From the NCBI GenBank assembly GCA_050950145.1, contig JBMNHB010000001.1, forward strand, positions 53,136 to 117,135: a stretch of 64,000 nucleotides of DNA, read 5' to 3'. How positions within the stretch are numbered: the stretch's first letter is position 1; every line of letters begins with the position of its first letter. The stretch comes from Candidatus Dojkabacteria bacterium (GTDB lineage Bacteria; Patescibacteriota; Dojkabacteria; SC72). This document shows positions 1-64,000 of the stretch, one piece after another. The notes below the pieces were generated by a model. That model saw only the letters and a program-made list of their open reading frames with translations, searched no databases and was not told the origin of the DNA. Made by a program: the position numbers and the translations under genes.

Positions 1-1
1 A

Positions 2-2509
2 TTGGAGATGTTTAAACCATTCGTTATTCACAAGCTTCTTGACAGAGAGTTAGCTCCAAATGTGAGGGTTGCTAAAGAGATGTTAGAAGAAGAGGAAGAT
101 ATAATTTGGGACTTACTAGAGGAAATTATTAAAAACAAGCCAGTATTACTAAACAGGGCACCTACTTTACATAAGTATAGTGTACAGGCATTCTATCCGA
201 GACTTGTTGAAGGTGAGGCAATTAGAATCCACCCATTAGTATGTAAAGCATTTAATGCAGACTTTGATGGGGACCAGATGGCTGTTCATATTCTTTTGAC
301 AGATGAAGCGATTGAAGAAGCAAAGGAGGAGATGATGTCCTCTTTGAATATTGTAAATATTTCAAATGGTCAAGTATTAGCATCTCCAGCTAAGGATATG
401 TTAATTGGTTTCTACATGATGACGGATTTGGTTGAATCAAAAAACCCAAGAATATTTGCAACTCCAAACTTAGCTATTAAAGCATATGAGAGAGATGATA
501 TTAGTATTAATGAAGAAATAGTTATAGGTATTAATGGGGAAGCAGTTAGAACATCTGTTGGTAGAGTAATCTTTAACAATGTTCTTCCAAATAACTATCC
601 ATATATTAATGAAAGGATTGATAACAAGAGTGTTAAAAAGATTATAGATAAAATTAAAAATGTAGAAGACCTCTCTGTTGTGGTTGAACTTCTTGATAAT
701 ATGAAGGCTCTTGGGTTTAAATTTGCAACAGATTTAGCGTTCTCTTTCGCTATGGAGGATTGTGATGTGGATTTTGATATTAAATCAGAGATTAAGAAGA
801 TTGAAGATAAGGATGAACAGTTACAGGAAAACTATATGCAAGGCCTAATGACGAAGAGAGAGAAAGTTAATATCTCTACAAATATGTGGGATGACTTCTC
901 AGATGAAATTGCAGAGAAGGTTTGGGAAACGTTACCCGACACTAACTCAGTTCACCAAATGGTAGAATCAGGAGGTAATGGTGCTAAGATTCAAGCAAGA
1001 CAGGTTCTTACTATTAAAGGTGTTGTTAGAGACTCTAGAGGTAATCTAGTTGCTATGCCAATTAAGAGTAACTACAGAGATGGTTTAAGTGCATTTGAGT
1101 ATTTTGTAGCTGCAAATGGTGGTAGAAAAGGTATTGCAGATAGATCTCTTAAGACATCTTCTTCTGGTTATCTTACTAGAAAGCTTGTAGATGTTGCTCA
1201 TGATGTAATTATCAGACAAGATGATTGTGGTTATGAAGGGGAAGGTTTTGCAATTAGGAGAGCAGATGACAGAAGAATTGATTTTAAGGATAGAATTTTT
1301 GGAAGGGTTCTTGCACAAGATCTTAAGATTGGCAAGGAAGTAGTTGGAAAGAAAAATGAAATTATTACACAAGAGATTATAGAAAAACTTGAGGAAGCAG
1401 AGGTAGAGGAAGTATTTGTTAGAACTCCTCTGTTATGTAAATCACCTTTGGGTATCTGTAAGAAGTGTTACGGACTAAATCTTGAGAACAACAAAGAGAT
1501 AGCTATGGGAAGAGCAGTTGGTGTAATTGCAGCTCAGTGTATTGGAGAACCAGGAACACAGATGACTATGCAAACATTCCACAAAGGAGGTGTTCAAAAA
1601 GTTGACATTACCCAAGGTCTCCCTAGGATTGAAGAATTGTTTGAGGCTAGGACACCAAAAGCAGAAGCTGAGATGGCATCAATTGATGGAAAAGTACATA
1701 TTGATATTGCCGAAGATGAGTCTGCGACAATCCTAATTTCTGGTGAAAAGAGAATGGAAAGACACCATATTGTTTCAAATGCAAAGAAAGTTCTTGTTGA
1801 AGATACTCAGGAAGTAAAGATGGGACAAGTCATGTATATAGATTCTGATGGGACTGAAAAACAAGCACCGTTTGATGGTGTAGTGTCTCTTGAGGGAGGG
1901 ATTTTAACAGTTAAGGGTAAGATGAAAGCAGAAGAAACAATCTATGCTTTACCAGGAATAGAGATTCTAGTAGAAGACAACTCAACTATTAAAGCAGGAA
2001 CACAGTTAACAGAAGGATCTCTTGATCCTAAAAAATTAGCAGATGTTGCTGACATTCTAACAGCACAGAAATATATTTTAGATGGTGTTCAAGAAGTCTT
2101 TAATGCACAGGGTGTTCCAATTGATGATATTCATATTGAGATAATTTTAAGACAGATGGTAAGATTAGGTAGAGTTTTAGAAGCAGGTGATTCAGGGTAT
2201 TTAGTAGGTTCCTCAGTTAATAGATTCATGGCTACTGTAAAGAACGAGATGTTAATAAAGGATGGTAAGAATAAAGCTCTGGTGATCCCAAAGCTTTTTG
2301 GAATTAAGACATCTTCCTTAAATACTGAGAGTTTCCTCTCTGCCATCTCATTCCAAGAACAAGTAAGAGTCTTAACAAATGCCTCTATATTGGGGAAAAC
2401 AGACTACCTAAGAGGTATGAAAGAGAACGTTATTATCGGTAGAACAATCCCAGTTGGAGATGATGCTGAGATAGAAAATATATATGAGTTAGAAGAACTT
2501 CAAATTTAG
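2..2509 (+). CDS. rpoC: DNA-directed RNA polymerase subunit beta' (5' end cut by window edge)
   Basis: NADFDGDQMAVH catalytic Mg-binding motif; collinear beta' similarity through the C-terminus; followed by rpsL-rpsG. Confidence 0.95.
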   Translation: MEMFKPFVIHKLLDRELAPNVRVAKEMLEEEEDIIWDLLEEIIKNKPVLLNRAPTLHKYSVQAFYPRLVEGEAIRIHPLVCKAFNADFDGDQMAVHILLTDEAIEEAKEEMMSSLNIVNISNGQVLASPAKDMLIGFYMMTDLVESKNPRIFATPNLAIKAYERDDISINEEIVIGINGEAVRTSVGRVIFNNVLPNNYPYINERIDNKSVKKIIDKIKNVEDLSVVVELLDNMKALGFKFATDLAFSFAMEDCDVDFDIKSEIKKIEDKDEQLQENYMQGLMTKREKVNISTNMWDDFSDEIAEKVWETLPDTNSVHQMVESGGNGAKIQARQVLTIKGVVRDSRGNLVAMPIKSNYRDGLSAFEYFVAANGGRKGIADRSLKTSSSGYLTRKLVDVAHDVIIRQDDCGYEGEGFAIRRADDRRIDFKDRIFGRVLAQDLKIGKEVVGKKNEIITQEIIEKLEEAEVEEVFVRTPLLCKSPLGICKKCYGLNLENNKEIAMGRAVGVIAAQCIGEPGTQMTMQTFHKGGVQKVDITQGLPRIEELFEARTPKAEAEMASIDGKVHIDIAEDESATILISGEKRMERHHIVSNAKKVLVEDTQEVKMGQVMYIDSDGTEKQAPFDGVVSLEGGILTVKGKMKAEETIYALPGIEILVEDNSTIKAGTQLTEGSLDPKKLADVADILTAQKYILDGVQEVFNAQGVPIDDIHIEIILRQMVRLGRVLEAGDSGYLVGSSVNRFMATVKNEMLIKDGKNKALVIPKLFGIKTSSLNTESFLSAISFQEQVRVLTNASILGKTDYLRGMKENVIIGRTIPVGDDAEIENIYELEELQI

Positions 2510-2534
2510 TTGATTTTGTTATATAATACGACCT

Positions 2535-2957
2535 ATGCCAACAATTAACCAATTAGTAAGAAAACCTAGAAAATCTGCAAAGAGGAAGACCAAGCATACT
2601 CACTTAGCTAGAGACTTCAATCCTTTGAAGAACAGATACAAGAAGGCTGCAAACCCTTTTAAGAGGGGTGTATGTCTTCAGGTAAGAACAATGACACCTA
2701 AGAAACCTAACTCAGCACTTAGAAAGGTAGCAAGAGTTAGAATGTCTAATGGGGAAGAGGTAACCGCATATATTCCAGGTGAAGGACATAATTTACAGGA
2801 ACACTCAGTTGTCTTACTTAAAGCAGGTAAGAAGAGAGACTTGCCAGGTGTTAAATACATTGTTATTAGAGGGAAGTATGATGCTGCAGGAGTTAAAGGA
2901 AGAAAGAAAGCAAGATCTAAGTATGGGGTTAAGAAAGAAGAAGTAGCAGAAAAATAG
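2535..2957 (+). CDS. rpsL: 30S ribosomal protein S12
   Basis: [13 protein letters not shown]-terminus and conserved S12 core; 140 aa. Confidence 0.95.
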
Positions 2958-2979
2958 TTTTTAATTAATAGATAAATAT

Positions 2980-3450
2980 ATGAGAGGTAAAAGAGCAAAA
3001 AGAAGAACAATAAAAGTTGATAGAAAGTATTCTGATCCTGTCATTGCTCGCTTTATCTGTAAAGTTATGCAGGATGGAAAGAAAGCTCTTGCAGAAGAGC
3101 TAGTATACAATGCAATAGAGAATGGTGCAGAGCTAGTTAAGGAAAAGGATGTTATAGCTTTTGTAAGTAAAGCTATTGATAATGTTAGACCAGCACTTGA
3201 GATTAAAGCAAGAAGAGTAGGTGGTGCTAACTATCAAGTTCCTATGCCAGTATCACCTAGAAGGCAAGAAACATTAGCAGTTAGATGGATTGTAGAGGCA
3301 TCTAGAAAAAAAAGTGGTAAATCATTTGATGAGATTCTTAAGGATGTGTTAGTAGATTCATACAAAGGTGAAGGAGATGCTGTAAGAAAGAAGGAAGAGG
3401 TAGAGAAAATGGCAGAAGCAAACAAAGCATTTGCACATTTTAGGTGGTAA
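2980..3450 (+). CDS. rpsG: 30S ribosomal protein S7
   Basis: S7-like sequence, 156 aa, directly downstream of rpsL. Confidence 0.93.
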   Translation: MRGKRAKRRTIKVDRKYSDPVIARFICKVMQDGKKALAEELVYNAIENGAELVKEKDVIAFVSKAIDNVRPALEIKARRVGGANYQVPMPVSPRRQETLAVRWIVEASRKKSGKSFDEILKDVLVDSYKGEGDAVRKKEEVEKMAEANKAFAHFRW

Positions 3451-3475
3451 TATTCTTACAATATTAGTATTTGAG

Positions 3476-3504
3476 AAGAGAGGTGTAATAGCCTCTCTTT
3501 TTTA
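3476..3504 (+). terminator. Rho-independent terminator after rpsG
   Basis: Stem aagagagg / cctctctt with 8-nt loop, then a T6 run. Confidence 0.6.
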
Positions 3505-3513
3505 ATAAACAAA

Positions 3514-3542
3514 TTGACAATTGACTATAATACGACTATAAT
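3514..3542 (+). promoter_or_regulatory. Consensus sigma70-type promoter (TTGACA-N17-TATAAT) directly upstream of fic
   Basis: ttgaca at 3514-3519 and tataat at 3537-3542 with 17-nt spacer; ATG at 3549, so a very short or absent leader. Confidence 0.55.
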
Positions 3543-3548
3543 ACAACT

Positions 3549-4589
3549 ATGTTTAATCCCAAATACACCCTAAGTAATTTTCTCCTAATCAATATTCGTA
3601 AGGTTGGAGAGTTAATAGGGGAACTAAATAGTAAACAATTTACTAAAACAATACTTTTTAACTTAGAGAAAAAAGCTAGAATACTCTCTTCTTTTACATC
3701 TACAAAGATAGAAGGGAATCCATTATCATTAACAGATGTAAAAACAATTCTTAAAACAGAACCTAGAAACATTAAAGATACTGAGAAAGAGATAATTAAC
3801 TATAATGATGTAGTAGTAATGTTAAATGAAGAAATTAAGAAGAATAATGATTTAATTCTTTCAGATAAACTAATATGTAAAATACAAGGTATTGTTACAA
3901 AAGGTTTACTTCCTTCTTCATATAGAGGGAAATATAGAAAAGAACCAGTATTTGTAAATAACCCATTAACAGGAGAAACGGTGTACTGGCCACCTGATGC
4001 AAAAGATGTAAATAATTTGATGAAAGAGTTGATAGATTTTGTTAATAAGTCAGAAGGAAAGATAGATCCTTTGATTCTAGCAGGTATTTTTCACAAACAA
4101 TCAGTTGTAATTCATCCATTCATGGATGGTAATGGAAGAACAACAAGATTAGTAACTAAGACATTACTTGCAAAATTAGGTATAAATACATTTCCTCTAT
4201 TTAGTTTTGAAAATTACTATAACAAAGATGTGTCTAAGTATTTTCAAAAAGTAGGAGTAATGGGAGATTACTATGATATTGCTAATGATTTAGACTTTAC
4301 AGAGTGGTTAGAATATTTTGTTGAAGGGATTTTAGATGAATTAAATAGAGTTAAAAAAGATTTACCTAGATACAAAGAGAGATTGGAACCTCACGAGAAG
4401 AAGATAGTAGAGTATCTTAAAGATAATGGTTCAATATCATCTAGTGAGTATTATGAAATTAGTAAAAGAGCTAGATCTACAAGAATTAAAGATTTTAGAA
4501 TATTAAGAGATAAGGGTGTTATCAAACCTGTTGGACAAGGAAAAGCAACATACTATATATTAGATAATGACTATTGGTTTTTAGAGTAA
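3549..4589 (+). CDS. Fic/Doc (Fido) family protein, class II, with C-terminal winged-helix domain
   Basis: Canonical HPFMDGNGRTTR active-site motif; N-terminal STKIEG matches the inhibitory (S/T)xxxE(G/N) helix; C-terminal wHTH-like segment. Confidence 0.85.
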   Translation: MFNPKYTLSNFLLINIRKVGELIGELNSKQFTKTILFNLEKKARILSSFTSTKIEGNPLSLTDVKTILKTEPRNIKDTEKEIINYNDVVVMLNEEIKKNNDLILSDKLICKIQGIVTKGLLPSSYRGKYRKEPVFVNNPLTGETVYWPPDAKDVNNLMKELIDFVNKSEGKIDPLILAGIFHKQSVVIHPFMDGNGRTTRLVTKTLLAKLGINTFPLFSFENYYNKDVSKYFQKVGVMGDYYDIANDLDFTEWLEYFVEGILDELNRVKKDLPRYKERLEPHEKKIVEYLKDNGSISSSEYYEISKRARSTRIKDFRILRDKGVIKPVGQGKATYYILDNDYWFLE

Positions 4590-4590
4590 T

Positions 4591-5529
4591 TTACTTTGTA
4601 CTCTCTATTCTCTCCCATCCACTCTTGGGCATATCTTTTCTAAGAATACTTCTTTCCCAAAATATCTTTATCCATGTAATTAATCTAGTAGGGAAGAGTA
4701 ATAATGACCATATGAACTCTTTGAAACTCTTGGCATATCTAAGCACAAATCCTGTATATTGTAACTCTATCCAAAAACTTCTAGATTGTTTATCCTTTTT
4801 AAAAATAGCCATATGCTTTAGTTGTGTAAAACCACCTAAAGATCTCACTTTTTGTTTCATATAGTCCTTAAAGTTAGTAGGATACTTAACACAGCACATA
4901 GCTTTTGGTGCATATGCTATCTCCAAATGTTTGTTTCTAATGTAATATGACATATATGCATCATCTGAAAGTACATTACTTGGAAGTTTAATATTTATAT
5001 TTCTAACAGCCATAATATATCCACTCATAGGGAAAAATGTCTTCCTACTTATGTAGTAATCCTTCCCCTTAACCTTCTCCATACTGTCTGATCTTTTATC
5101 ATGTGCAGAATCAGATAGTAGGTGTCCCCAGTATCCAAACATATTATCTCTTTTGTCTTGAGAAACAGGTCTACCACTTACTCCTCCAACTTTTTCATTC
5201 TCAAATGGTTCTAAAAGTTTCTTAACTGCATCTTTTTTGAAATATGTATCTCCATCTGTAAGTATAAATATATCTCCTTTTGCTTTTTTAAAAGCCATTC
5301 TTAGAGCATATGGCTTACCTTTCCTTGGGTCTTTTAGTTGGATATACTTCTTACCAAGTCTGTATTTTTTTGCTTCTTTTGCTCCTGCATTTAAAGTCTC
5401 TTCATCAGGAGATACTTGAATGACCTCAAAATTAGTTGGAATACCAGAATATTTTCTATTTACAATAGACGAAACACATCTACCGATGGTTTTAGGCTCT
5501 TTGAATGATGCAATTATTACACTTATCAT
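4591..5529 (-). CDS. Family 2 glycosyltransferase
   Basis: GT-A fold signatures: N-terminal IIASFKEP and DGD motif (ILTDGDTYF). Confidence 0.7.
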   Translation of the reverse strand: MISVIIASFKEPKTIGRCVSSIVNRKYSGIPTNFEVIQVSPDEETLNAGAKEAKKYRLGKKYIQLKDPRKGKPYALRMAFKKAKGDIFILTDGDTYFKKDAVKKLLEPFENEKVGGVSGRPVSQDKRDNMFGYWGHLLSDSAHDKRSDSMEKVKGKDYYISRKTFFPMSGYIMAVRNINIKLPSNVLSDDAYMSYYIRNKHLEIAYAPKAMCCVKYPTNFKDYMKQKVRSLGGFTQLKHMAIFKKDKQSRSFWIELQYTGFVLRYAKSFKEFIWSLLLFPTRLITWIKIFWERSILRKDMPKSGWERIESTK

Positions 5530-5549
5530 ATTATATATTTAATATATAA

Positions 5550-6224
5550 TTATTCAGTAACCTTTTCTTCTTCAGGGGTAGCTTCAGTTGGTGTTTCTCC
5601 TTCTTCTGGCGTTTCTCCTTCAACTTCTCCTTCCTCTCCTTCTTCTGGTTCAACAGTCTCAATAATTTCTTCTTGCATTTCTGTAATTGTGACTACAGTA
5701 GCATTTTTTAACTCATCGTTAATAAGGGAGATTGTTTCAGGAATATTTAGGTCTTTAACAGCAATAGATTGACCTGGATGCTCAAGTTTTGAAATATCAA
5801 CCTCAATGGAAGGAATAAGGTCATTGACTTTACATCTAACTTCAATAGAATCCATAACTTCAACCATAACACCAAGATTGTTCTTAACTGCAGGTGATAT
5901 GCCGACAATTTCAAATGGAATAGAGAATACCATGTCTTTACTCTCATCAATTTCAAAAAATGCAATATGTCTTAAATCTTCAGTTATTGGATTTACATCA
6001 ATCTCTTTAACAACTGCTTTAAAAGTTTTTCCTTCTAACTCTAAATCTAAGATAGTTGTTGATGTTGCTTCTCTTGCAATCTGTTTTGCAGTTGCAAGAT
6101 CTAACATGATATTTTTAGATTCTGTTTTTGCATTGTAAACAACTGCTGGGACGAATCCTTCGCTTAATAAAACTTTGTTCTTTTTCCCATTTATATCTCT
6201 TTCGAGTAATTTGATTGTTTCCAT
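5550..6224 (-). CDS. rplY: 50S ribosomal protein L25 / general stress protein Ctc, acidic C-terminal tail
   Basis: L25/Ctc-like core (GKKNKVLLSEGFVPAVVYN...). Start set at METIKLL; the longer track ORF reads into the IS inverted repeat. Confidence 0.8.
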   Translation of the reverse strand: METIKLLERDINGKKNKVLLSEGFVPAVVYNAKTESKNIMLDLATAKQIAREATSTTILDLELEGKTFKAVVKEIDVNPITEDLRHIAFFEIDESKDMVFSIPFEIVGISPAVKNNLGVMVEVMDSIEVRCKVNDLIPSIEVDISKLEHPGQSIAVKDLNIPETISLINDELKNATVVTITEMQEEIIETVEPEEGEEGEVEGETPEEGETPTEATPEEEKVTE

Positions 6225-6269
6225 AATGTGTAGGAGTATAGCAGAAAAACTAACCTCTAGCAACACCCA

Positions 6270-7253
6270 CTTAATCAGTAATGACATATTCCCCACCCTT
6301 AGTTAAACTAATGGTATAGGACAAATGAAAATAAGCACAATAAGAAAGAGGTTCTTAGAAAATAATAGGAATGTCTCTAAAACAGCAAGAGAACTAAACA
6401 TTGATAGAAAGACTGTCAGAAAGTGGATCAAAAAGAAAAGAGGATGGCATAACAAACTAGAATATGTAAACAAGAAAAGATTACCTACTACCCCAAAGAA
6501 TATTAAAAACAAAATATCTCTAGATACAAGGAGATTAATTGTACATATTAGAGAAGAATATGGATATGACCAAGATAAAATATCATTCATTCTAAAAAAT
6601 CAATACAATATACATGTGTCAGGAAAATCAATTTACAATATAATTAAGAAAAGAAAACCTTACTTAATTTCAAAAAGGAAGAAGTATGGAAGACCTCATT
6701 TCCAAGATAGTAGCCATATGAGACCTAGTAATACAAATAATGTGGGATATGTACAAATGGATGTAAAATATGTCACTCCACAGCTCTCTGGACTACCTTT
6801 TACATGCTACGAATATGGAATAATTGATATTTACTCTAGATATAAGTATGCATGGATATTACCTACATTGGATACAGAGAGTGCAATTGTAGCCCTTAGA
6901 GGAGCAAGACAATCTCTACCTTTTAAAATTAAGTTTGTACAGACAGATAATGGATGGGAGTTCTCAAAAAGGTTTAGTGAGGAATGTAAAAGATTAGGGA
7001 TTAAACATTACTACATTCACAAATCAACACCAAATGAGAATGCGGTAATTGAGAGGAGCTTTAGAACAGATCAAGAGGAGTTCTTCTTTAGATTAAAGAG
7101 TAGACCTAAAGATATTAATGAGCTAAATATCTTGTTTCAAAAGTTCCTACATGTATACAATACTTTTAGACCACATATTGGGATAGGGCTCAAAACTCCG
7201 CTACAGATGATACAATCTGAGCCGTAGGTGGGGAATATGTATTACTGATTAAG
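6270..7253 (+). mobile_element. Insertion sequence, IS481/IS3-like single-ORF DDE element with 6-bp target site duplication
   Basis: 28-bp terminal inverted repeats (cttaatcagtaat[g]acatattccccacc, 1 indel) at 6270-6298 and 7225-7253; direct repeat caccca at 6264-6269 and 7254-7259. Confidence 0.8.
6325..7227 (+). CDS. DDE transposase (rve integrase-core, IS481-like)
   Basis: N-terminal HTH; core ...QMDVKYV...FVQTDNGWEF...PNENAVIER; stop codon lies inside the right IR. Confidence 0.85.
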   Translation: MKISTIRKRFLENNRNVSKTARELNIDRKTVRKWIKKKRGWHNKLEYVNKKRLPTTPKNIKNKISLDTRRLIVHIREEYGYDQDKISFILKNQYNIHVSGKSIYNIIKKRKPYLISKRKKYGRPHFQDSSHMRPSNTNNVGYVQMDVKYVTPQLSGLPFTCYEYGIIDIYSRYKYAWILPTLDTESAIVALRGARQSLPFKIKFVQTDNGWEFSKRFSEECKRLGIKHYYIHKSTPNENAVIERSFRTDQEEFFFRLKSRPKDINELNILFQKFLHVYNTFRPHIGIGLKTPLQMIQSEP

Positions 7254-7405
7254 CACCCAGAGTTGTTTCTTTTAAGCTCTTAAGAATTTGTAAATTGTTA
7301 AGAAGATTAACCTTCTATATCTGGTCCTTTTGCTATCATTGCTGTTTGACCATTAATTTATGTAATTAATATATATTAGATGAAATCGATATGTAAGTAG
7401 ATATA

Positions 7406-7939
7406 TTAATACTTGTTTAACTCACTAGTCTTTAGGCAATTATAGTAAAAATCTTTTACACCGTATAGTAAATTTACACCGGTAATTAGTACAGATTTAA
7501 TATTCTTTTTTAATTGTAATAACCCCTTTGTCTTTCTAATTCTTGGAAATGCATGCCAGTGAGATATTATTAAGTCCTTAATTTCTTCTCCACAACTTAA
7601 CTCTATTAAATATTCAATTGCCTTTTTCGTTCTTTCCCATTCTAAGGTGAAATAGGAGCAGTTAAACATAGTTAAACCATGTCTTGAGAGTGCAATGAAC
7701 TTGTATTCTGGCAAGAGATCCTCTAATTCTTGAGGTATTCCTCCTGCACCATAATAAAGCAATGCTACATTACTTCCATCTTCTAATAAATATTCTTCAA
7801 ACATTTTTGGATATTCTTTCAAAACAGTATCTGTAATAATTTGATTCTGTTCTTTGATAAGATCTTCTGATTCTTTACCTTCTTCCATAGTAAAAAGAGG
7901 TGTCTCGTTAATTATTTCCATGAGAATAGAGTATATCAC
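7406..7939 (-). CDS. Hypothetical protein (possible Rossmann/SLOG-like GAGGIPQELE motif)
   Basis: ORF only; no confident family assignment. Confidence 0.3.
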   Translation of the reverse strand: MIYSILMEIINETPLFTMEEGKESEDLIKEQNQIITDTVLKEYPKMFEEYLLEDGSNVALLYYGAGGIPQELEDLLPEYKFIALSRHGLTMFNCSYFTLEWERTKKAIEYLIELSCGEEIKDLIISHWHAFPRIRKTKGLLQLKKNIKSVLITGVNLLYGVKDFYYNCLKTSELNKY

Positions 7940-7996
7940 ATATGAATGAAATTTATTTTAAATAGCACTTGACACTTCTGTCTGCTTACAATATAC

Positions 7997-8023
7997 TTAG
8001 CAAATAACTTAATCATCTGCTAA
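7997..8023 (+). promoter_or_regulatory. Reduced CIRCE-like HrcA operator (TTAGCA-N15-TGCTAA) abutting the hrcA start
   Basis: ttagca at 7997-8002, 15-nt spacer, tgctaa at 8018-8023; upstream TTGACA-N17-TATACT promoter-like element. Confidence 0.55.
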
Positions 8024-8024
8024 C

Positions 8025-8750
8025 ATGGATTTAACAGAGAGACAAAGAGAAATACTTACTGCAATTATAGAAGAGTTCATGCAGGAGGCAGATGAGGTAG
8101 GTTCATTATCGCTCGTTGAAAAATATGACTTAGGTGTTAGTTCTGCAACGATTAGGAATGAAATGGTTAAACTAATGGATTTGGGACTTTTGGAAAAAAG
8201 TCATATATCTTCCGGAAGATTACCAACAGATCAGGCATTAAGATTGTATGTGACAAAAATTCTTGAAAGAAGGCAGTTAAGTCCATTAGTTAGTGTTGAA
8301 ATTAGACAGGGAATATATAGAGATAGGTTTGATAAGGATGTTGTAATTAAATCAGTTTTAGAGATCTTATCCAAAGAAACAGAGAGTCTAGTTTTTTTGG
8401 TGTTAGATGATCAGATTAGATATTTTGGAATTACACAACTCTTTAAATATTCCGAATTTAAGAATGTTGAGAAGTTAAAAACAATATTTAGTATTTTAGA
8501 AGATGATATATATTTAAGGGATATGGTAAAGAAATATTCAAGTTCAGGAGTTTCATTATTAATTGGTGGAGAATCTGGGATAAAGGAGTTAACTGATTGT
8601 GCAATTGCATTTACAAAGATTCCATTTTGGGATGAAAATCAGGCATATGTCGGGATTTTAGGATCTAAGAGAATGGATTACTCTATTGTAATACCAGCAT
8701 TAAATGAAGTGAGGAATGCGTTAAGTGCTTCAATGTCAGGATGGAGATAA
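8025..8750 (+). CDS. hrcA: Heat-inducible transcription repressor HrcA (short form)
   Basis: N-terminal wHTH (LTERQREILTAIIEEF...) and HrcA-like body; precedes grpE-dnaK. Confidence 0.85.
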   Translation: MDLTERQREILTAIIEEFMQEADEVGSLSLVEKYDLGVSSATIRNEMVKLMDLGLLEKSHISSGRLPTDQALRLYVTKILERRQLSPLVSVEIRQGIYRDRFDKDVVIKSVLEILSKETESLVFLVLDDQIRYFGITQLFKYSEFKNVEKLKTIFSILEDDIYLRDMVKKYSSSGVSLLIGGESGIKELTDCAIAFTKIPFWDENQAYVGILGSKRMDYSIVIPALNEVRNALSASMSGWR

Positions 8751-8766
8751 ATTCAGATAGTTAGTT

Positions 8767-9291
8767 ATGAAAAAAGATAAAAATACAAAACAGGATACAA
8801 ATGTGCAAGATTTTCAGAAGAAGATACAGGAATTGGCACTTACGATAGATAAGGTAGAGGATGAGAAGTTGGTTGTTGAAAATCAATTAAAGAAGGCTTT
8901 AGCAGATTATCATAATTTACAGTCAAGTATGGAGAAGAGGCAGGCTCTAAGTATCTTTAATATGAAGAAAAGATTCTGTGAAGAGTTCTTACCAAGTATG
9001 GATGCCATGGTTTTAAGTATTGAGAGTGAAAAGACATTACAACTAGATGATAAAGAGAAGGCATGGTTTGAAGGTGTAGTTGCAATCTTTGAATCTATGA
9101 AGAAATCTTTAGAAGGTATAGGTTTAAAAATATATCTTCCTCAAGTGGGAGATATGTTTGATACATCTATACATGAGGCAATTGCTACATCTGAAGGTGG
9201 CAAAACAGGTGAGATTACTGCAGTAGTTCAACCTGGATACACACTAGATGATACTGTAATTCGTCCTTCCAAAGTATTGGTATCTAAATAA
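8767..9291 (+). CDS. grpE: Nucleotide exchange factor GrpE
   Basis: GrpE coiled-coil plus C-terminal beta domain; sits between hrcA and dnaK. Confidence 0.85.
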   Translation: MKKDKNTKQDTNVQDFQKKIQELALTIDKVEDEKLVVENQLKKALADYHNLQSSMEKRQALSIFNMKKRFCEEFLPSMDAMVLSIESEKTLQLDDKEKAWFEGVVAIFESMKKSLEGIGLKIYLPQVGDMFDTSIHEAIATSEGGKTGEITAVVQPGYTLDDTVIRPSKVLVSK

Positions 9292-9318
9292 TTGAATTAA
9301 ATTTTTACAATAAAATAT

Positions 9319-11229
9319 ATGTCAAAAATAATAGGTATAGACTTAGGAACTACAAACTCTGCCATGTCTTTCATGGAGGGTGGTAAGCCAAATATAATTG
9401 CAAACTCACAGGGAAGTAGACTTACTCCTTCTGTAGTTGCAGAGGATGAAAAAGGTGAGATTCTTGTTGGTACTCCAGCTAAGAATCAAGCAGTTGTTAA
9501 TCCAGAGGGTACTATCTACTCTGTAAAGAGATTGATTGGTAGGAGTTGGGATGATCCTGAAGTTAAGAAAGATGCGAAACTATTACCATTTGAAATGAGG
9601 AAAGCATCTAATGGTGGTGTTGAAGTTAAAATGGGAGATAAATGGTACACACCACAAGAGATCTCTGCAAAAGTCTTAGCAAAGATGAAGAAAGATGCAG
9701 AGGAATTCTTAGGTCAAGATGTTAAAGAAGCTGTAATTACAGTCCCAGCATATTTTGATGACTCTCAAAGACAGGCAACAAAGGATGCAGGTAAGATTGC
9801 AGGTTTGGATGTTAAAAGAATTGTTAATGAGCCAACAGCAGCAGCTTTAGCATATGGATTGGATGATAAAAAGGATCAGAAAGTTGCAGTATTTGACTTA
9901 GGTGGTGGTACATTTGATATCTCTATCCTTGAAATGGGTGATGGAGTTTTTGAAGTTCTTTCAACAAATGGTGATACACACTTAGGTGGTGATGACTTTG
10001 ACCAAGAAATCATTGATTACCTTGCAAAAGAATTTGAGAAGAAAGAAGGTATGGATCTTAGAGAAGACAAGACTGCACTTCAGAGATTGAAAGAGGCTGC
10101 AGAGAAAGCAAAGATTGAACTTTCTACATCAGAAGAAACTGAAGTTAATGTTCCTTACATTACAGCAACAGATAAAGGACCAAAGCATTTGAAAGAAAAA
10201 TTAACTAGATCTGAATTAGAGAAATTAACAAATGATTTAATTGAGAAGACAGTTAAACCATGTGAGAAGGCTCTAAAAGATGCAGGATTAGATAAGAAAG
10301 ATATTGATGAGGTGTTACTTGTAGGTGGTATGACAAGAATGCCAGCTGTTGTTAAGAAGGTAAAAGAAATCTTTGGTAAAGAACCAGATAAAGGTGTAAA
10401 TCCTGATGAGGTTGTAGCACAAGGTGCAGCAATTCAAGCAGGAGTTCTAGGTGGTGATGTAAAAGATATTACACTCTTAGATGTAACACCATTATCTCTT
10501 GGTTTAGAGACATTAGGTGGAGTATTTACCAAATTAATTGAGAGAAATACTACAATTCCTGTTGAGAAGAAACAGATTTTCTCTACAGCTGCTGATAACC
10601 AGCCAGGTGTTGAGATTCATGTTCTTCAGGGAGAGAGAGAGATGGCTGCAGATAACAAGACATTGGGTAGATTCTTACTTGATGGTATCCTACCAGCACC
10701 AAGAGGAGTTCCTCAGATTGAAGTTACATTCTCTATAGATGCTAATGGAATCTTAAATGTTAAAGCTTTAGATCTTGGAACAAAGAAAGAACAGAAGATT
10801 ACAATTACAGCATCTACTGGACTAAAGGAAGAAGAAATTGAAAAGATGGTTGAGGAAGCAGAGAAGAATGCAGAAGAGGATAAAAAGAAGAAAGAGAGAG
10901 CGGAGAAGAGGAATAATGCAGATACATTAGCATTTAATGCAGAGAAAATGATAGATGAGAACAAGGATAAGATTTCTGAAGATGAACAGAAGAGTATTAA
11001 GGAGAAAGCAGAAGAACTAAAAGAGATAATTAAGAAAGAAGATTTTGATTTAGATGAGGTAGAAAAGAAATCTGAAGAATTAGAGAAGGAGATGTTAGAA
11101 GTAGGTAAGAAGGTATATGAGGCAGCTGCAAAAGAATCTGAAGCTAAAGAAGAGAAAAAAGATGATGAGAAACCATCAGAAGAAAAGAAGGATGAAGAAG
11201 CTAAGGAGGGTGAGGTAGTAGAAGAGTAA
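9319..11229 (+). CDS. dnaK: Chaperone DnaK (Hsp70)
   Basis: [18 protein letters not shown] and other Hsp70 signatures; acidic/KE-rich C-terminus. Confidence 0.97.
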
Positions 11230-11258
11230 TATCTTTCAAATAGATTCTTCAAGGGAGG

Positions 11259-12002
11259 TTAAATGCCTCCCTTTTCTTTTCTACTGTTGTCATCTTTATT
11301 TGATTGTGTGTAATATGCTCTTCCTCTAAACAAACATACTGCTTTTACTGAGATATTGTTATCTACTTTCTTAATAACTTCAGATATCTGTTCTAATGTA
11401 CTACCAGTTGTAATAACATCATCTACAATTATTATATCCTTAATATCTTTTAATTTATCAGTATCATCTATGTAAAAGTTACTTCTATGTTTCTCTCTTT
11501 CCTCCTTATCCAATAATGACTGATGGATATCATCTCCCCCTTTTTTCTTTACAATACTATTATCAAACATACTCCCCAGAGTATCAGAAACAACCTTAGC
11601 TAGCTCTTCTGTTTGATTAAATCCTCTCTCTCTTAATCTACTGGTAGATATTGGAACAGGGATTGTAAGAGAATTTTTGTTTTTTTTGTTGAGTACAAAC
11701 TCTTCTAATCTCTCTTTAGCAAATTCAAGTAATGTGTTCTCTGCATCATAGACACTCCCATATTTATACTTTTTCAATATTACAGAACTTAGCTCGTTAT
11801 ATTCCCAAAGAACAATTACACTATCTAATGTAAACTTCTCTTTACATCTCTCATGGGTGATATATTGTGGTGATATTCTTCTACATTTATAACATTCAGG
11901 TAGTGTCTTCTTAAAAAGTTTCTTACACCTAGAACACAAATATTCACCATTCTTAGAACAGATAGTACAAGATTTTGGAAACAGTATATCTAATATATTC
12001 AT
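11259..12002 (-). CDS. comFC: ComF-family phosphoribosyltransferase-like competence protein
   Basis: N-terminal Cys4 zinc-finger (CTICSK...CSRCKK), C-terminal PRTase motif IIVDDVITTGSTL; start taken at MNILDIL, not the longer track ORF. Confidence 0.7.
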   Translation of the reverse strand: MNILDILFPKSCTICSKNGEYLCSRCKKLFKKTLPECYKCRRISPQYITHERCKEKFTLDSVIVLWEYNELSSVILKKYKYGSVYDAENTLLEFAKERLEEFVLNKKNKNSLTIPVPISTSRLRERGFNQTEELAKVVSDTLGSMFDNSIVKKKGGDDIHQSLLDKEEREKHRSNFYIDDTDKLKDIKDIIIVDDVITTGSTLEQISEVIKKVDNNISVKAVCLFRGRAYYTQSNKDDNSRKEKGGI

Positions 12003-12101
12003 ACATATATTATGTATTAGAAATATTAAATATAGATTAATTGATAAAAATTGCACTATACAATATGATAGTAGTCACGAAATAAGAATATTGATATTTT
12101 T

Positions 12102-13871
12102 ATGATAGATGTCGCAAAGAAAAAGAACAGTATCTATGTAATGATGATTATTCTTTTTCTTACTAAAGTTTTAGGTCTTTTTAAGCTGAGGGTAATATCC
12201 CATCTTTTTGGTGCTACCCATGAATTAGATATCTTCTGGGCTGCTTTTACTATCCCAGATACACTTTTTATGATAATAGTTGCAGGATCTCTTAATGCTG
12301 CAATTATTCCTCTTTTAGCTGATGTATTTAAGAAGAACGGAGAGAAAGAATTAAACAAATTCTTCATCAATATGATGATAATTGTTAGTTCTGTTGTTCT
12401 TGTTATTGCTCTTCTCCTCTTTATCTTCACTCCTCAAATAACTAGATTCTTAATGAACTCTGAATTCTCACAGGGGATATTAAATATATCAGGGAGACTC
12501 CAAGCTGAAGATTTTGACCTTTTTGTAAAACTTTCAAGAATCTTAATGATCTCTCCTGTTCTGCTAGGTATTAGTACAATAGTGACAGGATATTTACAAG
12601 TTAGAAGGCAGTTTTTCGTAACTTCTTTAGCACCACTAATTTACAACATTGCGATGACAATTGGACCAGTAATATTGGTAGGAGTTTTTAAGATGGATGT
12701 AACAGGTATTGCTATATCTGCTGTACTTGGTTCATTCTTGCACTTTGTTGTTCAGGTTCCTTCATTAGGTAAATATTTTACAGAAAGAACAAAGATGTCG
12801 TTTGAAAGTTTGATAAAAGCTCTTCAAGACACAAAGATATGGAGAGGACTTAGATTAGCAATACCAAAGATGCTTTCTACATTAGGAGAACAAGTTAATG
12901 TTGTCATTAACACATTAATTAGTTTCTCTTTAGAAGCAGGAGCTCTTAGTTCTTACAAATATGCTTTAAGTCTTTATCTTTTTCCTGTAAATATTATTGG
13001 TAGTGCTATTGCCCAAGCTGTGCTCCCAGAATTATCAGAGAATTCAGATGAACCTAAGAAATTTAAGAAAATATTAAACGACTCCTTGCAACAAGCTCTA
13101 TTTCTTGTTCTTCCAATAGTAGCAATCCTCCTTGTTCTAAGATTACCCACAGTAAGATTAATCTTTGGTGTTGGTAAATTTGATTGGCAAGCAACATTAC
13201 TTACCGCATGGTGTTTAGCACTTCTTTCTGTTGCTATCATTGGTCAGACTCTTAGTCAAATTGTTCTAAGAGGATTCTATGCTTTGAAATCTACATGGTT
13301 ACCATTAATAGCTGTTGGTTTTGGAATTCTAGTGAACATTGCTTTTGCGTTCCTTCTTACTAACTTCTTTAGTCATTACTATGATTGGAGACCTATTTTA
13401 GAACAGATAGGGGTGCAGATTTCTACAGCAAATGGAAATGGATTATGTAGTGTTATTCAATCATTCTTCAGAGATGTATTTGTTTGGTGTACAACAAGAG
13501 GTACTTCAGAGATGGCTGTAGGTGGACTTTCATTAAGTTTGAGTATTTCTTCTCTTGTAGAGTTAACCCTCCTTTTATACATCCTCAACAAAAAGATAAA
13601 AGTTGTTTCATTCAAACAGACAATTAAACCTATGTTAACCAAACTCTTAAATACTGCATTAACAACATTTGGTATGTATTTAGTATTTAGATTGTTTGAC
13701 TTTAAGTTGGATACTACAAGAACAATCTCTATTATCATTCTAACTATTGCGACTTCTTCCTACGGTCTTCTTTCATATTGGTTAGGATCAAAAGTTTTTG
13801 AAATCAAGGAAATTGAATTCTTTGAAGAGAAGGTTGTGACATTGTGGAATAAATTGTTTAAAAAGGCTTAA
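12102..13871 (+). CDS. murJ: Lipid II flippase MurJ/MviN
   Basis: Polytopic membrane protein, 589 aa, MurJ-like N-terminal region (SLNAAIIPLLADVF). Confidence 0.8.
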   Translation: MIDVAKKKNSIYVMMIILFLTKVLGLFKLRVISHLFGATHELDIFWAAFTIPDTLFMIIVAGSLNAAIIPLLADVFKKNGEKELNKFFINMMIIVSSVVLVIALLLFIFTPQITRFLMNSEFSQGILNISGRLQAEDFDLFVKLSRILMISPVLLGISTIVTGYLQVRRQFFVTSLAPLIYNIAMTIGPVILVGVFKMDVTGIAISAVLGSFLHFVVQVPSLGKYFTERTKMSFESLIKALQDTKIWRGLRLAIPKMLSTLGEQVNVVINTLISFSLEAGALSSYKYALSLYLFPVNIIGSAIAQAVLPELSENSDEPKKFKKILNDSLQQALFLVLPIVAILLVLRLPTVRLIFGVGKFDWQATLLTAWCLALLSVAIIGQTLSQIVLRGFYALKSTWLPLIAVGFGILVNIAFAFLLTNFFSHYYDWRPILEQIGVQISTANGNGLCSVIQSFFRDVFVWCTTRGTSEMAVGGLSLSLSISSLVELTLLLYILNKKIKVVSFKQTIKPMLTKLLNTALTTFGMYLVFRLFDFKLDTTRTISIIILTIATSSYGLLSYWLGSKVFEIKEIEFFEEKVVTLWNKLFKKA

Positions 13872-13874
13872 GGT

Positions 13875-14465
13875 ATGAAGAGATTCTTACTAATCCTTTT
13901 GTTGGTTTTCCTACTGGTTGGTGGATACTTTGTAATGAGATACTCTGCTTGGCATAAGGAATTCTTTTTGAATGAAAATGTTACCTGTACAAGTGATGAA
14001 GAGTTTGTAGTAGAGGAGAAAGAGATAAATATTGGAGATAGAATTAAAAACTTTGTTCTTTCAGACTTGTTTTCTGAATTTGTAACATTTAGTAGGAAAG
14101 AAATATTGTATTTACTTAAAGATAGTATATCAGGTGTCTCAGGTTTGGAAATTCAAGACATTTGTTTAGTTTCAGATAAAGGGGTGTGGAAGGTTTATAC
14201 ACATGGCAAAATAAAAATTCTTCAATTACCCTGGATAGGGGTGGATATAGTGAAGGATAACAGGGAAACTGCAGAGTTGTATTCTAGGAATATCTATGTT
14301 GGTGATATGAAAGTCCCTGAAATTTTAGCGAGAAAGACTTTAGAGAAAATAAACAAGGGAATTAGTGATGCCTTGATATTGGTAACAGAGAATGGGTTCT
14401 TAGGGAAAACAATAGAGAATATTGATTTATTAAAGGATAGTATTGTGATAAAAGGTGGGTTCTAG
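13875..14465 (+). CDS. Hypothetical membrane-anchored protein
   Basis: N-terminal TM helix; no recognisable domain. Confidence 0.3.
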   Translation: MKRFLLILLLVFLLVGGYFVMRYSAWHKEFFLNENVTCTSDEEFVVEEKEINIGDRIKNFVLSDLFSEFVTFSRKEILYLLKDSISGVSGLEIQDICLVSDKGVWKVYTHGKIKILQLPWIGVDIVKDNRETAELYSRNIYVGDMKVPEILARKTLEKINKGISDALILVTENGFLGKTIENIDLLKDSIVIKGGF

Positions 14466-14496
14466 GCTTGAATTTTTCTTTCAAATTGTGTTACAA

Positions 14497-14523
14497 TTAG
14501 CAATCACTAATTTTATCTGCTAG
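14497..14523 (+). promoter_or_regulatory. Reduced CIRCE-like operator (TTAGCA-N15-TGCTAG) upstream of groES
   Basis: ttagca at 14497-14502, 15-nt spacer, tgctag at 14518-14523; 6 nt before the groES ATG. Confidence 0.5.
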
Positions 14524-14529
14524 ATACAT

Positions 14530-14829
14530 ATGTCAAAAGATATAAAAATCACGCCCCTAGGAAATAGAGTACTGGTAACACCAGACAAGATTGATGAGAA
14601 AACATCAGGAGGATTAGTTCTTCCACCTTCATCAACAGAAGATCAGAAACCTGAAACAGGTACAATTGCTAAATTAGGTGTAGGTAAGGTCAAAGGTAAG
14701 GATGTTTCCTTTGATGTTAGCGTAGGAGATAGAGTATATTTCAAAAAATATTCACCAGATGAATTAGAAGTAGATGGAGAGAAATATCTTCTTCTTGAAG
14801 CTAGTGATATTTTAGCAGTTATCAAATAA
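14530..14829 (+). CDS. groES: Co-chaperonin GroES
   Basis: 99 aa Cpn10 (ITPLGNRVLV...). Confidence 0.95.
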   Translation: MSKDIKITPLGNRVLVTPDKIDEKTSGGLVLPPSSTEDQKPETGTIAKLGVGKVKGKDVSFDVSVGDRVYFKKYSPDELEVDGEKYLLLEASDILAVIK

Positions 14830-14838
14830 TTGAATTAA

Positions 14839-16479
<1,641 letters not shown>

Positions 16480-16502
16480 TTTGAATAAAAAGGGGTAGGG
16501 TT

Positions 16503-17027
16503 CTAAACGAACCTTACCTCTTGTGCTAGTACTTTTCCAATAATATCTCTACTGTTTCTTCTGTATTTAACAATCTCTAAGTTGCCGTTATCATTAATTA
16601 AAACAGTATCACCAATCTCATACTTACTATTTGGAGAAATATATACTACTCCATTACTTCCATCAACAATATTCATATCAACAGCAAATGTATTAATATC
16701 CATCTGCAATACCCAATCAGGTGCAGGATAGAATAGATATGATTTTGTTTTAAGAAAATCATTATTATCAGGTATTGATGTATAGTAAGGAATTTTGTTA
16801 GTAGAATAGTTATCTACTTGAGATGAAGAATCTCTAAGTAAATCTCTAGGATCAATATTAAGAGCATCTGCTAAATTATTCAATTGCTTAAGTGGAGAAC
16901 TCTCTCCTCTTTCATATCTAGAAATCATCTCCCAAGTCTTACCTATCTTGTCTCCTAATTCCCTCTGTGTTAACTTTTTTCTTTCTCTGTATATTTTAAT
17001 ATTCTCTCCAATATATTTATTGTTCAT
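16503..17027 (-). CDS. LexA-like repressor: XRE-family HTH plus S24 peptidase-like C-terminal domain
   Basis: N-terminal HTH (KLTQRELGDKIGKTWEMISRYERG); C-terminal S24-like beta domain keeps the Lys (EIVKYRR), but the catalytic Ser position aligns to AVDM, a possible non-cleaving variant. Confidence 0.6.
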   Translation of the reverse strand: MNNKYIGENIKIYRERKKLTQRELGDKIGKTWEMISRYERGESSPLKQLNNLADALNIDPRDLLRDSSSQVDNYSTNKIPYYTSIPDNNDFLKTKSYLFYPAPDWVLQMDINTFAVDMNIVDGSNGVVYISPNSKYEIGDTVLINDNGNLEIVKYRRNSRDIIGKVLAQEVRFV

Positions 17028-17042
17028 ATATATAGATTCTAA

Positions 17043-17060
17043 TTACATATTAATGTAGTT
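17043..17060 (+). promoter_or_regulatory. Candidate operator palindrome (TACAT-N4-ATGTA) in the divergent lexA-like/dinD intergenic region
   Basis: ttacatattaatgtag lies 16-33 nt upstream of the lexA-like start. Confidence 0.3.
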
Positions 17061-17332
17061 AGAATAGAAAAGAAGGTCATAGATATGAAATATAATTTCG
17101 TAATTGTAAGAATTTTGTAAGAAATGAAATAGATAATCTGTATATGGAAGCATTAAAAGAATTAGTAAAAGAAATAGATAGAATATATGGGAAAAAGAAG
17201 ATCAATAGAAGAGATTTAGAAAGATTGTTGAAGAAGTGTAGGAAGGTAAGAAAAACTTTATCCCGTTTTTAATCTGGATTTAATAATTTCTTGTTATATA
17301 TCTATATATCCTTAAATTTTTATCTAAAAATT

Positions 17333-18139
17333 ATGAAAGAAAATAACACAATCAAACTATTTCAAAACAAAAAGATACGAGTAGAGTGGAATAGTGAAAA
17401 AGAAGAATGGTTGTTCTCAATTGTAGATATCATAGGTGTTTTAACAGAGAGTCCAAATCCTAGAAATTACTGGAAAGTTTTGAAATTTAGGTTGCAAAAA
17501 GAGAATAGTCAGTTGGTTACAAATTGTAACCAACTGAAATTAAAATCATCTGACGGGAAATATTACAAAACAGATGTAGCGAATACAGAGCAGATTTTAA
17601 GAATCATACAATCAATACCTTCTCCAAAAGCAGAGCCTTTTAAATTATGGTTAGCACGGGTTGGTAAAGAACGAATAGATGAAACAATTGATCCAGAATT
17701 AACGATAGATAGAGCATTAAGAACTTATCAGAAAAAGGGATACAGTAAGGCATGGATAAATCAAAGATTACAATCTATTCAAGTAAGAAAAGAACTTACA
17801 GATGAATGGGAAGAAAGAGGTGTGAAGAGAGGTTTTGAGTTTGGAATCTTAACAGATGAGATAACTAAAGCTTGGTCTGACCTCACAACACGAAAATATA
17901 AAGAATTAAAAGGTTTAACAAAAGAAAACCTTAGAGACAATATGTCTACTATTGAAATAGTTCTGAATATGTTAGCAGAAGCATCAACAACAGAAATTTC
18001 CAAAGAAGTCCAACCAAAGAATTTTGATGAGAATAAAAAAGTAGCAAAGTTAGGAGGAAATGTTGCTGGAAATGCGAGAAAAGAAATAGAGAAGACAACA
18101 AAGAAGTCAATTATTACAAATAGAAAAACTCTTCAATAA
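17333..18139 (+). CDS. dinD: DNA-damage-inducible protein D homolog (Bro-N domain)
   Basis: N-terminal Bro-N-like segment (WLFSIVDIIGVL...NPRNYWK); C-terminal region collinear with E. coli DinD (..LKKNQKILDHMGSTELAANLF.. ~ ..LTKENLRDNMSTIEIVLNML..). Confidence 0.7.
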   Translation: MKENNTIKLFQNKKIRVEWNSEKEEWLFSIVDIIGVLTESPNPRNYWKVLKFRLQKENSQLVTNCNQLKLKSSDGKYYKTDVANTEQILRIIQSIPSPKAEPFKLWLARVGKERIDETIDPELTIDRALRTYQKKGYSKAWINQRLQSIQVRKELTDEWEERGVKRGFEFGILTDEITKAWSDLTTRKYKELKGLTKENLRDNMSTIEIVLNMLAEASTTEISKEVQPKNFDENKKVAKLGGNVAGNARKEIEKTTKKSIITNRKTLQ

Positions 18140-18140
18140 T

Positions 18141-18596
18141 CTAATACACAATCTTTAACCAATTTTCCTTCAACCATTTATCTGCTTCTTTCTCTTGATT
18201 TAACAGATCTCTTTTAGCTAATTCTTTTTTAATAACATTACCTTGATGTGGATGATCAAATTGTTTTTCTAGTGGAGATTGAAAACCATGAGTATAGTGG
18301 CACAATTCATGTGCAATAGTTGCTCTAATTACAAATTCTGGAACAATCTCATTCTGAAAATATCTAGTAACTGTAATAACTGTAACACTCTTCTCATCCT
18401 GAACTTCTAGTTCCTCTCTTCTTTTTTTCATCAAACCCTTTATCTTTGTATATCTATTTGCTAATTTAATACTTCCTAGCTGTCTTTTAGAATACTTACC
18501 AAACTTAATAACTACTAGATTCTTTCTTGGAACATCACAAAAATGGTTATCCCATAAATCATACAAAATGTTTTCTAAATACTTATTATCTCTCAT
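18141..18596 (-). CDS. SprT-like / DUF45-type zinc metallopeptidase (HExxH)
   Basis: HELCHYTHG motif with upstream SprT-like pattern (ILYDLWDNHF...VVIKFGKYSKRQLGSIKL). Confidence 0.5.
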   Translation of the reverse strand: MRDNKYLENILYDLWDNHFCDVPRKNLVVIKFGKYSKRQLGSIKLANRYTKIKGLMKKRREELEVQDEKSVTVITVTRYFQNEIVPEFVIRATIAHELCHYTHGFQSPLEKQFDHPHQGNVIKKELAKRDLLNQEKEADKWLKENWLKIVY

Positions 18597-18631
18597 TTAT
18601 AAATCCTTTCTATCATGCTATTATATCCTAT

Positions 18632-20452
18632 ATGATTCCAGAAAAGTTATCTAAAAAACTCTCAACATTAAAAAAGGTACTTTCTTTTGTATATGGTAAA
18701 TATACAGTAGTAGCTGTATCAAGAGATCTACTTTTCATTCTCTCAACAGCTGCTGAGATATATGGAATTAGAATCCTTGGGAAATTCATAGATGCAACAA
18801 CTCAAATTCTACTTAATTGGGAAACATTTGATTTTGCAAAGTTTCTAACAACTGATTCTTTCAAGTTTTTGGTAATAATATTTCTTCTTTGGGGAGTCAC
18901 TCATGTATGTGTGCAGATTAGAGCGTATCTCTATACAGTAATATATGAAAAGGTTTGGTCTAAAGCTCAATTAATGATGATTGAAAAAGTAGCATCTTCT
19001 AATCTACAAGATGTAGAACAGAAAGATTTTCAGGATAAGATTGCTTTTGTTCCTTCTTTTTCCATTGATAGAATAATTAGTGTTTACGATAACTTCTCTA
19101 CAATTCTAAGCAATACCGTGAGGTTTCTAAGTGCAATGGTAATCATATGGGGAAGTATGGGACCTTCTTCTCTCCTTCTTCTTCTCTTTGTTATTCCAGA
19201 ATCTCTAGTCATGCACTCAAGAAGAAAGAGTATTAGAAGTTATCTAGATGAATCAGTTGGAAAACTTAAATTCTTAGGATATATACACAACCTTTCCTTG
19301 ACTATTAGTAACTTCCTTGAATTAAGAGCAAACAATATATATTCATATCTCAGAAGAAGATATTCAGAGGAGTATGATGAATATCTTGGAGGATATTTTG
19401 CTAGTCAGTATAACTTTTACAGAAGTAGATCATTGTTAGGAACCTTTAGTAATTTCTTGAAATATTCATATATTGTATATGTACTTGCTGTTTCAATTGT
19501 AAAGAGATTCTCTTTTGGTACATTCAAAGCTCTTTTTGACTATGTTGAAACAGCACATATGAGTATCTCTGATATTTTTAATTCTGTTTCTCTAGTATCT
19601 ACGAATCTAGGATATATTGATAAATTTTTTGATTTAATAGAATTTGAAGGTTTTGGAGATATCTATCATGGAAAAAGAAAACTTTCAAAAGATACTCCTA
19701 TTTTGGAATTTAGAAATCTTACATTTGCATATCCTGATGATCCTGAAACAGTAGTTTTAGATAATTTAAATATCACTGTAAATCCGGGGGAGAAAGTTGC
19801 ATTCTTTGGTGGTGATGGTTCGGGTAAGAGTACTGCAGTGAAAATATTAACTGGTTTGTATGGTGTTGAGGATGGACAATATCTTTTAGATGGAATATCA
19901 ACAAAGGAATTAGATAGGGGGCAATTAAAGAAGAAACTAGCGGTTATCTTCCAAGATTTTATCAACTATCATTTTAGTTTAAGAGAAAATATTGTAATCT
20001 CTGGACAGAGGAAAAATGTAGATAACGATCTTTACGATGAGGTTAATAATATTGCTGGAGTGAATAAGTTTAAAAAGAGTTCACATATTGATGATTCAAG
20101 TATATTAGGTAAAACATTCCCGTCAGGTAGAGATCTCTCTCCTGGATATTGGCAAAGATTAGCTATTGCTAGAATGCTTTACAGAAACAAAAACATCTTT
20201 ATCATGGATGAACCTTTTACATACATTGATGATATTTCAGCAGAGAAGATATTAAAAGATATGTTCAAATTCTTAGGTAAGGAGAGATCAATGATATATA
20301 TTACTAGGAGTGTTGGTCTTCTGAATAAGTTTGATAGGATATATTACTTTAAAAATGGAAAAATTGTAGAATCAGGGGGGTGGGATGAACTTCTGAAGAA
20401 GAAAGGGAAATTGTATGAAGAATATATGCAACAGAATGAATCAAGGGAATAA
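18632..20452 (+). CDS. ABC exporter, fused permease and ATP-binding domains, degenerate signature motifs
   Basis: N-terminal TM domain; Walker A GGDGSGKST; signature LSPGYWQ instead of LSGGQ; Walker B IFIMDEP; start moved to MIPEKL (18632). Confidence 0.75.
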   Translation: MIPEKLSKKLSTLKKVLSFVYGKYTVVAVSRDLLFILSTAAEIYGIRILGKFIDATTQILLNWETFDFAKFLTTDSFKFLVIIFLLWGVTHVCVQIRAYLYTVIYEKVWSKAQLMMIEKVASSNLQDVEQKDFQDKIAFVPSFSIDRIISVYDNFSTILSNTVRFLSAMVIIWGSMGPSSLLLLLFVIPESLVMHSRRKSIRSYLDESVGKLKFLGYIHNLSLTISNFLELRANNIYSYLRRRYSEEYDEYLGGYFASQYNFYRSRSLLGTFSNFLKYSYIVYVLAVSIVKRFSFGTFKALFDYVETAHMSISDIFNSVSLVSTNLGYIDKFFDLIEFEGFGDIYHGKRKLSKDTPILEFRNLTFAYPDDPETVVLDNLNITVNPGEKVAFFGGDGSGKSTAVKILTGLYGVEDGQYLLDGISTKELDRGQLKKKLAVIFQDFINYHFSLRENIVISGQRKNVDNDLYDEVNNIAGVNKFKKSSHIDDSSILGKTFPSGRDLSPGYWQRLAIARMLYRNKNIFIMDEPFTYIDDISAEKILKDMFKFLGKERSMIYITRSVGLLNKFDRIYYFKNGKIVESGGWDELLKKKGKLYEEYMQQNESRE

Positions 20453-20469
20453 CTTTTTAGAGATAATAG

Positions 20470-21324
20470 ATGGAGATATTAGATGGTAGAGATATATCAA
20501 GAGAGATTCTTAATAAAATTTCTTTTGATATTGTAAAACTGAAAAAAGAAGGAAAAAGAATTCCAAGATTAGATGTTATTCTAGTAGGTGATGATTATGG
20601 AAGTATTAAGTATGTAGGAATGAAAGAGAAGGTAGGTAAAGAGGTAGGTATGCTTGTTCAGATACATCATTTAGATGAGAAGGTAAATACTTTAGATATT
20701 GTAAATTTAATAGATTCATTGAATAAAGATGAGAATGTAGATGGTTTAATGGTTCAACTTCCACTTCCTTCACATATTGATAAACATTTGGTTTTAGAAA
20801 GTATTAAACCAAGTAAGGATGTTGATGGTTTGACTCCTACAAACTTAGGTAAGCTTTTCCAGAAAGATCCATCTGCAATTGCTCCAGCTACTCCTTTAGG
20901 AATAGTCAAATTACTTGAAGCGTACAATATTAAGATATTTGGCAAGAGAGTTGTAATTTTAGGATCTAGTACAATTGTAGGTAAACCTTTAGCTGCAGTT
21001 ATGCTTGAGAAAAATGCAACTGTTACTCTTTGTAATTCACATACCGTGAATATTGAGGATGTTTCTAGAACTGCTGATATCTTAGTATCTGCAATAGGGA
21101 AACCAGAACTAGTAAAAGCAGAATTTCTTAAAAAAGATTGTGTACTTGTTGACGTTGGTTCTAACAAGCATCCTGAGACAGGAAAACTTGTAGGAGATGT
21201 TGATTGGAGTAGTGTACAGGGAATTCCATCATATATTACTCCTGTACCAGGAGGTGTAGGACCAATGACAATTGTTTGTTTAATGTTAAATTTAATGAGG
21301 TGTTACAGAAGTGATACAAGATAA
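20470..21324 (+). CDS. folD: Bifunctional methylenetetrahydrofolate dehydrogenase/cyclohydrolase
   Basis: FolD-like sequence with NAD(P)-binding [18 protein letters not shown]. Confidence 0.9.
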
Positions 21325-22540
21325 CAATGTAAAAGAGCTACTTTCTAAAGAAACTCAGAGACAGGTAGAGGGATTAGAATTAATTGCCTCTGAAAACTAT
21401 GTTTCTGAAGAAGTACTTGAGTGTATGGGTTCAATTCTTACCAACAAATATTCTGAAGGGTATTCCGGAAAGAGATATTACAATGGAAATGAGTATATTG
21501 ATGAGATAGAAAATATTGCAATAGAAAGAGCAAAGAATCTCTTTGGTGTTGATCATGTTAATGTTCAACCTTACTCTGGTTCTCCTGCAAATCTTGCAGT
21601 TCATTTTGCACTGTTAGAGACTGGTGATAGGACTTTGGGAATGTCTTTAGATGCGGGTGGTCACCTAACACATGGTTTTAAGGTTTCCTTCTCAGGAAAA
21701 TTTTACAACTCAGCTAGTTATGGAGTTAATGATGAAGGATATATTGATTATGATGAGGTTTTAAGAATTGCAAAAGAACATAAACCTAAGTTAATATGGG
21801 CAGGGTTCTCTGCATATTCTAGAGTGATAGATTGGGAGAGGTTTAGAAAGATAGCAGATGAGGTAGGAGCATATTTTGTAGCAGATATTGCTCATGTAGC
21901 CGGTTTAGTTGCAGCAGGTGTATATCCATCTCCAGTACCATATGCAGATGTGATAACTACAACAACACATAAGACGCTTAGAGGCCCTAGAGGGGCAATG
22001 ATTATGTGTAAGGAGGAGTTTGCAGAGAGGATAGATAAAGCTATATTCCCAGGATTACAGGGAGGTCCACATAACCACACAACAGCTGCGATAGCAGTAG
22101 CATTAAAAGAAGCAAGTACAGAAGAATTTAAAGAATATTCAAAACAGGTAGTAACTAATGCAAAGGTTCTAGCCGACTCTTTGAGTAAATTAGGTTACAA
22201 GATAGTATCTGGAGGAACAGATAATCACTTATTCCTTGTTGATGTTTTCTCTTCTGTTAACCTATCTGGTAAAGAAGCAGGTGATATGTTAGATAAAGCG
22301 GGTATTACTGTCAACAAGAATGCTATTCCAAACGATACTAGAAAACCTTGGGATCCATCAGGTATTAGAATTGGTACACCGGCATTGACAACAAGAGGTA
22401 TGAAAGAAAAAGAAATGGAACAAATAGCATCATATATTAATAGAGCACTAACAGAATGTCAGAGTGATAAGGATTTTATGAAATTAAAAGGTGAGATAAA
22501 AGAATTTACTGCCTTATTTAAAATTCCTGGGATAAAATAA
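21311..22540 (+). CDS. glyA: Serine hydroxymethyltransferase
   Basis: LELIASENY..., [16 protein letters not shown]-lysine region; GTG start overlapping the folD end. Confidence 0.95.
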
Positions 22541-22541
22541 T

Positions 22542-24137
22542 ATGAAAATAGTTTTTAGAAAAGATCTAAATATTGCCACCATTCGTTCTGATTCATTATG
22601 GAACAAGATGGTTGTACATACTCTTTTACAAAACTGTTCTACAAAACAACCATCAATAAATGCATATTTAGGTGCTAGGTATAGTAGGTCTGCTGATTCA
22701 ATAGTAGATATTGCATCAGAGATTATAAATAGTGGTAAAGATGCCTCTGAAAGGTTAGAAAAGATATTTGCTGGATATGGGCATAAGTCTGTAGGGGATA
22801 TGGCAGAGTTATTTGTTTGTATAGAGAATGTTCCAATTATTACAGGTATGAAGTTCTTCTATATGAATCCTGTTATTGCAGGTCAAGAGCGATCTACTAG
22901 ATATCAAAATTTTTCTGATCCTAATTTTGTTAAAATTCCTGCAGAGGTATGTAGTAATCAATCAGTAAGAAAAGAATATGAAAAGATAATATTTAAGCAG
23001 CTTGCAGATTACAAGAGACTTCTTAAGATTACGCGAGAAGAATTATCTAAGATTTTCAAAATTAACGAAGAGAGTCCTCAGGAAGTCTCTGCTTTAAAGG
23101 CAAGGAGTTTTGATGTTGCTAGATATCTTCTTCCTGTGGGATTGAGTACAAGTGATGCTATGGTGATGTCTGCTCGTTGTTGGTCTGAATTTATTGGTTT
23201 TCTCGCAGGGAGTGATAGTGTTGTTGATAATGAAGTAGCTGATTTAGTGTTGAATTTGTTGGGAGATTCTAATATTGATACTAAGGGATATATTCGGGAG
23301 GCAGATAATCTAATTCGTCACACAGAGTCAAATAGTAGTAGAGGTAATTCTACAAAAGAAGTTTTGGAGTATATTGGTAAGACATTAAGTAGGGAACAGG
23401 TTGATTCTATACCTGAGAGTGAAAGTGAGTCTGTTTCTGTAAGTTACTCCCCTGATTTTACAGAATCTTTATTTTCTCATTATGAAGCTTTATTAAATCC
23501 CTTAGGTTCTGTTGATGAGTATGAATTTGATGAAGAAGATCAAGAGAATATTAGTGAGATACTTTTTGAGAATCATAATCATCATAATACAATTGGGAAT
23601 ATTGGACAGAGTGGTGCAGTTAAAATAGAGGGTTTTGCTACATTAGGAACGTTAAAGGATTTGAATAGGCATAGGAGTTTGGAGAGGTTTATACCTTTAT
23701 TACATGATGAGGTAGATATGGATCAGGAGTTGGATAGAAGAAATGATGAATGTTTTTATCTATGTAATTATCTTGATATTCCAAGCTTAAAGAATTTAAA
23801 GTCTGAGTACAAGAAAGCCTTGTCAGAAACATATGAGATGATAAAGGAGTGGAGAAGTAATGCTAAGGAATATCTTTCTGAGGAAGTATGTGATGAGTTC
23901 ACTAAATATCTACTACCACATGCTCATACAACTAAGTATATGATGTATGGTTCTTTTGATGATTTACAATATGTTGTTAATTTAAGAATAAGGAATGGGG
24001 GACATATAGCATATAGAGTGGTGGTACATGAGTGGTTAAAGAAGTTAGGAATACAAGACCCTATATGGAGAGGTTTACAGAAGAGGCTCAAAGCACCAAA
24101 AGTTGATGATAAATTTGAATTTGTAGATAGGTCATAA
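22542..24137 (+). CDS. thyX: Flavin-dependent thymidylate synthase ThyX, tandem-duplicated (two ThyX-like repeats, 531 aa)
   Basis: Repeat 1 has ERSTRY (like ELSGRY) and ARYLLPVGL...SARCW, but no RHR. Repeat 2 has LNRHRS and TKYLLPHAH...VVNLRIRNGGH (like NLRADSHAQ). Located between glyA and dcd. Confidence 0.6.
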   Translation: MKIVFRKDLNIATIRSDSLWNKMVVHTLLQNCSTKQPSINAYLGARYSRSADSIVDIASEIINSGKDASERLEKIFAGYGHKSVGDMAELFVCIENVPIITGMKFFYMNPVIAGQERSTRYQNFSDPNFVKIPAEVCSNQSVRKEYEKIIFKQLADYKRLLKITREELSKIFKINEESPQEVSALKARSFDVARYLLPVGLSTSDAMVMSARCWSEFIGFLAGSDSVVDNEVADLVLNLLGDSNIDTKGYIREADNLIRHTESNSSRGNSTKEVLEYIGKTLSREQVDSIPESESESVSVSYSPDFTESLFSHYEALLNPLGSVDEYEFDEEDQENISEILFENHNHHNTIGNIGQSGAVKIEGFATLGTLKDLNRHRSLERFIPLLHDEVDMDQELDRRNDECFYLCNYLDIPSLKNLKSEYKKALSETYEMIKEWRSNAKEYLSEEVCDEFTKYLLPHAHTTKYMMYGSFDDLQYVVNLRIRNGGHIAYRVVVHEWLKKLGIQDPIWRGLQKRLKAPKVDDKFEFVDRS

Positions 24138-24167
24138 TTTTATTAAATAATTTCATTTTTTATTTAA

Positions 24168-24731
24168 ATGATTCTTTCAGATAAAAGTATAAAAAGGGCG
24201 ATAAAAAATGGGAATATAAGTATAGACCCATTCTCAGAGGAGTTTTTGCAGCCAGCATCATATGATTTACGCTTAGATAGATATTTTCTTGTTTTTAAAG
24301 AAGGTGAAGATCTGTTAATAGATGTAAAAAAAAGAACAGATGATTTAATGGATAGTATCGACATAGGAGAAGGTGGCTCTTTTATACTGAATCCAGGTCA
24401 GTTTGCATTGGCTAATGTAAAAGAAATAACAGGAGTAGATTCAAAGCATGTTGGTAGGTTAGAAGGGAAGAGCTCTTTAGCTAGAATAGGCTTACTTATA
24501 CATGCTACTGCAGGTTTCTTAGATCCTGGCAATAAATTGAGATTAACATTGGAGTTAGTTAATACATCTCCTTTGCCAATAAAAATTTATGAAGATATGA
24601 AAATAGCCCAAATAGCTTTTGAAGAGTTAGACAGTGATTGTGAAAGACCTTACGGTAGTAAAGAGCTTAACAGCAAATACACAGGAGACCAAAAGGCAAA
24701 AGCAAGTCAAATGTGGAAGAATTTTAAATAA
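24168..24731 (+). CDS. dcd: dCTP deaminase
   Basis: MILSDKSIKRAI...SYDLRL N-terminus and dCTP deaminase/dUTPase fold motifs. Confidence 0.9.
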   Translation: MILSDKSIKRAIKNGNISIDPFSEEFLQPASYDLRLDRYFLVFKEGEDLLIDVKKRTDDLMDSIDIGEGGSFILNPGQFALANVKEITGVDSKHVGRLEGKSSLARIGLLIHATAGFLDPGNKLRLTLELVNTSPLPIKIYEDMKIAQIAFEELDSDCERPYGSKELNSKYTGDQKAKASQMWKNFK

Positions 24732-24734
24732 CTT

Positions 24735-26066
24735 CTATATTCCTGTTGGTGGTGTCATGTTTTCGTTTGTTGTAGGTTGTTCAGGTTCTATGTTGTTCTC
24801 TACACTAGTAGGAATATTATTAATCTCCATATTTACAGCATTTTGTAGATCATTGTCCATTGGAGATGTTGTATCTGCTTGAGTAACTACAGATTCTATT
24901 GGTTGTTCAGTTGATCCTAAATTGGGAGATGCTAGATTATCTGTTTCTACTTCAAGAGGTGAAGTTGATCCTACATCAGGTAAACCTCCTTCAGTCACAT
25001 TTGCAGAGTAGTTACCACTAAGTGACCCATTTATTATGGAAGATGTATTAGCATTTGCTTCTTGTACTTCTTGTATAGGTTGTTGTGGAAGCGTTACCTG
25101 TTCCTCTGAAGGTATTGTATTTGGTGTGTCTGTAGGAGTACTTGTAACCATACTAGGATTTTCACTTTTTAAGAGTTCTTCTAAGTCTGCTTGCTCATTT
25201 GGTGTAGAAGAAGCAGGTGATGTCTCAGGAACTGTTGGTACCTGTTCTGTAGTTTGTTCAGGAGCTTGTGTTGGCTGATTTATCATCTCCGCTAATGTTG
25301 GTTTTGACTGGGCAATATTATCTTGCATAGTTTCATTCTGTAGATTCTGTGGAATGTTCTTAAAGTCAACAGGTTGTTGAGTTGGTTGTGGAGTAGGCTG
25401 AGTCGGTTGTGGAGGCATAACAGATGCAGGAACATCAGTTAGCACGACATTATCCTTTTTCATTGTGACCGACAGTACAATAATGATAATGAAAAATATA
25501 CCAGCAACTCCTAGTAATATATATGGTAGATAAGCCATAATTTTATTATCTTTTTGAGCCGTTGTTTCTGACATTGTAGTAGTGATCTCCTGTGTGGTTA
25601 GTTGTGTTGGAGAGGTTTCTGTATCATCATTAGTAGTAGAATCTTTTATATTATCTCCGACATTTGTTACCGAATCTATTGTTAAATCACCTATCTGAGA
25701 CTCTTCTTGCATTATTGTAAATTTATAATCATCGGATGATGAGGTAAATAGAATAGTAGCTATTAATCCTTGTACAGGTTGATTAGAAGGTAATGTACAT
25801 ACTATCTCTGAAGAACTATCACTTGGCACGTAAGAAAAAGTTGAGCAAGATATGTCTGACTCTACAATATCTGTAATAGTTACATTTTCGGAGTGTTGTA
25901 TTATGATTTTTACATTCTCTGTAGATTCAGATTTTGTATCAATTGAAACAGCAATAGATTTTTTAGTAGAACTAGAAGTTTCTTGTAGTTTAAGTTCTGC
26001 AGCATAACTCAAATTAACGAAGGTAAATAAAAAAAGTATAGAAAAGAAAATAGCGATATTTTTCAT
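24735..26066 (-). CDS. Secreted/membrane protein with signal peptide, central TM helix and Thr/Pro/Gln-rich low-complexity regions
   Basis: N-terminal signal (..VNLSYAAE), TM (ILLGVAGIFFIIIIVLSV), PTQPTPQPTQQP repeats. Confidence 0.4.
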   Translation of the reverse strand: MKNIAIFFSILFLFTFVNLSYAAELKLQETSSSTKKSIAVSIDTKSESTENVKIIIQHSENVTITDIVESDISCSTFSYVPSDSSSEIVCTLPSNQPVQGLIATILFTSSSDDYKFTIMQEESQIGDLTIDSVTNVGDNIKDSTTNDDTETSPTQLTTQEITTTMSETTAQKDNKIMAYLPYILLGVAGIFFIIIIVLSVTMKKDNVVLTDVPASVMPPQPTQPTPQPTQQPVDFKNIPQNLQNETMQDNIAQSKPTLAEMINQPTQAPEQTTEQVPTVPETSPASSTPNEQADLEELLKSENPSMVTSTPTDTPNTIPSEEQVTLPQQPIQEVQEANANTSSIINGSLSGNYSANVTEGGLPDVGSTSPLEVETDNLASPNLGSTEQPIESVVTQADTTSPMDNDLQNAVNMEINNIPTSVENNIEPEQPTTNENMTPPTGI

Positions 26067-26164
26067 CTAAAGGCAGTTTAAAATTATCTATAAAAGAGTA
26101 CCATGATGGGATGATGATGTCAAAGAGTTTGACTTAATTGTAATGAATATATACACTTAAAGTT

Positions 26165-27349
26165 ATGGAATATCCCATGAGTAACAAACTGCCTACCTCT
26201 GGAGTTGATGAAAGTATAGATGAAGTTCTTGCATTAGAGAACAAACTTCTATCTTCGTCTGCTCCTCATGACTTAAAGGAAGAATCTAAGCTCTCTATAG
26301 ATAGGCTCAAAAGGATGATTCGTATGGGTGGGTATAGTAGTGAATTTGAAACTGTAAGTAAGTATATAGATTGGATTGTAAGAGTACCTTGGAACTCATT
26401 TTCTGAAGATGTTTTAGATATTGTAAGTGCAAAAAAAATCATGGATAGTACACATTATGGTATGGAATCTATTAAAAACCTCATCCTTGATTATTTAGCA
26501 TCTATGCAATTGAAAAAAGAAAATTATCAAAAGAGAGATGTTATTCCTACCCAGTTTCAAGTAGGAGTAGAAGAAAATATTCAGAATAGACCAGTTGTTA
26601 AAGTTGAGAAACAGAAAATCTATACACCAGTATTTCTTTTTGTTGGTTTGCAAGGTGTAGGTAAAACATCTATAGCGAGGTCTATTGCACAATCAATGAA
26701 TAGGAAGTTTGCAAGAATCTCTCTTGGTGCTATTGGTGATGTAAGAACTTTAAGGGGAACCCCAAGGTATTCAATTGATGGTGAACCAGGACAGATAGTA
26801 AAATCTCTGATTAGATGTGGTACTATGAACCCTGTTATTCTTTTGGACGAAATTGAGAAATCTAGTGCTAATACAGGTCTTCTTAATGATGTGATGGCAA
26901 CCCTTTTGGAGATTTTAGACCCAGAGCAAAATACATCTTTCATAGATCATTATATTGATTATCCAATTGATTTATCTAATGTAATGTTTATTTGTACCGC
27001 AAATAATTTAGGAGGGCTTTCTGCTGCTTTGTTAGATAGGGTAGAAGTAATTAGGTTTACCAGTTATTCAGATGAGGAGAAGAAAGTAATTGCGAAGCAG
27101 TATATTCTTCCTGAGGTATTAGAAGAATATAATTTAACATCAAATGAAATTCAAATTTCTGATGATATATGGTTATCAGTTATCAGACCTGTAGGTTTTG
27201 ATGCTGGTATTAGACAGTTAGAAAGAAATATTGCAACCATGATAAGGAGTGCAGCGAGAAAAATTGTAGAAGGTAGTCCAACTCCGATAAGTATCAATAA
27301 TGAGAATCTTTCAGAATTTCTTACTGTTGATCAAGGTCCTCTTAGTTAG
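26165..27349 (+). CDS. Lon-type AAA+ ATPase module without LON N-domain or S16 protease domain
   Basis: Collinear with the Lon AAA+ region: YIDWIVRVPWN, HYGMESIKNLILDYLA, GLQGVGKTS (Walker A; Lon has GPPGVGKTS), ILLDEIEK (Walker B), FICTANN, LLDRVEVIRFTSYSDEEK. ORF stops ~30 aa after the AAA+ lid. Confidence 0.8.
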   Translation: MEYPMSNKLPTSGVDESIDEVLALENKLLSSSAPHDLKEESKLSIDRLKRMIRMGGYSSEFETVSKYIDWIVRVPWNSFSEDVLDIVSAKKIMDSTHYGMESIKNLILDYLASMQLKKENYQKRDVIPTQFQVGVEENIQNRPVVKVEKQKIYTPVFLFVGLQGVGKTSIARSIAQSMNRKFARISLGAIGDVRTLRGTPRYSIDGEPGQIVKSLIRCGTMNPVILLDEIEKSSANTGLLNDVMATLLEILDPEQNTSFIDHYIDYPIDLSNVMFICTANNLGGLSAALLDRVEVIRFTSYSDEEKKVIAKQYILPEVLEEYNLTSNEIQISDDIWLSVIRPVGFDAGIRQLERNIATMIRSAARKIVEGSPTPISINNENLSEFLTVDQGPLS

Positions 27350-27354
27350 TAGTT

Positions 27355-27621
27355 TTATACACCTTTAAAAGGATTTTTTAGTTGTAATGCAGATATAGCT
27401 CTTGATATTTGTGGGTTTTTTACTGATTTTGCTATATTAGATCTGTAATTACTTTTCTCTTCTGCTTTAAGTAATTGTTCTAAATCCGAACTTTTGGCTT
27501 CTTCTGTTAATGATTTTGTATCAACAGCTTGTGTTACAAGATATAGTTCTTCTTGTATTTTTTCAGGTTCTTTTTTAGTTGTTTTTTTATTAAAGAAACT
27601 AAACATTTTTATCTTCTTCAT
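27355..27621 (-). CDS. Small hypothetical protein, last gene of the VirB4 operon
   Basis: 88-aa ORF overlapping the virB4 3' end by 23 nt. Confidence 0.25.
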   Translation of the reverse strand: MKKIKMFSFFNKKTTKKEPEKIQEELYLVTQAVDTKSLTEEAKSSDLEQLLKAEEKSNYRSNIAKSVKNPQISRAISALQLKNPFKGV

Positions 27622-30010
27622 TAGGGTAACTTTCTGTATAGCCCTGTGGTGTTAAATGTTTCTTACCTTTTTGTATATCTTTCCTAGAACTCACAACTTG
27701 TCCTGTTAGGGTCTTTTGACTCAACTCATCTATGAATGTCTTTTGACTTTTATATTTATCTGGATTTATCACCTTTTCTTGTTCAACTAACCTTTTTTCT
27801 AACTCTTCTTGATATTTTATTCTTTCATCCAAGAGCATCTCTCTCTGTTTTTCTTTAGCCTCTATAGCTTCCATGATAATTTCGCTTTCTCTTGTACTAC
27901 TATCTCGTATAGGTTGTTGTACTGCTGGAGGATCATATATTTGAGCTAATTCTTGAACTGTTCTTGTGTCTGTTATACCTTCTTTTTCTTTGAGTCTTTC
28001 TAAATCTTTAGGGTCAGATGTAATAATTTCATGCTCAGCAACACTTGATAATACTTGAATACCAACATGGTTTTGTCCTGCAAAAAATAATCCTTGTCCT
28101 TTATCACAGTTTAATAGGTAATTTCTTTCTCCATCTGATAAGTTGAAAACTTTTTGTAGTAGTTCAACAGCAGAAGGGCTTTGTTTCATTAGCATTTGTA
28201 TTGAAGAGTTAGAGATAATTGCTTTTCCCATTTCATTTCCTAAGAAATCTGCAACATCTTGTGTAATTGTTGATAACCCTAGATAATATTTTCTAGCTCT
28301 TTTAGCAATAGTGTACATAAATTTAGCTGAATCCTCCGATTGCATCATATACCAAGCTTCATCAACAATTAATAATCTTCTTTTTCTATCTTTTCTAATT
28401 CTTGTCCAGATAAAGTCCAACATTAGGTACATAGCTAGTGGTTTTAGTTCATCCTGTAAATCTCTGATACTGAATACTGTGAATGGATTATTAATCTCAA
28501 AGTTACTTGCTTCATTAAATACTCCTGCACCACTTCCTATAATGTATTTTTCAAGCCTTCTTGCTAAACCATGTGCTTCTGTTTCAGCCATACCTTTAAG
28601 GACTTTGTATAAATCTTCAAGTAAAGGAGGTGTTTTGGTCTGAGTTTTAACATCAAATGTTATACCTTTTTCTTTGTATGTCAGAGATAAAGCTCTATCT
28701 AATATAGAATCTTCAATATTTGTTATTCCTTCAAATAGTACTTTGAAAAACCCATGAAGTGATAATAGTTTCATTCTTAACTCATCATCTCCTTCTTCTG
28801 TTACTCCTGAAAGTTCAAAAGGATTCATTTTGTGTCCCTTATCTTGTGAGAAAGAGATATAAGCTCCATTAACAGCTTTTGCTAAATTCTCATACTCTCT
28901 TTCTGGGTCAATTATGATAATCTCGGTTCCTAGCATTAAACTTCTAATAGCTTCAAGTTTAACGAAGTAACTTTTTCCTGCACCAGATTTTGCAAATATT
29001 ACTGCATTTGCATTTTCTAATTCAAACCTATCAAATACAATCAAACTCTTGTTGTGCATATTTAATCCATACATAATCCCATGATCCATTGTTAATTCCG
29101 AAGTAACAAATGGAAAAGTAGTAGCTAATGAAGTAGTATCCATATTTCTAGTTATGAAGAGGTTGTCTATTCCTAATGGTTGTGTACTTATGAATGCTTG
29201 TTCTTGTTGTAAGGTTGCAGGTTTAGCTGTTACATTCATTGCTGCAAATGTAGATATGACATTTCTTGATATCTTTTCCAATTCTTCTTTGTTGTTAGCA
29301 TAGAGGGTTACATACATGGAGAAATGGAAGAATTTCTCTGTTCCTTCTGCAATAGAGTCTTGTAACATTTGTGCGTCTGAGAGAGCAACTTTAAGTGATG
29401 GATCTATGACTTTTCTATCCTCCATCTGAGTGTAGAGTGTAGCTTCCATCTCACCTATCTTCTTTTTTAATTTTTCTAGAATGGTTTTAGAATCTACTGG
29501 ATAGTAGAATGTACTAATTCTTAATGAGTGCTCAAAGTTGATAATAGGAGATAACCAGTTAGGTCCTACGAATCTGGGATACCCACTTACGAATAGTGTT
29601 CTAAAGTAATATCCTCCCATCTGCAAATGAGTGAAATCAATTTCCATATCAATAGGGGCGAGTAAGTCCTGCATTGACATCTTTGTATCAACACCAATAC
29701 TACTATCAATACTTTGTACTTCTTCTTTAGGTACTTCTTGTACCTTATCTTCTTCTTTCTTTTCCTTACTTTTTTTGTTTTTTCCAGTGATTATGTCTAA
29801 TAGCTGAAATATAGGGTTAACCTTTTTCTTCTTCTCTTCATTTGTGTCTACAAACTCCTCTATTGGAACAAATGGTTTATCCATCTTATCACTAGGTTCT
29901 ACCTTTATCTGTTCTTTAAAGGTAGTATACTTCTCCTGTGCTGTTTGTAGCTTTTTTTGTCTTTCCATCATCATATTGCTAGTTTTACTTGTAATATTGT
30001 TGTTTTCCAT
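27599..30010 (-). CDS. virB4: Type IV secretion/conjugation ATPase, VirB4/TrbE/CagE family (Gram-positive TcpF/PrgJ-like)
   Basis: YFRTLFVSGYPRFV...WL pattern; Walker A AKSGAGKSY; NPF; Walker B LLIVDEAWYMM; RKYYLGLSTITQDVADF. K/E-rich ~110 aa N-terminal linker and ~130 aa coiled-coil C-terminal extension. Confidence 0.85.
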   Translation of the reverse strand: MENNNITSKTSNMMMERQKKLQTAQEKYTTFKEQIKVEPSDKMDKPFVPIEEFVDTNEEKKKKVNPIFQLLDIITGKNKKSKEKKEEDKVQEVPKEEVQSIDSSIGVDTKMSMQDLLAPIDMEIDFTHLQMGGYYFRTLFVSGYPRFVGPNWLSPIINFEHSLRISTFYYPVDSKTILEKLKKKIGEMEATLYTQMEDRKVIDPSLKVALSDAQMLQDSIAEGTEKFFHFSMYVTLYANNKEELEKISRNVISTFAAMNVTAKPATLQQEQAFISTQPLGIDNLFITRNMDTTSLATTFPFVTSELTMDHGIMYGLNMHNKSLIVFDRFELENANAVIFAKSGAGKSYFVKLEAIRSLMLGTEIIIIDPEREYENLAKAVNGAYISFSQDKGHKMNPFELSGVTEEGDDELRMKLLSLHGFFKVLFEGITNIEDSILDRALSLTYKEKGITFDVKTQTKTPPLLEDLYKVLKGMAETEAHGLARRLEKYIIGSGAGVFNEASNFEINNPFTVFSIRDLQDELKPLAMYLMLDFIWTRIRKDRKRRLLIVDEAWYMMQSEDSAKFMYTIAKRARKYYLGLSTITQDVADFLGNEMGKAIISNSSIQMLMKQSPSAVELLQKVFNLSDGERNYLLNCDKGQGLFFAGQNHVGIQVLSSVAEHEIITSDPKDLERLKEKEGITDTRTVQELAQIYDPPAVQQPIRDSSTRESEIIMEAIEAKEKQREMLLDERIKYQEELEKRLVEQEKVINPDKYKSQKTFIDELSQKTLTGQVVSSRKDIQKGKKHLTPQGYTESYPNEEDKNV

Positions 30011-30645
30011 TAATCTTCTTCAGGGTTATATGATGTATACAGTTCTGTTATTAACTCTTTTGTAGTTAATTGATGTCCGAAAAGTCCCATCCTTCCTAGT
30101 TGTTTTATTATATGATCCCTTTTAGGGTATAGGAATATTTTAGCTTTTTCTATTAATTGGTCCATTTTTATATTCCTATTTTGTTCTTCCTCTTCTTTGC
30201 TTTTCTTCTTTTTCAATATGGATGTTTCCGGTATTATAGATCCAGTATGATAGGGAACTATGATAAAAAAACTTTTATCTAGAACATCATTCTGTACGAT
30301 TAAATTTTTCACAAATGTTATGTATATGTTTAATTGTTTTTTTAATCCCTCACTCATAGCTTGTTGTTCTTGTGATTGTAGATAGGTAATGTAGTTGGTA
30401 ATATCTATCCTTTTTGTTCTAATCATTATCTGGATACGAAAATTCAAGGAATTCAGTAATCCTGCAAAAGCAAGTATCTTATTATCTTGTTCATACTCTG
30501 CAAGTAAATCAAAATTAATAGCAGATGTTTGTATTACCATCGCAACACTTCCATTTTTATTTATCACCAAGTCATCACGAATATCTCGTACCGCTAGATG
30601 ATCTTGTGTTGATGCTGTTGCTCTTGCTCTTGCATTTCTATCCAT
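30010..30645 (-). CDS. VirB4 N-terminal domain encoded as a separate, translationally coupled ORF
   Basis: IRDDLVINKNGSVAMVIQTSAINFDLLAEYEQDNKILAFAGLLNSL...RIQI matches the conserved N-terminal domain of Gram-positive VirB4 ATPases; stop/start overlap TAATG with virB4. Confidence 0.55.
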   Translation of the reverse strand: MDRNARARATASTQDHLAVRDIRDDLVINKNGSVAMVIQTSAINFDLLAEYEQDNKILAFAGLLNSLNFRIQIMIRTKRIDITNYITYLQSQEQQAMSEGLKKQLNIYITFVKNLIVQNDVLDKSFFIIVPYHTGSIIPETSILKKKKSKEEEEQNRNIKMDQLIEKAKIFLYPKRDHIIKQLGRMGLFGHQLTTKELITELYTSYNPEED

Positions 30646-30646
30646 T

Positions 30647-31477
30647 TTAAAGTGTAGTTATCTTAATAGGTAAGTTCTTTTCATTTCCACTTAATAATAT
30701 ATCTACCTTAGGGAACATGTATTGATTATTATCAAATTCAATAGAATATTTTCCTGGTTTCCATTTCTGATTTGTTAAAAAGTATCCATTACTCCCCGTT
30801 TTATTAGCATACAAAAGATTCCCATTTTCATCTTTTAATAGAGTTACAATATTAGGAATTGGTTTGAAGTCTTTTGTACTAATCCAAATATTAATATTTC
30901 CAGGTAGATTGTCAAAACCTTTGGCATTAAATTGATATTGAGAAATATTCTCTTCATTTATTAAAATATATTCAGGATTTACACTCTTAGGAGCAGAACT
31001 CTCAAGACTTTCTAATTCCTCATCTATTTTCTTTTGTACTTCGGATATGGGTTGTTCTGTCTTTTTATCTGTTAATTGAACTCCAATAATTTTCTTCTTT
31101 TTTTCTTTAGTATCCTTTGCTATTAATTTACCATCTTCAGATGGTTTTAAATGTGGCTTTACTCTGTTTTTTTCATCCTCTTTACTAATCCATGCTCTCT
31201 GTGTAGGACTAGTTATTGCCCTTATATAGTTCTGTATAAATTTGTCAGCAGGTTGGTCATTTATTGGTACAAGAGCTAGGAAGATACCAGCTAAAGATGA
31301 GAGGATGAATACAGGGATACCAATTATAGGTGGAATTGTATTACCAATGGTTAGATAGAGAACTAAGCCACCCAAACCAACACCTAGTGCTAAATATGCA
31401 AATTCTTTGAGAGTGAACTTAGTAAAAAGTTTAAACTCTACATCTAATACATTTTGAGGTATTGCATGTTGTTTCAT
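30647..31477 (-). CDS. VirB3-like two-TM membrane protein with C-terminal beta-rich extracytoplasmic domain
   Basis: Two adjacent N-terminal TM helices (LALGVGLGGLVLYLTIG / IIGIPVFILSSLAGIFLALVP) immediately upstream of the virB4 ORFs. Confidence 0.4.
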   Translation of the reverse strand: MKQHAIPQNVLDVEFKLFTKFTLKEFAYLALGVGLGGLVLYLTIGNTIPPIIGIPVFILSSLAGIFLALVPINDQPADKFIQNYIRAITSPTQRAWISKEDEKNRVKPHLKPSEDGKLIAKDTKEKKKKIIGVQLTDKKTEQPISEVQKKIDEELESLESSAPKSVNPEYILINEENISQYQFNAKGFDNLPGNINIWISTKDFKPIPNIVTLLKDENGNLLYANKTGSNGYFLTNQKWKPGKYSIEFDNNQYMFPKVDILLSGNEKNLPIKITTL

Positions 31478-31550
31478 TGGCAGTAATTATATACTACATA
31501 TTACCAGAATATGAAAGAAATTATTAGTATTAGTATATAGGAGTGGGGAG

Positions 31551-31719
31551 GGTTACCTTATCAATTTCTGTTGTTTAGTTGAGGACTATATATGCTTTGT
31601 TATGATTAGTTAACATACTATAAGGTACTTAAAACTAGTATAAGTCTTCTAGTAAATTAAATTTTGTCTGAAGAATACATATAGTCTTTAGAGGATAAGC
31701 AGAAATTGATAAGGTAACC
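31551..31719. repeat. 169-bp element closed by a perfect 20-bp inverted repeat (ggttaccttatcaatttctg), with inner 8-9 bp stem
   Basis: IR arms at 31551-31570 and 31700-31719; inner gactatat / atatagtc pairing; sits in the divergent intergenic region between the virB3-like and nucleotidyltransferase genes. Confidence 0.6.
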
Positions 31720-31743
31720 TCATATAAGATATAATTTTACAGC

Positions 31744-32502
31744 ATGAATAATTTCACAAAACTCTTACAATTTCGTTCCCTTTTTAACAAAGATATTGCC
31801 AAGGAAGAATCTATCAGGATATGGGGTAAGGAATACGAAGGTACTTTTAAAAGTAAGAAAAATATCTATGTTGATAAAAAGGTAAAAATTGCTAAAGAGA
31901 ATATTCCCTTTTTGTTAATAGGAAATCTAGTTCAATTCATAGGTATATCTGGTTCTGTTGGAAGTGGTTTTGCTAAAGAAGAGGATGATATTGATATCTT
32001 TGTTGTAACTAGAAATGGAAGTATGTGGTTATATAGAGCATTGGTACAGATAAAGAATATTTTTCATAGAAAGATAAGGATTAAGGGTGAAAAAGATGTA
32101 AAAGATAAACTTTGTCTTAATTTAATCGCAGAGGAAAGAGGTCTTACATTTGATTCAGATATTTTTAATTTTAATGAATTAATGTACTTAATACCGATAT
32201 ACAATGAAAAATATCTTAACTATATATATTCTCAAAACAAGTGGTTGCTAACAGAATATGAAGTGAAAAAAGAAAATATGATTACAAAAGTTAAACCTCA
32301 AGGAGAGGTAAATATATTTATGCAAATATTGAACAAATTTTTTTACTTTCTTCAGTTAATATATATGAAATTAGCTAGACACAGACCTGATTTACAAAGG
32401 ATTCAAAAGAATTCAAAAAAGGGTAGAATTGAGTTTTTTCCTAAGAAATTTAGAGAAAGAAAAATAGAGAACTACTTAAAAGAATTCAAATCTATTAGTT
32501 GA
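31744..32502 (+). CDS. Nucleotidyltransferase-fold protein (Pol-beta superfamily)
   Basis: GS..x..DxD motif: GISGSVGSGFAKEEDDIDIFVV. Confidence 0.5.
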   Translation: MNNFTKLLQFRSLFNKDIAKEESIRIWGKEYEGTFKSKKNIYVDKKVKIAKENIPFLLIGNLVQFIGISGSVGSGFAKEEDDIDIFVVTRNGSMWLYRALVQIKNIFHRKIRIKGEKDVKDKLCLNLIAEERGLTFDSDIFNFNELMYLIPIYNEKYLNYIYSQNKWLLTEYEVKKENMITKVKPQGEVNIFMQILNKFFYFLQLIYMKLARHRPDLQRIQKNSKKGRIEFFPKKFRERKIENYLKEFKSIS

Positions 32503-33527
32503 GCTTTTCCTAAAACTCCCTTTGGTAAGTTCTTGTAATCAATAATTGTAATAAATGTTTGTTGTTTGTTTAATATTTCAGGTTTAAATATCTCTGCTGT
32601 ATTCTTTTTATCTAATTCGGAAGCAATATCATCCAAAAGGAGAACAGGGTAGTATCCGAGTTCTTTCTTCATAATCTTCTGAACCTCAAATATTAGCTTA
32701 CCAATAGATAACCTCTTTTCACCTCTAGATCCATATTTTTTAATATTCATTCCGTTAATTAACTCCCAGTCATCTCTATGTGGTCCTACATTGGTATATC
32801 CAGTAGCAATATCTCTTTTCTTTGAATTCTCCAAAGCATCTTCTAGGGCTATATCACCATTTGATTTAATATATTCAATTTTTAGATCTTTAGTTTTCAT
32901 TCTTTTAGATAACCTTTCTCTCATCTTTTGTATTTTTGTAGCTTCTTTTAGAAACTCATTTGTCCAGAAATTAAGTTGAGGATCATTTCTCGCAATAATA
33001 CCTTTGTCATAGAATTGTTTAGATAGTTTCTTTAAGTATGCGTTTCTTTGTTTGAGTACTTTCCTAAATTGTTTTAGTATTTCTACATATTCATAATCTA
33101 AGGTAGATATTATCTCATCTAAGAATTCTCTTCTTTTACTTGGTGAGATCATTAGTATCTCAATCTTCTCAGGATTAAATATTGTAGATGCTGTTTCTTC
33201 AAAAAACTTTTTTATAGGCGTATTTTTATCATTAATTTTTAATACTCTTCTTAAATTTGTTTTGTAATATAAATATACTTTCTCCTCCGCTTCCTCTTTC
33301 ATTGTAATTTCAATCCTACAAAATGGTGTTTCTTCTTCTTGATTGGTAGAGATATATTCATCTGTACTAGCCCAAGGAGATTTACCATTTGTAATTAGAG
33401 ATATTGCTTCTAGTATTGTACTTTTACCTACAGCATTATCTCCGTGTAACACTACTATATCTTTATCAATATCTAATTCTAAGTTTTTGAATTTTCTGAA
33501 GTTTGTTAACTTGATTTTTGAGATCAT
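32472..33527 (-). CDS. recF: DNA replication and repair protein RecF
   Basis: Walker A GDNAVGKST; FLDEIIS...LKQRNAYLK; GPHRDDWEL; signature SRGEKRLS; D-loop LLLDDIASELD. Confidence 0.85.
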   Translation of the reverse strand: MISKIKLTNFRKFKNLELDIDKDIVVLHGDNAVGKSTILEAISLITNGKSPWASTDEYISTNQEEETPFCRIEITMKEEAEEKVYLYYKTNLRRVLKINDKNTPIKKFFEETASTIFNPEKIEILMISPSKRREFLDEIISTLDYEYVEILKQFRKVLKQRNAYLKKLSKQFYDKGIIARNDPQLNFWTNEFLKEATKIQKMRERLSKRMKTKDLKIEYIKSNGDIALEDALENSKKRDIATGYTNVGPHRDDWELINGMNIKKYGSRGEKRLSIGKLIFEVQKIMKKELGYYPVLLLDDIASELDKKNTAEIFKPEILNKQQTFITIIDYKNLPKGVLGKAQLIDLNSFK

Positions 33528-33579
33528 AGATTTTAATTATATATGAATAGTGGATATTTATCTAAAAAACTTTTGCAAA

Positions 33580-35406
33580 CTACGTTTTCAATATAGCCAA
33601 GAAAGCATCCTGTGGAATATGTACCTGTCCAATCTGTTTTAATCTTTTCTTACCTTTCTTCTGCTTTTCTAAAAGTTTCTTTTTTCTAGAATAGTCACCA
33701 CCATACAACTTAGCAGTAACATCTTTTCTAAAAGCTTTTACATCTTCTCGTGCAATAATAGTAGAACCAATAGCTGCTTGAAGGGGAATAGAGAACTGTT
33801 GTCTAGGTATAACTGTCTTCATAACCTCTAGGAGTTTGACAGCCTTTGCTCTAGCATCATCTCTAACTTCAAGAAAATCTAATACAGAAACTTCCTCATG
33901 GTTTACTAGTATAGAGACCTTTACAATATCGGCAGGGAAATAATCAATAAATTCATATTCCATAGATGCATATCCACTAGAAATATTTTTCATCTGGTCA
34001 AAGAAATTAGAAATGAGAGAAACAAGAGGCATATCATATTCTAGAACAATATATTGGTCTTTAAGCTGAATATCACTACTGTTTGCATGTAGATACTTTG
34101 TATTAACATACTGGCCTCTCTTGAATTGGCACAAACTCATTAAATCACCTAAATATTTCTCTGGTGTCATAATCTCAGCTCTAACCCAAGGTTCCCTTAT
34201 CTCTTTAATAGTAGCAGAATCTGGAAGTTCATGAGGTGCTTGTATTACTAATTCTTCACCATCTATCTTTGTAACTTGATATTCAACAGTAGGAGCGGTA
34301 ACAATTAAATCAATGTCATATTCTCTCTCTAATCTCTCTTGGACAATCTCCATATGTAGTAATCCTAAGAATCCACATCTAAATCCAGAACCGAGTAAAT
34401 TTGATCTTTGGTCTGTGAATACTAAAGAAGCATCATTTAACGAAAGTTTAATCAATGCTGTTTTAAGGTCTTCGTAATCCTCTGTATCTGTTGGGAAGAA
34501 TGTAGCAAACATATTTGGTTTAGGTATTTGGTATCCATGGAGTGGAGTTGTATCTTCTTTGTCTGAGATAGTATCTCCAACTGTAAAGAAACTAATATCT
34601 TTCATACCTGTTGCAATATATCCAACTTCTCCAGCCTCTAATTTATCTATCTCTTCTAAATCTGGATTAAAAATACCAATCTCTGTTGGTTTGAAAGATT
34701 GTTGTCTTTGAATCATGTGTAGAGTCTTTGCTTTACCTGGTTCGTATTTGTATGACCCATCAAATATTCTAATTGCAATCACAACACCTCTGTGTTCATC
34801 ATAGAAGGAATCAAAAACCAATGCTTTAAGTGGTGCATTCACATCACCTGTTGGAGCAGGGGACTTCTCAATTATCCTGTCTAACAACTCCTCTACACCC
34901 TGTCCGGTCTTCCCAGATACTTTAACAATCTCTTCTTTCTTAAAACCTAGTAATGCTTCGATCTCTTTTTCTCTTTCCTCAATATTTACATCAGGTAAAT
35001 CAATTTTGTTTAATACAGGAATTAAGGTTAGTCCTAAATCTAAAGCCTTTCTAGTATTTGATATTGTTTGTGCTTGTATTCCTTGACTAGCATCTACAAG
35101 GAGTAGGGCAGACTCACAAGCAGCAAGTGATCTAGATACTTCGTAAGAGAAATCTACATGTCCTGGAGTGTCTATGAGATTTAATTCATACCCCTTCCAT
35201 GTCATTTTACATGCTTGTAGTTTAATTGTAATACCTTTCTCCTGTTCTAAATCTAACTTATCTAAAACTCTGTTACTCTTCTTTCTAGCAATATGACTGT
35301 TTTGTGTTGCTTCTAACATTCTATCTGCTAGAGTAGACTTCCCATGATCTATATGAGCTATGATTGAGAAGTTCCTAATTTTTTCTAATGGTCTTGAGTT
35401 AGACAT
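33580..35406 (-). CDS. lepA: Elongation factor 4 (LepA)
   Basis: IRNFSIIAHIDHGKSTLADR G-domain and LepA-specific C-terminal domain. Confidence 0.95.
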   Translation of the reverse strand: MSNSRPLEKIRNFSIIAHIDHGKSTLADRMLEATQNSHIARKKSNRVLDKLDLEQEKGITIKLQACKMTWKGYELNLIDTPGHVDFSYEVSRSLAACESALLLVDASQGIQAQTISNTRKALDLGLTLIPVLNKIDLPDVNIEEREKEIEALLGFKKEEIVKVSGKTGQGVEELLDRIIEKSPAPTGDVNAPLKALVFDSFYDEHRGVVIAIRIFDGSYKYEPGKAKTLHMIQRQQSFKPTEIGIFNPDLEEIDKLEAGEVGYIATGMKDISFFTVGDTISDKEDTTPLHGYQIPKPNMFATFFPTDTEDYEDLKTALIKLSLNDASLVFTDQRSNLLGSGFRCGFLGLLHMEIVQERLEREYDIDLIVTAPTVEYQVTKIDGEELVIQAPHELPDSATIKEIREPWVRAEIMTPEKYLGDLMSLCQFKRGQYVNTKYLHANSSDIQLKDQYIVLEYDMPLVSLISNFFDQMKNISSGYASMEYEFIDYFPADIVKVSILVNHEEVSVLDFLEVRDDARAKAVKLLEVMKTVIPRQQFSIPLQAAIGSTIIAREDVKAFRKDVTAKLYGGDYSRKKKLLEKQKKGKKRLKQIGQVHIPQDAFLAILKT

Positions 35407-35644
35407 ACAATGGATTATATCACAGACCTGGTTGGCTTATTTATCTTTAAGGGTTGGGTGTTTTCCTGGGAAAAAGACAGTTATTTAATCTTACTATAGG
35501 CTTGGTAAGAAAAAAGAGAATACTGCTTAATTATGTTTAAAGTAAGTTTATACTTGGTGAGAAATAAGCAAAAATTTGTCTTATAGAATGGTTGAAATTT
35601 TTGAAAAAGACTTCTTAAGAGCTTTCTGTGTAACACTAAATTCA

Positions 35645-36553
35645 TCAACTAGGTCTGTTTGATGTTCTGTATCTTTTCTCCAGCTTCTTCTGTTTTTGTT
35701 GTAATACTCTTTCGCTTCCTCTTACTAAATTCTTTTTCTCTACTGAAACATATTGCATATATGTTTTAAACAAAAAAACCCATTCATTAATATTTAATTC
35801 AGAAGGTTTTTTATTCCTAATATGCAAATTCTTTTCAATAATCTTCTGTTGTTTATATGAAAATACTTTATCAAATGCTTGTAATATAGTTGGTTTCCAT
35901 TGATTATATCCATATATTACAAAATCTCTGTATTCTTGTATAAGTTTTTCTTCCATTAAAGGCTTTTCTCTCTTCTTGAATTCTGTTAATACAGTATCAA
36001 CATTAGGTATAGGCTTGTATTCTCTCCTATCTATGTATTTTAATATATCCATTTTATAAAAAGGTTGAAGAAGTATTGAAACTTGAGTGTTCTCACCTGT
36101 AGAAGAACCAATATATCGTTTAGCAGCCAAATCCTGCATGATTAGATATGTGTTTTGTGGAGGATTAGTGGATAGTAGTAATTTATCAATTATTCTACTT
36201 GTAAATTCAAAGGGTATGTTGGAGAAAACTTTGTATGGATATTTAGGGGTTTCAAACCTAAGAAAATCTTCCTCTATTATTTCAACATTTGAAGAGGTTG
36301 AAAATTTCTTTTTTAAATTTTGTGCAAGAGTATGATCTAGTTCTATTGCAATTACATTATCTGCTTTTTGAGAAAGTTCCTCAGTTATTATTCCTTTACC
36401 AGGTCCTATCTCTAAAACAGTATCATCTTTATTGATATCAGTTATTGAAACTAGGGACTCTACAAACTTAGAATCATGTAAGAAGTTTTGTGAATGCCAA
36501 AGATTTTCTATTTTGGAAAGGTTTATAAATATATTACTATGCTTAATTTCTCG
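35645..36553 (-). CDS. rsmA: 16S rRNA (adenine1518/1519-N6)-dimethyltransferase KsgA/RsmA; no canonical start codon found in frame
   Basis: Open frame from 36553 with HSQNFL, VLEIGPGKGIITEEL (SAM site), NIPFEFTS, F.P.PNVDT motifs. First ATG/GTG/TTG is at 36139, downstream of the SAM-binding motif. Confidence 0.75.
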   Translation of the reverse strand, partial: REIKHSNIFINLSKIENLWHSQNFLHDSKFVESLVSITDINKDDTVLEIGPGKGIITEELSQKADNVIAIELDHTLAQNLKKKFSTSSNVEIIEEDFLRFETPKYPYKVFSNIPFEFTSRIIDKLLLSTNPPQNTYLIMQDLAAKRYIGSSTGENTQVSILLQPFYKMDILKYIDRREYKPIPNVDTVLTEFKKREKPLMEEKLIQEYRDFVIYGYNQWKPTILQAFDKVFSYKQQKIIEKNLHIRNKKPSELNINEWVFLFKTYMQYVSVEKKNLVRGSERVLQQKQKKLEKRYRTSNRPS

Positions 36554-37050
36554 TTAAAAAGGATATCGCTCTGACTCTCAGTGGATAGATAGATTGTTTT
36601 CCTTTCTCCTGGTTTTAGTTGTATCTTACTAGTATCTGTTAGGTTATAACTATCCTTATCAATTTTTAGAGATAGTGAAGACTTTGTAACACCATCAGTA
36701 TATCCATAGAAAGAAACGGTACTAGTAGTAGTTCCGATATTCTTAATATTTATTATTGGTTTAGAATATATCTTTTTCCCATCTCTCTTCACGATATCTG
36801 TACTATACATGTATTCTGTCTCACTCTGTTTCTCTAATACCTCGTTCTGAAAGATATTATGTCTACCACCTACCTTTTCTATTACAATATTTTGTGTAGA
36901 ATCTGTAACACCTAACACATCAGGTCTTTTTAATTCCTGTGTAATTGGAGAGAGATTAATGACAGTAAGGGTAGGTATTATGAAAAGTCCTAATAGTGCA
37001 ACTATTGCTAATGGTTCAAATATTTGTGGTAGTAAATTTTGTTTTGCCAT
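36523..37050 (-). CDS. Hypothetical membrane-anchored protein
   Basis: N-terminal TM helix, Ser/Thr-rich beta-like body. Confidence 0.3.
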   Translation of the reverse strand: MAKQNLLPQIFEPLAIVALLGLFIIPTLTVINLSPITQELKRPDVLGVTDSTQNIVIEKVGGRHNIFQNEVLEKQSETEYMYSTDIVKRDGKKIYSKPIINIKNIGTTTSTVSFYGYTDGVTKSSLSLKIDKDSYNLTDTSKIQLKPGERKTIYLSTESQSDILFNEKLSIVIYL

Positions 37051-37052
37051 AT

Positions 37053-37613
37053 TTAGTAGAGTTCTTTCTCTCTTGGATATATCTTATCAATTTCTATCTC
37101 ATATGTCTTTATAGTACCCCAAATTGAAAAGATTGCCAATATTCCAGCTAAAATTCCAATCCATGGATAGTTAATACCTTGAATTGTTTGTGCGATAACG
37201 ATAAGTGAGGCAACCAGTAGAAATGAACACCAAATGAAGATAAGTAAGAAGGAAGTATCATCTTTTGTAATCCAATTCATAATATTTAATTTAGTAATCT
37301 TTACAATAGTTCTTGGATTTTGAAATGTTGATTGATATATTGATGTCTTTATTATGAAATAGATAGTAGGAACTGCGAGAACAATAATCATGAATAGGTT
37401 AGAGATAGAGTTAACCAAAATGGTTGTGCTACTATCTGTATAGTAAAGTTGAATTGAAAAGATTCCTTGTATCTGATTGTCAATAAAGAAGTCCAGCTTA
37501 TATACAATATTTGCAATGATTATTCCAAAAAGTTTTCCTGCAATCATTAAGACAGCAGGCCATACCGAAATTTTAAGAATTCTTCTTAGCAGTTTTGACA
37601 TTATCTTGGGCAA
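37053..37613 (-). CDS. Hypothetical polytopic membrane protein
   Basis: 4-5 predicted TM helices. Confidence 0.3.
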   Translation of the reverse strand: MPKIMSKLLRRILKISVWPAVLMIAGKLFGIIIANIVYKLDFFIDNQIQGIFSIQLYYTDSSTTILVNSISNLFMIIVLAVPTIYFIIKTSIYQSTFQNPRTIVKITKLNIMNWITKDDTSFLLIFIWCSFLLVASLIVIAQTIQGINYPWIGILAGILAIFSIWGTIKTYEIEIDKIYPREKELY

Positions 37614-37869
37614 GTTTGTTTAAATTTTTGGTAAGTTTTGATTTTAATCTATCAGCCTTACCTTTTTTGATAACATTCTTTTTAGCTGCTTTATCTAAGA
37701 TCTTGTAAACATTTTTTATATTCTTTTTACTCTCTTCTAGATTTCCACTCTCTACTAGCTTAGCTTGTTTTTTTGTAGCTTTCTTTACTCTATTTCTAAG
37801 CCTATCGTTTATTTTCTCTTTTCTTTTATTTTTTCTTAGTTCTTTAATAGATGTTTTTAAATTTGGCAT
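37573..37869 (-). CDS. rpsT: 30S ribosomal protein S20
   Basis: Basic helical 98-aa protein (KTSIKELRKNKRKEKINDRLRNRVKKA). Confidence 0.85.
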   Translation of the reverse strand: MPNLKTSIKELRKNKRKEKINDRLRNRVKKATKKQAKLVESGNLEESKKNIKNVYKILDKAAKKNVIKKGKADRLKSKLTKNLNKLAQDNVKTAKKNS

Positions 37870-37960
37870 TTCTGTTATGTTATAGAATTATTGTTATTCA
37901 AGGTATTATATCTGTATTCTTTTGTTTTGTAAACATTTACTTTTGTGGTATTCTTTTAAT

Positions 37961-38389
37961 ATGGAGAAGAGTAGGAAATTTAAGATAGTTCTTAGTGTTT
38001 TAGTCGTTGTATTCCTCTTTGGTTTTGCAACTATGTATATGATTCTTAATGCTTCTTCAGAAGAAAGTGTTCTGGGAGTTCAGAGTAATCAGGAAAGTAG
38101 TAGTAACATTTCTATGGGTATTCCTTACATTTTGTCTAGAGCTCCGTTAACTATTACAGCTGGAGAGTTGTATGAGTATGTCCCAAGACTTGTTGATATT
38201 GATACTGATGTTTCTGATCTATCACTAGAACTTGTAGATGCTCCAGATTGGTTGTATTTAGAAGATGGTATTGTTCTTGGTGTCGCTCCTGAAGTACCTG
38301 ACACTTTTTCATTTGTTTTAAGGGTTTCTGATGGGTATAATTCATCACAAGAGAAAATATATATTTTAGTAGAGGAGAAAGATGAATAA
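37961..38389 (+). CDS. Membrane-anchored protein with putative Ig-like (He_PIG/cadherin-like) domain
   Basis: TM helix then YEYVPRLVDIDTDVSDLSLELVDAPDWLYLEDGIVLGVAPEVPDTFSFVLRVSDG. Confidence 0.4.
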   Translation: MEKSRKFKIVLSVLVVVFLFGFATMYMILNASSEESVLGVQSNQESSSNISMGIPYILSRAPLTITAGELYEYVPRLVDIDTDVSDLSLELVDAPDWLYLEDGIVLGVAPEVPDTFSFVLRVSDGYNSSQEKIYILVEEKDE

Positions 38390-38789
38390 AAAGTTGTTTA
38401 CGGTAATAGTCGTTTTGACAGTTGTGATGGTTTCTGTTTCTGTGTTTTTACTGCTTAAAAAGAATGTTGTTAGTTTTGATTCTTTATTTGTATCACAGAG
38501 CGATTGTACTCCGTATAATCTTTTTGTAACAAAGGGAGAGAACGAGTTTAGTGTAAAAATTGTTTGGGAAACAAAAGGCAAATGTTTAGGATTTGTTCAG
38601 TATGGTACAAACAGAAATAGTTTGGATAGGGTTGGTATAGATTTGATCTACGGATATAGGAGCCAAGAACATGAAGTTGTTTTAGAGAAACTGTTAACTA
38701 AAGAGAGATATTATTTCTTGATAAATTCTGATAGCACTGGTTTTGGAAATAATGGAAGACCTTTAGAGTTTACAATTGAGAATCTTTAA
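38382..38789 (+). CDS. Membrane-anchored FN3-like (purple-acid-phosphatase N-terminal-like) domain protein
   Basis: TM helix then FSVKIVWETKGKCLGFVQYGTN; paralogous to the ORF at 62816. Confidence 0.4.
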   Translation: MNKKLFTVIVVLTVVMVSVSVFLLLKKNVVSFDSLFVSQSDCTPYNLFVTKGENEFSVKIVWETKGKCLGFVQYGTNRNSLDRVGIDLIYGYRSQEHEVVLEKLLTKERYYFLINSDSTGFGNNGRPLEFTIENL

Positions 38790-38793
38790 CAGA

Positions 38794-40569
38794 TTACTTC
38801 TTCATTTTTTTAATAATTATTTCCTCAAAATACTTTTTAGGATTAAAGATTTTCCATGAAGTCATCTCTGCTTCTTTATATGGGGTTGAAGTAACTATCT
38901 TCTGTATTACTATTTGTCCAAAAGGTTTTGTGTATATATACCAACCTAATGTTAGTATGAATATACCTGTTGCTATTTGTACGATTATATTGTCAAAGAT
39001 TCCAGTCTCCGGTACTTTGACTGGTTGTTCAGTAGGATGACAGCTTTGTTCAACATTAATAATAGATTGAGTTCTGAGTGTTGATGGATTTGTAGGTACT
39101 TGTGCTGGTTCCATTACAACTTCATTTTGATTCTCTCCCGTAAGTGCATTTTCTCCTGCTTTCGCTTGGAATACTAATGTTAATGATTGTCCAGTACTAA
39201 TAGACCAACCTTTGGTTGTAGACCATATCAATTCGGTGGTTTGTCCAATTATATTTGTTTTAAGATATGTATTACCAGCAATAGATACATTGTTAATCTT
39301 TGATGATCTTGGGACATATACAAAACCTAATGGTAGTTTATTTTTGATAGATAATATACTTTGTGAGTTTGTAGCATTATTTGTAATATTAACAGTAAAT
39401 ATGACAGTATTATTTGGTTCTACTCTCTCTACACATGTCAAATTTGTTGTTGTAGTTATTAAGAAGTTTGATTGTAGAGGTTCTTCCTGTGTTGGTTTTT
39501 GAGTTACTGGTGTTTCTTGTTTGGGAGTCTCAGTTTTCTTAGTTGTATCATCAAAGATAATGTCACTTGAGGCACTTCCTACTAATGTATCTGCCTTAAA
39601 AATTTCTGCTTTAATGTTTAAATTTCCGATATGTCCATCTAATTGTGTAAAGCTAACTCCTTGTGTAAAGTTTTCAGTATTGTACAACTCTTGTTCTATC
39701 ATTGAAAATTCACCTTTATCTGTACTAAAAGTAAATCCTTTTTTCATGTCTATACTTGCAAATTTATCGTTATCAAATGAGAACTTGATACTTATATCAT
39801 CAGTATTAGTAATGTTTGCTATTCTTAAAATAGCTTGAGATATTTTTGTAGTTGTTTCTGTGTTCCTTCTAGATAGTATTAGTCCAGTAACACTTGATTG
39901 TCCCTCCTGTTTTATTTCAAATAGACGTTTACAAAGAGGAGAGTTAATCTCGTCACCAGTTTCCCCATCAGCAGTAGCTACAATATCTATAGAAGTTGTA
40001 GTGAAAGTAGTTAGAACTTTCTTTATAGTTAAACCATCATCGGATATTGTGTCTGGTTCTACAATATTATTATTAATTTTAAATTTAGGGTTAGAGTATT
40101 TTTTATCAAACTTAGCTTCTATTGTTAGTTCTTCATCATTCTCTATATTTCCCGTAACTATCTTGCCATTTTTATCCTTTACAGTCATTTCTGAGCATCT
40201 AGTATCTTGAACGTTTTGTAGTGAACATGAGAGGAATAGTTCTTGTTTAGTAGTACTGTTTATTGTATTCATAGCTAAATCACTTACTAAACATGAACTT
40301 TGACACGGAGTACTTCCTTTTGTAGTGACCTCTTTAAAAAGGAAACCTTTTCTTGGATCTGCACACTCTGTTGTGTGTGCAGGATCTATATAGTAACAGA
40401 TACAGGTTTTATCCTCACTTTCTACTGTCGGTGTGCTACTAGGTTTAATCATGTAAAAGTAGATAGCTATACCTATCAATATTAATCCTAAAATACCAGC
40501 AATTACTAGTAATATATTAACAATCTTGTTTGATTGTTTTTTTGTTGTAACTCTTTGTACCTCTTTCAT
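38794..40569 (-). CDS. Large surface protein with N-terminal TM anchor and VPETG motif followed by a hydrophobic segment
   Basis: N-terminal TM; Thr-rich beta domains; ...QPVKVPETGIFDNIIVQIATGIFILTLGWYIYTKP. Confidence 0.45.
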   Translation of the reverse strand: MKEVQRVTTKKQSNKIVNILLVIAGILGLILIGIAIYFYMIKPSSTPTVESEDKTCICYYIDPAHTTECADPRKGFLFKEVTTKGSTPCQSSCLVSDLAMNTINSTTKQELFLSCSLQNVQDTRCSEMTVKDKNGKIVTGNIENDEELTIEAKFDKKYSNPKFKINNNIVEPDTISDDGLTIKKVLTTFTTTSIDIVATADGETGDEINSPLCKRLFEIKQEGQSSVTGLILSRRNTETTTKISQAILRIANITNTDDISIKFSFDNDKFASIDMKKGFTFSTDKGEFSMIEQELYNTENFTQGVSFTQLDGHIGNLNIKAEIFKADTLVGSASSDIIFDDTTKKTETPKQETPVTQKPTQEEPLQSNFLITTTTNLTCVERVEPNNTVIFTVNITNNATNSQSILSIKNKLPLGFVYVPRSSKINNVSIAGNTYLKTNIIGQTTELIWSTTKGWSISTGQSLTLVFQAKAGENALTGENQNEVVMEPAQVPTNPSTLRTQSIINVEQSCHPTEQPVKVPETGIFDNIIVQIATGIFILTLGWYIYTKPFGQIVIQKIVTSTPYKEAEMTSWKIFNPKKYFEEIIIKKMKK

Positions 40570-40644
40570 ATTTTTGAACAGGCAATAGTTATGAGTATTG
40601 CTTTAATAGAGTTTATGTTAATAAAGTTCTTGTGTCAATAATTT

Positions 40645-41583
40645 TTACAGTATTGAAGAGAGTAGGGTGATTCCTAAATTAGGTTCTATTAATCCTTTTT
40701 TTATTTGATAATCTAAATTAGACATTTTTGTATACAACATCTTTATTTTTTTATCAGAATATTTTTTTGAGGAGTTCATTAGAGATGGTACTGTAAAAGG
40801 AGGTATTTTGAGTGTTTTTGCAATATTACCAGTAGAATTACTTTCTTCTAGTAGATATTTTGTTAGAGTTATTAATCTTAAATTCCTAGTAAGCATGGAG
40901 ATTATATAGTTTGCATCTATATTTTGGGATATAAGTTTTTCAAGTATTTTAGTACTTTCTTCTGTATTCTTTGTATTTATTGCATCTATTAAATTCCATA
41001 TATCTTTTTCTAGTGTATCGGAGATTAGACTTTCTACATCAGTTCTGGTAATCTCATTATCTTTTGTAATTAGTTTTAATTTCTTTAGCTCGTTAGAACA
41101 TCTTTCTGGATCATAGTTTGTTCTTTCAGCTAATAGTCTAGTAGCATTATTCTGTATTTTTAATCCCTGCTCTTTTAATTCCTCCTTTAGCCATGTAAAA
41201 AATGTTCTTTTATCTAATTTTTTGCTTTCTGTAATAGCATCATTTTCTTTGAAAAATTTATAATATTTTGTATTAGCTTTTATCTTTTGGTCTTCCCAGA
41301 AAATGATATAGTCGCTAGAAGAGCTAGTCTTGAGGATTGTTGTTATCTCAGTTAAGAAATCATCTTTGTTCTTGTTTCTATATACTCTTTTAAGAAGAAT
41401 TATTCTTTCTGAGGAGAAAAGGTCTTGTGATGATACAGTATCTAGGATTTGTTGTGGGGTTAATGTATCTGCATTAAGAACTAAGACCTTTAAATTAGTG
41501 TCTGTTTTCTTCCTATCAATATCTTTGTGAGCGGATTGCAATGAAAGGTATTCTGATTGTCCATGATATAGCTTATACTCCAC
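40645..41583 (-). CDS. holA: DNA polymerase III delta subunit-like protein
   Basis: Size and delta-like N-terminal pattern (LVLNADTLTPQQILDTVSSQDLFSSERIILLKRV). Confidence 0.5.
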   Translation of the reverse strand: MEYKLYHGQSEYLSLQSAHKDIDRKKTDTNLKVLVLNADTLTPQQILDTVSSQDLFSSERIILLKRVYRNKNKDDFLTEITTILKTSSSSDYIIFWEDQKIKANTKYYKFFKENDAITESKKLDKRTFFTWLKEELKEQGLKIQNNATRLLAERTNYDPERCSNELKKLKLITKDNEITRTDVESLISDTLEKDIWNLIDAINTKNTEESTKILEKLISQNIDANYIISMLTRNLRLITLTKYLLEESNSTGNIAKTLKIPPFTVPSLMNSSKKYSDKKIKMLYTKMSNLDYQIKKGLIEPNLGITLLSSIL

Positions 41584-43024
41584 TTTGTTCTGTTTGTTCT
41601 AATTGAATTGGTTTACCCATGAGAATAATTACTCCTGCAGGTGCTAATTTTGATTTTATAAATTCAGGCTTTGTATTATTCTCTGTCTTTAAGTATTTTG
41701 AAAATACAGATATTGTTTCAGAGAATTTCTCTTCATTAGAATATACATATACATCTTCTTTATCTCTGAACAAGGTGTATGATTGTGTAATATTGATATA
41801 TGGATATTTCTCCTTCATTTCAGAGATAGTTGTTTTAACTTCTGTTGCTCCTAAACCTATATCATACACAAATATTGTTGGATTTTCGGAGTATAATTTT
41901 GGATTTTTTATAGCTAATTCTATATATTCATGTATTTTTGTGTATTTACCTAATCCTTCAACTGGTCCTAATGCAAATGCTCCATTAGGTGTATTTTTTG
42001 TTTCTACTAATGTTCTATCTCCAGCATATGGTTCTAATACAAAAGAATATGAGTTAGCGTTTGTATCTTTGTATTCTTCTAGTAACAAAAGTGCAGCTTG
42101 AATATCGGTGATTGTGAACTCTGATATTTTTATATTATTAACAAGTGAGGAGAATATTCCCATTATTGCTTTTGGATCCTTTAGAGTTTCACTTTGCATT
42201 ACTTTTTCTTGAATTGCAGCTATTACTTTCTGTTGTCTTCTTGCTCTTGCATAATCAGTTCCTTCATTATTTTGCATTGAGTGTCTAGATCTTGAATATT
42301 CTAGTGCAGTTTCACCATCCATAGTTTGTGGCCCAGCTGTGAATTTTACAGTTTTGTACTTTAATCCGCTTGGATATCTGTAATCTACAAAACTGTTTTC
42401 AACATTAACACTGATACCACCAAGAAGGTCAATAATTTCAACAAATGCCTTAAAATCTACCATTGCATAGTATTGTATCTGTAGGCCCGTTACTTCTTCT
42501 ACTACCTCTGTTAATCTGTTAAATCCCTCTCCTTCTTTTTTAGATTCTGCAGATGCGTATACAGAATTTATTCTGTTATACCAATTTGTTTCAGGTTCTA
42601 TCTCTACATGAAAGTCTCTCGGAACAGAAATCATTACGACATTTTTAGTCTCATGGTTGTATGAGGCAACAATTATAGTATCAGTATTAGAAATATAGTT
42701 GCTTTTTCTACTATCAACACCTATAAGTAGAACATTAGTAAGTTTTCCATCTATATCTTTTTTAAGCTCTGGTTTTTTTGTACTTATTATCTCTCCTGGG
42801 TTAAACTTGAAACCTATATCTTTAGATATTTTTCCTGTTTTCCATAGAAAATATCCACCACCAGCAATAGTTAGTAAAAGAAGAATAAAAATTATTATTT
42901 TCCACCAGACACTTTTCTTTTTAGGTTTTTTATCAATCACTTCCTGTTTAATGACTGTAGTTTTTGACTCTTGAGGAACACTTTTTTCTAAGTCACTATC
43001 ATTTAAATCTAAGTCTAGAACCAT
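41573..43024 (-). CDS. LytR-CpsA-Psr (LCP) family cell-envelope protein
   Basis: N-terminal TM; LCP core (NVLLIGVDSRKS...TDTIIVASYN...ISVPRD). Confidence 0.8.
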   Translation of the reverse strand: MVLDLDLNDSDLEKSVPQESKTTVIKQEVIDKKPKKKSVWWKIIIFILLLLTIAGGGYFLWKTGKISKDIGFKFNPGEIISTKKPELKKDIDGKLTNVLLIGVDSRKSNYISNTDTIIVASYNHETKNVVMISVPRDFHVEIEPETNWYNRINSVYASAESKKEGEGFNRLTEVVEEVTGLQIQYYAMVDFKAFVEIIDLLGGISVNVENSFVDYRYPSGLKYKTVKFTAGPQTMDGETALEYSRSRHSMQNNEGTDYARARRQQKVIAAIQEKVMQSETLKDPKAIMGIFSSLVNNIKISEFTITDIQAALLLLEEYKDTNANSYSFVLEPYAGDRTLVETKNTPNGAFALGPVEGLGKYTKIHEYIELAIKNPKLYSENPTIFVYDIGLGATEVKTTISEMKEKYPYINITQSYTLFRDKEDVYVYSNEEKFSETISVFSKYLKTENNTKPEFIKSKLAPAGVIILMGKPIQLEQTEQSGV

Positions 43025-43037
43025 ATTGGGGGCATGT

Positions 43038-44051
43038 TTATCTTAAATATTTAGCTTTATTACTCTCATGCTGATCATTTGTTACTGCATATCTCGCAAT
43101 ACCTTCTTTGTCATGAATGTAGAAGTAGTAAGGTGATTCTTCTGGGGAAAGAGTTGCATTAATAGCTTGAAGACCTGGATTACATATTGGGGTTGGGGGA
43201 AGTCCTGCTTTCACATAAGTGTTGTATGGATTATCCTCCTTTAAATCCAGGTATGTTATTACATGTTTCCAATCTTTCTTAGGGTATAGCAAGGTGGCAT
43301 CTGCCTGTACCAACCATCCTTCTTTGATTCTTTTAAGTAAAATACCAGCAATTATTGGTCTGTCTGTAGAGTTAAAACCTTCTCTTTCTACAATACTTGC
43401 CATTATTAAATCATCATATGTAATATCTTCTTTAACTTTCTCTTTAAATGTTTCTACTAGTTTTGTGATAACAGTTTCTGTAGTACTATTAGGAGAAAAT
43501 GCATATTTATCAGGGAAAAGAAAACCTTCCAAATCTTTTGTTTCAATTGGTAATTGGAGTTGAGTTATAAATTCAGTGTCTTCTGTTAAGTTGAGGAAAT
43601 CTTCTTTAGAAAATTTAACACTTGGATATTTTGTAAACTCTTTCTCTAAAATACTTGCAATTTCATCTTTCCTCATTCCTTCAGGTATTGTTACCCAAAT
43701 ATCTTGTTCTTTCCCGCTTTGTAAGGTTTGTACCAGTTCTACAATGTTTAAGTTTTGTGGTATATGGTACGTTCCTGCCTGTATTTTCCCACCTAGGTCA
43801 TTAAATTTTAGATATGCTTTTATAAAATATAGATAATCTTTTTTCAAAAGATTTGCATTTATTAAATCATCCAAAATTGTATTAACAGGTGTTCCATCTT
43901 TGATTTCAAAAGAAACAGTTTCTGAACTGTCAGAATTAGGATTTTGTAAAGCTTTATTGTATCCGTTGTATACTAATACGCCAACTAATACGACTATAAC
44001 TGCGAGGATTAGAATGTATTTACCAAAAGAAGACTTTTTATCTTTTTCCAT
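43038..44051 (-). CDS. mltG: Endolytic murein transglycosylase MltG (YceG-like)
   Basis: N-terminal TM, YceG-like body, conserved C-terminal region. Confidence 0.7.
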   Translation of the reverse strand: MEKDKKSSFGKYILILAVIVVLVGVLVYNGYNKALQNPNSDSSETVSFEIKDGTPVNTILDDLINANLLKKDYLYFIKAYLKFNDLGGKIQAGTYHIPQNLNIVELVQTLQSGKEQDIWVTIPEGMRKDEIASILEKEFTKYPSVKFSKEDFLNLTEDTEFITQLQLPIETKDLEGFLFPDKYAFSPNSTTETVITKLVETFKEKVKEDITYDDLIMASIVEREGFNSTDRPIIAGILLKRIKEGWLVQADATLLYPKKDWKHVITYLDLKEDNPYNTYVKAGLPPTPICNPGLQAINATLSPEESPYYFYIHDKEGIARYAVTNDQHESNKAKYLR

Positions 44052-44487
44052 TTTGTCTGTTATTTGAATTTAAAAATTCTTGTAGAAAGACTGTTGCTGC
44101 AATACTATCTATCTTCCTTCTACTTTTTTTAGTAGTTTGTCCTGAAGATATTAGCATATTCTGTGCCCAAGTTGTAGAGAAACTTTCATCGTAAGTAATG
44201 ATGGGGATTTTTGTATGGTCTTTGAGTCTGTTAATAAAAATTTTAATTTTATCAGTGGTCTTTTTATATTGGTCTCTGAATTCTTGAGGCATACCAACTA
44301 ATATTGTTTTTGCTTTTTGTTCTTCTGCTATATCTAAAATATCTTTTATTACATTATTAATACCTCTGTTTTGTGAAATTGAGATTGTATCAAGTGGTTG
44401 AGCTAGTATTCCTTTTGTATCAGAGATAGCTAACCCAAAATGTTTATCTCCGTAATCTATTGCTAGTATAGGGTAGGTTACTTTCAT
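44038..44487 (-). CDS. ruvX: Putative pre-16S rRNA nuclease / Holliday junction resolvase-like YqgF
   Basis: ILAIDYGDKHFGLAISD RNase H-like N-terminus; 149 aa. Confidence 0.8.
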   Translation of the reverse strand: MKVTYPILAIDYGDKHFGLAISDTKGILAQPLDTISISQNRGINNVIKDILDIAEEQKAKTILVGMPQEFRDQYKKTTDKIKIFINRLKDHTKIPIITYDESFSTTWAQNMLISSGQTTKKSRRKIDSIAATVFLQEFLNSNNRQNGKR

Positions 44488-44489
44488 AA

Positions 44490-46277
44490 TTATTCTAATA
44501 TAGCTTTAATTCTTTTAACTCCAGCACCAACATTTTCTTGTTTGATAATTTTGAATTTCCCAAGTTCTTTAATATTATCTACATGTGGACCATTGCAGAT
44601 CTCAACAGAGAAAGGATTATCAACAGGACCGATGTAGTAAACTTTAACTTTGTCTGCATATTTTTCGGAAAAAGCTGCAAAAGGGACTAATTTTAACGCC
44701 TCATCCTTGTCTTTTTCAACAAATGTTACCTCTAATCCTTTTTGAATTTGTTCATTTACGATATCTTCTACTTCTTTTACTTGTTCAGGTGTTAGTTTTG
44801 TTTCATTTGGGAAGTCCATTCTTAATCTTTCAGGAGTAATATTACTTCCTTTCTGATATACATGTTCTCCTAAAACTTTTCTTAAGGCTACAAGGAGTAA
44901 ATGACTTGCTGTGTGGTATTTTATTGACATCTCGGATTTATCAGCAAGTCCTCCTTCAAAGAATCCTTTTGCTGCTGTTCTAGATTTCTCCTGATGTTCT
45001 TTCTCTGTTTCTTGGAAAAGTTCTCTGTTTTCAAGTTTAATATTTTTCTCTTGTAGTATTTCTTCTGTTACTTCAAGAGGTAATCCGTATGTTTCGTAGA
45101 GTAGGAATGCATCTTTACCATCTATTATATTTTTCTTTTGAACCATTTTATCTAATTCTCTTAAACCTCTTTCTAAAGTTCTGTTAAATTTTTCTTCTTC
45201 TGTATCAATTACTGTAAGAATGTTTTCTCTTTCTGTTTCTAATCCTTCCCATATATCTTTAAATTGTTCTATTGCAATATTTGCAACTTCTTTACAGAAA
45301 GAAGTTTCTATACCTAACTTTCTCCCATGCCTGACAGCTCTTCTGATTAATCTTCTTAGTATATATCCCTGTTGTGTTCTTGATGGTGCGACTCCATCCA
45401 TGATTATCCATGTTGCTGCTTTGATATGATCAACTATTATCCTTTGAGATTTAATATCTTCTACTTGTGAGAGTTTCTTAACCTTATCCATTATCGGTTT
45501 GTATATATCTGTGTCGTATACACTATCTACATTTTGGAGTAGGGCGGTTAATCTTTCTAATCCTCCTCCGAAATCTACATTGTGTCTGCCAAGAGGAGTT
45601 GTCTTATCTCCATCCTTTTGATATTCCATGAAAACATTATTACCAATCTCAACATATTTTCCACAATTGCAACTAACATTACATTCCTCTCCACATTTTT
45701 CTTTACCTGTATCATAGAAAATTTCAGAATCAGGTCCACATGGTCCACCAGATTCTAATCCCCACCAGTTTTCTTTTTTACCAAGTGGTTGAATTCTTTC
45801 TCCATCTCCAACTTTTGCATCAATACCATATTTAGAAAATATCTCTTTCCATACTTCTATTGACTCTATGTCTTGAGGAGTATTTTCATCACCTTCAAAA
45901 ACAGATGCGTATATATTGTTAATATCTAAACCTAATTCTTTAGTAAAGAACTCTACTGTCATATTAATAGCTTCTTTCTTGAAGTAGTCATTTAATGACC
46001 AGTTACCAAGCATTATGAAAGCTGTGCAATGATAGTTGTTTCCAACTTCATCTATATCTCCAGTTCTAATACATCTCTGTATATTTACTAATCTTTTACC
46101 TTTAAGATGTTCTTGTCCTTTGAGAAATGGTACTAAAGGGAACATTCCTGCATTTACAAAGAGTACAGAAGGATCATTTTCTGGAACTAGTGGGGCACTT
46201 GGTATTATTGCATGTCCATTTTTTTGAAAAAAATCTAGATATGCTTCATATATTTGTTTGTAAGAGAGATTCTTCAT
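44490..46277 (-). CDS. alaS: Alanine--tRNA ligase, short form without C-Ala domain
   Basis: N-terminal catalytic motifs (FFQKNGHAIIPSAPLVPENDPSVLFVNAGM) and editing-domain HTASHLL motif; 595 aa. Confidence 0.85.
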   Translation of the reverse strand: MKNLSYKQIYEAYLDFFQKNGHAIIPSAPLVPENDPSVLFVNAGMFPLVPFLKGQEHLKGKRLVNIQRCIRTGDIDEVGNNYHCTAFIMLGNWSLNDYFKKEAINMTVEFFTKELGLDINNIYASVFEGDENTPQDIESIEVWKEIFSKYGIDAKVGDGERIQPLGKKENWWGLESGGPCGPDSEIFYDTGKEKCGEECNVSCNCGKYVEIGNNVFMEYQKDGDKTTPLGRHNVDFGGGLERLTALLQNVDSVYDTDIYKPIMDKVKKLSQVEDIKSQRIIVDHIKAATWIIMDGVAPSRTQQGYILRRLIRRAVRHGRKLGIETSFCKEVANIAIEQFKDIWEGLETERENILTVIDTEEEKFNRTLERGLRELDKMVQKKNIIDGKDAFLLYETYGLPLEVTEEILQEKNIKLENRELFQETEKEHQEKSRTAAKGFFEGGLADKSEMSIKYHTASHLLLVALRKVLGEHVYQKGSNITPERLRMDFPNETKLTPEQVKEVEDIVNEQIQKGLEVTFVEKDKDEALKLVPFAAFSEKYADKVKVYYIGPVDNPFSVEICNGPHVDNIKELGKFKIIKQENVGAGVKRIKAILE

Positions 46278-46298
46278 AATGGGTAATTATACCAAGTT

Positions 46299-48437
46299 CT
46301 AGTTTGTTTCACTATCAGAGGATGTTTGTTCTTTTATCTGATCTGCTATTGATTGGAATATGGATGGATCTGGAGCTTCTGGTTCTTCTATTACTGTTTG
46401 ATCATGGTTTTGGGTTTCTGTGGTTCCAAATGCGACACCTTCTTCTGTTTTGACTTCTTCAATGACTGGTTGTTCTGTTCGTACTGTTGTTTCTTCTTTT
46501 ACTTTAACTTCAGGCTTGGATGCTTCTGGTTCAAATTTAATATCTTCTTTTTCTTCTTCTTGTTTTATGATTGGTTCTTCAACTTTAATAACAGGTTCTT
46601 CTACTTTTACTTCTCTCTCAATTTTAATTTCTGGTTTTACCTCTACATCTTCTTTAATAACATCAATTGTTGGTGCTGCATATGTCTCAATTTCTTTTTC
46701 TTTACTTACTACTGGTGTTGTATCAACCTTATCTTTTATATTTATATCCACATTAGGTGGAATATATGTCTGATTCTCATACTCTGTTGAATATGGAATA
46801 TTTCTATTAGTGTATGTAGAAACAACATCTTTACTTTTTCCTTTTCCCCATATGAGTGATATGAGTAGTGGAATACAGATTGCTAGTATTATTATGAAAA
46901 GCCCCATTCCAATTATTAGTAATGTCCTCTTACTTATCTCTTTACCAAAGATGGTATATACCTCTGAATAATCATCTGCACTTTCATTAATTGTAAATTC
47001 CCAAGATTTACTACTCTCTTTATTATTTGTATCAGAAAAAGTTATCTCTGCTTTATGAACTCCATCTTTTAAATCTTTTGTTGGTTGGTATATCAGGGTA
47101 TATTCTCGGTCTGTTATCTTGTTTATCTTTACATCCTCAGTAACATTCTCATCATTAACTTTAAATACGATTGAAGTTTCATTTATTTTTGCACCCTCAC
47201 TTGCAATAATGGTACCTTTGATAGTTACTCTCCTGTTTGAAATCTCTTCTGAAGAGGTAGGGGACATATTTGTAATTTGTGGTTCTGGAAGTATTATCTC
47301 ATCATCTGTCACAGGATCTCTATCTGATAATCTTGATATAACTATTTCAGGGGAGATACCAACACCTGATTTTGGTTGATCTTGGTTATCTGTTGCTTTA
47401 ACAACCAGTTTATATGTTCCAGAAGAGAGTCCTTCTGTTGGTACAGTTGTTTTTACGACATTATATGCTAAATCAGCACCAATTTTTTTCCATGTACTTT
47501 CATCTGATGGATTCTTTGCCATAAATAATTGGAATCTTTCAATATGATTTAAGTCTGAAACAGTCCAAGAAGCATCAAAATTTTTACCTGCATCTATCCT
47601 AATTGGTTGAAGAGGGTCTATTATTTTAACAATTGGAATATCATTCTCACTTGGACTAACACTTATCACCCAAGATTGAGTCCTCACATGCATACTATAC
47701 CCATCATGTATTACTACATGTGCTAAGTAACTTGCTGCTTTATCAGTTGTACCCCTAAATACCACTGTTAATCTTCCACTAGAACCATCTTCTACAATAA
47801 CTGCTTTTAGCCAATCTGCTCTTGGAGTGAATGAGTAGAAGTAGTTAATTCTATCTTTATCTTCATCCTCTGCAGTCAGAGTATATTCGTATTGTATTCC
47901 CGTTTTAATATCTTGTCCTGGTTTAGAAGATTTTGGTTGGGATGTGAATTCTGGAGAGGAGTTGTTAACAATTGCTCTAATTCCTCTAATATCGTAAGGA
48001 CTACTAATTTTACAAGCAGCACTAGAATCTCCAGTTAAATCTATAGAACCGAGAATATCTATAGTTCCTGATTTCTCAGGAGTATAGATGAAGCTAGTTC
48101 CAATTTGTAATGGGGCATTAGGAAAATCTTCTTTATATATTTCTTTTCCACTAGGATCCATTATATTGAGTTTCCTAATTCCCGAACTTGTAAGTTTTGC
48201 GTCTACTTGTATCCTAATACTTTTTCCTACTTCCAGAGAGTAAGGGTTTACATTTGGCAAGGAAATGATACATGGATTTTGGTCACTGAGTTCTATCCTA
48301 TCAAACGCTTTGCTCCTAGTATCAAGAGTCCTTTCTAGAAGAGTGTAAGCTACTAAAGGAAGAGCAAGAAAGAAAAGTAAACTTACGATGAGGAGAAGAC
48401 TTTTTTTAGATTTTTTTGTACTGTATCTCTTAGGCAT
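46299..48437 (-). CDS. Large surface protein with Ig-like repeats, TM helix and E/K/V-rich repetitive tail
   Basis: Signal/TM at N-terminus, He_PIG-like segments, TM (LLIIGMGLFIIILAICIPLL), KVEEPVIKVEEPIIK repeats. Confidence 0.45.
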   Translation of the reverse strand: MPKRYSTKKSKKSLLLIVSLLFFLALPLVAYTLLERTLDTRSKAFDRIELSDQNPCIISLPNVNPYSLEVGKSIRIQVDAKLTSSGIRKLNIMDPSGKEIYKEDFPNAPLQIGTSFIYTPEKSGTIDILGSIDLTGDSSAACKISSPYDIRGIRAIVNNSSPEFTSQPKSSKPGQDIKTGIQYEYTLTAEDEDKDRINYFYSFTPRADWLKAVIVEDGSSGRLTVVFRGTTDKAASYLAHVVIHDGYSMHVRTQSWVISVSPSENDIPIVKIIDPLQPIRIDAGKNFDASWTVSDLNHIERFQLFMAKNPSDESTWKKIGADLAYNVVKTTVPTEGLSSGTYKLVVKATDNQDQPKSGVGISPEIVISRLSDRDPVTDDEIILPEPQITNMSPTSSEEISNRRVTIKGTIIASEGAKINETSIVFKVNDENVTEDVKINKITDREYTLIYQPTKDLKDGVHKAEITFSDTNNKESSKSWEFTINESADDYSEVYTIFGKEISKRTLLIIGMGLFIIILAICIPLLISLIWGKGKSKDVVSTYTNRNIPYSTEYENQTYIPPNVDINIKDKVDTTPVVSKEKEIETYAAPTIDVIKEDVEVKPEIKIEREVKVEEPVIKVEEPIIKQEEEKEDIKFEPEASKPEVKVKEETTVRTEQPVIEEVKTEEGVAFGTTETQNHDQTVIEEPEAPDPSIFQSIADQIKEQTSSDSETN

Positions 48438-48454
48438 TATTTATATAATACTGT

Positions 48455-49831
48455 TTATTGGTTTGTTTGTGCAAGTCTATTATTTATTGTATTCTCAGTT
48501 TCTCTTAATACTGAATTTACATCTTTTCCACTTTCTACTATTCTAGTGATTGCTTCTTCTATTGAAGATCTAACAAAACTCTCATCACCTAATTGCCAAG
48601 ACCGCATATATGGAGCCATTTTCGCTATTGCATCAACATATGCTTTTCCTTTCATCTCTTCATTCAATTCTACAAGAGAATATGGTTCTCCAAATGCTCT
48701 ATCTCCAGTTGTTGAAGAACTAGAGTATAGTTTTAATTGTTGTTCTTTCTCTGCTAAGAATTTTACGAACCTCCATGCTAATTCTGTGTTTGGAGACTTC
48801 TTGTTTACAGCTTCTGCCCAATATGTTGAGTAATATATCTGATTCTTGTTTGCTTGAAGCTGTGGTAATGGGGAAGTACCAAATTCTATTGATGAAGATG
48901 ATTGTATGATATCAAAAGCTTTCCAACTTGGTGCGATCATCATTGCCAATTTCCCAGAGTAGAACATATTAAGATCATTGTTAAGAGAAGGAGACCAGAC
49001 AGCGTTATTTCCTGTGGCAAAATCAACATATGTTTGAAAAACTCCTGCAGTTTTAGAATTATTTAATGATATTTTTGTCCTAGTGCTATCCATTAAATCA
49101 ACCCCCTCTTGTAGAAGTAAGAAGAGAATAATTTCAGATGAATGTTGAATATTTCTTGCACTTCCCAGGGCTAGTCCTGATTGAATAATCCTTCCACTTG
49201 AATCTTTCTTTGTTAGTTTTCTTGCTAAGGATATAAAGGAATCCCAATCCTCTGGAGGAGTCTGGACATTTTGTTCTGCCAACAATTGTTTGTTATAAAA
49301 GACCATAAGTCCATCTATTTCTATTGGAACTGCATATATAGATACTCCATCTTTACCTGTAAAATCAGAAAGTGCTGTTGGATAGAATTTTTGAGAATAT
49401 TCATCTCTTGTCATTACACTTGTAGGCATAGTTGAAAGTAGTGATGCATATTTGGGTAACCATGTGTTATGTATTCTAAAAACGTCTGGTGCTGGTTCAG
49501 ATGTTGTTGCCCCTTGTTGAAGTCTGGTATGTAGTCTGGATTCATATTGTGTAAACGGTTGTTTTGAATACTTGATTGTAGTTCCTGGGTTTTTTTGCTC
49601 AAATTCTTCTATCAATGGTCTCATTACTTCGGGAGCTTCCCATAGTCCCCAGTATACAATTTCTCCAGATACTCTGGTTTGGGTTGTTCCACCTCCACTT
49701 GGGGATACAGTAGTTTTTTTCTTACCAAAAAATAATATGAGGAAAGCAATCAGAATTACTAGAATGAGAACTACTGCTGCAATTATAAGGGGTAGTTTCT
49801 TTTTATCTTGAAGTGTGTTTTGTATATCCAT
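48455..49831 (-). CDS. ABC transporter extracellular solute-binding protein (family 1), membrane-anchored
   Basis: N-terminal TM; SBP_bac_1-like pattern (IVYWGLWEAPEV...). Confidence 0.65.
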   Translation of the reverse strand: MDIQNTLQDKKKLPLIIAAVVLILVILIAFLILFFGKKKTTVSPSGGGTTQTRVSGEIVYWGLWEAPEVMRPLIEEFEQKNPGTTIKYSKQPFTQYESRLHTRLQQGATTSEPAPDVFRIHNTWLPKYASLLSTMPTSVMTRDEYSQKFYPTALSDFTGKDGVSIYAVPIEIDGLMVFYNKQLLAEQNVQTPPEDWDSFISLARKLTKKDSSGRIIQSGLALGSARNIQHSSEIILFLLLQEGVDLMDSTRTKISLNNSKTAGVFQTYVDFATGNNAVWSPSLNNDLNMFYSGKLAMMIAPSWKAFDIIQSSSSIEFGTSPLPQLQANKNQIYYSTYWAEAVNKKSPNTELAWRFVKFLAEKEQQLKLYSSSSTTGDRAFGEPYSLVELNEEMKGKAYVDAIAKMAPYMRSWQLGDESFVRSSIEEAITRIVESGKDVNSVLRETENTINNRLAQTNQ

Positions 49832-49851
49832 ATCTTTGATTAAGTATAAAA

Positions 49852-50643
49852 TTAATTTCTTCTTTCAGCTGTAACAATTAGTCTTTGTGTACCAATACCT
49901 AGAGGCCAACATGTCATTAATGTAACATTTTCTTTATCCCTTATCGGTTGTAATACAGTAAAATCATCTGGATCTACAATTTTCTTACTTCTAACAACAT
50001 ATTTTAATATTGTTCCCTCTTTCTCTATCTCTACCTCTTGTCCAATATCTACACCATCTAATCTTGAAAATATTGTTTCTGGATAATCTTGATGTCTTCT
50101 GAAAAAGGATTCTACTGCACTGTGACCGTATATGAAAGAATTACCACCATCTCCAGGAACAGGTGTTCCTTTGAAATGTGCAACGCCATTTTTTAGGAAT
50201 TTGTTGTATACATTCTCGTTAACACTTTCAACATTAGGAGTTATTTTTATCCTTTTTATCCCAATACTATTAATTGTGATATACATATCCCTGTTGTATG
50301 TAGTATCTACTTTGATAGGTTTTTGAGTTTTTGTTGTAGAATTGTAAGTTGTTGATGCTCCAAGAATCCCTAGTTTTTCAGAAAGATTTGCGAAGTAGCT
50401 AATCCCTGGATCGTAGTAGGCAAATTCATCTTCAATATATTTTTTGTATGATTCTGGTACTGGTTCTACCTTCATATCTACTCTTTTTTGAGCAATAACT
50501 CCATCAATGTATGAAGCTGTAAGTGGAATTACTTGGCTTGCAATAATTCCTACTCCAATAAAAGCTAGAACAACAGAGACTATCTTTCTAGTTCTCCTCA
50601 CTTTATTCTCATCTTCTGTATTAATATTCCAACTACTTTGCAT
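49852..50643 (-). CDS. Sortase family transpeptidase
   Basis: N-terminal TM; His motif FIYGHSA; TLxTC motif VTLMTCWP; conserved Arg in RLIVTAERR. Confidence 0.75.
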   Translation of the reverse strand: MQSSWNINTEDENKVRRTRKIVSVVLAFIGVGIIASQVIPLTASYIDGVIAQKRVDMKVEPVPESYKKYIEDEFAYYDPGISYFANLSEKLGILGASTTYNSTTKTQKPIKVDTTYNRDMYITINSIGIKRIKITPNVESVNENVYNKFLKNGVAHFKGTPVPGDGGNSFIYGHSAVESFFRRHQDYPETIFSRLDGVDIGQEVEIEKEGTILKYVVRSKKIVDPDDFTVLQPIRDKENVTLMTCWPLGIGTQRLIVTAERRN

Positions 50644-50697
50644 AGAAATATATTAGCAGATTTAGAGTAATTGAGAAACATTATAGTTTTAGAAAGA

Positions 50698-50724
50698 CTA
50701 GCAATTGAAATATTAGTCTGCTAA
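50698..50724 (+). promoter_or_regulatory. Reduced CIRCE-like operator (CTAGCA-N15-TGCTAA) upstream of dnaJ
   Basis: ctagca at 50698-50703, 15-nt spacer, tgctaa at 50719-50724; 11 nt before the dnaJ ATG. Confidence 0.5.
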
Positions 50725-50735
50725 AATATCCTGTT

Positions 50736-51821
50736 ATGGAAAAAAGAGATTATTATGAAATTTTAGGAGTAGACAAGAAAGCTTCTTCTGCAGAAATTAA
50801 AAAGGCCTACAGAAAGTTGGTGAAAAAATATCATCCGGATGTAAACAAGGAATCAGGTGCTGAAGAGAAATTCAAAGAGATACAGGAGGCATACGAGACT
50901 CTTTCAGATGAATCTAAGAGATCAGCATATGACCAATACGGACATGCTGGTACAGCTGGTTTTAATCCTGGAGCAGGTGGTGGATATACTGATTTTGGAG
51001 GAGCTCCTTTTGATATGGGAGATATTTTCAGTACCTTTTTTGGTGGAGATAGTGGTTTTGGTTTTGATTTTGGTGGACAGAGAGGTCCTAGACAGGATAT
51101 CGGTTCAGATATTAAGTATAGGATTAGATTAAGTTTCTTGGAGGCGATGAAAGGTGGTGAGTACAAAATTAAGGTTAAGAGAGAAGAAAGATGTGGTGAA
51201 TGTAATGGTACTGGAAGTAAATTAGGTAAGAAGAAAGAATGTCCAGTATGTAAAGGGAGTGGTCAACAGCAACAGGTGAGAAATACAATATTTGGTCAGA
51301 TGGCAATGATGAGTACATGTCAGAATTGTGGTGGTTCCGGAGAAGTGGTAGATGATCCTTGTGATAAGTGTAAGGGAAGTGGTATTGAGAATGTAGAAGA
51401 GAGTTTTAATATTAAGGTTCCAGCTGGTGCATATGATGGTATGGTCTTGAGGTTTAGAGGTGGTGGTAATGTTGGAAGAAATGGTGGTTCAGTTGGTGAT
51501 TTGTATATTGAGATTGAAGTAGAAGCTTCAAATGAATTTGAAAGAAGAGGTAATGATATTTACTCTGAGATGTCTATATCCGTATATACTGCTGTTTTAG
51601 GAGATACTGTTCCTGTTAAAACAATTTTTGAAGATGTTAAATTAAAGATTCCAAAAGGTACACAACCAGGTACGATATTTAGATTAAGGGGTAAGGGTGC
51701 ACATGTTCTTAATTCAGAAAAAGATAGAGGCGATCATTATGTAAGGATTAATATTGAGATTCCTACAAGGTTAAACAAGGAAGAAAAAGAGCTTTGGGAA
51801 GAACTAAAGAGTGGTGAATAA
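50736..51821 (+). CDS. dnaJ: Chaperone DnaJ
   Basis: J-domain ([11 protein letters not shown]), G/F region, four CxxCxGxG zinc-finger repeats. Confidence 0.95.
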
Positions 51822-51883
51822 TTTTCATTTGGCTTTCCTTTCTGAAATGTGCTATACTTCTCTTGGAAAGTTATACAAAGGAA

Positions 51884-51912
51884 AGGGTGAGGATAAGACT
51901 CACCTTTTTTTT
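51884..51912 (+). terminator. Rho-independent terminator after dnaJ
   Basis: gggtgag / ctcacc stem followed by a T8 run. Confidence 0.6.
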
Positions 51913-52002
51913 AGAAACAATGTTTTAGAAAATATTCTAAAGTTGTATTTTCCCCGTTAAAACGGTAAAATATATACATAATATTTGTAATTATTACTAA
52001 TC

Positions 52003-53232
52003 ATGTCAATGACATCAGAGTTTATAGCAGCTATTAATCAAATTGCAGCTGAAAGAGGTATAGATAAAGAAGAAATTTTTGTTGCTTTAGAAGAGGCAAT
52101 ATTAGTTGCATACAAAAAGGAAAAATATGGTCTTGAAGTTCCAGAGGAAGACGAACTTTCTAACTGGTCTGTTGAGTTAAACAGAGAGAGTGGAGAATTT
52201 AAATTAATTGCATCTAAAGAGGTTGTTGAGAAAGTTAAGGATGCAGAGAAGGAAATCTCTCTTTCCGAAGCAGAGATGATTTCTCCTAACATTGAGGTTG
52301 GTGACTCTATACAAATAGAAATGCCTTCTGAAGATTTTGGAAGAATTGCAGCTCAAACAGCAAAACAGGTGATTTTACAGAAAATTAGAGAATCTGAGAA
52401 AGAAGCTGTTATTAGTGAGTATAGTGATAAAGTTGGAGAAATATTTACAGCTTTAATGCAAAGAATGCAAAAAGGTCAGGTTGTTTTTGAAGTAGGTAAG
52501 GCAACAGCATATATGCCACAAGAGGAGCAGATTTCTAATGAATTCTACAGATTAGGTGATAGGTATAAAGTTTTACTAAAAGATATTGTTGACTCACAGA
52601 TGGTTGTTTCTAGATCAGATCCTAATTTCTTAATTGGCCTGTTTAAATTAGAAGTACCAGAGATAGAGTCAGGAGTACTTGAAGTTAAAGGAGTAGCAAG
52701 AGAAGCTGGATCTAGAAGTAAGATGGCAGTAGTTTCTCATCAGGATGGTGTTGATGCAATTGGATCATGTGTTGGTCAAAGAGGTGTTAGAATTGCAAAT
52801 GTAATGAATGAGTTAGGAGAAGAGAAAATAGATATCATTGAATGGGATGAGGATATTGAAAAGTTCATTGCAAATTCATTAAGTCCTGCAAAGATAGATG
52901 ATGTCAAAGTAGAAGGAGATACTGCAACCGTTACAGTACCAAATGATCAGCTTTCATTAGCAATTGGTAGAGAAGGTCAGAATGTAAGACTTGCATGGAA
53001 ATTAACAGGATACAAGATTGATATCTTACCTGCAGATCCAGATGCACTTGAAAAGGAAGAGAAAGTAGAGAAAGTTGAGGAACAGACTGAAGAAGAAGTT
53101 AAAGAAGAGGTTGTTGATGAAAAGGAAGAGAAAGTTGAAGAACAAGCAGAGGAAAAGAAAGATGATGAAGTTGTTGAAGAAAAAGTAGAAGAAGTAAAAC
53201 CAGAAGAAGATGAAAGTCCAAAGGAAGAGTAA
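52003..53232 (+). CDS. nusA: Transcription termination/antitermination factor NusA with acidic C-terminal tail
   Basis: NusA N-domain, S1 and KH domains (IDIIEWDEDIEKFIANSLSPAKI). Confidence 0.9.
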   Translation: MSMTSEFIAAINQIAAERGIDKEEIFVALEEAILVAYKKEKYGLEVPEEDELSNWSVELNRESGEFKLIASKEVVEKVKDAEKEISLSEAEMISPNIEVGDSIQIEMPSEDFGRIAAQTAKQVILQKIRESEKEAVISEYSDKVGEIFTALMQRMQKGQVVFEVGKATAYMPQEEQISNEFYRLGDRYKVLLKDIVDSQMVVSRSDPNFLIGLFKLEVPEIESGVLEVKGVAREAGSRSKMAVVSHQDGVDAIGSCVGQRGVRIANVMNELGEEKIDIIEWDEDIEKFIANSLSPAKIDDVKVEGDTATVTVPNDQLSLAIGREGQNVRLAWKLTGYKIDILPADPDALEKEEKVEKVEEQTEEEVKEEVVDEKEEKVEEQAEEKKDDEVVEEKVEEVKPEEDESPKEE

Positions 53233-53253
53233 TTTATATAACAACATAGTTAA

Positions 53254-54807
53254 ATGGCTAAGAGTACTAAAAGTACAATTAAAAAGGGAAAGTCAAGGAC
53301 ACCAGTTGTCACTATTCTTGGCCATGTTGATCATGGTAAAACAACTATTCTTGATAGGATAAGGGAAGCTGATGTTCAAAGCTCCGAAGCAGGTGGTATT
53401 ACTCAAAAAGTATCCGTATTTACAGTTCAAATCCCAGGAAGGGATCAAGAAATTACATTTGTAGATACTCCAGGACACGAAGCTTTTGATTTAATGAGAA
53501 CAAGAGGTGGTGCAATTGCAGACATTGTTTTGTTAATCGTTGCAGCAAATGACGGTGTTCAACCTCAAACAAAAGAATCCATTGAAATCATTAATGCATC
53601 AAATGTTAAACCTATTGTTGTAATTAACAAAGTTGATCTACCAAATATCAATATAGAGAAAGTAAAAAGAGATATTGTAAATAATGGTTTGCAGATTGAA
53701 GGTTTTGGTGGAACAGTACCAGTTGTTGAAGTTTCAGCTAAGACAGGAACAGGAATTAAAGAACTCTTAGATTTAATTCTTTTGGTCTCAGAGGTTGAAG
53801 GTTTAAGAGAAGAGATCAAATTGCCAGAAGGGATTTTAGGTAAAACATTTGTCTTAGAATCAGTAAAAGATAAATTTAAGGGAAATGTTTCCTCAGTAGT
53901 TCTCATTCAGGGTAATCTCTGTCAAGGTAATTGGTTTGGTTACAAGTTTAATGAAAAACTTTACATTGAGAAAATTAAGGGTTTAATTACAGAGGATGGA
54001 GGAAATCTTTGTACTCTTGAGTGTGGTTGTGGAGGAAAGATCATTGGTCTTTCAAATCTGCTTGAACTTGGTACTGAGGGATATGTTTTAGAAAAGAATG
54101 ATAAAGGACTCTTAGAATCAGTATTAAAAACAGAAGAGGGTGAAGAAGAGGAAAAAGAAGAGTTTAGTTTTGAAGATTTCTTTGCTACCAATGAGGAGGA
54201 AAATGAAGAAGGTGGTTCGTTGAATGTGATTGTGAAAAGCTCTTCAGAAGGTTCTCTTGAAGCCATAAAAAACACATTGGGGAAGATAGTTGAAGATGAT
54301 TTTTCAGTCAAGATTTTAGATTCAGGTGTTGGAAATATTACATTGAAAGATGTTGAGTTTGCGATGCTTTCCAAAGCTATTATTCTTGGTTTTGAAGTAC
54401 AGATAGAAGCAGGTGTTGCTGATTATGCTAAGAAGAACAAGGTTTTGGTAAAAACCTATGACATTATCTATCGTATCTTTGAAGAAATTAAAGAAGCTCT
54501 TGTTGCAATGTCTTTACCCCAAGAGACAGAGGAGGAAATCGGTAATGCAACAGTAAAAACCATTTTTATCCTTTCAGATAGTTCAAAAGTTTTAGGAAGT
54601 AAGGTGGACAAGGGAATGTTGAAAAGGGACTGTAAGGTATATGTTGTAAGAAATGATGAGATTATAGGGGAGAGTAAGATAAAAAGTTTGAGAATTAACA
54701 AAGATCAGGTAAATGAAGTTAAAAATGGTTTTGAATGTGGTATACAACTCACAGACAACATAGAAGCAAAAGAAGGTGACTCGGTCTACTGCTACAAGAA
54801 AGTCTAG
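53254..54807 (+). CDS. infB: Translation initiation factor IF-2, short form lacking N-terminal domains
   Basis: G-domain RTPVVTILGHVDHGKTTILD...EAGGITQ, DTPGHEAF, NKVD; 517 aa. Confidence 0.9.
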   Translation: MAKSTKSTIKKGKSRTPVVTILGHVDHGKTTILDRIREADVQSSEAGGITQKVSVFTVQIPGRDQEITFVDTPGHEAFDLMRTRGGAIADIVLLIVAANDGVQPQTKESIEIINASNVKPIVVINKVDLPNINIEKVKRDIVNNGLQIEGFGGTVPVVEVSAKTGTGIKELLDLILLVSEVEGLREEIKLPEGILGKTFVLESVKDKFKGNVSSVVLIQGNLCQGNWFGYKFNEKLYIEKIKGLITEDGGNLCTLECGCGGKIIGLSNLLELGTEGYVLEKNDKGLLESVLKTEEGEEEEKEEFSFEDFFATNEEENEEGGSLNVIVKSSSEGSLEAIKNTLGKIVEDDFSVKILDSGVGNITLKDVEFAMLSKAIILGFEVQIEAGVADYAKKNKVLVKTYDIIYRIFEEIKEALVAMSLPQETEEEIGNATVKTIFILSDSSKVLGSKVDKGMLKRDCKVYVVRNDEIIGESKIKSLRINKDQVNEVKNGFECGIQLTDNIEAKEGDSVYCYKKV

Positions 54808-54816
54808 GGATCTGAC

Positions 54817-55003
54817 CTAGGTCTGCCCCTTGTTCATAAGTTTTTCATAATGTCCTAACCGTCTCCTACTACTGAGTAATTTCAACATTCAAACCGACAC
54901 CTAGACCAAAAGTTGTACAATGATACAGAGCGAAGGATTAGGAGACCTTTCTAGAAAAGAGAAACTTCACCATTAAATTTCTATTAACGCGGGGCAGACC
55001 TAG
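54817..55003. repeat. 187-bp element closed by a 13-bp inverted repeat (ctaggtctgcccc / ggggcagacctag)
   Basis: IR arms at 54817-54829 and 54991-55003, between the infB stop and the RuBisCO start; arm contains the palindrome gacctaggtc. Confidence 0.45.
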
Positions 55004-55056
55004 ACCTGACCTGAAGAATGTTGTATTCTTGAAGAGATAAGTTAGTTTGCCCATAT

Positions 55057-56481
55057 ATGCAAAAACAATATATTCAAATAGGGAATCAGAATGTTTTCAA
55101 TGGACAATATCTTCTTGCAGTTTTTAGGATAAAAGGAGAAGAAGGTATTACTGTTGAAGATATCGCTAGTGAAGTAGCTGCAGAGTCTTCTACTGGTTCA
55201 AATGTAAAAATCAAAATATCTACTCCTTTTTCTGAAAGTTTAAATGCGGTTGTATACAGAGTGGATGAAGAACAAAATCTTGCTTGGATTGCATATCCCT
55301 GGAGAATCTTTGATAGAGGTGGTAATGTTCAAAATATCATGACCTTTCTTGCTGGAAATGTATTTGGAATGAGTAGTGTAAAGGCTTGCAAACTACTAGA
55401 CGTATATTTCCCTCCTCAGATGCTTGTTCAATACGATGGTCCAAATTACACAATTGATGATATGAGAAAGTATCTTGGTGTTGAGAAAAGACCAATATTT
55501 GGAACAATCATTAAACCTAAAATAGGATTAACATCTTCAGAATACGCAGAAGTTTGCTATGACTTCTGGTCAGGTGGTGGTGATTTTGTAAAAAATGATG
55601 AACCTCAAGCAGATCAAGATTTTGCTCCTTTTGAATTCATGGTTAGAGATGTAAGGCTGGCAATGGACAGAGTAGAGCAAGAAACAGGAAAAACAAAAGT
55701 ACATTCCTTTAATATCTCTTCAGCTGATTTTGATACAATGATAAAGCGAGCTGACTTTGTCCAATCAGTAATGAAACCCGGTAGCTATGCATTTTTAGTA
55801 GATGGAATTACAGCAGGTTGGACAGCAGTACAAACAATTAGAAGACGATATCCTGATGTATTCTTACATTTCCATAGAGCTGGACATGGTGCATTTACAA
55901 GAGAAGAAGCACCATTTGGTTTTACAGTTCCTGTTTTAACAAAGTTTGCGAGATTGGCAGGAGCATCAGGCATTCATACAGGAACAGCTGGCGTAGGTAA
56001 AATGGCAGGATCTCCAAAAGAAGATATTATGGCTGCAAATCATGCCTTAAGACTCTTTTCAAAAGGTGATTTCTTTAATCAAATATGGTCAGAAATACCA
56101 GAAAAAGATACAGATTTGATAGATGCAATAAAGAAAGAACAAGAAGGACAAGACTATTCTGGTTTTGGATATTGGAGAATGGTTAAAAAGACTACTCCAA
56201 TTATCTCAGGAGGTCTAAACCCAACATTAATAGGAAAATTCTTAGATGTAGTTGGAACACTGGATTTCATTACAACAATGGGTGGTGGAGTACATTCTCA
56301 TCCAATGGGTACAAAAGCTGGGGCAACAGCAGTATTACAAGCATATGAGGCATGGGAGCAAAAAATTCCTTTAGAAGAATATGCCCAAGATAAAGAGGAA
56401 TTGAAATCTGCAATTGAATTCTATGGAAAGAAAAAAGTAGAGAGTACCTCTGAGGCGGATGAAGACAAACCCATTATATAA
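55057..56481 (+). CDS. Ribulose-1,5-bisphosphate carboxylase large subunit, form II/III-like
   Basis: GGGDFVKNDEPQ (carbamylated-Lys region), IIKPKIGL (catalytic Lys), 474 aa; no small subunit gene adjacent. Confidence 0.9.
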   Translation: MQKQYIQIGNQNVFNGQYLLAVFRIKGEEGITVEDIASEVAAESSTGSNVKIKISTPFSESLNAVVYRVDEEQNLAWIAYPWRIFDRGGNVQNIMTFLAGNVFGMSSVKACKLLDVYFPPQMLVQYDGPNYTIDDMRKYLGVEKRPIFGTIIKPKIGLTSSEYAEVCYDFWSGGGDFVKNDEPQADQDFAPFEFMVRDVRLAMDRVEQETGKTKVHSFNISSADFDTMIKRADFVQSVMKPGSYAFLVDGITAGWTAVQTIRRRYPDVFLHFHRAGHGAFTREEAPFGFTVPVLTKFARLAGASGIHTGTAGVGKMAGSPKEDIMAANHALRLFSKGDFFNQIWSEIPEKDTDLIDAIKKEQEGQDYSGFGYWRMVKKTTPIISGGLNPTLIGKFLDVVGTLDFITTMGGGVHSHPMGTKAGATAVLQAYEAWEQKIPLEEYAQDKEELKSAIEFYGKKKVESTSEADEDKPII

Positions 56482-56584
56482 GGAGTATTCTTGACATATA
56501 GCCTATAAGTATAGTACAATATTGTATATACGACAGGAAAATCCCTTGTAATTATTAATATATAATGATAACCTGTTAATATAT

Positions 56585-56848
56585 ATGGCATTAAATACAG
56601 AAGAAAAAGCACAAGTAGTAAAGAAATTTGCACTTCACGAAGGTGATACTGGTTCACCAGAAGTTCAGATTGCTTTGTTAACTAAACAGATAGATGATCT
56701 TAGTGAGCACTTAAAGGTTCATAAAAAAGACAATCACTCCAGAAGAGGTTTACTTCAAATTGTAGGTAAAAGGAGAAGATTGCTTCAATATCTTAAAGAT
56801 AACGAAGAGGAAAGGTATAATGCTTTAGTAAAAAAGCTAAAGATATAG
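56585..56848 (+). CDS. rpsO: 30S ribosomal protein S15
   Basis: 87 aa; [17 protein letters not shown]...HSRRGLL. Confidence 0.95.
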
Positions 56849-56948
56849 TCTTTTCTTTCCCTCTTCCTTTGTAAAAACTTTCCCATTAAAATACAGTAGT
56901 CTTTTTAAGGCTAAATATTTTTTGTATATAAATTAAATAATTAAAATA

Positions 56949-59027
56949 ATGTTGTTTAACGAAATTAAACATGAATTTGAGATAGGTGGTAGAAAGTGTT
57001 CCTTTGAAACAGGAAAACTAGCATTAAAATCTCAGTCCTCTATTCTTGCAAGAATGGGAGATACAGCAATTACAGTTAATGTAAATACTAAACCATCAAC
57101 AGGAGAGCTCGATTACTTTCCTCTTTCAGTAGAATATATTGAAAAATTCTATGCATCTGGCAAGATAAGTGGATCTAGATTTGTAAAGAGAGAGAGATTT
57201 CCAAGTGATGATGCGATTCTTAAGGCAAGAATGATTGATAGGTCAATTAGACCAAGATTTCCTGAAGATTACAAGGATGAGGTAAGTGTAATTGTTACTG
57301 TCATGTCATATGATGGTGAGAATGATCCTGCACTCTTAGCAATTAATGCAACATCTGTAGCTTTAATGAATTCATTTGCTCCTTTTGAGGGACCAATTGG
57401 TGCAGTTAGATTAGGTTTGAATGGTGATGAAGTTATTCCACTGTATAAAGCGATAGATCTTACGTCAGAGGATGAAAAGATGAACTATGTTGTAGCTGGT
57501 GATGGAAAGACATTTACTATGATTGATGCAGGTACACATATTGTTTCGGAAGAGAAGATTTTAGAGGCTATGGAGAAATCTCTAGATATGATGAAGGAGT
57601 GGATTAAACCCCAAGAAGAGTTTATTAAAAAGTTAGAAGCAAAGGATAAGGCATATGAGTCAGCAGGATTAGCAGATGAGGTTGTAGCAGCGGTGGAAGA
57701 GATTTTAGGAGGTGATACAATTAGAAAAAATCTTGAGACAGGTGATGCAAAGATGCATGAGGCAAGTAGGGAAGAATTATTTACTAAATTAGAAGGGAAG
57801 TACTCTAAGGCAGCTATAAGTGAGGCATATGAGAAACTTCAGAAGAAGATGTTAAGAAAGATTGTTTTGGATGAAGACAAAAGGGTTGATGGTAGAGGAA
57901 TTACAGATATTAGAGAGATGGCAACTGAAGTTGATTTACTCCCTAGAGTTCATGGTTCTGCACTTTTCACTAGAGGTGTTACTCAGACATTAACAATTGC
58001 TACTTTAGGAAGTCTTAGGGATGTAAGACTTGTTGATGATATGGAGGGTGAGAGAGAACAGAGATATATGCATTTCTACAATGACTTACCATTTGCGTAT
58101 GGTGATGTTGATAGGGTTAAGTTAATGCCAAGCAGAAGGGCTATAGGTCATGGTATGTTAGCAGAGAAAGGTTTGTGGCCAGTAATTCCATCAGAGGAAG
58201 ATTTTCCATATACAATGTTAGTAATGAGTGAGATTCAAGGTGAGAATGGTTCTAGCTCTATGGCTTCAGCGTGTGGTTCTTCTATGGCTCTCATGGCTGC
58301 AGGAGTTCCAATTAAAGATATTGTTGGAGGTATTGCTTGTGGTTTAGTTACAGGTGAGGACGGAACATTCAAAGTACTTACAGATATGCAAGGAGTAGAG
58401 GACTTCTATGGTGATATGGATTTCAAGATTACAGGAACAGAGTCTGGTGTAACTGCTGTACAGATGGATACAAAAACAAAAGGTTTAGACATGGATGTTG
58501 TGAGACAGACATTTGCACAATCTAAAGAAGCTAGAAAGATTGTAATTGCAAAGATGAAGGAGGCAATTGCTGAGCCTAGGACAGAAATGTCTCAATATGC
58601 ACCTAGAGTTGTACAGATAAAGGTGCCTACGGATAAGATTGGTGAAATTATTGGACCAGGAGGAAAGAATATTAGAGAACTTTCTGAAAAGACAGGAGCA
58701 GAGATTGAGATAGATGAGGATGGTACAGTTAATATATATAGCTCATCTCAAGAATCAATAGATGAAGCATCTAAAGCAATTAGTGTTTACAACTTTGTTC
58801 CTAAGGTTGGAGAAATCTATGAAGGTAAGGTTGCTTCAATTATGCCATATGGAGCATTTGTTGATTTAACTCCAAGTATCTCAGGTCTTCTTCATGTTTC
58901 TGAAATGGCAGATGAATTTGTAAAAGACCCTAAGAAATTTGTTAATGAAGGGGAGATAATAAAGGTAAAGATTGTTGATATTGATAGAGCAGGGAAGATA
59001 AAGTTGAGTATTAAGGGGGTAAAGTAG
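56949..59027 (+). CDS. pnp: Polyribonucleotide nucleotidyltransferase (PNPase)
   Basis: Two RNase PH domains, KH and S1 domains; classic rpsO-pnp arrangement. Confidence 0.95.
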   Translation: MLFNEIKHEFEIGGRKCSFETGKLALKSQSSILARMGDTAITVNVNTKPSTGELDYFPLSVEYIEKFYASGKISGSRFVKRERFPSDDAILKARMIDRSIRPRFPEDYKDEVSVIVTVMSYDGENDPALLAINATSVALMNSFAPFEGPIGAVRLGLNGDEVIPLYKAIDLTSEDEKMNYVVAGDGKTFTMIDAGTHIVSEEKILEAMEKSLDMMKEWIKPQEEFIKKLEAKDKAYESAGLADEVVAAVEEILGGDTIRKNLETGDAKMHEASREELFTKLEGKYSKAAISEAYEKLQKKMLRKIVLDEDKRVDGRGITDIREMATEVDLLPRVHGSALFTRGVTQTLTIATLGSLRDVRLVDDMEGEREQRYMHFYNDLPFAYGDVDRVKLMPSRRAIGHGMLAEKGLWPVIPSEEDFPYTMLVMSEIQGENGSSSMASACGSSMALMAAGVPIKDIVGGIACGLVTGEDGTFKVLTDMQGVEDFYGDMDFKITGTESGVTAVQMDTKTKGLDMDVVRQTFAQSKEARKIVIAKMKEAIAEPRTEMSQYAPRVVQIKVPTDKIGEIIGPGGKNIRELSEKTGAEIEIDEDGTVNIYSSSQESIDEASKAISVYNFVPKVGEIYEGKVASIMPYGAFVDLTPSISGLLHVSEMADEFVKDPKKFVNEGEIIKVKIVDIDRAGKIKLSIKGVK

Positions 59028-59043
59028 AAATGATGTTTGGACT

Positions 59044-59239
59044 GGTGATAATTTGTCACCAGTTCACTCTTTTCTGAAGTGTCCGATTTTTGCGGACGGT
59101 TTGTGTTTTCAGTTGTCCGATTTTAACGGACAGCTGTTTTTTTGTTAGAAGAGTGATTAATAAGGCATAAAGTTGTCTTTTTAAGTTGGTGATAATTTGT
59201 CACCAACTGCATTGTGTGAACTGTACGATATTTTCGTAC
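59044..59239. repeat. Array of five 17-bp palindromes (5-bp arms, 7-nt centre) within two ~60-bp direct repeats
   Basis: GGTGAtaatttgTCACC at 59045 and 59188. GTCCGatttttgCGGAC at 59081, GTCCGattttaaCGGAC at 59115, GTACGatattttCGTAC at 59223. Unit (GGTGA palindrome, ~20 nt, GTxCG palindrome) repeated 143 bp apart. Confidence 0.5.
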
Positions 59240-59516
59240 GATTGATAGTGTAAGTTAATAAATATATGAAAAAAGACCTTAACTTTTTTAAAAGCTAGGT
59301 CTTCTTTCGATGGGCGAGATTACCTCTCGACCAATTAGTTATACACCAGTATACAACTAAAATGCAATACAAATTGTTCGGTTGTTGTAATAGGCTTTTG
59401 TAGATGTACGACAGGTGATGTGATTTTATAAATGTGTACAACAAGAAAAATATTGTTTGCATTAAGCTTGGCTTGTTTTCCTATAGTATTTCTGCTATAA
59501 TCTTACTGTCAAAAGA

Positions 59517-59729
59517 GTGGCTCTTTACAAAATAAAAGAAGGTAGTAATATAACTTCTAGTGATAGCTATAGTTTCCACCATACTTCTTGGCAAAACTCT
59601 GGGGAAGATGGTGACAAAGGGACTAGGACTAGTTCTGATTGGCAAAACTCTAACACTGGTGGTTGGACAAAAACTTCAGAACATAGTACAAACCAAAACT
59701 ATGGCAAAAAGAGCTCAAAGCGTCACTAA
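59517..59729 (+). CDS. Questionable small ORF (70 aa, hydrophilic, internal SWQNS/DWQNS repeat)
   Basis: ORF only; lies in the ORF-poor gap downstream of the palindrome array. Confidence 0.2.
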   Translation: MALYKIKEGSNITSSDSYSFHHTSWQNSGEDGDKGTRTSSDWQNSNTGGWTKTSEHSTNQNYGKKSSKRH

Positions 59730-59800
59730 CAACTAAAACAAGCTAATTAAGTACCAAAAAACAATGATTAACAATCCAAAGCTTCTCTTTTAGACAAAGA

Positions 59801-59841
59801 GAGAGAAATCTAATATCCTAATTGAGTGTTAGATTTCTCTC
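59801..59841 (+). repeat. Perfect 13-bp stem hairpin (gagagaaatctaa / ttagatttctctc) with 15-nt loop
   Basis: Seen directly; no T-run follows. Confidence 0.4.
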
Positions 59842-59921
59842 CATCTTTACTAATTATGTAGGGTGCAAGGGAAATAGGGTCCCTTTTAATGAGGTGCAAG
59901 TCCTCCACTCTAGACCGAGGT

Positions 59922-59967
59922 CCACCCTCTTGTCTGCCTTAAAAAAGCAGGGGAGGGTGCTTTTTTT
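59922..59967. terminator. Candidate bidirectional rho-independent terminator between convergent transcription units
   Basis: caccctc / gagggtg stem with A6 run upstream and T7 run downstream; just past the rsmB stop (60010). Confidence 0.55.
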
Positions 59968-60009
59968 ATACTGAAATTTTAATACAGATATGTCTTTGTT
60001 TATCTCTAA

Positions 60010-61041
60010 CTACTCCTTAGATATCTTTGCAATAAAGAAACCCATCATCATCTTGTTAGGAATAATTCTAATAGCATTCTTTACTTGGTTGTCATAAACA
60101 TTACCACTCCATTTTCTAATACCAGGTTTAATAAATTCTTCTAATTCTGGCATTGATTTAACAATCTCATCCTTAAGTTCAATCTTTTCCACTTTTGCAT
60201 TAGGAAATGTCTTCAAAAGATGAGTAACTACTCCTTCATTCTCCTCAGGTTCTAATGTACAAGTAGAGTAAACCATATAGCTACCATGCTTTAATGTCTT
60301 AAATGCAGAAACAATTAACTCCTTCTGAACAAACACACTCCTCTTCACTTTGTCCATACTCCAGAATCTTAGGGGTTTAGGGCCTTTGAAATATATCAAA
60401 CCCTCACCACTACATGGAGCATCTAAAAGAACCTTATCAAAATATACAGGATATTTCTGTCCAAATTCTTTACCATCACTAAGTGTAACCTTTGCTTTAG
60501 CACCGAATTGATCTACTACACTCTGAAGATCAGATATCCTACTCATATCAATATCATTTGCAATGATATTGGCATTGTTGCTGACCATATCTGCAATATG
60601 TGTAGTCTTACTACCAGGAGCAGCACACATATCTAATATTTTCTCATTTCTCTTCGGATTCAGTATCAATGTAGCTAAAATACTAGAAAGATTCTGAATG
60701 TAATACTTACCATCGTCATACAATTCTGTTTGAGAAACCTCTGCCTTATCCTTATTCATTACAAAATATGTGTTCTCTGACCAAGGAATCTCTTCTAGCT
60801 CATATCCTCTTCTTAGTAATTCCTTCTTTGTTTCTTCAACATTACCCATTAATGAATTCAATCTAATTGTTGTAATTGGTCGCTGTGAGAATATCCAAGG
60901 AATTCTTCCTTTAGGTACCATTAATATACTAGCCATTCTTGAAACAAAGATGTCGTCCTTTGTGTAGAATTTATCTCTAACAGGTCTTTTTGTAAAAGCT
61001 TCTCTTCTTTTTTTGTAGCTAGATCTCTTTTTCTTCTTCAT
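60010..61041 (-). CDS. rsmB: NOL1/NOP2/Sun-family rRNA m5C methyltransferase
   Basis: SAM motif LDMCAAPGSKT; catalytic LLDAPCSGEG; ...STCTLEPEENE. Confidence 0.8.
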   Translation of the reverse strand: MKKKKRSSYKKRREAFTKRPVRDKFYTKDDIFVSRMASILMVPKGRIPWIFSQRPITTIRLNSLMGNVEETKKELLRRGYELEEIPWSENTYFVMNKDKAEVSQTELYDDGKYYIQNLSSILATLILNPKRNEKILDMCAAPGSKTTHIADMVSNNANIIANDIDMSRISDLQSVVDQFGAKAKVTLSDGKEFGQKYPVYFDKVLLDAPCSGEGLIYFKGPKPLRFWSMDKVKRSVFVQKELIVSAFKTLKHGSYMVYSTCTLEPEENEGVVTHLLKTFPNAKVEKIELKDEIVKSMPELEEFIKPGIRKWSGNVYDNQVKNAIRIIPNKMMMGFFIAKISKE

Positions 61042-61043
61042 AG

Positions 61044-61781
61044 CTATATCTCTCCTTTAAGGTATTTAATAATACTACCAATTACTAATCCAGTTGTCTC
61101 TGTTCTTAATATATTTCCTTTTAGCTTAATAAATTTGAAATTTAATTCTTTGAAAATTTCTAAATCAGAAATATCCCATCCTTTCTCTGGACCAATTGCA
61201 ACTATTACTGGCTTTTTAATATCAACATTCCTTAAAATATCTTCCAAATATTTGGCATCATGAACCTCTGTAGCTAGACATATTTTTACAGAATCATTTG
61301 GGAAGTTGTAATTAACTAATTCTTTAATATACAAAGGTCTCTCAATTATAGTAGGAAATATATTTCTAGATTGTTCTGTAGCATCCCTAACTAGCTTGTT
61401 CCAATATCCAGTATCCTTAATAGCTTTATTTTTCTTTTTTAATGAATATTTAGATTCAACAGGAATTATCTTCTCAATACCAATCTCTACACTCTTTTCA
61501 ATAAAGAAGTTAAATTTTGGATCATTACTTAGTGATTGAATAATTGTAATATCAGGGATATGTTCAGATTCTCTTTCACCCAAGTCCTCTACAATCTGTA
61601 CTTCAACAGAAGCAGGTAGAATATCTGATATCTGAGCTAGGAATCTTCTCTCATATGTCTCTATTTCAATATAGTCTTCTATTTTCAACTTCCCTTCTTC
61701 AATGATATTCCTACTGTCTGAATCGGAAAGATAGGTAATATCCTCAACAGAAAGTTTATGTTTAACAAAGAATTTTTGCAT
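61044..61781 (-). CDS. rsmE: 16S rRNA (uracil1498-N3)-methyltransferase RsmE-like (SPOUT)
   Basis: C-terminal LRTETTGLV (like RsmE LRtETA) and size of 245 aa. Confidence 0.55.
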   Translation of the reverse strand: MQKFFVKHKLSVEDITYLSDSDSRNIIEEGKLKIEDYIEIETYERRFLAQISDILPASVEVQIVEDLGERESEHIPDITIIQSLSNDPKFNFFIEKSVEIGIEKIIPVESKYSLKKKNKAIKDTGYWNKLVRDATEQSRNIFPTIIERPLYIKELVNYNFPNDSVKICLATEVHDAKYLEDILRNVDIKKPVIVAIGPEKGWDISDLEIFKELNFKFIKLKGNILRTETTGLVIGSIIKYLKGEI

Positions 61782-61800
61782 GTCTAATTATACCTTACTA

Positions 61801-62214
61801 TTACTTGATTTGGGATATGTTTGTTACTATTTTAATCTTAGAAGGTATTGCCTTCTTTATCTTTTCAAAATCTTTTTTATCTCTTGTTAGGATGTAATCA
61901 CAATTGTTTTCTATGGCTGTTAGATATTGCAATGAATCCTCGTAATCAGGTGATATATGTTTTGTGGCATCTATAATAATTTTACTTGTTAGTGGTAGTA
62001 TATTCATTGTGGATATAATTTCTGAGAATCTTAAAAACTCTTCAGAATCCATCTTTATCTTGAAAACATATAGTACAACTGGAACGCTTAAAGCTGATAT
62101 ACAAATAATTGGAAAGTACTCAGCATCAATTAACTGTTCTACACCACTATCATATTGTGTCCTTTCTCCTACTAAATCCGCTAATATGTTTGTGTCTAAG
62201 AATATCTTTTTCAT
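61801..62214 (-). CDS. vapC: PIN-domain toxin VapC
   Basis: IFLDTNIL N-terminus, conserved acidic residues, ILTRDKKDF. Confidence 0.8.
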   Translation of the reverse strand: MKKIFLDTNILADLVGERTQYDSGVEQLIDAEYFPIICISALSVPVVLYVFKIKMDSEEFLRFSEIISTMNILPLTSKIIIDATKHISPDYEDSLQYLTAIENNCDYILTRDKKDFEKIKKAIPSKIKIVTNISQIK

Positions 62215-62504
62215 TTTCTATACTTTTCAATCATAATTTTCTTAAATTCTTCATTTGCATCAATATTCTTGTGTTTCTGTGTGGCAAGATGCCCTAGAGG
62301 GAGTTGCAAGGCTTTTCTCATCTGTTCTCTTCTAATTTCTTGTTTGCTCTCTATCTTGACCTCATATTGTTCTGGGATATAGTAGCCAATGGGAATACCT
62401 TTCTCATATATTCTCACCAATGAATCCTTTAACTGTGTTAGATTGTGTCTAAAATCTCTTAGATTGATTTTTGTATATTCTTTGTTCTTCATGTTTTCCT
62501 TCAT
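62211..62504 (-). CDS. Phd/YefM-type antitoxin candidate (VapB partner)
   Basis: 4-nt overlap with the vapC start; N-terminal TKINLRDFRHNLTQLKDSL...PIGYYIPEQYE resembles Phd/YefM fold. Confidence 0.5.
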   Translation of the reverse strand: MKENMKNKEYTKINLRDFRHNLTQLKDSLVRIYEKGIPIGYYIPEQYEVKIESKQEIRREQMRKALQLPLGHLATQKHKNIDANEEFKKIMIEKYRK

Positions 62505-62815
62505 ACTTAAATTATTTCATATAGTTCTTACAAAATTCTTACTATTTAGAACTTTGTTTTTCACCATACTTTTTCTCTAATAGTTTTCTGTATTCTTTCT
62601 TGTAGTCAAAATTGTCTTTGTTTTTAACTTTGAGAATACCGATTATGCCTTGTAAGATTTCTCTGTCTTTTTTTCTTGTATTTCTCTTTCTCATGTTAAA
62701 CATAAGTTTAACATCTTTGTATTTAAATTACAATATTGAAAAATTTTTCTTACTAACTTGACATCTTACAGTTATTTTTGTTTGATATAAGTATATAAAG
62801 TTAATATATTTTTAT

Positions 62816-64000
62816 ATGGATTTACAACGATTAAAGATTTTAAAAAGGATGAAGATTTTAAGAACCATATCTAAAATAGTTCTTGTTTTGGCAGGATTAT
62901 TTCTCTTAGGATATATAGGATATGTAGTATTTATCGGGGTTAAGTATAGACCGTATAAGGTGAGGGTTACTAATGTAACAGATAGTGCATTTACAGTATC
63001 ATGGGTAACGGATACTCCTATGACTGGTATTGTTTACTATGGAGAGAAAGATAATTTTCTTCCAGGACCTTTATCATGGATAGGTAAGAAGAAGGCAGTA
63101 GATGATAGGGATAGTTCTAATGCTATGAGTGAGTGTGTTAGTAAGTTTAATAAGAAGGCAGCTAAGAGTAAGGATGTTAATTTTACTGTAGATGTTGGTA
63201 ATTTTAATTGTAATGATGTTAAGGTATTTAAATATGGTAAATACTATACCCATCATATTACAGTACAGAACTTAGATGCAGAGAAGGAATATTTCTTTAG
63301 AGTAGGTGATGGGGTTGTTAGTTATGGGAAGAATAGAGGGGTATATCAAGAAGGTGAAGTAGGTGGTGTGTCAGAGTTTAAAGCTAAAACGTTTGCACTT
63401 TTTAAAGATTTTTCTAAACCTATTCCTGCATATGGTACGGTAGATACTGTATATCGTCATAAAGATGGTTATTTTCTTCTTAAAAAAGATTTTGATTCTA
63501 TTGTCTTCTTAACAGTAAAGGTACCCGATATGGATCCTATTCTTTTCTCTTCTGTGTCTAATTCAGATGGTGGTTGGAGTATAGATTTAAGTAACTCAAG
63601 AATGGAAGATGGAACAATAGTAGATATTTCAGATGCGATTATGAACTTTATTCCTCAGTCTCAGAATCATTGGTCAGCTAGATCAAAGGAATATAAATAT
63701 AAGGATTTAATTTTTCCTTTAAATTTAGCTGCTAACCAAGAGGAGGATACAAGAGAAGAAGTTGCAGGAGTATTTAATAAGTTTATTAAGGTTAGTGAAG
63801 CTGCACCAAAAGTATTACAACACTTATCACCATTACCATCAACACCAACACCAAATGGTAATGCAGAAACAACATCAAGAGACAATAATAATGAAAGCAC
63901 AGCATGTAAGGAGAATGGAGACAAAGGTCCTTATACATATTGTGGAGATTGTTATTATAGATACACTGTCGGAGGTAAAACAGGTGCTGATGCTACAACT
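62816..64000 (+). CDS. Membrane-anchored FN3-like domain protein (3' end beyond window); paralog of 38382..38789
   Basis: ATG at 62816, open to window end. TM helix then VTNVTDSAFTVSWVTD...GIVYYGE...YFFRVGDG (purple-acid-phosphatase N-terminal-like FN3); no metallophosphatase motifs seen. Confidence 0.5.
   Translation, partial: MDLQRLKILKRMKILRTISKIVLVLAGLFLLGYIGYVVFIGVKYRPYKVRVTNVTDSAFTVSWVTDTPMTGIVYYGEKDNFLPGPLSWIGKKKAVDDRDSSNAMSECVSKFNKKAAKSKDVNFTVDVGNFNCNDVKVFKYGKYYTHHITVQNLDAEKEYFFRVGDGVVSYGKNRGVYQEGEVGGVSEFKAKTFALFKDFSKPIPAYGTVDTVYRHKDGYFLLKKDFDSIVFLTVKVPDMDPILFSSVSNSDGGWSIDLSNSRMEDGTIVDISDAIMNFIPQSQNHWSARSKEYKYKDLIFPLNLAANQEEDTREEVAGVFNKFIKVSEAAPKVLQHLSPLPSTPTPNGNAETTSRDNNNESTACKENGDKGPYTYCGDCYYRYTVGGKTGADATT

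Follow-up and report, generated by a model that had tools for sequence, protein, structure and literature searches.

A conserved family of stand-alone LonA-type AAA+ ATPases without a protease domain in Dojkabacteria and other groups of the Candidate Phyla Radiation

[quoted passage not shown] This family is undescribed: no literature on Lon in Dojkabacteria, Patescibacteria or the CPR was found, protease-less Lon is not described among the best-ranked “Lon-like” papers, and a Dojkabacteria genome paper mentions no protease (PMC5113843). The explanation given the highest weight, with a probability of roughly 60%, is that the gene is a functional, vertically inherited LonA paralogue, cut to the three-helix bundle and the AAA+ module, whose product likely acts as an ATP-driven remodeller or regulator of client proteins.

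The ORF has an ATG start and matches its earlier description (table 1). The N-terminus M-[DE]-Y-[PS] is common to the orthologues and thus favors this ATG over the NCBI start, four codons further on (P0001). The neighboring genes are so close, with the upstream one ending at 26066 on the minus strand and the minus-strand downstream genes beginning 5 bp past the stop codon, that there is no space for a flanking domain. In detail, the 443-aa product of the upstream gene is hydrophobic at its N-terminus, has one hydrophobic segment and ends in a tail rich in Thr, Pro and Gln, and the gene is kept at position -1 in 12 loci of the Dojkabacteria clade. There is weak evidence that the promoter-like TTGACT-17-TACACT may drive the short Lon gene; such sites in the region are not above chance (7 found vs. 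9.2 expected). HrcA heat-shock control was rejected, since the CIRCE consensus, with up to three mismatches allowed, is absent from the entire window. The window also encodes hrcA-grpE-dnaK, groEL and dnaJ.

Table 1. Features of the short Lon gene and its flanks (positions within the window)
Feature	Coordinates	Strand	Remarks
Divergent upstream neighbor, 443-aa protein	24735..26066	-	No Pfam match; context
Promoter-like TTGACT-17-TACACT	26129..26157	+	Ends 8 nt before ATG; possible very short leader
Stand-alone LonA-type AAA+ ATPase, complete gene	26165..27349	+	Stop codon 27347-27349
N-terminal helical region, residues 11-124	26195..26536	+	HMMER alignment to 6n2i and 3m6a; AF2
Variable insertion, residues 125-152	26537..26620	+	Predicted disordered; not in canonical Lon
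AAA+ α/β (large) subdomain, residues 153-300	26621..27064	+	PF00004 at 158-299; Foldseek
Walker A GLQGVGKT, G161-T168	26645..26668	+	Fits GxxGxGK[ST]
Pore-loop 1 RGTPRYSIDGEPG, R197-G209	26753..26791	+	Y202; acidic D205, E207
Walker B ILLDE (D228, E229)	26837..26851	+	D423 and E424 in 95/95
Pore-loop 2 region SSANTGLLNDVM, residues 233-244	26861..26896	+	No aromatic residue
Sensor-1 Asn N280	27002..27004	+	N473 in 95/95
Arginine finger R292	27038..27040	+	R484 in 95/95
Lon-type lid (α) subdomain, residues 301-386	27065..27322	+	PF22667; includes sensor-2 R350
Sensor-2 Arg R350	27212..27214	+	R542 in 95/95
C-terminal tail DQGPLS, residues 389-394	27329..27346	+	At the Lon AAA-protease linker position
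Convergent downstream genes	27355..30010	-	88-aa ORF 27355-27621; VirB4-like ATPase 27599-30010 of T4SS-like operon

The Pfam scan of the 394-aa protein detects AAA (9.6e-19) and, at residues 320-371, Lon_lid (2.8e-11), with LON_substr_bdg (PF02190) and Lon_C (PF05362) both absent. The NCBIfam model of endopeptidase La (TIGR00763) is matched only at profile positions 252-570 of 795, with 325.4 bits against a cutoff of 608.05, and the curated cutoff of NF008053 is missed as well (263.9 bits vs. 891). The best solved relative among the PDB chains searched with HMMER is 6n2i, an AAA+ fragment of E. coli Lon (chain of 344 aa, E = 2e-73). An earlier note on this DNA had aligned the ORF with the part of Lon that runs from the last stretch of the N-terminal coiled coil to the lid, without the LON N-domain and the S16 protease domain; Pfam, TIGR00763 and 6n2i agree on these boundaries.

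The fold prediction points to the same relatives. The AF2 monomer model, obtained from 94 sequences, has a pLDDT of 77 and a pTM of 0.72 (an alignment of 19 close orthologues gave only pLDDT 64), and its superposition on 6n2i gives a TM-score of 0.90, normalized by target length (338-residue chain). All top 50 Foldseek matches are Lon proteins and the best ones are all LonA/LONP1. The α/β subdomain, the Lon lid and the three-helix bundle are common to the protein and to the LonAs of E. coli, B. subtilis and M. taiwanensis and human LONP1, with identities of 31-37% over ~370 residues (Foldseek) and 37% to E. coli Lon (EcLon) in tblastn. The EcLon sequence that served as numbering reference and tblastn query agrees in its middle part with the 6n2i alignment. 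Models of ClpA, ClpB, ClpC and ClpV reach E = 3e-11 or weaker, as opposed to 9e-97 for Lon.

The N-terminal helical region corresponds to about EcLon 244-340, that is, the end of the long LonA helix and the three-helix bundle before the AAA+ module, and is modelled as helices 11-30, 35-53, 60-73, 86-96 and 101-124. It is followed by an insertion at which the HMMER alignment to Lon breaks and pLDDT falls below 50 (residues 126-149). This insertion amounts to about 30 residues in the Dojkabacteria clade, whose members vary between 25 and 71 against 15 in E. coli Lon, and includes the clade-invariant P128 and Q130 within I-P-[TS]-Q.

All ATPase motifs are retained, as the earlier note had stated. 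Walker A and B, sensor-1, the Arg finger and sensor-2 stand at positions identical to those of LonA, and the columns equivalent to K167/T168, D228/E229, N280, R292 and R350 are conserved in 95/95 family sequences. The same applies to G356, G359, G361, K362 and T363 of Walker A (EcLon numbering), whereas the canonical PP of the Lon GPPGVGKT is replaced by [LVI][QVA] in the family. GLQGVGKT is indeed a Walker A variant, representing a clade signature and no defect. The residues for ATP binding, hydrolysis and inter-subunit sensing, including the trans-acting Arg finger, are invariant across the family. From motif conservation only, the protein is predicted to assemble as a hexamer and to cycle ATP, as the AAA+ ring of Lon does, with ring assembly being predicted because the Arg finger is conserved.

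On the contrary, the pore loops depart from Lon. The canonical pore-loop 1, HRRTY[IV]G[AS][MLI]PG, is found in 19/19 canonical sequences, whereas the Tyr/Ile pair (EcLon Y398-I399) is not conserved in the family, where position 398 is S19, F18, H18, E11 or others. In the 394-aa protein, Y202 lies one residue N-terminal of the canonical Tyr, within a loop R-Y-S-I-D that has Ser at the canonical position. An aromatic residue is retained in this loop by 13 of the 19 Dojkabacteria-clade sequences, the 394-aa protein included. The acidic motif [DE]-[AS]-E-P-G is fixed in the family, with D45 or E33 at position 400 and E at position 402 in 92/95. In pore-loop 2, canonical Lons have an aromatic at EcLon 432 (F12, Y6), where the family has A, S or G; aromatic residues are missing at this site from all 19 sequences of the Dojkabacteria clade.

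In canonical Lon, pore-loop residues grip the substrate and are needed for degradation, for instance Trp431 of MtaLonA (PMC8503904). Of the two options in the earlier note, a repurposed unfoldase or regulator is the direction supported, but “unfoldase” is weakened specifically, since these gripping residues, a point absent from the note, are not conserved. Y202, one residue upstream, may keep some threading ability in the Dojkabacteria clade, and with its loop-1 aromatic kept, the 394-aa protein may still be able to translocate substrates.

The family is broad and under constraint. At least 120 orthologues show 63-100% identity, all of 386-425 aa and with identical Pfam architecture, and a set of 95 non-identical family sequences, drawn from Dojkabacteria, WWE3 and Microgenomates, has lengths of nearly always 340-472 aa. 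The comparison of orthologous loci showed that the short architecture is fixed: 85 loci contain 85 family genes of 340-472 aa, and none has Lon_C. The gene is intact and under strong purifying selection (dN/dS of 0.059 and 0.091). The split between the family and canonical LonA is found in 100/100 bootstraps. Canonical LonAs share a median identity of 59.4% with one another, whereas the median between family and canonical sequences is 42.8%. Judged by these sequence comparisons, the family is monophyletic, old and distinct from canonical LonA, and it spans Dojkabacteria, WWE3 and Microgenomates. In contig CAYWTN010000008.1, the short gene is located 8 kb from a complete LonA of 820 aa with Lon_C (P0277); the presence of both in one genome shows that the short gene is a paralogue.

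In the reading preferred here, ATP would be used to bind and remodel, or to hold and release, client proteins or complexes, and the protein would be a chaperone-like or regulatory AAA+ machine and not a processive degradation motor. This role seems the most likely because the pore aromatics of Lon are not conserved, the acidic motif is fixed and there is no protease chamber to feed. A bolder version, which is speculative and held with low confidence, sees a new AAA+ machine: an acidic-pore Lon ring that would capture and release basic clients by ATP without threading them. Candidate clients would be basic proteins, for example, ribosomal or RNA-binding ones, which fits the tight placement of the gene between PNPase and RNase J in Microgenomates and WWE3. 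If true, such a ring would have a housekeeping role as a remodeller that is peculiar to much of the CPR.

Among the alternatives, it is unlikely that the protein serves canonical LonA as a subunit or regulator without protease, joining or capping LonA hexamers and modulating their activity. Inactive FtsHi subunits act in this way with FtsH. The contig with both genes is in line with this role, and so are Gottesmanbacteria-labelled records in which both kinds occur (LonA P0384; family L047, L053 and L070) and the retention of the three-helix N-terminal bundle and the AAA+ interfaces of Lon. However, LonA is nearby in just 1 of the 85 loci, and the AAA+ core shares only 38.9% identity with that of the co-resident LonA. 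With a CPR LonA as query (L079), no Dojkabacteria-named canonical Lon is found among the best 120 full-length CPR matches, of which only 4 carry organism names. In addition, the family has lost neither the Arg finger nor any catalytic residue, as expected of an autonomous homo-oligomeric ATPase.

In the window and the flanks of the family loci, the searches for lost domains and for a separate peptidase were negative. In tblastn against the window, the E. coli P domain has no match better than E = 3.9 and the E. coli N domain none better than 8.1, and the P domains of four CPR Lons give no match better than E = 0.056. The N domains of these four recover the retained helical stretch (E = 0.003) and a weak match at 22058-22306 (E = 0.007), and nothing else in the window. 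An unfiltered search of all stop-to-stop ORFs of the window with an HMM built on 19 full-length Lons detects no protease or N-domain remnant at E <= 1; the LonN model, like tblastn, recovers the retained helical stretch alone. Hence the statement that no protease ORF follows the gene stands, and a frameshifted or relic S16 domain immediately downstream, for which all frames were covered by tblastn, was rejected. No S16 (Lon_C) domain is present in the 1.32 Mb of flanks of the 85 family loci (within ~10 kb) or in the 64-kb window of the approximately 750-kb genome. Similarly, the 53 ORFs of the window that were scanned or could be annotated via orthologous loci include no peptidase gene, and the conserved neighbors of the 85 loci include no peptidase cluster. 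A split gene with an adjacent peptidase in the relatives was rejected on these grounds (Lon_C in 0/85 loci, no conserved peptidase neighbor).

These results bear on the possibility of a split, two-component Lon, in which the AAA+ ring would dock, perhaps via its C-terminal tail, on a separate S16 or self-compartmentalised peptidase and feed it with substrates. ClpX-ClpP and HslU-HslV are such systems, with an AAA+ ring that feeds a separately encoded peptidase. The end of the protein is suggestive: the family alignment stops at EcLon 578-589, the AAA-protease linker, in 93/95 sequences, and the 394-aa protein ends at ~EcLon 585. In 19 orthologues, D389, Q390, G391, L393 and S394 of the tail are invariant and P392 is conserved in at least 90%. 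This DQGPLS tail, nearly invariant in the Dojkabacteria clade, resembles a docking motif to which a partner peptidase might bind; the loop-1 aromatic of the Dojkabacteria clade would also suit a feeding ring. The tail, however, differs between clades, although it is conserved in others as well (..LP[QT][WY], ..D[IF]GV[YF]S), and the family-wide loss of pore-loop aromatics speaks against a translocase. A family motif, P-[VL]-G-[FY]-D, was considered as a ClpP-docking “VGF,” but its G-[FY] dipeptide lies in the lid loop directly before sensor-2, where Lon has Y-T-R-E. It is not an added loop, so the docking-loop identity was rejected; an insertion of the ClpX type is absent. Given also the lack of a peptidase in the flanks and the window, a split protease is distinctly doubtful and less likely than a Lon-derived remodeller or regulator.

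A role as accessory ATPase of the neighboring T4SS-like/pilus apparatus, or of an anti-phage system, is very improbable. The convergent operon, with VirB4, TraC-like and PrgI-like genes, is real, as claimed before; it lies directly after the family gene in 16-18 loci, the distance between the stop codons being -4 to +13 bp; in one variant (L004/L005), PilM follows the family gene. The arrangement, however, occurs in the Dojkabacteria clade only and is not co-directional, and the convergent orientation means that the short Lon gene and the T4SS-like genes are not co-transcribed. In Microgenomates and WWE3, the family gene is found between pnp and udg/rnj, which makes a functional T4SS link unlikely. 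PADLOC gives weak matches to DolB (2.8e-12) and PDC-M37B, but with at most 45 bits these cover the generic AAA+ core only and are far below the Lon matches; membership in a defence system was thus rejected.

Finally, a degenerating lon gene, as the earlier note had allowed, or a truncation by assembly or annotation error can practically be dismissed: two of the three LonA regions are missing and the match is below the TIGR00763 cutoff, but over 200 homologues, taken from independent assemblies, share the same boundaries, the catalytic residues are invariant, dN/dS is ~0.06, no S16 relic exists in any frame, the clade is old and separate, and the gene is inside the window, away from its edge, with conserved genes tight on both sides.

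Every Lon protease is stated to have an A domain with a P domain after it (PMC9569914), and by this definition the 394-aa protein is not a Lon protease. It differs from LonA in lacking the LON N-terminal substrate-binding domain and the Ser-Lys protease domain, in its Walker A (G[LVI][QVA]G vs. GPPG), in its pore loops and, within the Dojkabacteria clade, in the disordered insertion before the AAA+ core, and it falls in a separate clade. Its boundaries are nearly identical to those of 6n2i; the latter, however, is a laboratory truncation of a protease, whereas the 394-aa protein occurs in nature as the product of a conserved gene and has sequence signatures of its own. ClpX, HslU, ClpB and FtsHi are other AAA+ proteins without a covalently attached active protease. 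The short Lon family shows no ClpP-docking loop and no adjacent peptidase gene, in the 85 loci and the window.

A parallel in kind is LonC, for example, that of Meiothermus taiwanensis, a Lon derivative for which a chaperone-like function is reported (PMC3391209, PMC13069640). In both cases one of the two Lon activities has been given up, but as mirror images: LonC keeps the protease and has lost the ATPase activity, whereas the short Lon family keeps all ATPase residues and has lost the protease. The family is thus a natural counterpart to LonC.

Lon is usually seen as the archetypal AAA+ protease, with motor and protease fused in one chain, and the current classes LonA, LonB, LonC and LonBA place both domains in every Lon (PMC9569914). 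A natural protease-less Lon motor, strongly conserved in three major CPR lineages, indicates that selection can act on a function of the AAA+ module by itself, which is relevant to the chaperone-like roles, independent of proteolysis, that have long been discussed for Lon. The altered pore loops offer a ready test case for how a Lon ring acts without a protease to feed. For these minimal genomes, it also means that the automatic JGI label “ATP-dependent Lon protease” exaggerates their proteolytic capacity.

According to Pfam, the 394-aa window protein consists of AAA (residues 158-299) and Lon_lid (residues 320-371), with no other Lon domains. TIGR00763, the NCBIfam equivalog of endopeptidase La, matches it with E = 8.7e-97, limited to profile positions 252-570 of 795 and at 325 bits, i.e., below the cut-off of 608. 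The closest solved structures are Lon chains, led by 6n2i (2e-73), an engineered AAA+ fragment of E. coli Lon of which the window protein is the natural equivalent. An AlphaFold2 model derived from 94 sequences (pLDDT 77.4, pTM 0.72) confines disorder to residues 1-10, 126-149, and 391-394. The model fits 6n2i with a target-normalised TM of 0.90, and all top 50 Foldseek matches are LonA or LONP1.

The gene is tightly flanked on both sides by minus-strand genes, the upstream one ending at 26066 and the downstream ones starting 5 bp past the stop codon. Across all frames of the 64-kb window, Lon protease (P) domain queries reached at best E = 3.9 (E. coli) and 0.056 (four from Patescibacteria, CPR); the Lon-P HMM with filters off gave no match at E ≤ 1. 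The frameshifted downstream protease domain that the earlier note considered is thus absent. Given this lack of P-domain similarity in the window, the domain content, and the flanks, its description of a Lon AAA+ module with a GLQGVGKT Walker A, devoid of the LON N-domain and S16 and followed by no protease domain, was accurate.

Features of the window and of locus L079 (contig CAYWTN010000008.1)
Feature	Position	Strand	Remarks
Fic-domain protein	3549-4589	+	
rve-type integrase/transposase	6325-7227	+	
hrcA-grpE-dnaK	8025-11229		Pfam-confirmed
540-aa ORF (probable groEL)	14857-16479		matches the annotated Cpn60 gene of orthologous loci L002/L086 in length and position
Bro-N domain protein	17291-18139	+	adjoins HTH regulator
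ThyX (Pfam Thy1)	22542-24137	+	531 aa; equal length in orthologous loci L002, L086
443-aa protein	24735-26066	-	hydrophobic N-terminus, ~130-aa domain, one hydrophobic segment, long Thr/Pro/Gln-rich tail
Lon-AAA gene	26165..27349	+	intact ORF, ATG to TAG, 394 aa
Walker A GLQGVGKT	26645..26668	+	in the window protein
88-aa ORF	27355-27621	-	23-nt overlap with VirB4-like gene
VirB4-like ATPase (P-loop_TraG, DUF87)	27599-30010	-	PADLOC model 'mad8' also matches, 8e-22
dnaJ	50736-51821		Pfam-confirmed
RuBisCO large subunit	55057-56481	+	474 aa; between infB and pnp
L079 canonical LonA ORF	1-1746	-	LON_substr_bdg + AAA + Lon_lid; runs off locus
L079 short protease-less paralogue	9854-11035	+	same contig as P0277

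At least 120 orthologues, 63-100% identical, were recovered from a database of 5.8 billion proteins. Their Pfam content is the same throughout, and their length is 386-425 aa, barring one 352-aa fragment. Named entries appear as Candidatus Dojkabacteria 'AAA family ATPase' or as JGI 'ATP-dependent Lon protease'. Nineteen aligned orthologues have a mean column identity of 72%, a common N-terminus M-[DE]-Y-[PS] and a C-terminal DQGPLS, invariant save one Thr for Pro. Among 50%-identity representatives, an exhaustive HMMER search added short relatives, 42-62% identical and 343-548 aa long; the closest full-length Lons stand at ~40-45%. When each GTDB species was represented by a single genome, scanning yielded 80 loci, including the complete genome CP011214.1, from Dojkabacteria, WWE3, and Microgenomates (Woese-, Gottesman-, Levy-, Davies-, Roizman-, and Shapirobacteria). 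The family gene is short (340-472 aa) in all 85 loci compared. The loci, the window, and 13 proteins from the representative search provided 95 non-identical sequences, 93 of which end, in alignment, at E. coli Lon positions 578-589, the AAA-protease linker. The family proteins are acidic (median pI 5.7).

The family is a paralogue of canonical Lon. A neighbour-joining tree of 265 AAA+ columns separated it from 20 canonical LonAs in 100/100 bootstraps; median identity is 42.8% between the two groups versus 59.4% among canonical LonAs. Canonical LonAs are common in CPR (at least 120 CPR Lon matches). In locus L079, both forms lie 8 kb apart, and the complete canonical copy, the database protein P0277 (820 aa, Lon_C present), is encoded on the same 46,475-nt contig. 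The AAA+ cores of the two share 38.9% identity, with GPPGVGKT and HRRTYVGAMPG in the canonical copy and GLVGTGKT and ESRLHTEAEPG in the short one. This single co-residence would suit a protein that serves canonical LonA as subunit or regulator, a role that is doubtful given the low identity to LonA and the complete catalytic set.

Motifs were compared between the 95 family and 19 canonical sequences (E. coli numbering). Walker A (G356, G359, G361, K362, T363), Walker B (D423, E424), Sensor-1 N473, the Arg finger R484, and Sensor-2 R542 are present in 95/95 members. In canonical LonAs, Walker A is conserved (T363 is Ser in one of 19) and the other four elements are invariant. Since the Arg finger is conserved, the protein would assemble as a Lon-like ring. 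On the contrary, the pore loops have diverged. Canonical pore-loop 1 reads HRRTY[IV]G[AS][MLI]PG, with Tyr in 19/19; in the family, this Tyr position holds Ser (19), Phe (18), His (18), Glu (11), or others, followed mainly by Pro, while G400 becomes Asp (45) or Glu (33) and position 402 is Glu in 92/95. At position 432 of pore-loop 2, the canonical aromatic (Phe 12, Tyr 6) is replaced by Ala, Ser, or Gly. In MtaLonA, the pore-loop aromatics Tyr397 and Trp431 touch the translocating chain and are needed for degradation (PMC8503904). An aromatic at any of positions 396-399 occurs in 13/19 Dojkabacteria-clade sequences versus only 18/76 other members; that of the window protein, Y202, precedes the canonical position by one residue.

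Judged by sequence, the window gene proves to be a functional, conserved LonA paralogue that has neither protease nor N-domain and whose ATPase site is intact. As the pore loops have diverged and there is no chamber to supply, its product would most likely be an ATP-driven remodeller or regulator, not a degradation motor. A split Lon, in which this ATPase docks on an orphan peptidase, could explain the conserved C-terminal tail but is improbable: the pore loops have diverged, and no linked peptidase gene was found by Pfam on 40 other window ORFs or in the annotations of orthologous loci.

The order in the Dojkabacteria clade is dcd (+), a Thr/Pro-rich membrane protein of 413-461 aa (-), Lon-AAA (+), the 88-aa ORF (-), and VirB4-like, TraC-like, and PrgI-like genes (all -); one variant has PilM downstream instead. 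The divergent 443-aa protein gene, with no Pfam family, is kept in 12 loci (spacer 82-134 bp). A promoter-like TTGACT-17-TACACT ends 8 nt 5' of the Lon-AAA ATG, where such sites are not above chance. The 88-aa ORF, without match in Pfam or PADLOC, always comes right after the VirB4-like gene in 12 loci of this clade, ends in ..NPFKG[VY], and is probably the small component that closes the T4SS-like operon. In Microgenomates/WWE3, the same-strand order, with neighbour identities confirmed by Pfam, is nusA..nrnA-rpsO-pnp-[Lon-AAA gene]-udg-rnj-ftsK; pnp is immediately 5' in 26 loci (gaps 6-227 bp), and udg or rnj immediately 3' in 31 (gap often <30 bp). In the window, nusA, infB, the RuBisCO gene, and pnp lie at 52-59 kb, 25-32 kb from the Lon-AAA gene, so the pnp linkage is not obligatory.

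The convergence with the T4SS-like operon, as noted earlier, is real but clade-specific. A role as T4SS or defence accessory is unlikely, the PADLOC matches being generic (≤45 bits). The degenerating lon gene that the earlier note proposed beside a repurposed unfoldase or regulator is refuted by a conserved family of uniform length and by Nei-Gojobori dN/dS of 0.059 and 0.091 for orthologues at 84% and 71% identity, respectively, both with dS close to saturation; the remodeller or regulator stands as the probable role.

Many 'binchicken'/SRP co-assembly MAG records titled 'uncultured Gammaproteobacteria', 'Pseudomonadales' or 'Candidatus Saccharibacteria' (loci L041, L043-L045, L048, L049, L058, L060, L061, L063, L064, L069, L076, L077, L079-L081, L085, and others) carry a CPR-type locus, either rpsO-pnp-LonAAA-rnj or the Dojkabacteria arrangement, and their titles look like placeholder or wrong taxonomy.

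Elsewhere in the window, the CIRCE operator (TTAGCACTC-N9-GAGTGCTAA, up to 3 mismatches) is absent throughout the 64 kb, and this lineage may have a different HrcA operator. The usual ThyX is about half as long as the present one, which may be duplicated or fused. The Fic, rve, and Bro-N genes, standing among housekeeping genes, may be mobile-element or prophage remnants. The cluster around the RuBisCO gene is otherwise housekeeping (nusA-infB-...-pnp); RuBisCO in Dojkabacteria/WS6 is already on record (PMC5113843).

Since 'all Lon proteases contain an A domain followed by a P domain' (PMC9569914), A being the AAA+ domain, the family protein, though Lon-derived, falls outside the Lon proteases. 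LonC, its mirror image, retains the protease and no longer has ATPase activity (PMC3391209, PMC13069640). Pfam and NCBIfam hold no curated family for protease-less Lon-type AAA+ as such, and no prior description was found in the literature on Lon in Dojkabacteria/Patescibacteria/CPR or on Lon-like proteins. The family would gain interest if it were the sole Lon-derived protein in Dojkabacteria, or if its acidic pore defined a non-threading mechanism.

Follow-up and report, generated by a model that had tools for sequence, protein, structure and literature searches.

[quoted passage not shown] It lies in a window of 64 kb, the whole stretch of DNA that was analysed, which represents 9% of the 749-kb chromosome (contig of 748,838 bp). 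The initial annotation had proposed one minus-strand operon of 276-, 211-, 803- and 88-aa ORFs reading from 31477 to 27355, and an ORF check found all four exactly at these coordinates. The features of the operon are as follows:

31486-31515, minus strand: candidate promoter-like site TTCATA-18 nt-TATAAT (consensus scan, 10/12 matches)
30647-31477, minus strand: PrgI/VirB3-like membrane protein, 276 aa (PF12666, AF2 model)
30010-30645, minus strand: TrsD-like protein, 211 aa (NCBIfam, hhalign)
27599-30010, minus strand: VirB4 ATPase, TrsE-like, 803 aa (NF045971)
27355-27621, minus strand: small hydrophilic protein, 88 aa (conserved ORF at the virB4 end)

The genes are tightly packed. A gap of 1 nt separates the stop codon of the 276-aa ORF from the ATG of the 211-aa ORF, the final base of the latter's stop codon doubles as the first base of the 803-aa ORF's ATG in a TAATG junction, and the start of the last ORF lies within the 3' end of virB4. 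The operon genes are predicted from these junctions to be translationally coupled, including the small protein gene with virB4. The candidate promoter-like site is located 8 nt upstream of the prgI ATG within a divergent intergenic region of 266 bp. The consensus scan returned 15 such sites against 22.7 expected from shuffles, and since they are not enriched the site upstream of prgI serves as a pointer only.

The assignment of the 803-aa protein to VirB4, for which a profile HMM search had been proposed as a check, is borne out by a score of 402.7 bits on NF045971 (VirB4-like CD1110 family; cut-off 325), and the identical protein carries the same family name at NCBI. The match covers profile positions 181-734 of 752. 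Residues 330-664 correspond to the solved VirB4 C-terminal domain 4AG5 (E 6e-49). As initially annotated, the ATPase motifs are intact, with GAGKS at 343 (Walker A), NPF at 396, DEAW at 550 (Walker B) and RARKYY...TITQD at 571-585, and all of them are invariant in 14 homologues. The K/E-rich extension is present as well, in the form of a lineage-specific tail at residues 1-110 containing 21 K and 15 E, and is accompanied by a charged C-terminal tail (residues ~665-803) ending in the conserved GQV..SR..IQKG..HLTPQG..ESYP. Homologues from plasmids are at most 37.5% identical and align with residues ~110-697 only.

The N-terminal domain of VirB4 (profile positions 1-180) is missing from the 803-aa polypeptide, and the missing part appears to be supplied by the upstream 211-aa ORF, as in the TrsD/TrsE pairs of pGO1-type systems. 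The initial annotation had read this ORF as a detached VirB4 N-domain; this part of the reading holds, while the identity of the protein with TrsD had been overlooked. The 211-aa protein matches NF041427 TrsD in NCBIfam with 29.5 bits (E 6e-7), which does not reach the curated cut-off of 200, and it is accordingly to be regarded as a remote homologue of NF041427 TrsD/TraD and no equivalog. On the same profile, the TrsD protein of Bacillus mycoides plasmid p71 itself obtains only 67 bits. A profile comparison with this TrsD by hhalign gave a probability of 89.6% (E 1.9e-6, 176 columns, residues 10-207), so that near-full-length homology and the position between a VirB3-like gene and a gene for a short VirB4 both point to TrsD. 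The protein further matches profile positions 102-233 of NF045975 VirB4_plasma (E 9e-6), and its precomputed assignment is a weak one to PF26593 TraC-like. When TrsD was fused in silico to residues 107-803 of VirB4, the product tiled one VirB4 profile in a single alignment across CD1110 profile positions 20-734; the score rose by 27 bits on NF045975 and by 8 bits on TIGR00929, with no change on CD1110. The 211-aa protein is thus best interpreted as corresponding to the N-terminal ~180 profile positions of a full-length VirB4, encoded by a gene of its own. Structure prediction had been suggested for both the 276-aa and the 211-aa protein. The result for the former is described below; the TrsD model is only of moderate confidence (pLDDT 63.8), and none of its matches to VirB4 reaches significance by itself.

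The first gene of the operon encodes a protein whose N-terminal PrgI domain contains a transmembrane hairpin of two helices. A basic linker that is conserved and an acidic spacer that varies connect this domain to a C-terminal beta-sandwich. Pfam PrgI (PF12666) is matched at residues 6-94 with 38 bits, above the gathering cut-off of 27, and the hairpin helices at 23-44 and 50-69 are given by both the AF2 model and a hydropathy scan. Together with the location of virB4 one gene (trsD) away, this places the protein in the PrgI/VirB3 group, in agreement with its first description as a two-TM VirB3-like protein with an extra C-terminal domain. Sequence comparison of the C-terminus yielded a weak SdrD_B-like match. 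The beta-sandwich (residues 170-276, pLDDT 75-90 in the AF2 model) resembles CnaB2 (8bdw), a carboxypeptidase regulatory domain and transthyretin in a Foldseek search of the PDB (E about 1e-4, probability 1.0), and the domain is therefore modelled as a transthyretin/CnaB/carboxypeptidase-regulatory-like beta-sandwich. The full-length protein is kept in Dojkabacteria, and the combination of PrgI with the C-terminal beta-sandwich is widespread, being found in 837 representative clusters at E <= 1e-10.

The small protein has no match in Pfam or NCBIfam. Its ORF probably starts at Met6, yielding 83 aa (27355-27606) rather than 88 aa, and 83 aa is also the length given by gene callers. It contains the motif YLVT..VD and an invariant C-terminal NPF[K/R]G. 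In 72 of 80 related loci, an ORF of 54-104 aa that aligns with it starts between -46 and +38 nt from the end of virB4.

Of the operon products, PrgI/VirB3 is a two-helix membrane anchor, the 803-aa protein contains the remaining part of the VirB4 N-domain together with the RecA-like ATPase domain, and the fourth, small conserved protein is predicted to be co-translated with them. If the system works like T4SSs that have been solved and studied, TrsD and VirB4 would reconstitute a full VirB4 that oligomerises and docks on PrgI at the membrane. ATP use by the docked VirB4 would then assemble and drive a translocon, to which genes elsewhere in the genome may contribute VirB2-like pili. Given that neither a relaxase nor a coupling protein is found nearby, the most likely role is one in the host-dependent lifestyle and not in conjugation, and the system could function in the uptake of host macromolecules or in effector delivery. 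For Ca. Southlakia epibionticum, T4SS genes are described as essential for epibiotic growth in PMC12857230 and PMC11665869, the former citing Wang et al. 2023 for this essentiality.

No gene for VirD4, a relaxase, VirB6, VirB8, VirB1 or a pilin was recognised in the 64-kb window in Pfam scans of all 54 non-nested ORFs of at least 98 aa and the operon's 88-aa ORF. When T4SS proteins from a Brevibacillus plasmid served as tblastn queries against the window, virB4 was the sole match. Both results concur with the earlier statement that the window contains no other T4SS gene. NCBIfam searches covered the operon plus seven ORFs that were unassigned or lay in the flanks, and a CedA-like or ComB-like partner was not recognised either. 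With VirB6, VirB8, pilins, a hydrolase and a coupling protein all unrecognised in the 64 kb, we infer the complete machine rather than see it.

These absences are also compatible with a genome-wide orphan, in which Dojkabacteria retain only PrgI, TrsD, VirB4 and the small protein and the set works without canonical VirB6, pilins and coupling protein. Variants of this explanation might involve cooperation with type IV pili, ComEC or Sec, or a membrane-docked ATPase in a non-secretory role. Such an orphan is unlikely. It is favoured by the fact that, as in the window, no other T4SS gene was found up to 10 kb away at 79 of the loci from 80 related species, and VirB4-type ATPases that serve other systems have precedents (Ced; T4SS variants in PMC12857230). 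According to Quinonero-Coronel et al. 2025 (PMC12102498), only 480 VirB6 proteins were detected over 3,035 CPR genomes. However, the same source attributes the missing VirB6 to divergence, and it reports VirB2-like pilins in 1,948 CPR assemblies, often far from virB4. The region examined here is, moreover, only a small part of the chromosome, and two PF18895 T4SS pilin genes lie near the trio of a distant relative (L081), at 6.5 kb from the PrgI gene. That the four-gene set, with a tethered cytoplasmic beta-sandwich on PrgI and tails on VirB4, is the whole system, namely a class-wide conserved VirB4 machine repurposed beyond classical secretion with no VirB6, pilin or coupling protein anywhere in the genome, is quite improbable. 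If true, a stripped-down four-gene VirB4 machine could take up nucleic acids of the host, and a second envelope apparatus might take part in this.

The comparison across related genomes, which had been proposed as a check, showed that the trio is conserved without a fuller T4SS at this locus in any of 80 Dojkabacteria species, and that the operon lies in the same, near-invariant housekeeping synteny. Its flanks had been described as lepA, recF, an NTase-fold gene and a Lon-type ATPase fragment. The genes were identified correctly, but the Lon-type ATPase is no fragment: it is a stand-alone AAA+ protein conserved throughout the class. An rRNA dimethylase gene and the S20 gene are also present. 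VirB4 is 60-86% identical among the 80 species genomes. Median identities are 71% for VirB4, 71% for TrsD (76 species loci), 75% for LepA and 72% for GlyA, which puts VirB4 and TrsD roughly on a level with LepA and GlyA and among the region's best conserved proteins. This is a core locus under strong constraint that is inherited vertically, and no mobile element.

The initial annotation had left room for a decayed integrative element. The same housekeeping synteny in 80 species and conservation at the level of LepA and GlyA rule this out, and the window has an unremarkable base composition and no tRNA gene, with no relaxase or element-border integrase near the operon. More generally, the operon could be a decaying remnant of an integrative conjugative element or of a T4SS of plasmid origin whose other genes have been lost. 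In line with such an origin, the closest relatives outside the CPR are the VirB4 proteins of conjugative plasmids (CD1110 family), partner genes are absent nearby, and an rve-type integrase/IS is located at 6325-7227, 21 kb from the operon. All catalytic motifs are nevertheless intact, VirB4 is remote from any plasmid copy, att-like context is missing, and the uniform presence of operon and flanks in the 80 species speaks against decay, so that a remnant is extremely unlikely. As a candidate class, an intact integrative conjugative element or conjugative plasmid was rejected, given the lack of a relaxase, a T4CP and a tRNA gene, the fixed locus and the normal composition.

The operon could also be one part of a functional conjugation system, with the genes for the relaxase, the coupling protein and the channel placed elsewhere on the chromosome. 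The MPF-FATA ancestry of the system and the frequent occurrence of T4CP homologues in CPR genomes, usually distant from virB4, are consistent with this (PMC12102498). In the same survey, relaxases were found in only 103 of 3,035 CPR genomes and are rarely linked to virB4, and the class-wide fixation of the locus in housekeeping synteny fits a cellular rather than a mobile function. Conjugation is therefore very unlikely, and the energising core of a Patescibacteria-type T4SS is the preferred interpretation.

The functional precedents for such a system are the archaeal Ced system (CedB) and Helicobacter ComB, which the literature on the CPR system also invokes. Both consist of a VirB4-type ATPase with membrane partners and no relaxase and serve uptake, not export. 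The likeness is limited to the proposed function; the CedB score is only 59 bits against a cut-off of 700.

Regarding the CD1110/CTn2-type system on the Brevibacillus borstelensis plasmid (L083), its ATPase family is the best-scoring curated one, and there too a PrgI gene lies directly upstream of virB4. It differs in its unsplit 804-aa VirB4, which includes the N-terminal segment and for whose first ~229 residues BLAST finds no counterpart in the window, and in the VirD4 and NlpC/P60 hydrolase genes adjoining virB4. The pGO1/pSK41-type MPF-FATA system of Bacillus mycoides plasmid p71 (L084) shares the gene order of a small membrane protein (TrsC), TrsD (224 aa) and a short VirB4/TrsE. Profile comparison aligns its TrsD with the 211-aa protein along almost the whole length of both, and the VirB4 profile is split at position 183 in p71 and at 181 here. 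Genes for VirD4, a TrbL/VirB6 protein, a lysozyme and a MOBQ relaxase follow in p71, in contrast to the window. Its TrsE (605 aa) lacks the long tails of the Dojkabacteria VirB4, to which it is 28.5% identical.

The closest correspondence is with the chromosomal T4SS of the Patescibacteria, which is described as widespread in PMC12102498; the preprint version names Dojkabacteria explicitly. VirB4 was found in 2,417 of 3,035 CPR genomes and is usually adjoined by TrsD and PrgI, while the remaining parts are often dispersed or too diverged for detection, with VirB2-like pilins, VirB6 and the coupling protein often scattered elsewhere in the genome. A Saccharimonadia locus differs in that VirB6, VirB1-like hydrolases and an array of VirB2-like pilins lie near virB4, none of which occurs within 64 kb here. 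The accessible text of PMC12102498 and PMC12857230 makes no mention of the beta-sandwich of PrgI, the lineage-specific tails of VirB4 or the NPF[K/R]G protein. In other respects, namely a CPR host, a chromosomal location, adjacent genes for VirB3/PrgI, TrsD and VirB4 without a neighbouring relaxase or coupling protein, and a setting among replication and translation genes (here recF, lepA, the rRNA dimethylase gene and S20), the Dojkabacteria operon resembles the Patescibacteria-clade T4SS.

The PrgI/VirB3-like, TrsD-like and VirB4 proteins of a type IV secretion system (T4SS) are encoded together with a small ORF in a single minus-strand operon, whose four ORFs were recovered at exactly the coordinates assigned to them by the initial annotation. 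The operon, its last gene and its downstream neighbors are as follows.

31477 to 27355, minus strand: operon of four ORFs encoding proteins of 276, 211, 803, and 88 aa
27355-27621, minus strand: small hydrophilic protein 3' of virB4, kept in 72 of 80 Dojkabacteria loci
26165-27349, plus strand: stand-alone Lon-type AAA+ protein of 394 aa, matching the Lon profile
24735-26066, minus strand: 443-aa envelope/surface protein comprising a signal peptide, a ~150-aa domain, a single transmembrane helix, and an extended tail rich in P, T, and Q

The genes of the operon are intact, co-translated, and strongly constrained. A single nucleotide separates the stop codon of the 276-aa ORF from the ATG of the 211-aa ORF, the last base of the 211-aa stop codon is the first base of the 803-aa ATG (TAATG), and the 803-aa gene overlaps at its 3' end with the 88-aa ORF. 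The divergent intergenic region upstream of the operon comprises 266 bp, and a promoter-like TTCATA-18-TATAAT lies 8 nt 5' of the first ATG. Sites of this kind are no commoner than in shuffles, and across the window neither promoter-like nor terminator-like sites are enriched compared to shuffled sequence; the site upstream of prgI may serve only as a pointer.

PrgI is the Gram-positive counterpart of VirB3. Residues 6-94 of the 276-aa protein match PrgI with 38 bits, above the Pfam gathering score of 27, so that the VirB3-like identity initially proposed for it was right. Behind this part come a basic linker that is conserved (KP.VKP.EDGKLI...KKKIIG), an acidic spacer that varies, and, in the structure model, a C-terminal β-sandwich at residues 170-276 (pLDDT 75-90), for which Foldseek indicates the transthyretin/CnaB/carboxypeptidase-regulatory fold (probability 1.0, E about 1e-4). 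The β-sandwich is predicted to be cytoplasmic because the protein has two transmembrane helices and its VirB4-binding segment follows helix 2. The architecture of PrgI, linker, and β-sandwich is common, with linkers reaching several hundred residues; at E ≤ 1e-10 it is represented by 837 representative clusters, the majority of them 270-690 aa long with two matched stretches. A similar C-terminal domain was found in all eight cluster representatives examined.

The 803-aa protein scores 402.7 bits against the NCBI model "VirB4-like conjugal transfer ATPase, CD1110 family" (curated cut-off 325), and over residues 330-664 it aligns with 4AG5, the solved C-terminal domain of VirB4 (E 6e-49). The motifs Walker A (GAGKS, 343), NPF (396), Walker B (DEAW, 550), and RARKYY...TITQD (571-585) occur in it and do not vary among 14 homologs, in agreement with the intact VirB4 core noted earlier. 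On its N-terminal side the core is preceded by a K/E-rich tail of low complexity, roughly 110 aa long, and on its C-terminal side it is followed by a charged tail of roughly 140 aa, which terminates in the conserved GQV..SR..IQKG..HLTPQG..ESYP. Plasmid VirB4s can only be aligned to residues ~110-697.

The match of the 803-aa protein to the CD1110 profile is restricted to positions 181-734 of 752. The 211-aa protein, initially read as a detached N-terminal part of VirB4, matches NCBIfam TrsD/TraD (E 6e-7) and positions 102-233 of the full-length mycoplasma-ICE VirB4 model (E 9e-6); its precomputed Pfam label is PF26593 TraC-like, and its NCBI label is still "hypothetical". When it was fused in silico to residues 107-803 of VirB4, continuous alignments were obtained with CD1110 (20-734), VirB4_plasma (102-892), and TIGR00929 (20-727), with gains of 27 bits for VirB4_plasma and 8 bits for TIGR00929 and no gain for CD1110. 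In Bacillus mycoides plasmid p71, the genes follow the pGO1-type order: a 106-aa protein, a 224-aa TrsD (NF041427, E 2e-18), and a 605-aa TrsE, followed by VirD4, TrbL/VirB6, and lysozyme. The p71 TrsE starts at position 183 of the CD1110 profile and the VirB4 of the window at position 181, which is the same split point. In a profile comparison, the Dojkabacteria 211-aa family matched p71 TrsD over 176 columns (89.6% probability, E 1.9e-6). Hhalign of this family against the unsplit VirB4 of a Brevibacillus plasmid gave no match, the profile being shallow (Neff 1.6) and the template a single sequence. Neither the 211-aa nor the 276-aa protein gave a meaningful match in sequence searches of the PDB. 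We conclude, on sequence comparison far more than on structure, that the 211-aa protein is a TrsD homolog, which upholds the initial reading, and that the split between TrsD and VirB4 was inherited as a trait of MPF-FATA (pGO1-type) systems and is not an invention of the Patescibacteria (CPR).

No family was assigned to the 88-aa ORF in Pfam or NCBIfam searches. The small ORF is a real gene: an ORF of 54-104 aa begins between -46 and +38 nt from the end of virB4 in 72 of the 80 loci analyzed and shares the motifs YLVT..VD and an invariant NPF[K/R]G at the extreme C-terminus. The adjacent Lon-type AAA+ protein covers only positions 252-570 of the 795 in the Lon profile and has neither the N-domain nor the protease domain. 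It is not the fragment it had been taken for: in 71 related loci the gene is 57-82% conserved, and it is always convergent with the virB4 operon.

Related loci were sought in one genome per species. From the 350 stretches found, the best 80 were analyzed; these are 60-86% identical and essentially all from Dojkabacteria-type MAGs. The scan relied on lineage-specific peptide patterns and was thus confined to Dojkabacteria-type loci, so that synteny in other CPR classes is taken from the literature. Among the best 80 loci, gene order is nearly invariant: holA, four small envelope proteins, S20, lepA, recF, and a divergent NTase gene are followed by PrgI-TrsD-VirB4-small ORF, the convergent Lon-type AAA+ gene, the 443-aa surface protein, dcd, thyX, glyA, folD, and an ABC ATPase. 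A fuller T4SS at the position of the operon was found in none of them. Median identities to the window proteins are 75% for LepA, 72% for GlyA, 71% for both VirB4 and TrsD, 64% for the Lon-type AAA+ protein, 56% for RecF, 55% for the small ORF, and 52% for PrgI. Accordingly, the constraint on the TrsD/VirB4 pair equals that on core genes of translation and metabolism. The initial annotation had named the parts of the module correctly and had considered a decayed integrative element as one explanation beside a possible minimal apparatus. The decayed element is refuted: the same synteny in the best 80 loci, conservation at the level of core genes, normal composition, and the absence of element borders rule out a decaying element.

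The window, from Candidatus Dojkabacteria (WS6, Patescibacteria/CPR), is a typical piece of CPR chromosome, with 29-37% G+C and genes for rpoC, S12, S7, dnaK, groEL, murJ, folD, glyA, thyX, dcd, recF, lepA, S20, holA, alaS, sortase, nusA, infB, RuBisCO large chain, and pnp; tRNA genes and Rfam families were not found in it. Further features of the window are listed here.

36523-40569: conserved cluster between S20 and holA that encodes small envelope proteins, namely one of 186 aa with four transmembrane helices, one of 175 aa anchored at its N-terminus, two Ig/FN3-like ones (155 and 135 aa) that are likewise N-anchored, and a DUF11-repeat protein of 591 aa whose two ends carry transmembrane helices
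35645-36529, minus strand: rRNA adenine dimethylase (KsgA/Erm-like); a 164-aa ORF covers the C-terminal half of the profile only
22542-24137, plus strand: ThyX with two Thy1 stretches, at 531 aa roughly double the normal length; kept in most related loci
3549-4589, plus strand: Fic/DOC protein
6325-7227, plus strand: rve-type integrase/IS
16503-18139: HTH regulator beside a Bro-N domain protein
11259-12056, minus strand: ComFC-like phosphoribosyltransferase with a double zinc ribbon
55057-56481, plus strand: RuBisCO large-chain homolog

The KsgA/Erm-like frame is open for about 130 codons further upstream and encodes a KsgA-like N-terminus without ATG, GTG, or TTG; the gene, which the window shares with its two closest relatives alone, is probably full-length with a non-canonical start. 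The length of ThyX suggests a tandem-fused flavin-dependent thymidylate synthase. The Fic/DOC, rve, and HTH/Bro-N genes represent small insertions of mobile or phage-like type at a distance from the T4SS operon, and the ComFC-like and RuBisCO genes fit a Patescibacteria genome.

In the 64-kb window, no ORF matched VirD4/T4CP, a relaxase, VirB6, VirB8, VirB1, or a pilin in searches with Pfam (54 non-nested ORFs of at least 98 aa and the 88-aa ORF) and NCBIfam (the operon plus seven ORFs that were unassigned or flanking). When all proteins from the T4SS region of the Brevibacillus plasmid were used as tblastn queries, only virB4 was matched, and no VirB2-like pilins were detected among small ORFs with hydrophobic segments or by tblastn with two pilins from a distant relative (L081). 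The reported lack of other T4SS parts was therefore borne out, and the orphan status of the operon is confirmed for this window, which is 9% of the chromosome. A weak TrbL/VirB6 match of the 443-aa protein (E 0.005, 17 bits against a cut-off of 25.9) was rejected because of its signal peptide, single transmembrane helix, and long P/T/Q-rich tail; its topology is not polytopic and it has no NCBIfam match. This protein evolves fast (median 29% identity) and keeps its position.

Extended to the whole genome, orphan status would make the Dojkabacteria four-gene set a truly minimal VirB4 machine, which is unlikely. The distant relative L081, with a VirB4 60% identical, carries tandem PF18895 T4SS_pilin genes at 61-399 (minus strand, E 6e-7) and 408-794 (minus strand, E 7e-9), about 6.5 kb upstream of PrgI. 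This one locus supports pilins as part of the system in this lineage; a counterpart was present neither in the other 79 loci, with flanks of up to 10 kb on each side, nor in the window. According to the results drawn here from a survey of 3,035 Patescibacteria genomes, VirB2-like pilins occur in 1,948 assemblies and near virB4 in only 1,135, and T4CPs are mostly distant from virB4 (Quinonero-Coronel et al. 2025; PMC12102498).

VirB3 is the membrane anchor of VirB4 (summarized in PMC12102498). Following established T4SS knowledge (R388 structures; VirB3 anchoring), TrsD and the 803-aa protein would reconstitute a full VirB4, which would assemble on PrgI on the cytoplasmic side of the membrane and, with ATP, would construct and energize a translocon that may include VirB2-like pili. 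In reviews, the T4SS cluster of Southlakia epibionticum is described as essential for growth on its host and its role as "completely unknown" (PMC12857230; PMC11665869). The Patescibacteria T4SS is the first T4SS reported to be essential for the survival of its bearer. A 2026 preprint reports pilus-like tubes at the CPR-host interface and a monophyletic CPR VirB4.

The locus is an instance of this published system and no new kind. In the survey results, VirB4 occurs in 2,417 of 3,035 genomes, nearly all in a single clade nested in MPF-FATA, and 880 of 1,649 PrgI/VirB3 proteins adjoin virB4; VirB6 is represented by only 480 proteins and relaxases by only 103 genomes (PMC12102498). Dojkabacteria are named among the system-bearing lineages in the preprint version, and Dojkabacteria genomes appear in the table of the survey (PMC12102498). 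VirB4-like and PrgI products are already named in the NCBI annotation. The present analysis makes a modest addition, namely the inherited nature of the TrsD/VirB4 split, together with the class-wide fixed synteny and a conservation at the level of core translation genes, which settle the question of a decayed element. It also provides three leads for the study of the machine, the C-terminal β-sandwich of PrgI, the conserved C-terminal tail of VirB4, and the small NPF[K/R]G protein; in the portions of the published accounts considered here, no mention of the β-sandwich, the VirB4 tails, or the small protein was met. The locus is one more instance of the arrangement published in 2025.

Follow-up and report, generated by a model that had tools for sequence, protein, structure and literature searches.

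What kind of sequence closes on itself with a perfect inverted repeat of 20 bp between two divergent genes of a Candidatus Dojkabacteria genome? The locus that raises this question is a 266-bp spacer between a PrgI-family gene and a nucleotidyltransferase (NTase) gene, and it lies in a stretch of DNA of 64,000 nucleotides (hereafter the window). The original prediction, made from the sequence of the window, had described a 169-bp element in the divergent promoter region of the VirB operon, and had offered a structured non-coding RNA (ncRNA), a MITE-like mobile element, and an operator or recombination site as candidates. The location was found to be as described, and the candidates are weighed below together with further explanations.

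Anatomy of the element

Both arms of the element were confirmed as exact. The left arm (GGTTACCTTATCAATTTCTG) is the reverse complement of the right arm over all 20 bp, and the whole element spans 169 bp (Table 1). The inner stem that had also been predicted was recovered as an inverted repeat of 8 bp (GACTATAT and ATATAGTC), and an imperfect extension of the arms reaches 41 nt with 78% complementarity. No longer inverted repeat with its arms up to 400 nt apart was found anywhere in the window. With up to three mismatches allowed, the 20-mer matched only two sites in the 64 kb, both of them the arms themselves, while 0.01 matches were expected from shuffled sequences. By our own estimate, a value of ~2e-4 applies to 64 kb of DNA with 33% GC when repeats of 20 bp must be perfect and lie within 400 nt of each other, in agreement with the earlier judgement that chance was an unlikely origin.

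The 169-bp element was free of ORFs of at least 20 aa. A metagenome contig from JGI (L001) represented the same strain and carried an identical element. On the prgI side, approximately 60 nt of the resident promoter region, which lies outside the element, were near-invariant in Dojkabacteria, in carriers and non-carriers of the element alike. The G-rich box next to the left arm was also found adjoining an arm of the copy in L177, at an unrelated locus. G-rich GGGnnGGG tracts were considered as a common flank signal and rejected, as their intergenic instances were heterogeneous and mostly corresponded to terminator loops.

Table 1. Features of the window discussed in the text, in order of position.
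Feature	Position	Strand	Remarks
VirB4/TraG P-loop gene, T4SS-like operon	27599-30010		after the TraC-like gene
TraC-like gene, T4SS-like operon	30010-30645		after the PrgI-family gene
PrgI-family gene	30647-31477	minus	first gene of the T4SS-like operon
Resident prgI promoter region	31478-31539	minus	outside the element; TTCATA-18-TATAAT from 31515 to 31486, ATG 8 nt on
G-rich box GGAGTGGGGAG	31540-31550	plus	adjoins the left arm
Left terminal inverted repeat	31551-31570		20 bp; outer 18 bp (31551-31568, GGTTACCTTATCAATTTC) invariant in the family
Outward TTGATA in the left terminal repeat	31559-31564	minus	TATCAA on the plus strand
Left variable segment	31571-31583		between terminal and inner repeat; low conservation, partial pairing with the right counterpart
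Inner inverted repeat, left copy GACTATAT	31584-31591		-10-like TATAGT on the minus strand (31585-31590)
Core	31592-31678		two quasi-symmetric halves
Family-conserved block GATTAGTTAACATACTATAAG	31604-31624		within the core
-35-like TTAACT	31608-31613	minus	within the core; exactly 17 bp to TATAGT
-35-like TTAAAT	31657-31662	plus	within the core; exactly 17 bp to TATAGT
Inner inverted repeat, right copy ATATAGTC	31679-31686		-10-like TATAGT on the plus strand (31680-31685)
Right variable segment	31687-31699
Right terminal inverted repeat	31700-31719		outward TTGATA on the plus strand (31706-31711)
Predicted hybrid NTase promoter	31706-31735	plus	-35 TTGATA in the right terminal repeat, 18-bp spacer, -10 TATAAT (31730-31735) in the flank
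Pol-beta-type nucleotidyltransferase (NTase) gene	31744-32502	plus	predicted promoter uses the right arm
Second element, between infB and RuBisCO	54817-55003		arms 54817-54838 and 54982-55003; 13-bp perfect core of the arms, 187-bp span

Members of the family and their conservation

Related sequences were collected from three sources: 80 Dojkabacteria loci reached via the NTase gene, a metagenome scan with the 18-mer of the arm, and look-ups of homologues of the NTase and of a HAD hydrolase. Among the matches listed, inverted pairs of GGTTACCTTATCAATTTC lying 154-170 bp apart were found in the window, L003, L005/L157, L101, L177, and L211/L212. The sequence in L217/L218 belonged to the same family, with a changed base in the left arm. 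Besides the window, homologous copies with identical arms were present in at least seven further lineages. Both the occurrence of further copies and the conservation of the arms among relatives run counter to what would have spoken against the original prediction. Most of the other single-arm metagenome matches listed were chance or coding matches (motif EQEIDKVTTP) from unrelated higher-GC organisms. Together with its relatives, the 169-bp element forms a small family of non-coding, nested-palindromic intergenic sequences of 154-170 bp, which is confined to a subclade of Candidatus Dojkabacteria and was previously undescribed.

Copies were located upstream of prgI (the window; L003 and the strains L226-L229; L005/L157) and upstream of a HAD hydrolase gene (L101, L177, L211/L212, and L217/L218), and copies upstream of the HAD gene in L146 and L213-L215 were missing one arm. 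The distance from the element to the ATG of prgI was 74 nt in the window, approximately 85 nt in L003, and 38 nt in L005. The common anatomy consists of invariant ends of 18 bp, variable segments, an inner repeat of 7-10 bp (GACTATA / TATAGTC), and a core of approximately 75-90 bp. Each half of the core contains a conserved TTAAmT, a spacer of 17 bp, and TATAGT; the spacing was 17 bp in every copy, while the sequence of the spacer was variable. The interiors of the copies were homologous but divergent, with conserved blocks corresponding to GGACTATA, GATTAGTTAAyATACTAyAAG, CTCTAGyAArTTAAAT, and TATAGTCC. Between the window and L003, the arms were identical at 36 of 36 positions, whereas the interior was only about 65% identical, as read from the alignment. 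That neither arm varies over deep divergence would also be compatible with a protein-binding site.

Presence, absence, and phylogeny

In the prgI-NTase spacer, the element was present in the window and in L003, whose NTase shares 80% identity with that of the window, while the site was empty in the nearer relatives L202 (86% NTase identity), L206 (85%), and L210 (83%). Empty sites were also found in L004, L007, L008, and L009. The VirB4 tree had the topology ((L009,(L005,L004)),((L210,((L202,L206),window)),(L003,L002))), so that each carrier at the prgI locus (window, L003, and L005) has an element-free sister lineage, and the distribution on this tree requires at least three gains or at least five losses. 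Unrelated inserted genes were present in the same spacer in L002, L206, and L005, which marks it as an insertion hot spot.

At the HAD locus, the element was detected in the clade with at least 76% HAD identity and was missing from relatives at 71% and 64%. The HAD proteins of L101 and L177 were 75% identical and their elements approximately 97% identical. Those of L101 and L217 were 97% identical, and in L217 the core was inverted and 12% diverged. As judged from these sequence comparisons, the history of the element disagrees with that of its host genes. In L229, a patch of 27 nt directly outside the left arm was replaced, although the surrounding 3 kb were otherwise 99-100% identical.

Mobility

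The best-supported account of the family is a MITE-like mobile palindromic module that would spread horizontally, donate a -35 box, and have a flippable core; we put its probability at roughly 0.5. Like a MITE, the element is short (<~600 bp) and non-coding, has terminal inverted repeats, shows presence/absence polymorphism, and occupies unrelated loci. Of the candidates named originally, the MITE was also the best fit: copies with identical termini occur elsewhere, their presence is patchy, and they are incongruent with the host genes, but neither a target-site duplication nor an autonomous partner was found. The flanking duplications that were to be looked for in related strains were absent, since no direct repeat was seen at any of the junction pairs read from the sequences (window, L003, L005, L101, L177, L211, and L217).

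The window contained one copy, and none was found in addition in approximately 118 kb from carrier genomes; the copy number per genome therefore appears to be low. For the autonomous partner, a second arm was sought within 3 kb of each single-arm metagenome match. Among the at least 120 metagenome matches listed, no autonomous element with the family termini was identified. The best candidates, L184/L192, L090, L198, L083, and L084, were discarded, as they corresponded to histidine-kinase or other ordinary genes of unrelated higher-GC organisms. In viral contigs, neither a copy with two arms nor the conserved inner block was found, and the one single-arm match (L225) was due to chance. The sole transposase of the window, a DDE protein of the rve family (6325-7227), is encoded within an insertion sequence (6270-7253), which was rejected as the mobiliser because its terminal repeats of 27/28 bp are unrelated and it is flanked by a 6-bp duplication.

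As a mobile module, the element would land in promoter-proximal spacers, the one upstream of prgI having been struck in three separate lineages, and after insertion its termini would stay under far stronger constraint than its interior. The window and L003 have right-flank sequence in common up to the ATG of the NTase gene. Spread at the prgI locus could have proceeded by allelic replacement through homologous recombination instead of transposition.

Promoter-like motifs

Promoters are characterised by conserved hexamers at a fixed spacing with variable sequence between them, and on this basis the element can be read as two outward promoter-like units standing back to back, an arrangement that also accounts for the nested inverted repeats. 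Because these motifs point outward on both strands, the content of the segment is quasi-symmetric. The pattern TTAAWT-N16-18-TATAGTC was discarded as a general promoter motif, since within the window it was found in the element only.

The hexamers TTGATA and TATAAT of the predicted NTase promoter (Table 1) matched the consensus at 11 of 12 positions and were the top match in the region. The ATG of the NTase gene lies 8 nt past this -10 box, which is a leaderless-type arrangement. The same geometry, with 18 bp, was present at the NTase junction of L003. At the HAD junction of six lineages, TTGATA-17-TATAAT was found, with 5 nt between TATAAT and the ATG. In L101/L217, the distal junction, with a spacing of 18 bp, faced an ORF of 64 aa with a Shine-Dalgarno sequence (all three junctions as read from the sequences). 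No TATAAT stood at junctions pointing towards the 3' end of a gene. Chance is a very improbable source of the correct spacing at three independent junction types; the rough estimate was <1e-4, assuming random insertion within approximately 100 nt. In addition, a perfect TATAAT was located 5-8 nt before the ATG at eight genes of the window, including prgI, NTase, recF-like, and lepA, which suggests that the leaderless type is the normal promoter style of the organism.

Since each terminus carries an outward TTGATA and, where a gene start adjoins the element, the flank provides TATAAT 17-18 bp away, we infer that the arm supplies a -35 box to the neighbouring gene. Promoter activity of the arms is a prediction from these motifs: an arm would contribute the -35 box of a sigma-70-type promoter, leaderless for both the NTase and the HAD gene, and the inner TTAAmT-17-TATAGT pairs may be extra outward promoters. 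Transcripts would then be predicted to begin at approximately 31742-31744 from the hybrid promoter, and at approximately 31692 (plus strand) and 31578 (minus strand) from the inner pairs. On the prgI side, no good hybrid promoter with the arm was identified, the spacer being 19 bp in the window and no -10 box being found in L003.

Inversion of the core and the switch interpretation

At the HAD locus, L101 and L217/L218 were identical at 119 of 120 flanking nucleotides, and the HAD-proximal arm and the adjacent variable segment were also common to both. Their cores (88 bp in L101 and L217 with the inner repeats counted in, bounded by GACTATA / TATAGTC) aligned at 87.5% only after one of them was reverse-complemented, and each orientation was seen in independent assemblies. 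These opposite cores point to flipping by recombination at the inner repeat, as would also be the case in a MITE-like module. The five assemblies of the L003 species did not differ in orientation, and neither did the window and L001 or L005 and L157, so the flip is not obviously frequent. The operator-or-recombination-site candidate of the original prediction is in this respect partly borne out: the core inverts between strains and the arms resemble promoter parts.

An invertible promoter switch (inverton), in which a site-specific recombinase would flip the repeat-bounded segment and thereby alter how strongly the T4SS-like operon, the NTase gene, or the HAD gene is expressed, would amount to phase variation in a bacterium of the candidate phyla radiation (CPR). 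The architecture is typical of such switches, as a segment of 150-170 bp with promoter-like motifs is bounded by inverted repeats directly upstream of a surface-apparatus operon; both core orientations occur at one locus in near-identical strains, although between strains and at the inner repeat only. The recurrence of one terminal sequence at several loci would fit one global invertase, the absence of a target-site duplication is as expected of a switch, and the side of the interior on which the G-rich box stands differs between the window and L177. However, the observed flip used inner repeats of 7-10 bp with only approximately 74-88 bp involved, which is very short for a synaptic complex, and because both halves contain TTAAmT-17-TATAGT, a flip exchanges like for like. 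The constant orientation in the L003-species assemblies (n = 5), window/L001, and L005/L157 also speaks against a switch. No tyrosine or serine recombinase was detected by Pfam among 52 ORFs of the window, including all non-overlapping ORFs of at least 100 aa, and none was called beside the other copies. Further, a switch leaves the patchy presence and the incongruent phylogeny unexplained. We regard the inverton as a possible, if unlikely, interpretation.

A self-spreading or recombinase-driven promoter cassette, which would repeatedly target the control region of the PrgI/VirB4 T4SS-like operon and whose flippable core would act as a phase-variation switch, also appears unlikely.

Operator and RNA-gene interpretations

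The arms might instead be operators of one regulator of the divergent promoters, acting by looping or by occlusion of the -35 box, within a fixed regulatory module; the prgI and HAD copies would then form a small regulon. Such a role would be consistent with arms that are invariant over deep divergence while interior and flanks vary, and with their overlap with the predicted -35 boxes. In addition, the HAD-proximal half was more conserved than the HAD coding sequence when L101 was compared with L177 and L213. A single arm, however, is not a palindrome, and the centre-to-centre distances of the arms (136, 140, and 151-152 bp) are out of helical register. No candidate regulator was linked to any copy, and homology of the whole interior between loci, patchy presence, and incongruent phylogeny would still require movement, which makes the fixed module rather improbable. 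An integron attC site, an IHF site within the arm, and an Frpo-like single-strand promoter were ruled out on sequence grounds by reference to their consensus motifs.

The element folds very stably, with -60.4 kcal/mol (z = -7.3) for the plus strand and -48.3 kcal/mol (z = -8.3) for the minus strand. Together with the strongly conserved blocks of the interior and a few positions beside the inner stem that change on both sides (one pair being T-A, T.G, or C-G), this could be taken for a structured ncRNA gene whose ends form the 20-bp closing stem (6S-like, Y-RNA-like, or a new sRNA) and which was sometimes relocated. A stable fold on both strands is, however, expected of any long inverted repeat, and the covariance and Rfam checks proposed for this candidate turned out against it. 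No match at the gathering score of Rfam (Rfam 15) was obtained for the window and five related loci; at E <= 10, the element region yielded only plant/animal miRNA-type noise (E > 3), which simply mirrors the long hairpin. The RNAalifold covariation term was near zero, at -0.16 with five copies and -0.48 kcal/mol with seven, a measure of limited power with seven distinct sequences. The 18 outer pairs were invariant and showed no covariation, and only 3-5 pairs had any double change. The better-folding strand was inconsistent between copies, the segments between both stems were unpaired in several of them, and a terminator was sought and not found. Moreover, the element was missing from most close relatives, truncated one-arm copies persisted in three assemblies, and inversion of the core would destroy a strand-specific RNA. 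We therefore consider an RNA gene improbable. A retron ncRNA, an IS110 bridge RNA, and an IS605 omega-RNA were rejected, as no reverse transcriptase, recombinase, or TnpB gene is adjacent.

Lastly, a chance or purely structural palindrome, in favour of which only the AT-rich composition can be cited, is practically dismissed by the expectation from shuffles and by the identical-arm homologues in the other lineages.

A second inverted repeat in the window

A second element of similar architecture had been reported between infB and RuBisCO. It exists with the arm core and span described (Table 1), and two further assemblies of this strain carried it unchanged, but its sequence is unrelated to the first: it had nothing in common with the 169-bp family, was undetected by the family HMM, and gave no Rfam match.

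Implications and comparison with known systems

Very little is known of mobile DNA and gene regulation in CPR bacteria, and the family provides a concrete, testable case, as its very small non-coding copies enter promoter regions, among them that of a T4SS-like apparatus thought to be important for the host-attached lifestyle. If the inversion is regulated, it would represent phase variation in organisms with genomes of approximately 0.75 Mb; if it is unregulated, the family would still be of use for tracing recombination and the exchange of DNA between co-resident Dojkabacteria. Should the reading as a promoter cassette and phase switch be true, the family would provide the first description of an invertible or mobile promoter system from ultra-small host-dependent CPR bacteria, and the cassette might move between lineages via their own DNA-uptake machinery. 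A search of the literature returned nothing on inverted repeats in Dojkabacteria, invertons in Patescibacteria, or MITEs in CPR, and only an unrelated DGR preprint.

Several known systems resemble the family in part. ERIC/IRU, RUP, and BOX elements are likewise imperfect intergenic palindromes of 100-170 bp with a patchy distribution and unclear means of movement; they differ in sequence, host, and copy number and are not known for invariant 18-bp termini and a flipping core. In the flip-flop inversions of chloroplast genomes, hairpin loops between short inverted repeats change orientation recurrently, with no dedicated recombinase involved. The same process could explain the cores of L101 and L217, but it is a mutational process and not an element family, and it accounts for the inversion only.

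Invertons include fimS of E. coli, the polysaccharide promoters of Bacteroides fragilis, and the flg and cwpV switches of Clostridioides difficile. The Dojkabacteria family has in common with them a segment in the range of 150-300 bp that is bounded by inverted repeats and carries promoters (here predicted ones), a position upstream of surface-structure operons, the same repeat at several loci, and the occurrence of both orientations. In contrast to invertons, no recombinase was identified for it, its observed flip used the short inner repeat, and its content is quasi-symmetric; close relatives also differ in whether they have the element at all, which is unusual for invertons.

IS1, IS2, and IS257 are autonomous, transposase-encoding elements in which an outward -35 box of the terminal repeat makes hybrid promoters. 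In the same way, a -35 box of the terminal repeat and a resident -10 box at 17-18 bp would drive the adjacent gene here, whereas the Dojkabacteria element has a length of 169 bp, contains no ORF, and bears this feature at both ends. In Neisseria, Correia elements (CREE/NEMIS) duplicate a TA target and end in terminal repeats of 26 bp; they occur in hundreds of copies per genome and form long hairpins when transcribed. They resemble the present family in being non-coding sequences of approximately 100-160 bp with long terminal inverted repeats, in lying between genes near gene starts, and in having ends that give, or here are predicted to give, outward promoter elements. Unlike them, the Dojkabacteria element shows no TA duplication, seems to occur in few copies, and contains a second, nested repeat whose enclosed core can flip; its host is also a CPR bacterium. 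By analogy, the function of the family would be closest to that of Correia elements and of the outward -35 boxes borne by insertion sequences, while its architecture is like that of invertons.

Upstream region of prgI and the prgI-NTase spacer

The ~60 nt upstream of prgI, the first gene of the T4SS-like operon, were near-invariant (CATTGGCAGTTTCTATTATACCTACATATTACCAGAATATGAAAGAAAATATTAG) across the window and relatives lacking the 169-bp element at this locus (L002, L004, L007-L009, L202, L206, and L210). Identity of the PrgI protein among the lineages sharing this stretch was only 55-95%, and the stretch is therefore conserved above the coding sequence. It is probably a promoter plus regulatory site of the T4SS-like operon. 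A perfect TATAAT was present 5-8 nt before the start codon at 8 gene starts in the window, a pattern suggestive of widespread leaderless transcription in this genome.

The spacer between prgI and the nucleotidyltransferase (NTase) gene is a hot spot for insertions: L002, L206, and L005 each contain a different gene there, of 231 aa, 295 aa, and 152 aa, none of them annotated. Two strains of one species that carry the element at prgI (L229 and L003) differed wholly in a patch of ~27 nt immediately beyond the left arm, and identity outside this patch was 99-100% across 3 kb. The patch of L229 resembled the flank in the window.

Other repeats in the window

A second repeat-bounded element was confirmed between infB and RuBisCO, with a span of 187 bp; its perfect 13-bp core was CTAGGTCTGCCCC / GGGGCAGACCTAG. 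It showed no similarity to the family of the 169-bp element and no match in an Rfam search, and its fold z-scores were modest (-3.7 and -2.5). Its sequence was the same in L223 and L224, both of which represent the same strain.

The window also contained a complete insertion sequence adjoined by the L25 gene, whose terminal inverted repeats were unrelated to the arms of the 169-bp element. In addition, a perfect 14-bp palindrome (TCAGTTGGTTACAA / TTGTAACCAACTGA), with arms separated by 1 nt, fell within the listed ORF of a Bro-N-domain protein (TTG start), downstream of an HTH (Cro/C1-type) gene.

Coordinates of features (window positions unless preceded by an L-number, which denotes another fetched locus or assembly)
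Feature	Position	Remark
prgI upstream stretch	31478-31539	
Spacer inserts	L002:4855-6000, L206:5668-6759, L005:4998-6000	unannotated genes
Patch outside left arm	L229:~1285-1312, L003:~5778-5807	
Gene starts with TATAAT (examples)	2535, 3549, 30647-31477, 31744, 33527, 35406, 46277, 61781	5-8 nt upstream
Second element	54817-55003	
Insertion sequence	6264-7259	including flanking duplication
Transposase	6325-7227	DDE (rve/rve_3 plus HTH); within insertion sequence
Terminal inverted repeats	6270-6297, 7227-7253	27/28 bp
Direct duplication	6264-6269, 7254-7259	CACCCA, 6 bp, either side
Palindrome	17509-17537	
Bro-N-domain ORF	17291-18139	
HTH gene	16503-17027	
NTase upstream region	L057:5676-5934, L054:5616-5940	
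lepA upstream motif	L029:3665-3718, L015:9652-9696	

Motifs in other Dojkabacteria

The NTase upstream region of distant Dojkabacteria (L057 and L054) contained a different, repeated palindrome, perfect over 26 bp (TTAGGTAGAACCT / AGGTTCTACCTAA) and accompanied by two or three more copies, which looks like an operator array. Further, upstream of lepA in L029 and L015 there was a lone motif without arms that is similar to a single half of the 169-bp element (TTAAAT/TTAAAA-N17-TATAGTC). This motif faced the 3' end of the adjacent gene, and it may act as the promoter of a small or antisense RNA.

Follow-up and report, generated by a model that had tools for sequence, protein, structure and literature searches.

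What occupies the approximately 1 kb that follows pnp in this Candidatus Dojkabacteria genome, and how did it come to be there? We analysed the gap (positions 59028-60009) within the 64-kb stretch of DNA of which it is part, hereafter the window. The original prediction had described an ORF-poor gap with palindromes in duplicated units and had proposed a small-protein or toxin locus, a cluster of small RNA (sRNA) genes, or an iteron-like replication or partition region. Two convergent genes border the gap:

56949..59027, plus strand: pnp (polynucleotide phosphorylase), a 692-aa ORF; left border of the hot spot
60010..61041, minus strand: NOL1/NOP2/Sun-family RNA m5C methyltransferase gene (RsmB/RsmF-like); right border of the hot spot

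A variable spacer between two core genes

The pnp product carries Pfam RNase_PH/KH/S1 (scan of an identical JGI contig), and pnp orthologues in Dojkabacteria MAGs are 62-96% identical. A look-up of the exact PNPase sequence of the window gave no entry. The product of the rsmB-like gene scores 226.6 bits against TIGR00446, above the cut-off of that model, and matches Pfam Methyltr_RsmF_N/RsmB-F. In many relatives, including the closest species-level ones without cargo, these two genes are separated by 3-60 bp (3 bp in L001 and 10-60 bp in many others), and a gap of approximately 1 kb is indeed exceptional, as had been claimed. In other relatives the spacer holds at least six mutually unrelated cargo sets, among them:

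L005, L006: a Bro-N gene
L082, L083: a gene for a 337-aa protein plus a Bro-N gene
L081 (PNPase 96% identical): a radical-SAM/SPASM gene with 304-aa and 109-aa genes
L086: a 320-aa gene
L101: a gene for a 144-aa membrane protein

A Bro-N gene is resident in the spacer of four relatives. The presence of unrelated cargo in some relatives and a near-zero spacer in others identifies the pnp/rsmB-like spacer as an accessory-gene hot spot. In our preferred reading, to which we give a probability of roughly 0.6, the gap after pnp is the decayed remains of such a strain-variable hot spot, lying between convergent core genes of a CPR genome. The original prediction had held that ordinary genes at this place in relatives, together with palindromes that are common repeats, would count against it; some relatives do have ordinary genes here and others have no spacer, but within the 64 kb the palindromes are confined to this locus and to one Bro-N gene.

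No integrase-like ORF was present among the spacer cargo proteins scanned, and ARAGORN found no tRNA or tmRNA, and thus no tRNA-type attachment site. A blastn comparison of the gap with phage genomes gave no matches, and a scan of IMG/VR for the combined A-N-B pattern was empty.

Palindromes of three types in the gap

The gap contains five free-standing palindromes and one half copy, at 59038-59240 and 59403-59411. The element is ~25-40 nt long and falls into three types, GGTGACA, GTCCG and GTACG. The class A palindrome, TGGTGATAATTTGTCACCA, occurs, as first reported, in two identical copies (59043-59061 and 59187-59205), with a spacing of 144 bp in place of the 143 bp originally given. The three class B palindromes, GT(C/A)CG-N7-CG(G/T)AC, were found as described (at 59081, 59115 and 59223); the rest of the 64 kb has none, and shuffles lead one to expect 0.00. 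The proposed duplication of ~60-bp units also holds, the units A1-B1 and A2-B3 being 77% identical across 60 nt. The free-standing copies, and the gene within the window to which they are related, are:

59038..59082, minus strand: A1, GGTGACA type with 5' flank GAAAAGAGTGAAC; free copy of the Bro-N palindrome
59080..59098, minus strand: B1, GTCCG type; free copy
59101..59143, minus strand: B2, GTCCG type; free copy
59174..59212, minus strand: A2, GGTGACA type
59215..59253, plus strand: B3, GTACG type; free copy
17291..18139, plus strand: Bro-N-domain paralogue of the same genome, an ORF that aligns with the spacer-resident Bro-N genes
17509-17537, within the Bro-N paralogue: intragenic palindrome TCAGTTGGTTACAAATTGTAACCAACTGA (50.9 bits with the covariance model, CM)

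A dyad within Bro-N genes

A dyad of ~27 nt is located at one fixed codon position of Bro-N-domain genes from at least five bacterial lineages, and a hairpin lies at those codons in each of the 32 distinct Bro-N genes sampled. Among the near-perfect hairpins of the 64 kb (loops of at most 9 nt), the window copy at 17509-17537 has the longest stem. Pairing across the dyad is found in 87.5% of cells, compared with 58% in shuffles and at most 37% in slid controls; double-sided changes occur in 11 of the 12 pairs; and the mean MFE at the dyad position is -14.4 kcal/mol against a gene-wide value of -4.5 (sd 2.0). The protein is otherwise conserved, and the peptide that the dyad encodes is its most variable part. 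In an independent test set, Bro-N genes of Arcobacter, Paracaedimonas, Haliscomenobacter, Chondrinema and Megaera gave dyad scores of 28-52 bits. An intragenic dyad is present in six of the eight plasmid Bro-N genes tested; the exceptions are two Chlorohelix genes, which carry a dyad not within the gene but immediately before its start codon. On some plasmids a Bro-N gene lies directly downstream of parA-parB.

The dyad occurs as discrete types that are common to distant genes, swapped between close ones and uncoupled from the gene tree. Between L082 and L202 the Bro-N proteins share 56% identity and the third codon positions of the genes 53%, yet the dyads are identical at 27 of 27 positions; between L082 and L083 the proteins share 92% identity, but only 20 of 27 dyad positions agree, the switch of type falling within a ~180-nt patch of clustered substitutions. 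The type sequences are kept at the nucleotide level across phyla. Mismatches within the dyad show no excess of G-U (4, against 3 A-C, in 260 cells), and both properties fit a sequence-specific target at the level of DNA. It is more probable that the dyad is recognised as DNA, by its sequence, with an operator for the Bro-N protein as one candidate, than that it acts as an RNA structure alone. Literature searches for a palindrome or hairpin within Bro-N, bro or antirepressor genes found nothing relevant, and we found no earlier description of the Bro-N-embedded palindrome in the literature searched.

The spacer-resident Bro-N protein of the relatives matches Pfam Bro-N at 31.3 bits (cut-off 25.6), with 95 residues aligned against 91 model positions. 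This match has no extra segment, which rules out an in-frame insertion of the kind formed by Rickettsia palindromic elements (RPEs). Assignment of the protein to DinD was rejected (NF008573, 32 bits against a cut-off of 242, C-terminal region only). We also discarded an internal translation start, for which the intragenic hairpin would bring an SD-like GAAGGA near to an ATG that follows it, because many members have Leu codons there.

Homology of the gap palindromes to the Bro-N dyad

The class A and class B palindromes of the gap are variants of the Bro-N dyad, homologous to the intragenic copies. The CM R1 search, for which the training set comprised intragenic copies only and a palindrome was a 10-13-bp dyad with a 1-5-nt centre and the outer consensus AAnTG...CAnTT, returned three matches at E < 0.1 in the 64 kb outside the training locus: A2 (25.9 bits, E = 0.0015, the best match, also found by nhmmer), B3 (21.4 bits, E = 0.019) and B2 (20.6 bits, E = 0.029). 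Across 446 kb of other loci it found free copies in the Dojkabacteria spacer only. A1 scored 15 bits (E ~0.6), its L083 orthologue 28.8 bits, and B1 fell below the reporting limit of E <= 10 because its outer stem is lost. A1 and B1 are assigned on their near-identical cores and flanks, not on CM significance. The A1 core agrees with the intragenic type at 23 of 27 positions, and A1 matches positions 172-205 of the Bro-N gene profile (nhmmer); the 17-nt core of B1 agrees at 16 of 17 positions with the intragenic palindrome of L082, L173 and L202. The 19-mer core of A2 (repeat family D2) is that of A1, and the 17-mer of B3 is identical to a free copy beside the rsmB-like gene in L082. The minus strand of B2 translates as QLSVKIGQLK, comparable to SELSEKIGQLK in Bro-N. 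In the free copies the central triplet is inverted relative to the intragenic ones (AAA vs TTT).

The full-gene Bro-N DNA profile matches the gap only at positions 172-215, and this 40-nt dyad segment is the only part of the gene that recurs there, the remainder being undetectable by nhmmer and tblastn. None of the gap copies occupies the fixed codon position of a Bro-N gene. All are free-standing, with no other Bro-N sequence around them, which marks them as derivatives and not as residents. A decayed full-length Bro-N pseudogene was considered as an account of the gap and rejected; tblastn with the Bro-N and 337-aa proteins recovers the palindrome segment only.

A1 has orthologues in L082 and L083, where its hairpin and flank have diverged less than the pnp 3' end. 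The two A cores do not differ from each other, and their flanks share 77% identity. The conservation of the A1 hairpin in three lineages and the identity of the A cores may hint at selection or gene conversion.

The palindromes could instead be live operators, at which a dimer of a Bro-N protein (for example the paralogue at 17.3-18.1 kb) controls the abutting promoters, so that the gap would be regulatory. This reading overlaps the preferred one and differs from it only on present-day function. The dyads do stand next to promoter-like hexamers: B3 is followed 2 nt on by TTGATA (-35-like), a decayed B copy in L082 and L083 by 1 nt and then the TTGACA of the 337-aa gene, and a free copy in L203 lies beside TTGACA. 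The Chlorohelix dyad upstream of the start codon and the signs of a DNA-level target given above agree with this, and Bro-N is reportedly a DNA-binding domain. Yet the promoter-like site at A2-B3 has no gene left downstream in the window, because segment S (described below) comes next; the B copy upstream of the L082/L083 promoter is missing one arm; and three dyad types stand side by side in the gap, whereas the single Bro-N paralogue of the window has a fourth (GGTTACA). We consider present-day operator function unlikely.

The suggestion that the repeats are iterons, or centromere-like replication or partition sites, fared worse. The dyads are clustered, and the plasmid arrangement downstream of parA-parB would suit such a role, but the repeats are dyads of three types instead of direct repeats in tandem, the window has no rep or par gene nearby (neither flanking gene is one), and the whole region is missing from close relatives. 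The GC-skew curve, proposed as a check, has no sustained reversal at the locus; its one dip, at 60-62 kb, coincides with minus-strand genes. The probability of this reading is close to negligible.

Segment S and a breakpoint at a palindrome centre

Two parts of the window match L082, 58901-59092 and 59256-59411. The second, segment S, ends at the half palindrome:

59256..59411, minus strand: segment S, the rsmB-like 3' UTR with its predicted terminator, now severed from the gene
59403..59411: half palindrome GATGTACGA, the breakpoint, where L082 has the full GATGTACGATATTTTCGTACATC

Segment S is 92% identical to L082 4312-4464. The L082 counterpart reaches a palindrome 10 nt from the stop codon of the rsmB-like gene, and we read segment S as the 3' UTR of that gene because in L082 it runs up to this stop region. 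It contains a predicted terminator with A-tract, hairpin and U-tract (59268-59308) and has a fold z of -4.45. The alignment with L082 diverges exactly at the dyad centre, GATGTACGA|TATTTTCGTACATC, and the same dyad is found on both sides of segment S in the window. This alignment shows that an insertion of ~580 bp parted segment S from the rsmB-like gene exactly at the centre of the palindrome.

Such a junction is what one would see if the dyads were recombination sites of a cassette system, or silent donors that switch the palindrome type of Bro-N genes by gene conversion. The half copy left at the break, the dyad flanking segment S on both sides, the recurrence in the gap of the 40-nt dyad segment alone, the switch of type within a ~180-nt patch between 92%-identical genes and the inverted central triplet of the free copies all point this way. 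Against it, there is no recombinase, integrase or HUH gene in any spacer version examined, the dyads are far shorter than attC sites, the cargo borders in L081, L086 and L101 have no dyads, and illegitimate recombination stimulated by palindromes gives the same picture with no dedicated system needed. We regard dedicated recombination or donor sites as very unlikely.

An inserted cassette with a small gene

The DNA beyond the breakpoint forms a cassette:

59412..59990, plus strand: inserted cassette of ~580 bp (promoter, 70-aa ORF, terminator)
59473..59501, plus strand: predicted promoter TTGTTT-N17-(TGc)TATAAT with extended -10, read from the sequence
59517..59729, plus strand: 70-aa ORF of a rare hydrophilic small-protein family, with homologues P0003 (L163), P0004 (L200) and P0005
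59801-59813/59829-59841: perfect 13-bp hairpin with a 15-nt loop, between the 70-aa ORF and the final terminator
59923..59967, plus strand: predicted intrinsic terminator (hairpin 59923-59959, T7 59961-59967)

The cassette is absent at this site from all relatives, has no match in 160 related loci and was found only in contigs of the same organism. Its right junction was compared with L081, L082 and L083, and the boundary near 59990 was read by eye.

The 22-aa and 70-aa ORFs exist as listed. Although the gap was called ORF-poor, the 70-aa frame is a real coding sequence. It has 81% amino-acid identity to P0003, and differences from the homologue are distributed 4/6/17 over the codon positions, with a dN/dS of 0.10, indicating purifying selection. 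The family profile matches P0004 at E = 4.7e-6; the family has no match in Pfam. The TGnTATAAT and the leader that follows it are also present in L163. The SD sequence (AGAGG) and ATG have been removed by a 26-bp deletion between 59533 and 59534 (the direction of this indel is inferred from one outgroup), and the remaining start is GTG only, with no usable SD; L163 and L200 have both SD and ATG. The small-protein locus that had been proposed is thus half borne out, as an extremely rare but real family with its own predicted promoter and terminator, but one that has lost its SD and ATG here. By codon-usage log-odds no small ORF of the gap reaches the range of true genes, the 70-aa ORF scoring a weak 0.09; the codon-usage score alone would wrongly dismiss it.

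Hairpins, terminators and small RNAs

On the plus strand A1 is the first hairpin past the pnp stop codon, and B2 forms a 10-bp stem (59110-59136) followed by T7, by its anatomy a predicted canonical intrinsic terminator for pnp. B2 and the hairpin at 59923-59959 with its T7 fully fit the pattern of an intrinsic terminator, a G+C-rich stem-loop plus a U tract; the T tracts of A1 and B1 are weaker than that of B2. Fold z is -6.3 for 59028-59150 and -4.4 for 59170-59260. The perfect 13-bp hairpin was confirmed, and a long hairpin also lies 3' of the homologous small gene in L200. The supposed bidirectional terminator is a strong hairpin with a T run on the plus side only, and is thus unidirectional by sequence. 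A GC-rich patch at 59855-59920 was tried as a tRNA-like remnant and rejected (no Rfam or ARAGORN support, fold z -0.57).

The many stable hairpins, the terminator-like sites on both strands and, at 59512 on the minus strand, a promoter-like site with the consensus TTGACA that faces segment S could suggest that the gap encodes small RNAs, a type I toxin-antitoxin system (the 22-aa or 55-aa hydrophobic ORF plus an antisense RNA), or both. But Rfam 15 gave no match at the gathering score in the whole 64-kb window, and E-value scans of 58900-60150 and 17440-17610 returned only chance-level matches. The 22-aa ORF (59432-59500) has no SD and a negative codon score, overlaps the predicted promoter of the 70-aa ORF and has no conserved counterpart in L163, the homologous locus; the 55-aa ORF, on the minus strand, likewise has a negative codon score and no SD, and the L082 segment of 92% identity does not contain it. 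Segment S, which the promoter-like site faces, is read from L082 as the 3' UTR of the rsmB-like gene. Neither the toxin locus nor the sRNA cluster of the original prediction stood up, and we judge this reading highly improbable.

Origin and meaning of the free palindromes

Under our preferred reading, a decayed hot spot, the free palindromes would be remnants or copies from successive rounds in which cargo with Bro-N was gained, exchanged and lost, and rearrangements would tend to end at dyads. Today they would probably act mainly in the RNA, as hairpins at the pnp 3' end. A further-reaching proposal is that the Bro-N dyad is a new, sequence-specifically recognised DNA element in interchangeable types, its free copies being auxiliary operators or silent donor cassettes and the spacer recombination-prone; the gap would then be a reservoir of three dyad types left after the resident Bro-N gene was lost. 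We offer this as speculation that is decidedly unlikely to hold in full.

An "empty" kilobase becomes interpretable on this view as a very small hot spot for accessory genes within a reduced CPR genome. Its past can be dated by an insertion, a duplication, a break at a palindrome and the loss of a start codon. The analysis also brings to light a conserved nucleic-acid element that lies within the coding sequence of Bro-N, a widespread and functionally obscure family of phages, plasmids and chromosomes. The covariation of this dyad is as strong as in curated RNA families and, with the conservation of its types and their uncoupling from the tree, suggests a specific molecular partner and offers a handle on Bro-N recognition. 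A warning follows for annotation: short intergenic palindromes can be fragments of a coding-sequence element and need not be sRNAs or operators in their own right.

Comparison with known systems

As intrinsic terminators, B2, 59923-59967 and 59268-59308 have canonical anatomy at places where convergent transcripts must end. Ordinary terminators, however, are not homologous to a coding dyad of an unrelated gene family and do not form three conserved sequence types, and terminators are not needed at this spacer, since relatives manage with 3 bp. The gap palindromes resemble REP/BIME elements in being short, imperfect, clustered, in both orientations and at gene 3' ends; they differ in showing no dispersal across the 64 kb, where they occur at this locus and inside one gene only (the rest of the genome may hold further free copies), in having no RAYT-like transposase in view and in that the 'home' copy of the dyad is in coding sequence. 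Integron attC arrays do not fit in size and arrangement: the dyads are 17-29 nt and in both orientations, whereas attC sites are 57-141 bp with R/L boxes, their cassettes are co-oriented, and an IntI integrase and attI lie nearby.

RPEs are said to be selfish palindromes found in-frame inside protein genes. The Bro-N dyad is likewise palindromic DNA translated within a protein, but it is ~27 nt long, compared with 100-150 bp for RPEs, and it is not a presence/absence insertion. Dyad-symmetric binding sites inside coding sequence include parS within spo0J and auxiliary operators such as lacO2. In the Bro-N dyad several types coexist and are swapped among close homologues, and the binding partner is putative, unlike those sites; it shares with them a near-perfect Watson-Crick dyad symmetry, conservation at the nucleotide level exceeding that of synonymous sites and, in some lineages, a position immediately before the gene instead of within it.

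Chromosomal hot spots, or flexible genomic islets, are reported to lie between conserved core genes, and here too one core-gene pair flanks differing accessory cargo across strains. The pnp/rsmB-like spot differs in having no integrase or tRNA, in its very small size (0-2.3 kb) within a reduced CPR genome, and in a recurring Bro-N occupant that carries the dyad.

The pnp/methyltransferase spacer is a small accessory-gene hot spot

PNPase-anchored searches placed the window in Candidatus Dojkabacteria (CPR). In all relatives, pnp and the gene for a NOL1/NOP2/Sun-type RNA m5C methyltransferase (TIGR00446, 226.6 bits; rsmB-like) are convergent neighbors, and the spacer between them is highly variable.

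Spacers between pnp and the methyltransferase gene in relatives (L numbers denote loci from other contigs)
L001 (PNPase 86% identical): 3 bp
L003, L004, L007, L009-L011 and others: 10-60 bp
L002, L012: 150-300 bp, non-coding
L005, L006: one Bro-N-domain gene
L082, L083: 337-aa gene and Bro-N gene
L081 (PNPase 96% identical): radical-SAM/SPASM gene, 304-aa gene, 109-aa membrane protein
L086: 320-aa gene
L101: 144-aa membrane protein

Since the same gene pair encloses very different spacers, the locus is a small hot spot for accessory genes. Only contigs of this organism (L161, L162 and L165) were found to share the 980-bp state of the window spacer (the gap, 59028-60009), and the gap is a decayed mosaic of this hot spot.

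The cargo of the closest relative (L081, 6196-8467) resembles a peptide-modification-type mini-cluster. In the window, a RuBisCO large-subunit homologue (55057-56481; Pfam RuBisCO_large_N and RuBisCO_large), expected in CPR bacteria, lies directly upstream of rpsO-pnp. A VapBC-like toxin-antitoxin pair (61801-62504), a PIN-domain protein (137 aa) after a 97-aa ORF, lies two genes past the rsmB-like gene.

Palindromes of the gap

The repeats, small ORFs (22 and 70 aa) and hairpins of the original prediction are present in the gap; its bidirectional terminator stands as a strong hairpin, but the T run is on the plus side only.

Palindromes and hairpins of the gap
59043 and 59187: 19-mer TGGTGATAATTTGTCACCA, two copies spaced by 144 bp
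59081, 59115 and 59223: GT(C/A)CG-N7-CG(G/T)AC, absent elsewhere in the 64 kb
59801-59841: perfect 13-bp hairpin
59923-59959: strong hairpin plus T7

Shuffled sequences gave 0.00-0.04 palindrome matches expected by chance. We refer to the free-standing palindromes as A1 and A2 (GGTGACA type), B1 and B2 (GTCCG type) and B3 (GTACG type). The duplicated ~60-nt A+B units are 77% identical to each other, and the RNA fold of 59028-59150 has z = -6.3.

A conserved dyad inside Bro-N genes

A pattern search of all collected loci located the B motif in Dojkabacteria spacers alone; in L082, L083 and L006 it unexpectedly fell within the Bro-N gene. The sole other A-like match in the window (17514) lies at homologous codons of its own Bro-N paralogue (17291-18139), in a palindrome (17509-17537) whose 14-bp stem makes it the longest-stemmed near-perfect hairpin (loop ≤9 nt) in the 64 kb. 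This palindrome led to the finding of a ~27-nt dyad at one fixed codon position of Bro-N-domain genes.

With 34 further Bro-N homologues collected from IMG/VR, a hairpin was found at the dyad position in all 32 distinct genes (52-100% identical), formed by many different stems. In a gap-free 39-column alignment (n = 20 distinct), 87.5% of cells were paired, versus 58% after shuffling and ≤37% with slid partners, and 11 of the 12 dyad pairs had changes on both sides. Local folding energy at the dyad position lies ~5 sd from the gene-wide mean. The peptide it encodes (SELSEKIGQL, SEVYDKIVQL, SQLVTNCNQL) is the most variable stretch in an otherwise 79%-identical protein.

A second, weaker folding minimum lies at codon columns ~109-110, ~45 codons 3' of the dyad (mean -9.4 versus -4.5 kcal/mol gene-wide; 32 genes); it may reflect base composition or a further conserved structure.

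The gap palindromes are homologous to the dyad

A covariance model (R1) trained on intragenic copies only was run on the window without filters. Outside the training locus, the only hits with E < 0.1 were three gap palindromes.

R1 scores of gap palindromes
A2: 25.9 bits, E = 0.0015
B3: 21.4 bits, E = 0.019
B2: 20.6 bits, E = 0.029
A1: 15 bits

Its hits in 446 kb of other loci were all intragenic except the A1 orthologue of L083 (28.8 bits) and, in L082, the rsmB-proximal copy. Only positions 172-215 of a whole-gene DNA profile, covering the dyad and short flanks, matched the gap; neither this profile nor tblastn found the rest of the Bro-N gene in the gap. Random decay of a Bro-N gene would not leave just the dyad segment. 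All three gap types match intragenic types elsewhere, and these sequence comparisons indicate that the gap palindromes are homologous to the Bro-N dyad.

An intergenic palindrome with a 12-bp stem (ATTCTAATTACATATTAATGTAGTTAGAAT, 17036-17065), ~230-260 nt upstream of the Bro-N paralogue ORF (17291), is not matched by R1.

The dyad is probably a DNA-level target

Genes from annotated plasmids served as an independent test set for R1, in which the Chondrinema genes encode BRO proteins with a different C-terminus. R1 hit the Bro-N genes of Arcobacter, Paracaedimonas, Haliscomenobacter, Chondrinema and Megaera at the expected codons, with 28-52 bits. An extra Haliscomenobacter copy abuts TTGACA (L203, 1047-1079). 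Two Chlorohelix Bro-N genes have no intragenic dyad; a related, perfect palindrome sits directly 5' of their start codons.

Chlorohelix upstream palindromes
L204: 1430-1454
L205: 1452-1491

The Bro-N genes of these two plasmids lie downstream of parA-parB, and that of a Chondrinema plasmid (L207) downstream of a ParA gene and a hypothetical gene. On Arcobacter cloacae pACLO (L201), a Bro-N gene of the dyad subfamily is flanked by cas4 and cas1b in a type I-B CRISPR locus.

Non-Watson-Crick cells are rare and show no G-U excess (4 G-U versus 3 A-C among 260). Genes whose proteins are 52-63% identical and whose third positions are close to saturation (38-53%) agree at 23-27 of the 27 dyad nucleotides; L082 and L202 are identical at all 27. 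L082 and L083, 92% identical in protein, share only 20 of 27, and the differences fall inside a ~180-nt patch of clustered substitutions. The mismatch types, the discrete dyad types and their switching thus favor a sequence-specifically recognized DNA-level target, its type exchanged by recombination, over an RNA role as a generic hairpin.

The free GTACG copies (window 59223-59239; L082 4459-4475) and the intragenic copy of L083 (8874-8890) differ mainly in an inverted central triplet, TTT versus AAA, as would be expected if intrastrand template switching had inverted the loop.

The gap is a mosaic with a breakpoint at a dyad center

Segments of the mosaic
58901-59092: pnp 3' end, A1 and B1 left arm; 96% identical to L082, 91% to L083
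59256-59411, minus strand: segment S; 92% identical to L082 4312-4464
59412-~59990, plus strand: inserted cassette

Segment S, which contains an A-tract/hairpin/U-tract terminator (59268-59308), reads as the 3' UTR of the methyltransferase gene: its L082 equivalent leads directly into a palindrome (GATGTACGATATTTTCGTACATC) that is 10 nt away from the stop codon of this gene. The window sequence ceases to match L082 at ...GATGTACGA (59403-59411), the exact center of the dyad. Beyond this breakpoint lie ~580 bp of unrelated DNA before the methyltransferase stop region resumes near 59990, a junction placed by junction comparison and reading the sequences by eye. B3, at 59223 on the opposite side of segment S, contains the same 17-mer (GTACGATATTTTCGTAC) in full.

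The cassette carries a small gene that lost its start

Public assemblies contain an exact copy of the 70-aa frame, and L163 has a homologue (P0003) of 81% identity whose genomic context is unrelated. Differences from P0003 fall 4/6/17 by codon position (dN/dS 0.10), and stops abound in the other two frames, which points to a gene that is real now or was until very recently. When 1.84 billion representatives were searched exhaustively with a profile, just two more relatives emerged, a 71-aa protein (P0004) in a CPR-like small-gene island (L200) and a 38-aa fragment; the family is extremely rare and has no match in Pfam. In L163 and L200 the gene begins with a good SD+ATG start. Both elements were taken from the window copy by a 26-bp deletion between 59533 and 59534, leaving a GTG within the conserved leader, so that a real small gene appears to have lost its start. 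A predicted extended -10 promoter (TGcTATAAT, 59493-59501; TTGTTT 17 nt upstream) is shared with L163.

The L200 island (978-2477) encodes proteins of 71, 32, 70, 41 and 64 aa; the C-terminal half of the 70-aa protein resembles P0004 by eye, and the 64-aa protein is Cys/Asp-rich. The P0003 gene has as divergent neighbor a second 70-aa hydrophilic ORF (L163, 952-1164, minus strand) with a strong SD, no Pfam match and no window counterpart.

The original suggestion of a regulated small-protein or toxin locus is right only in part, in that a small-protein gene exists; no evidence of a toxin was found. The hydrophobic 22-aa ORF, which overlaps the promoter of the 70-aa gene, is not conserved and has a negative codon score, and a 55-aa ORF on the minus strand is absent from L082. 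Nor did the gap yield evidence for the suggested sRNA cluster or iterons.

Origin and role of the free copies

The free copies probably arose or stayed behind during turnover of Bro-N-containing cargo at the spacer, with rearrangements ending preferentially at dyads. Three lineages conserve the A1 hairpin with its flank, and the A1 and A2 cores are identical despite diverged flanks, as would suit operators still bound by a Bro-N protein, which we consider unlikely, or recombination or donor sites of a cassette system, which seems more doubtful still. At present, the gap copies probably act above all as hairpins and terminators at the pnp 3' end; B2, a 10-bp stem followed by U7, is predicted to be a textbook intrinsic terminator for this gene. 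No description of the Bro-N dyad was found in Rfam or the searchable literature, and the interest of the gap lies in its tie to this conserved, type-switching palindrome embedded in Bro-N genes.
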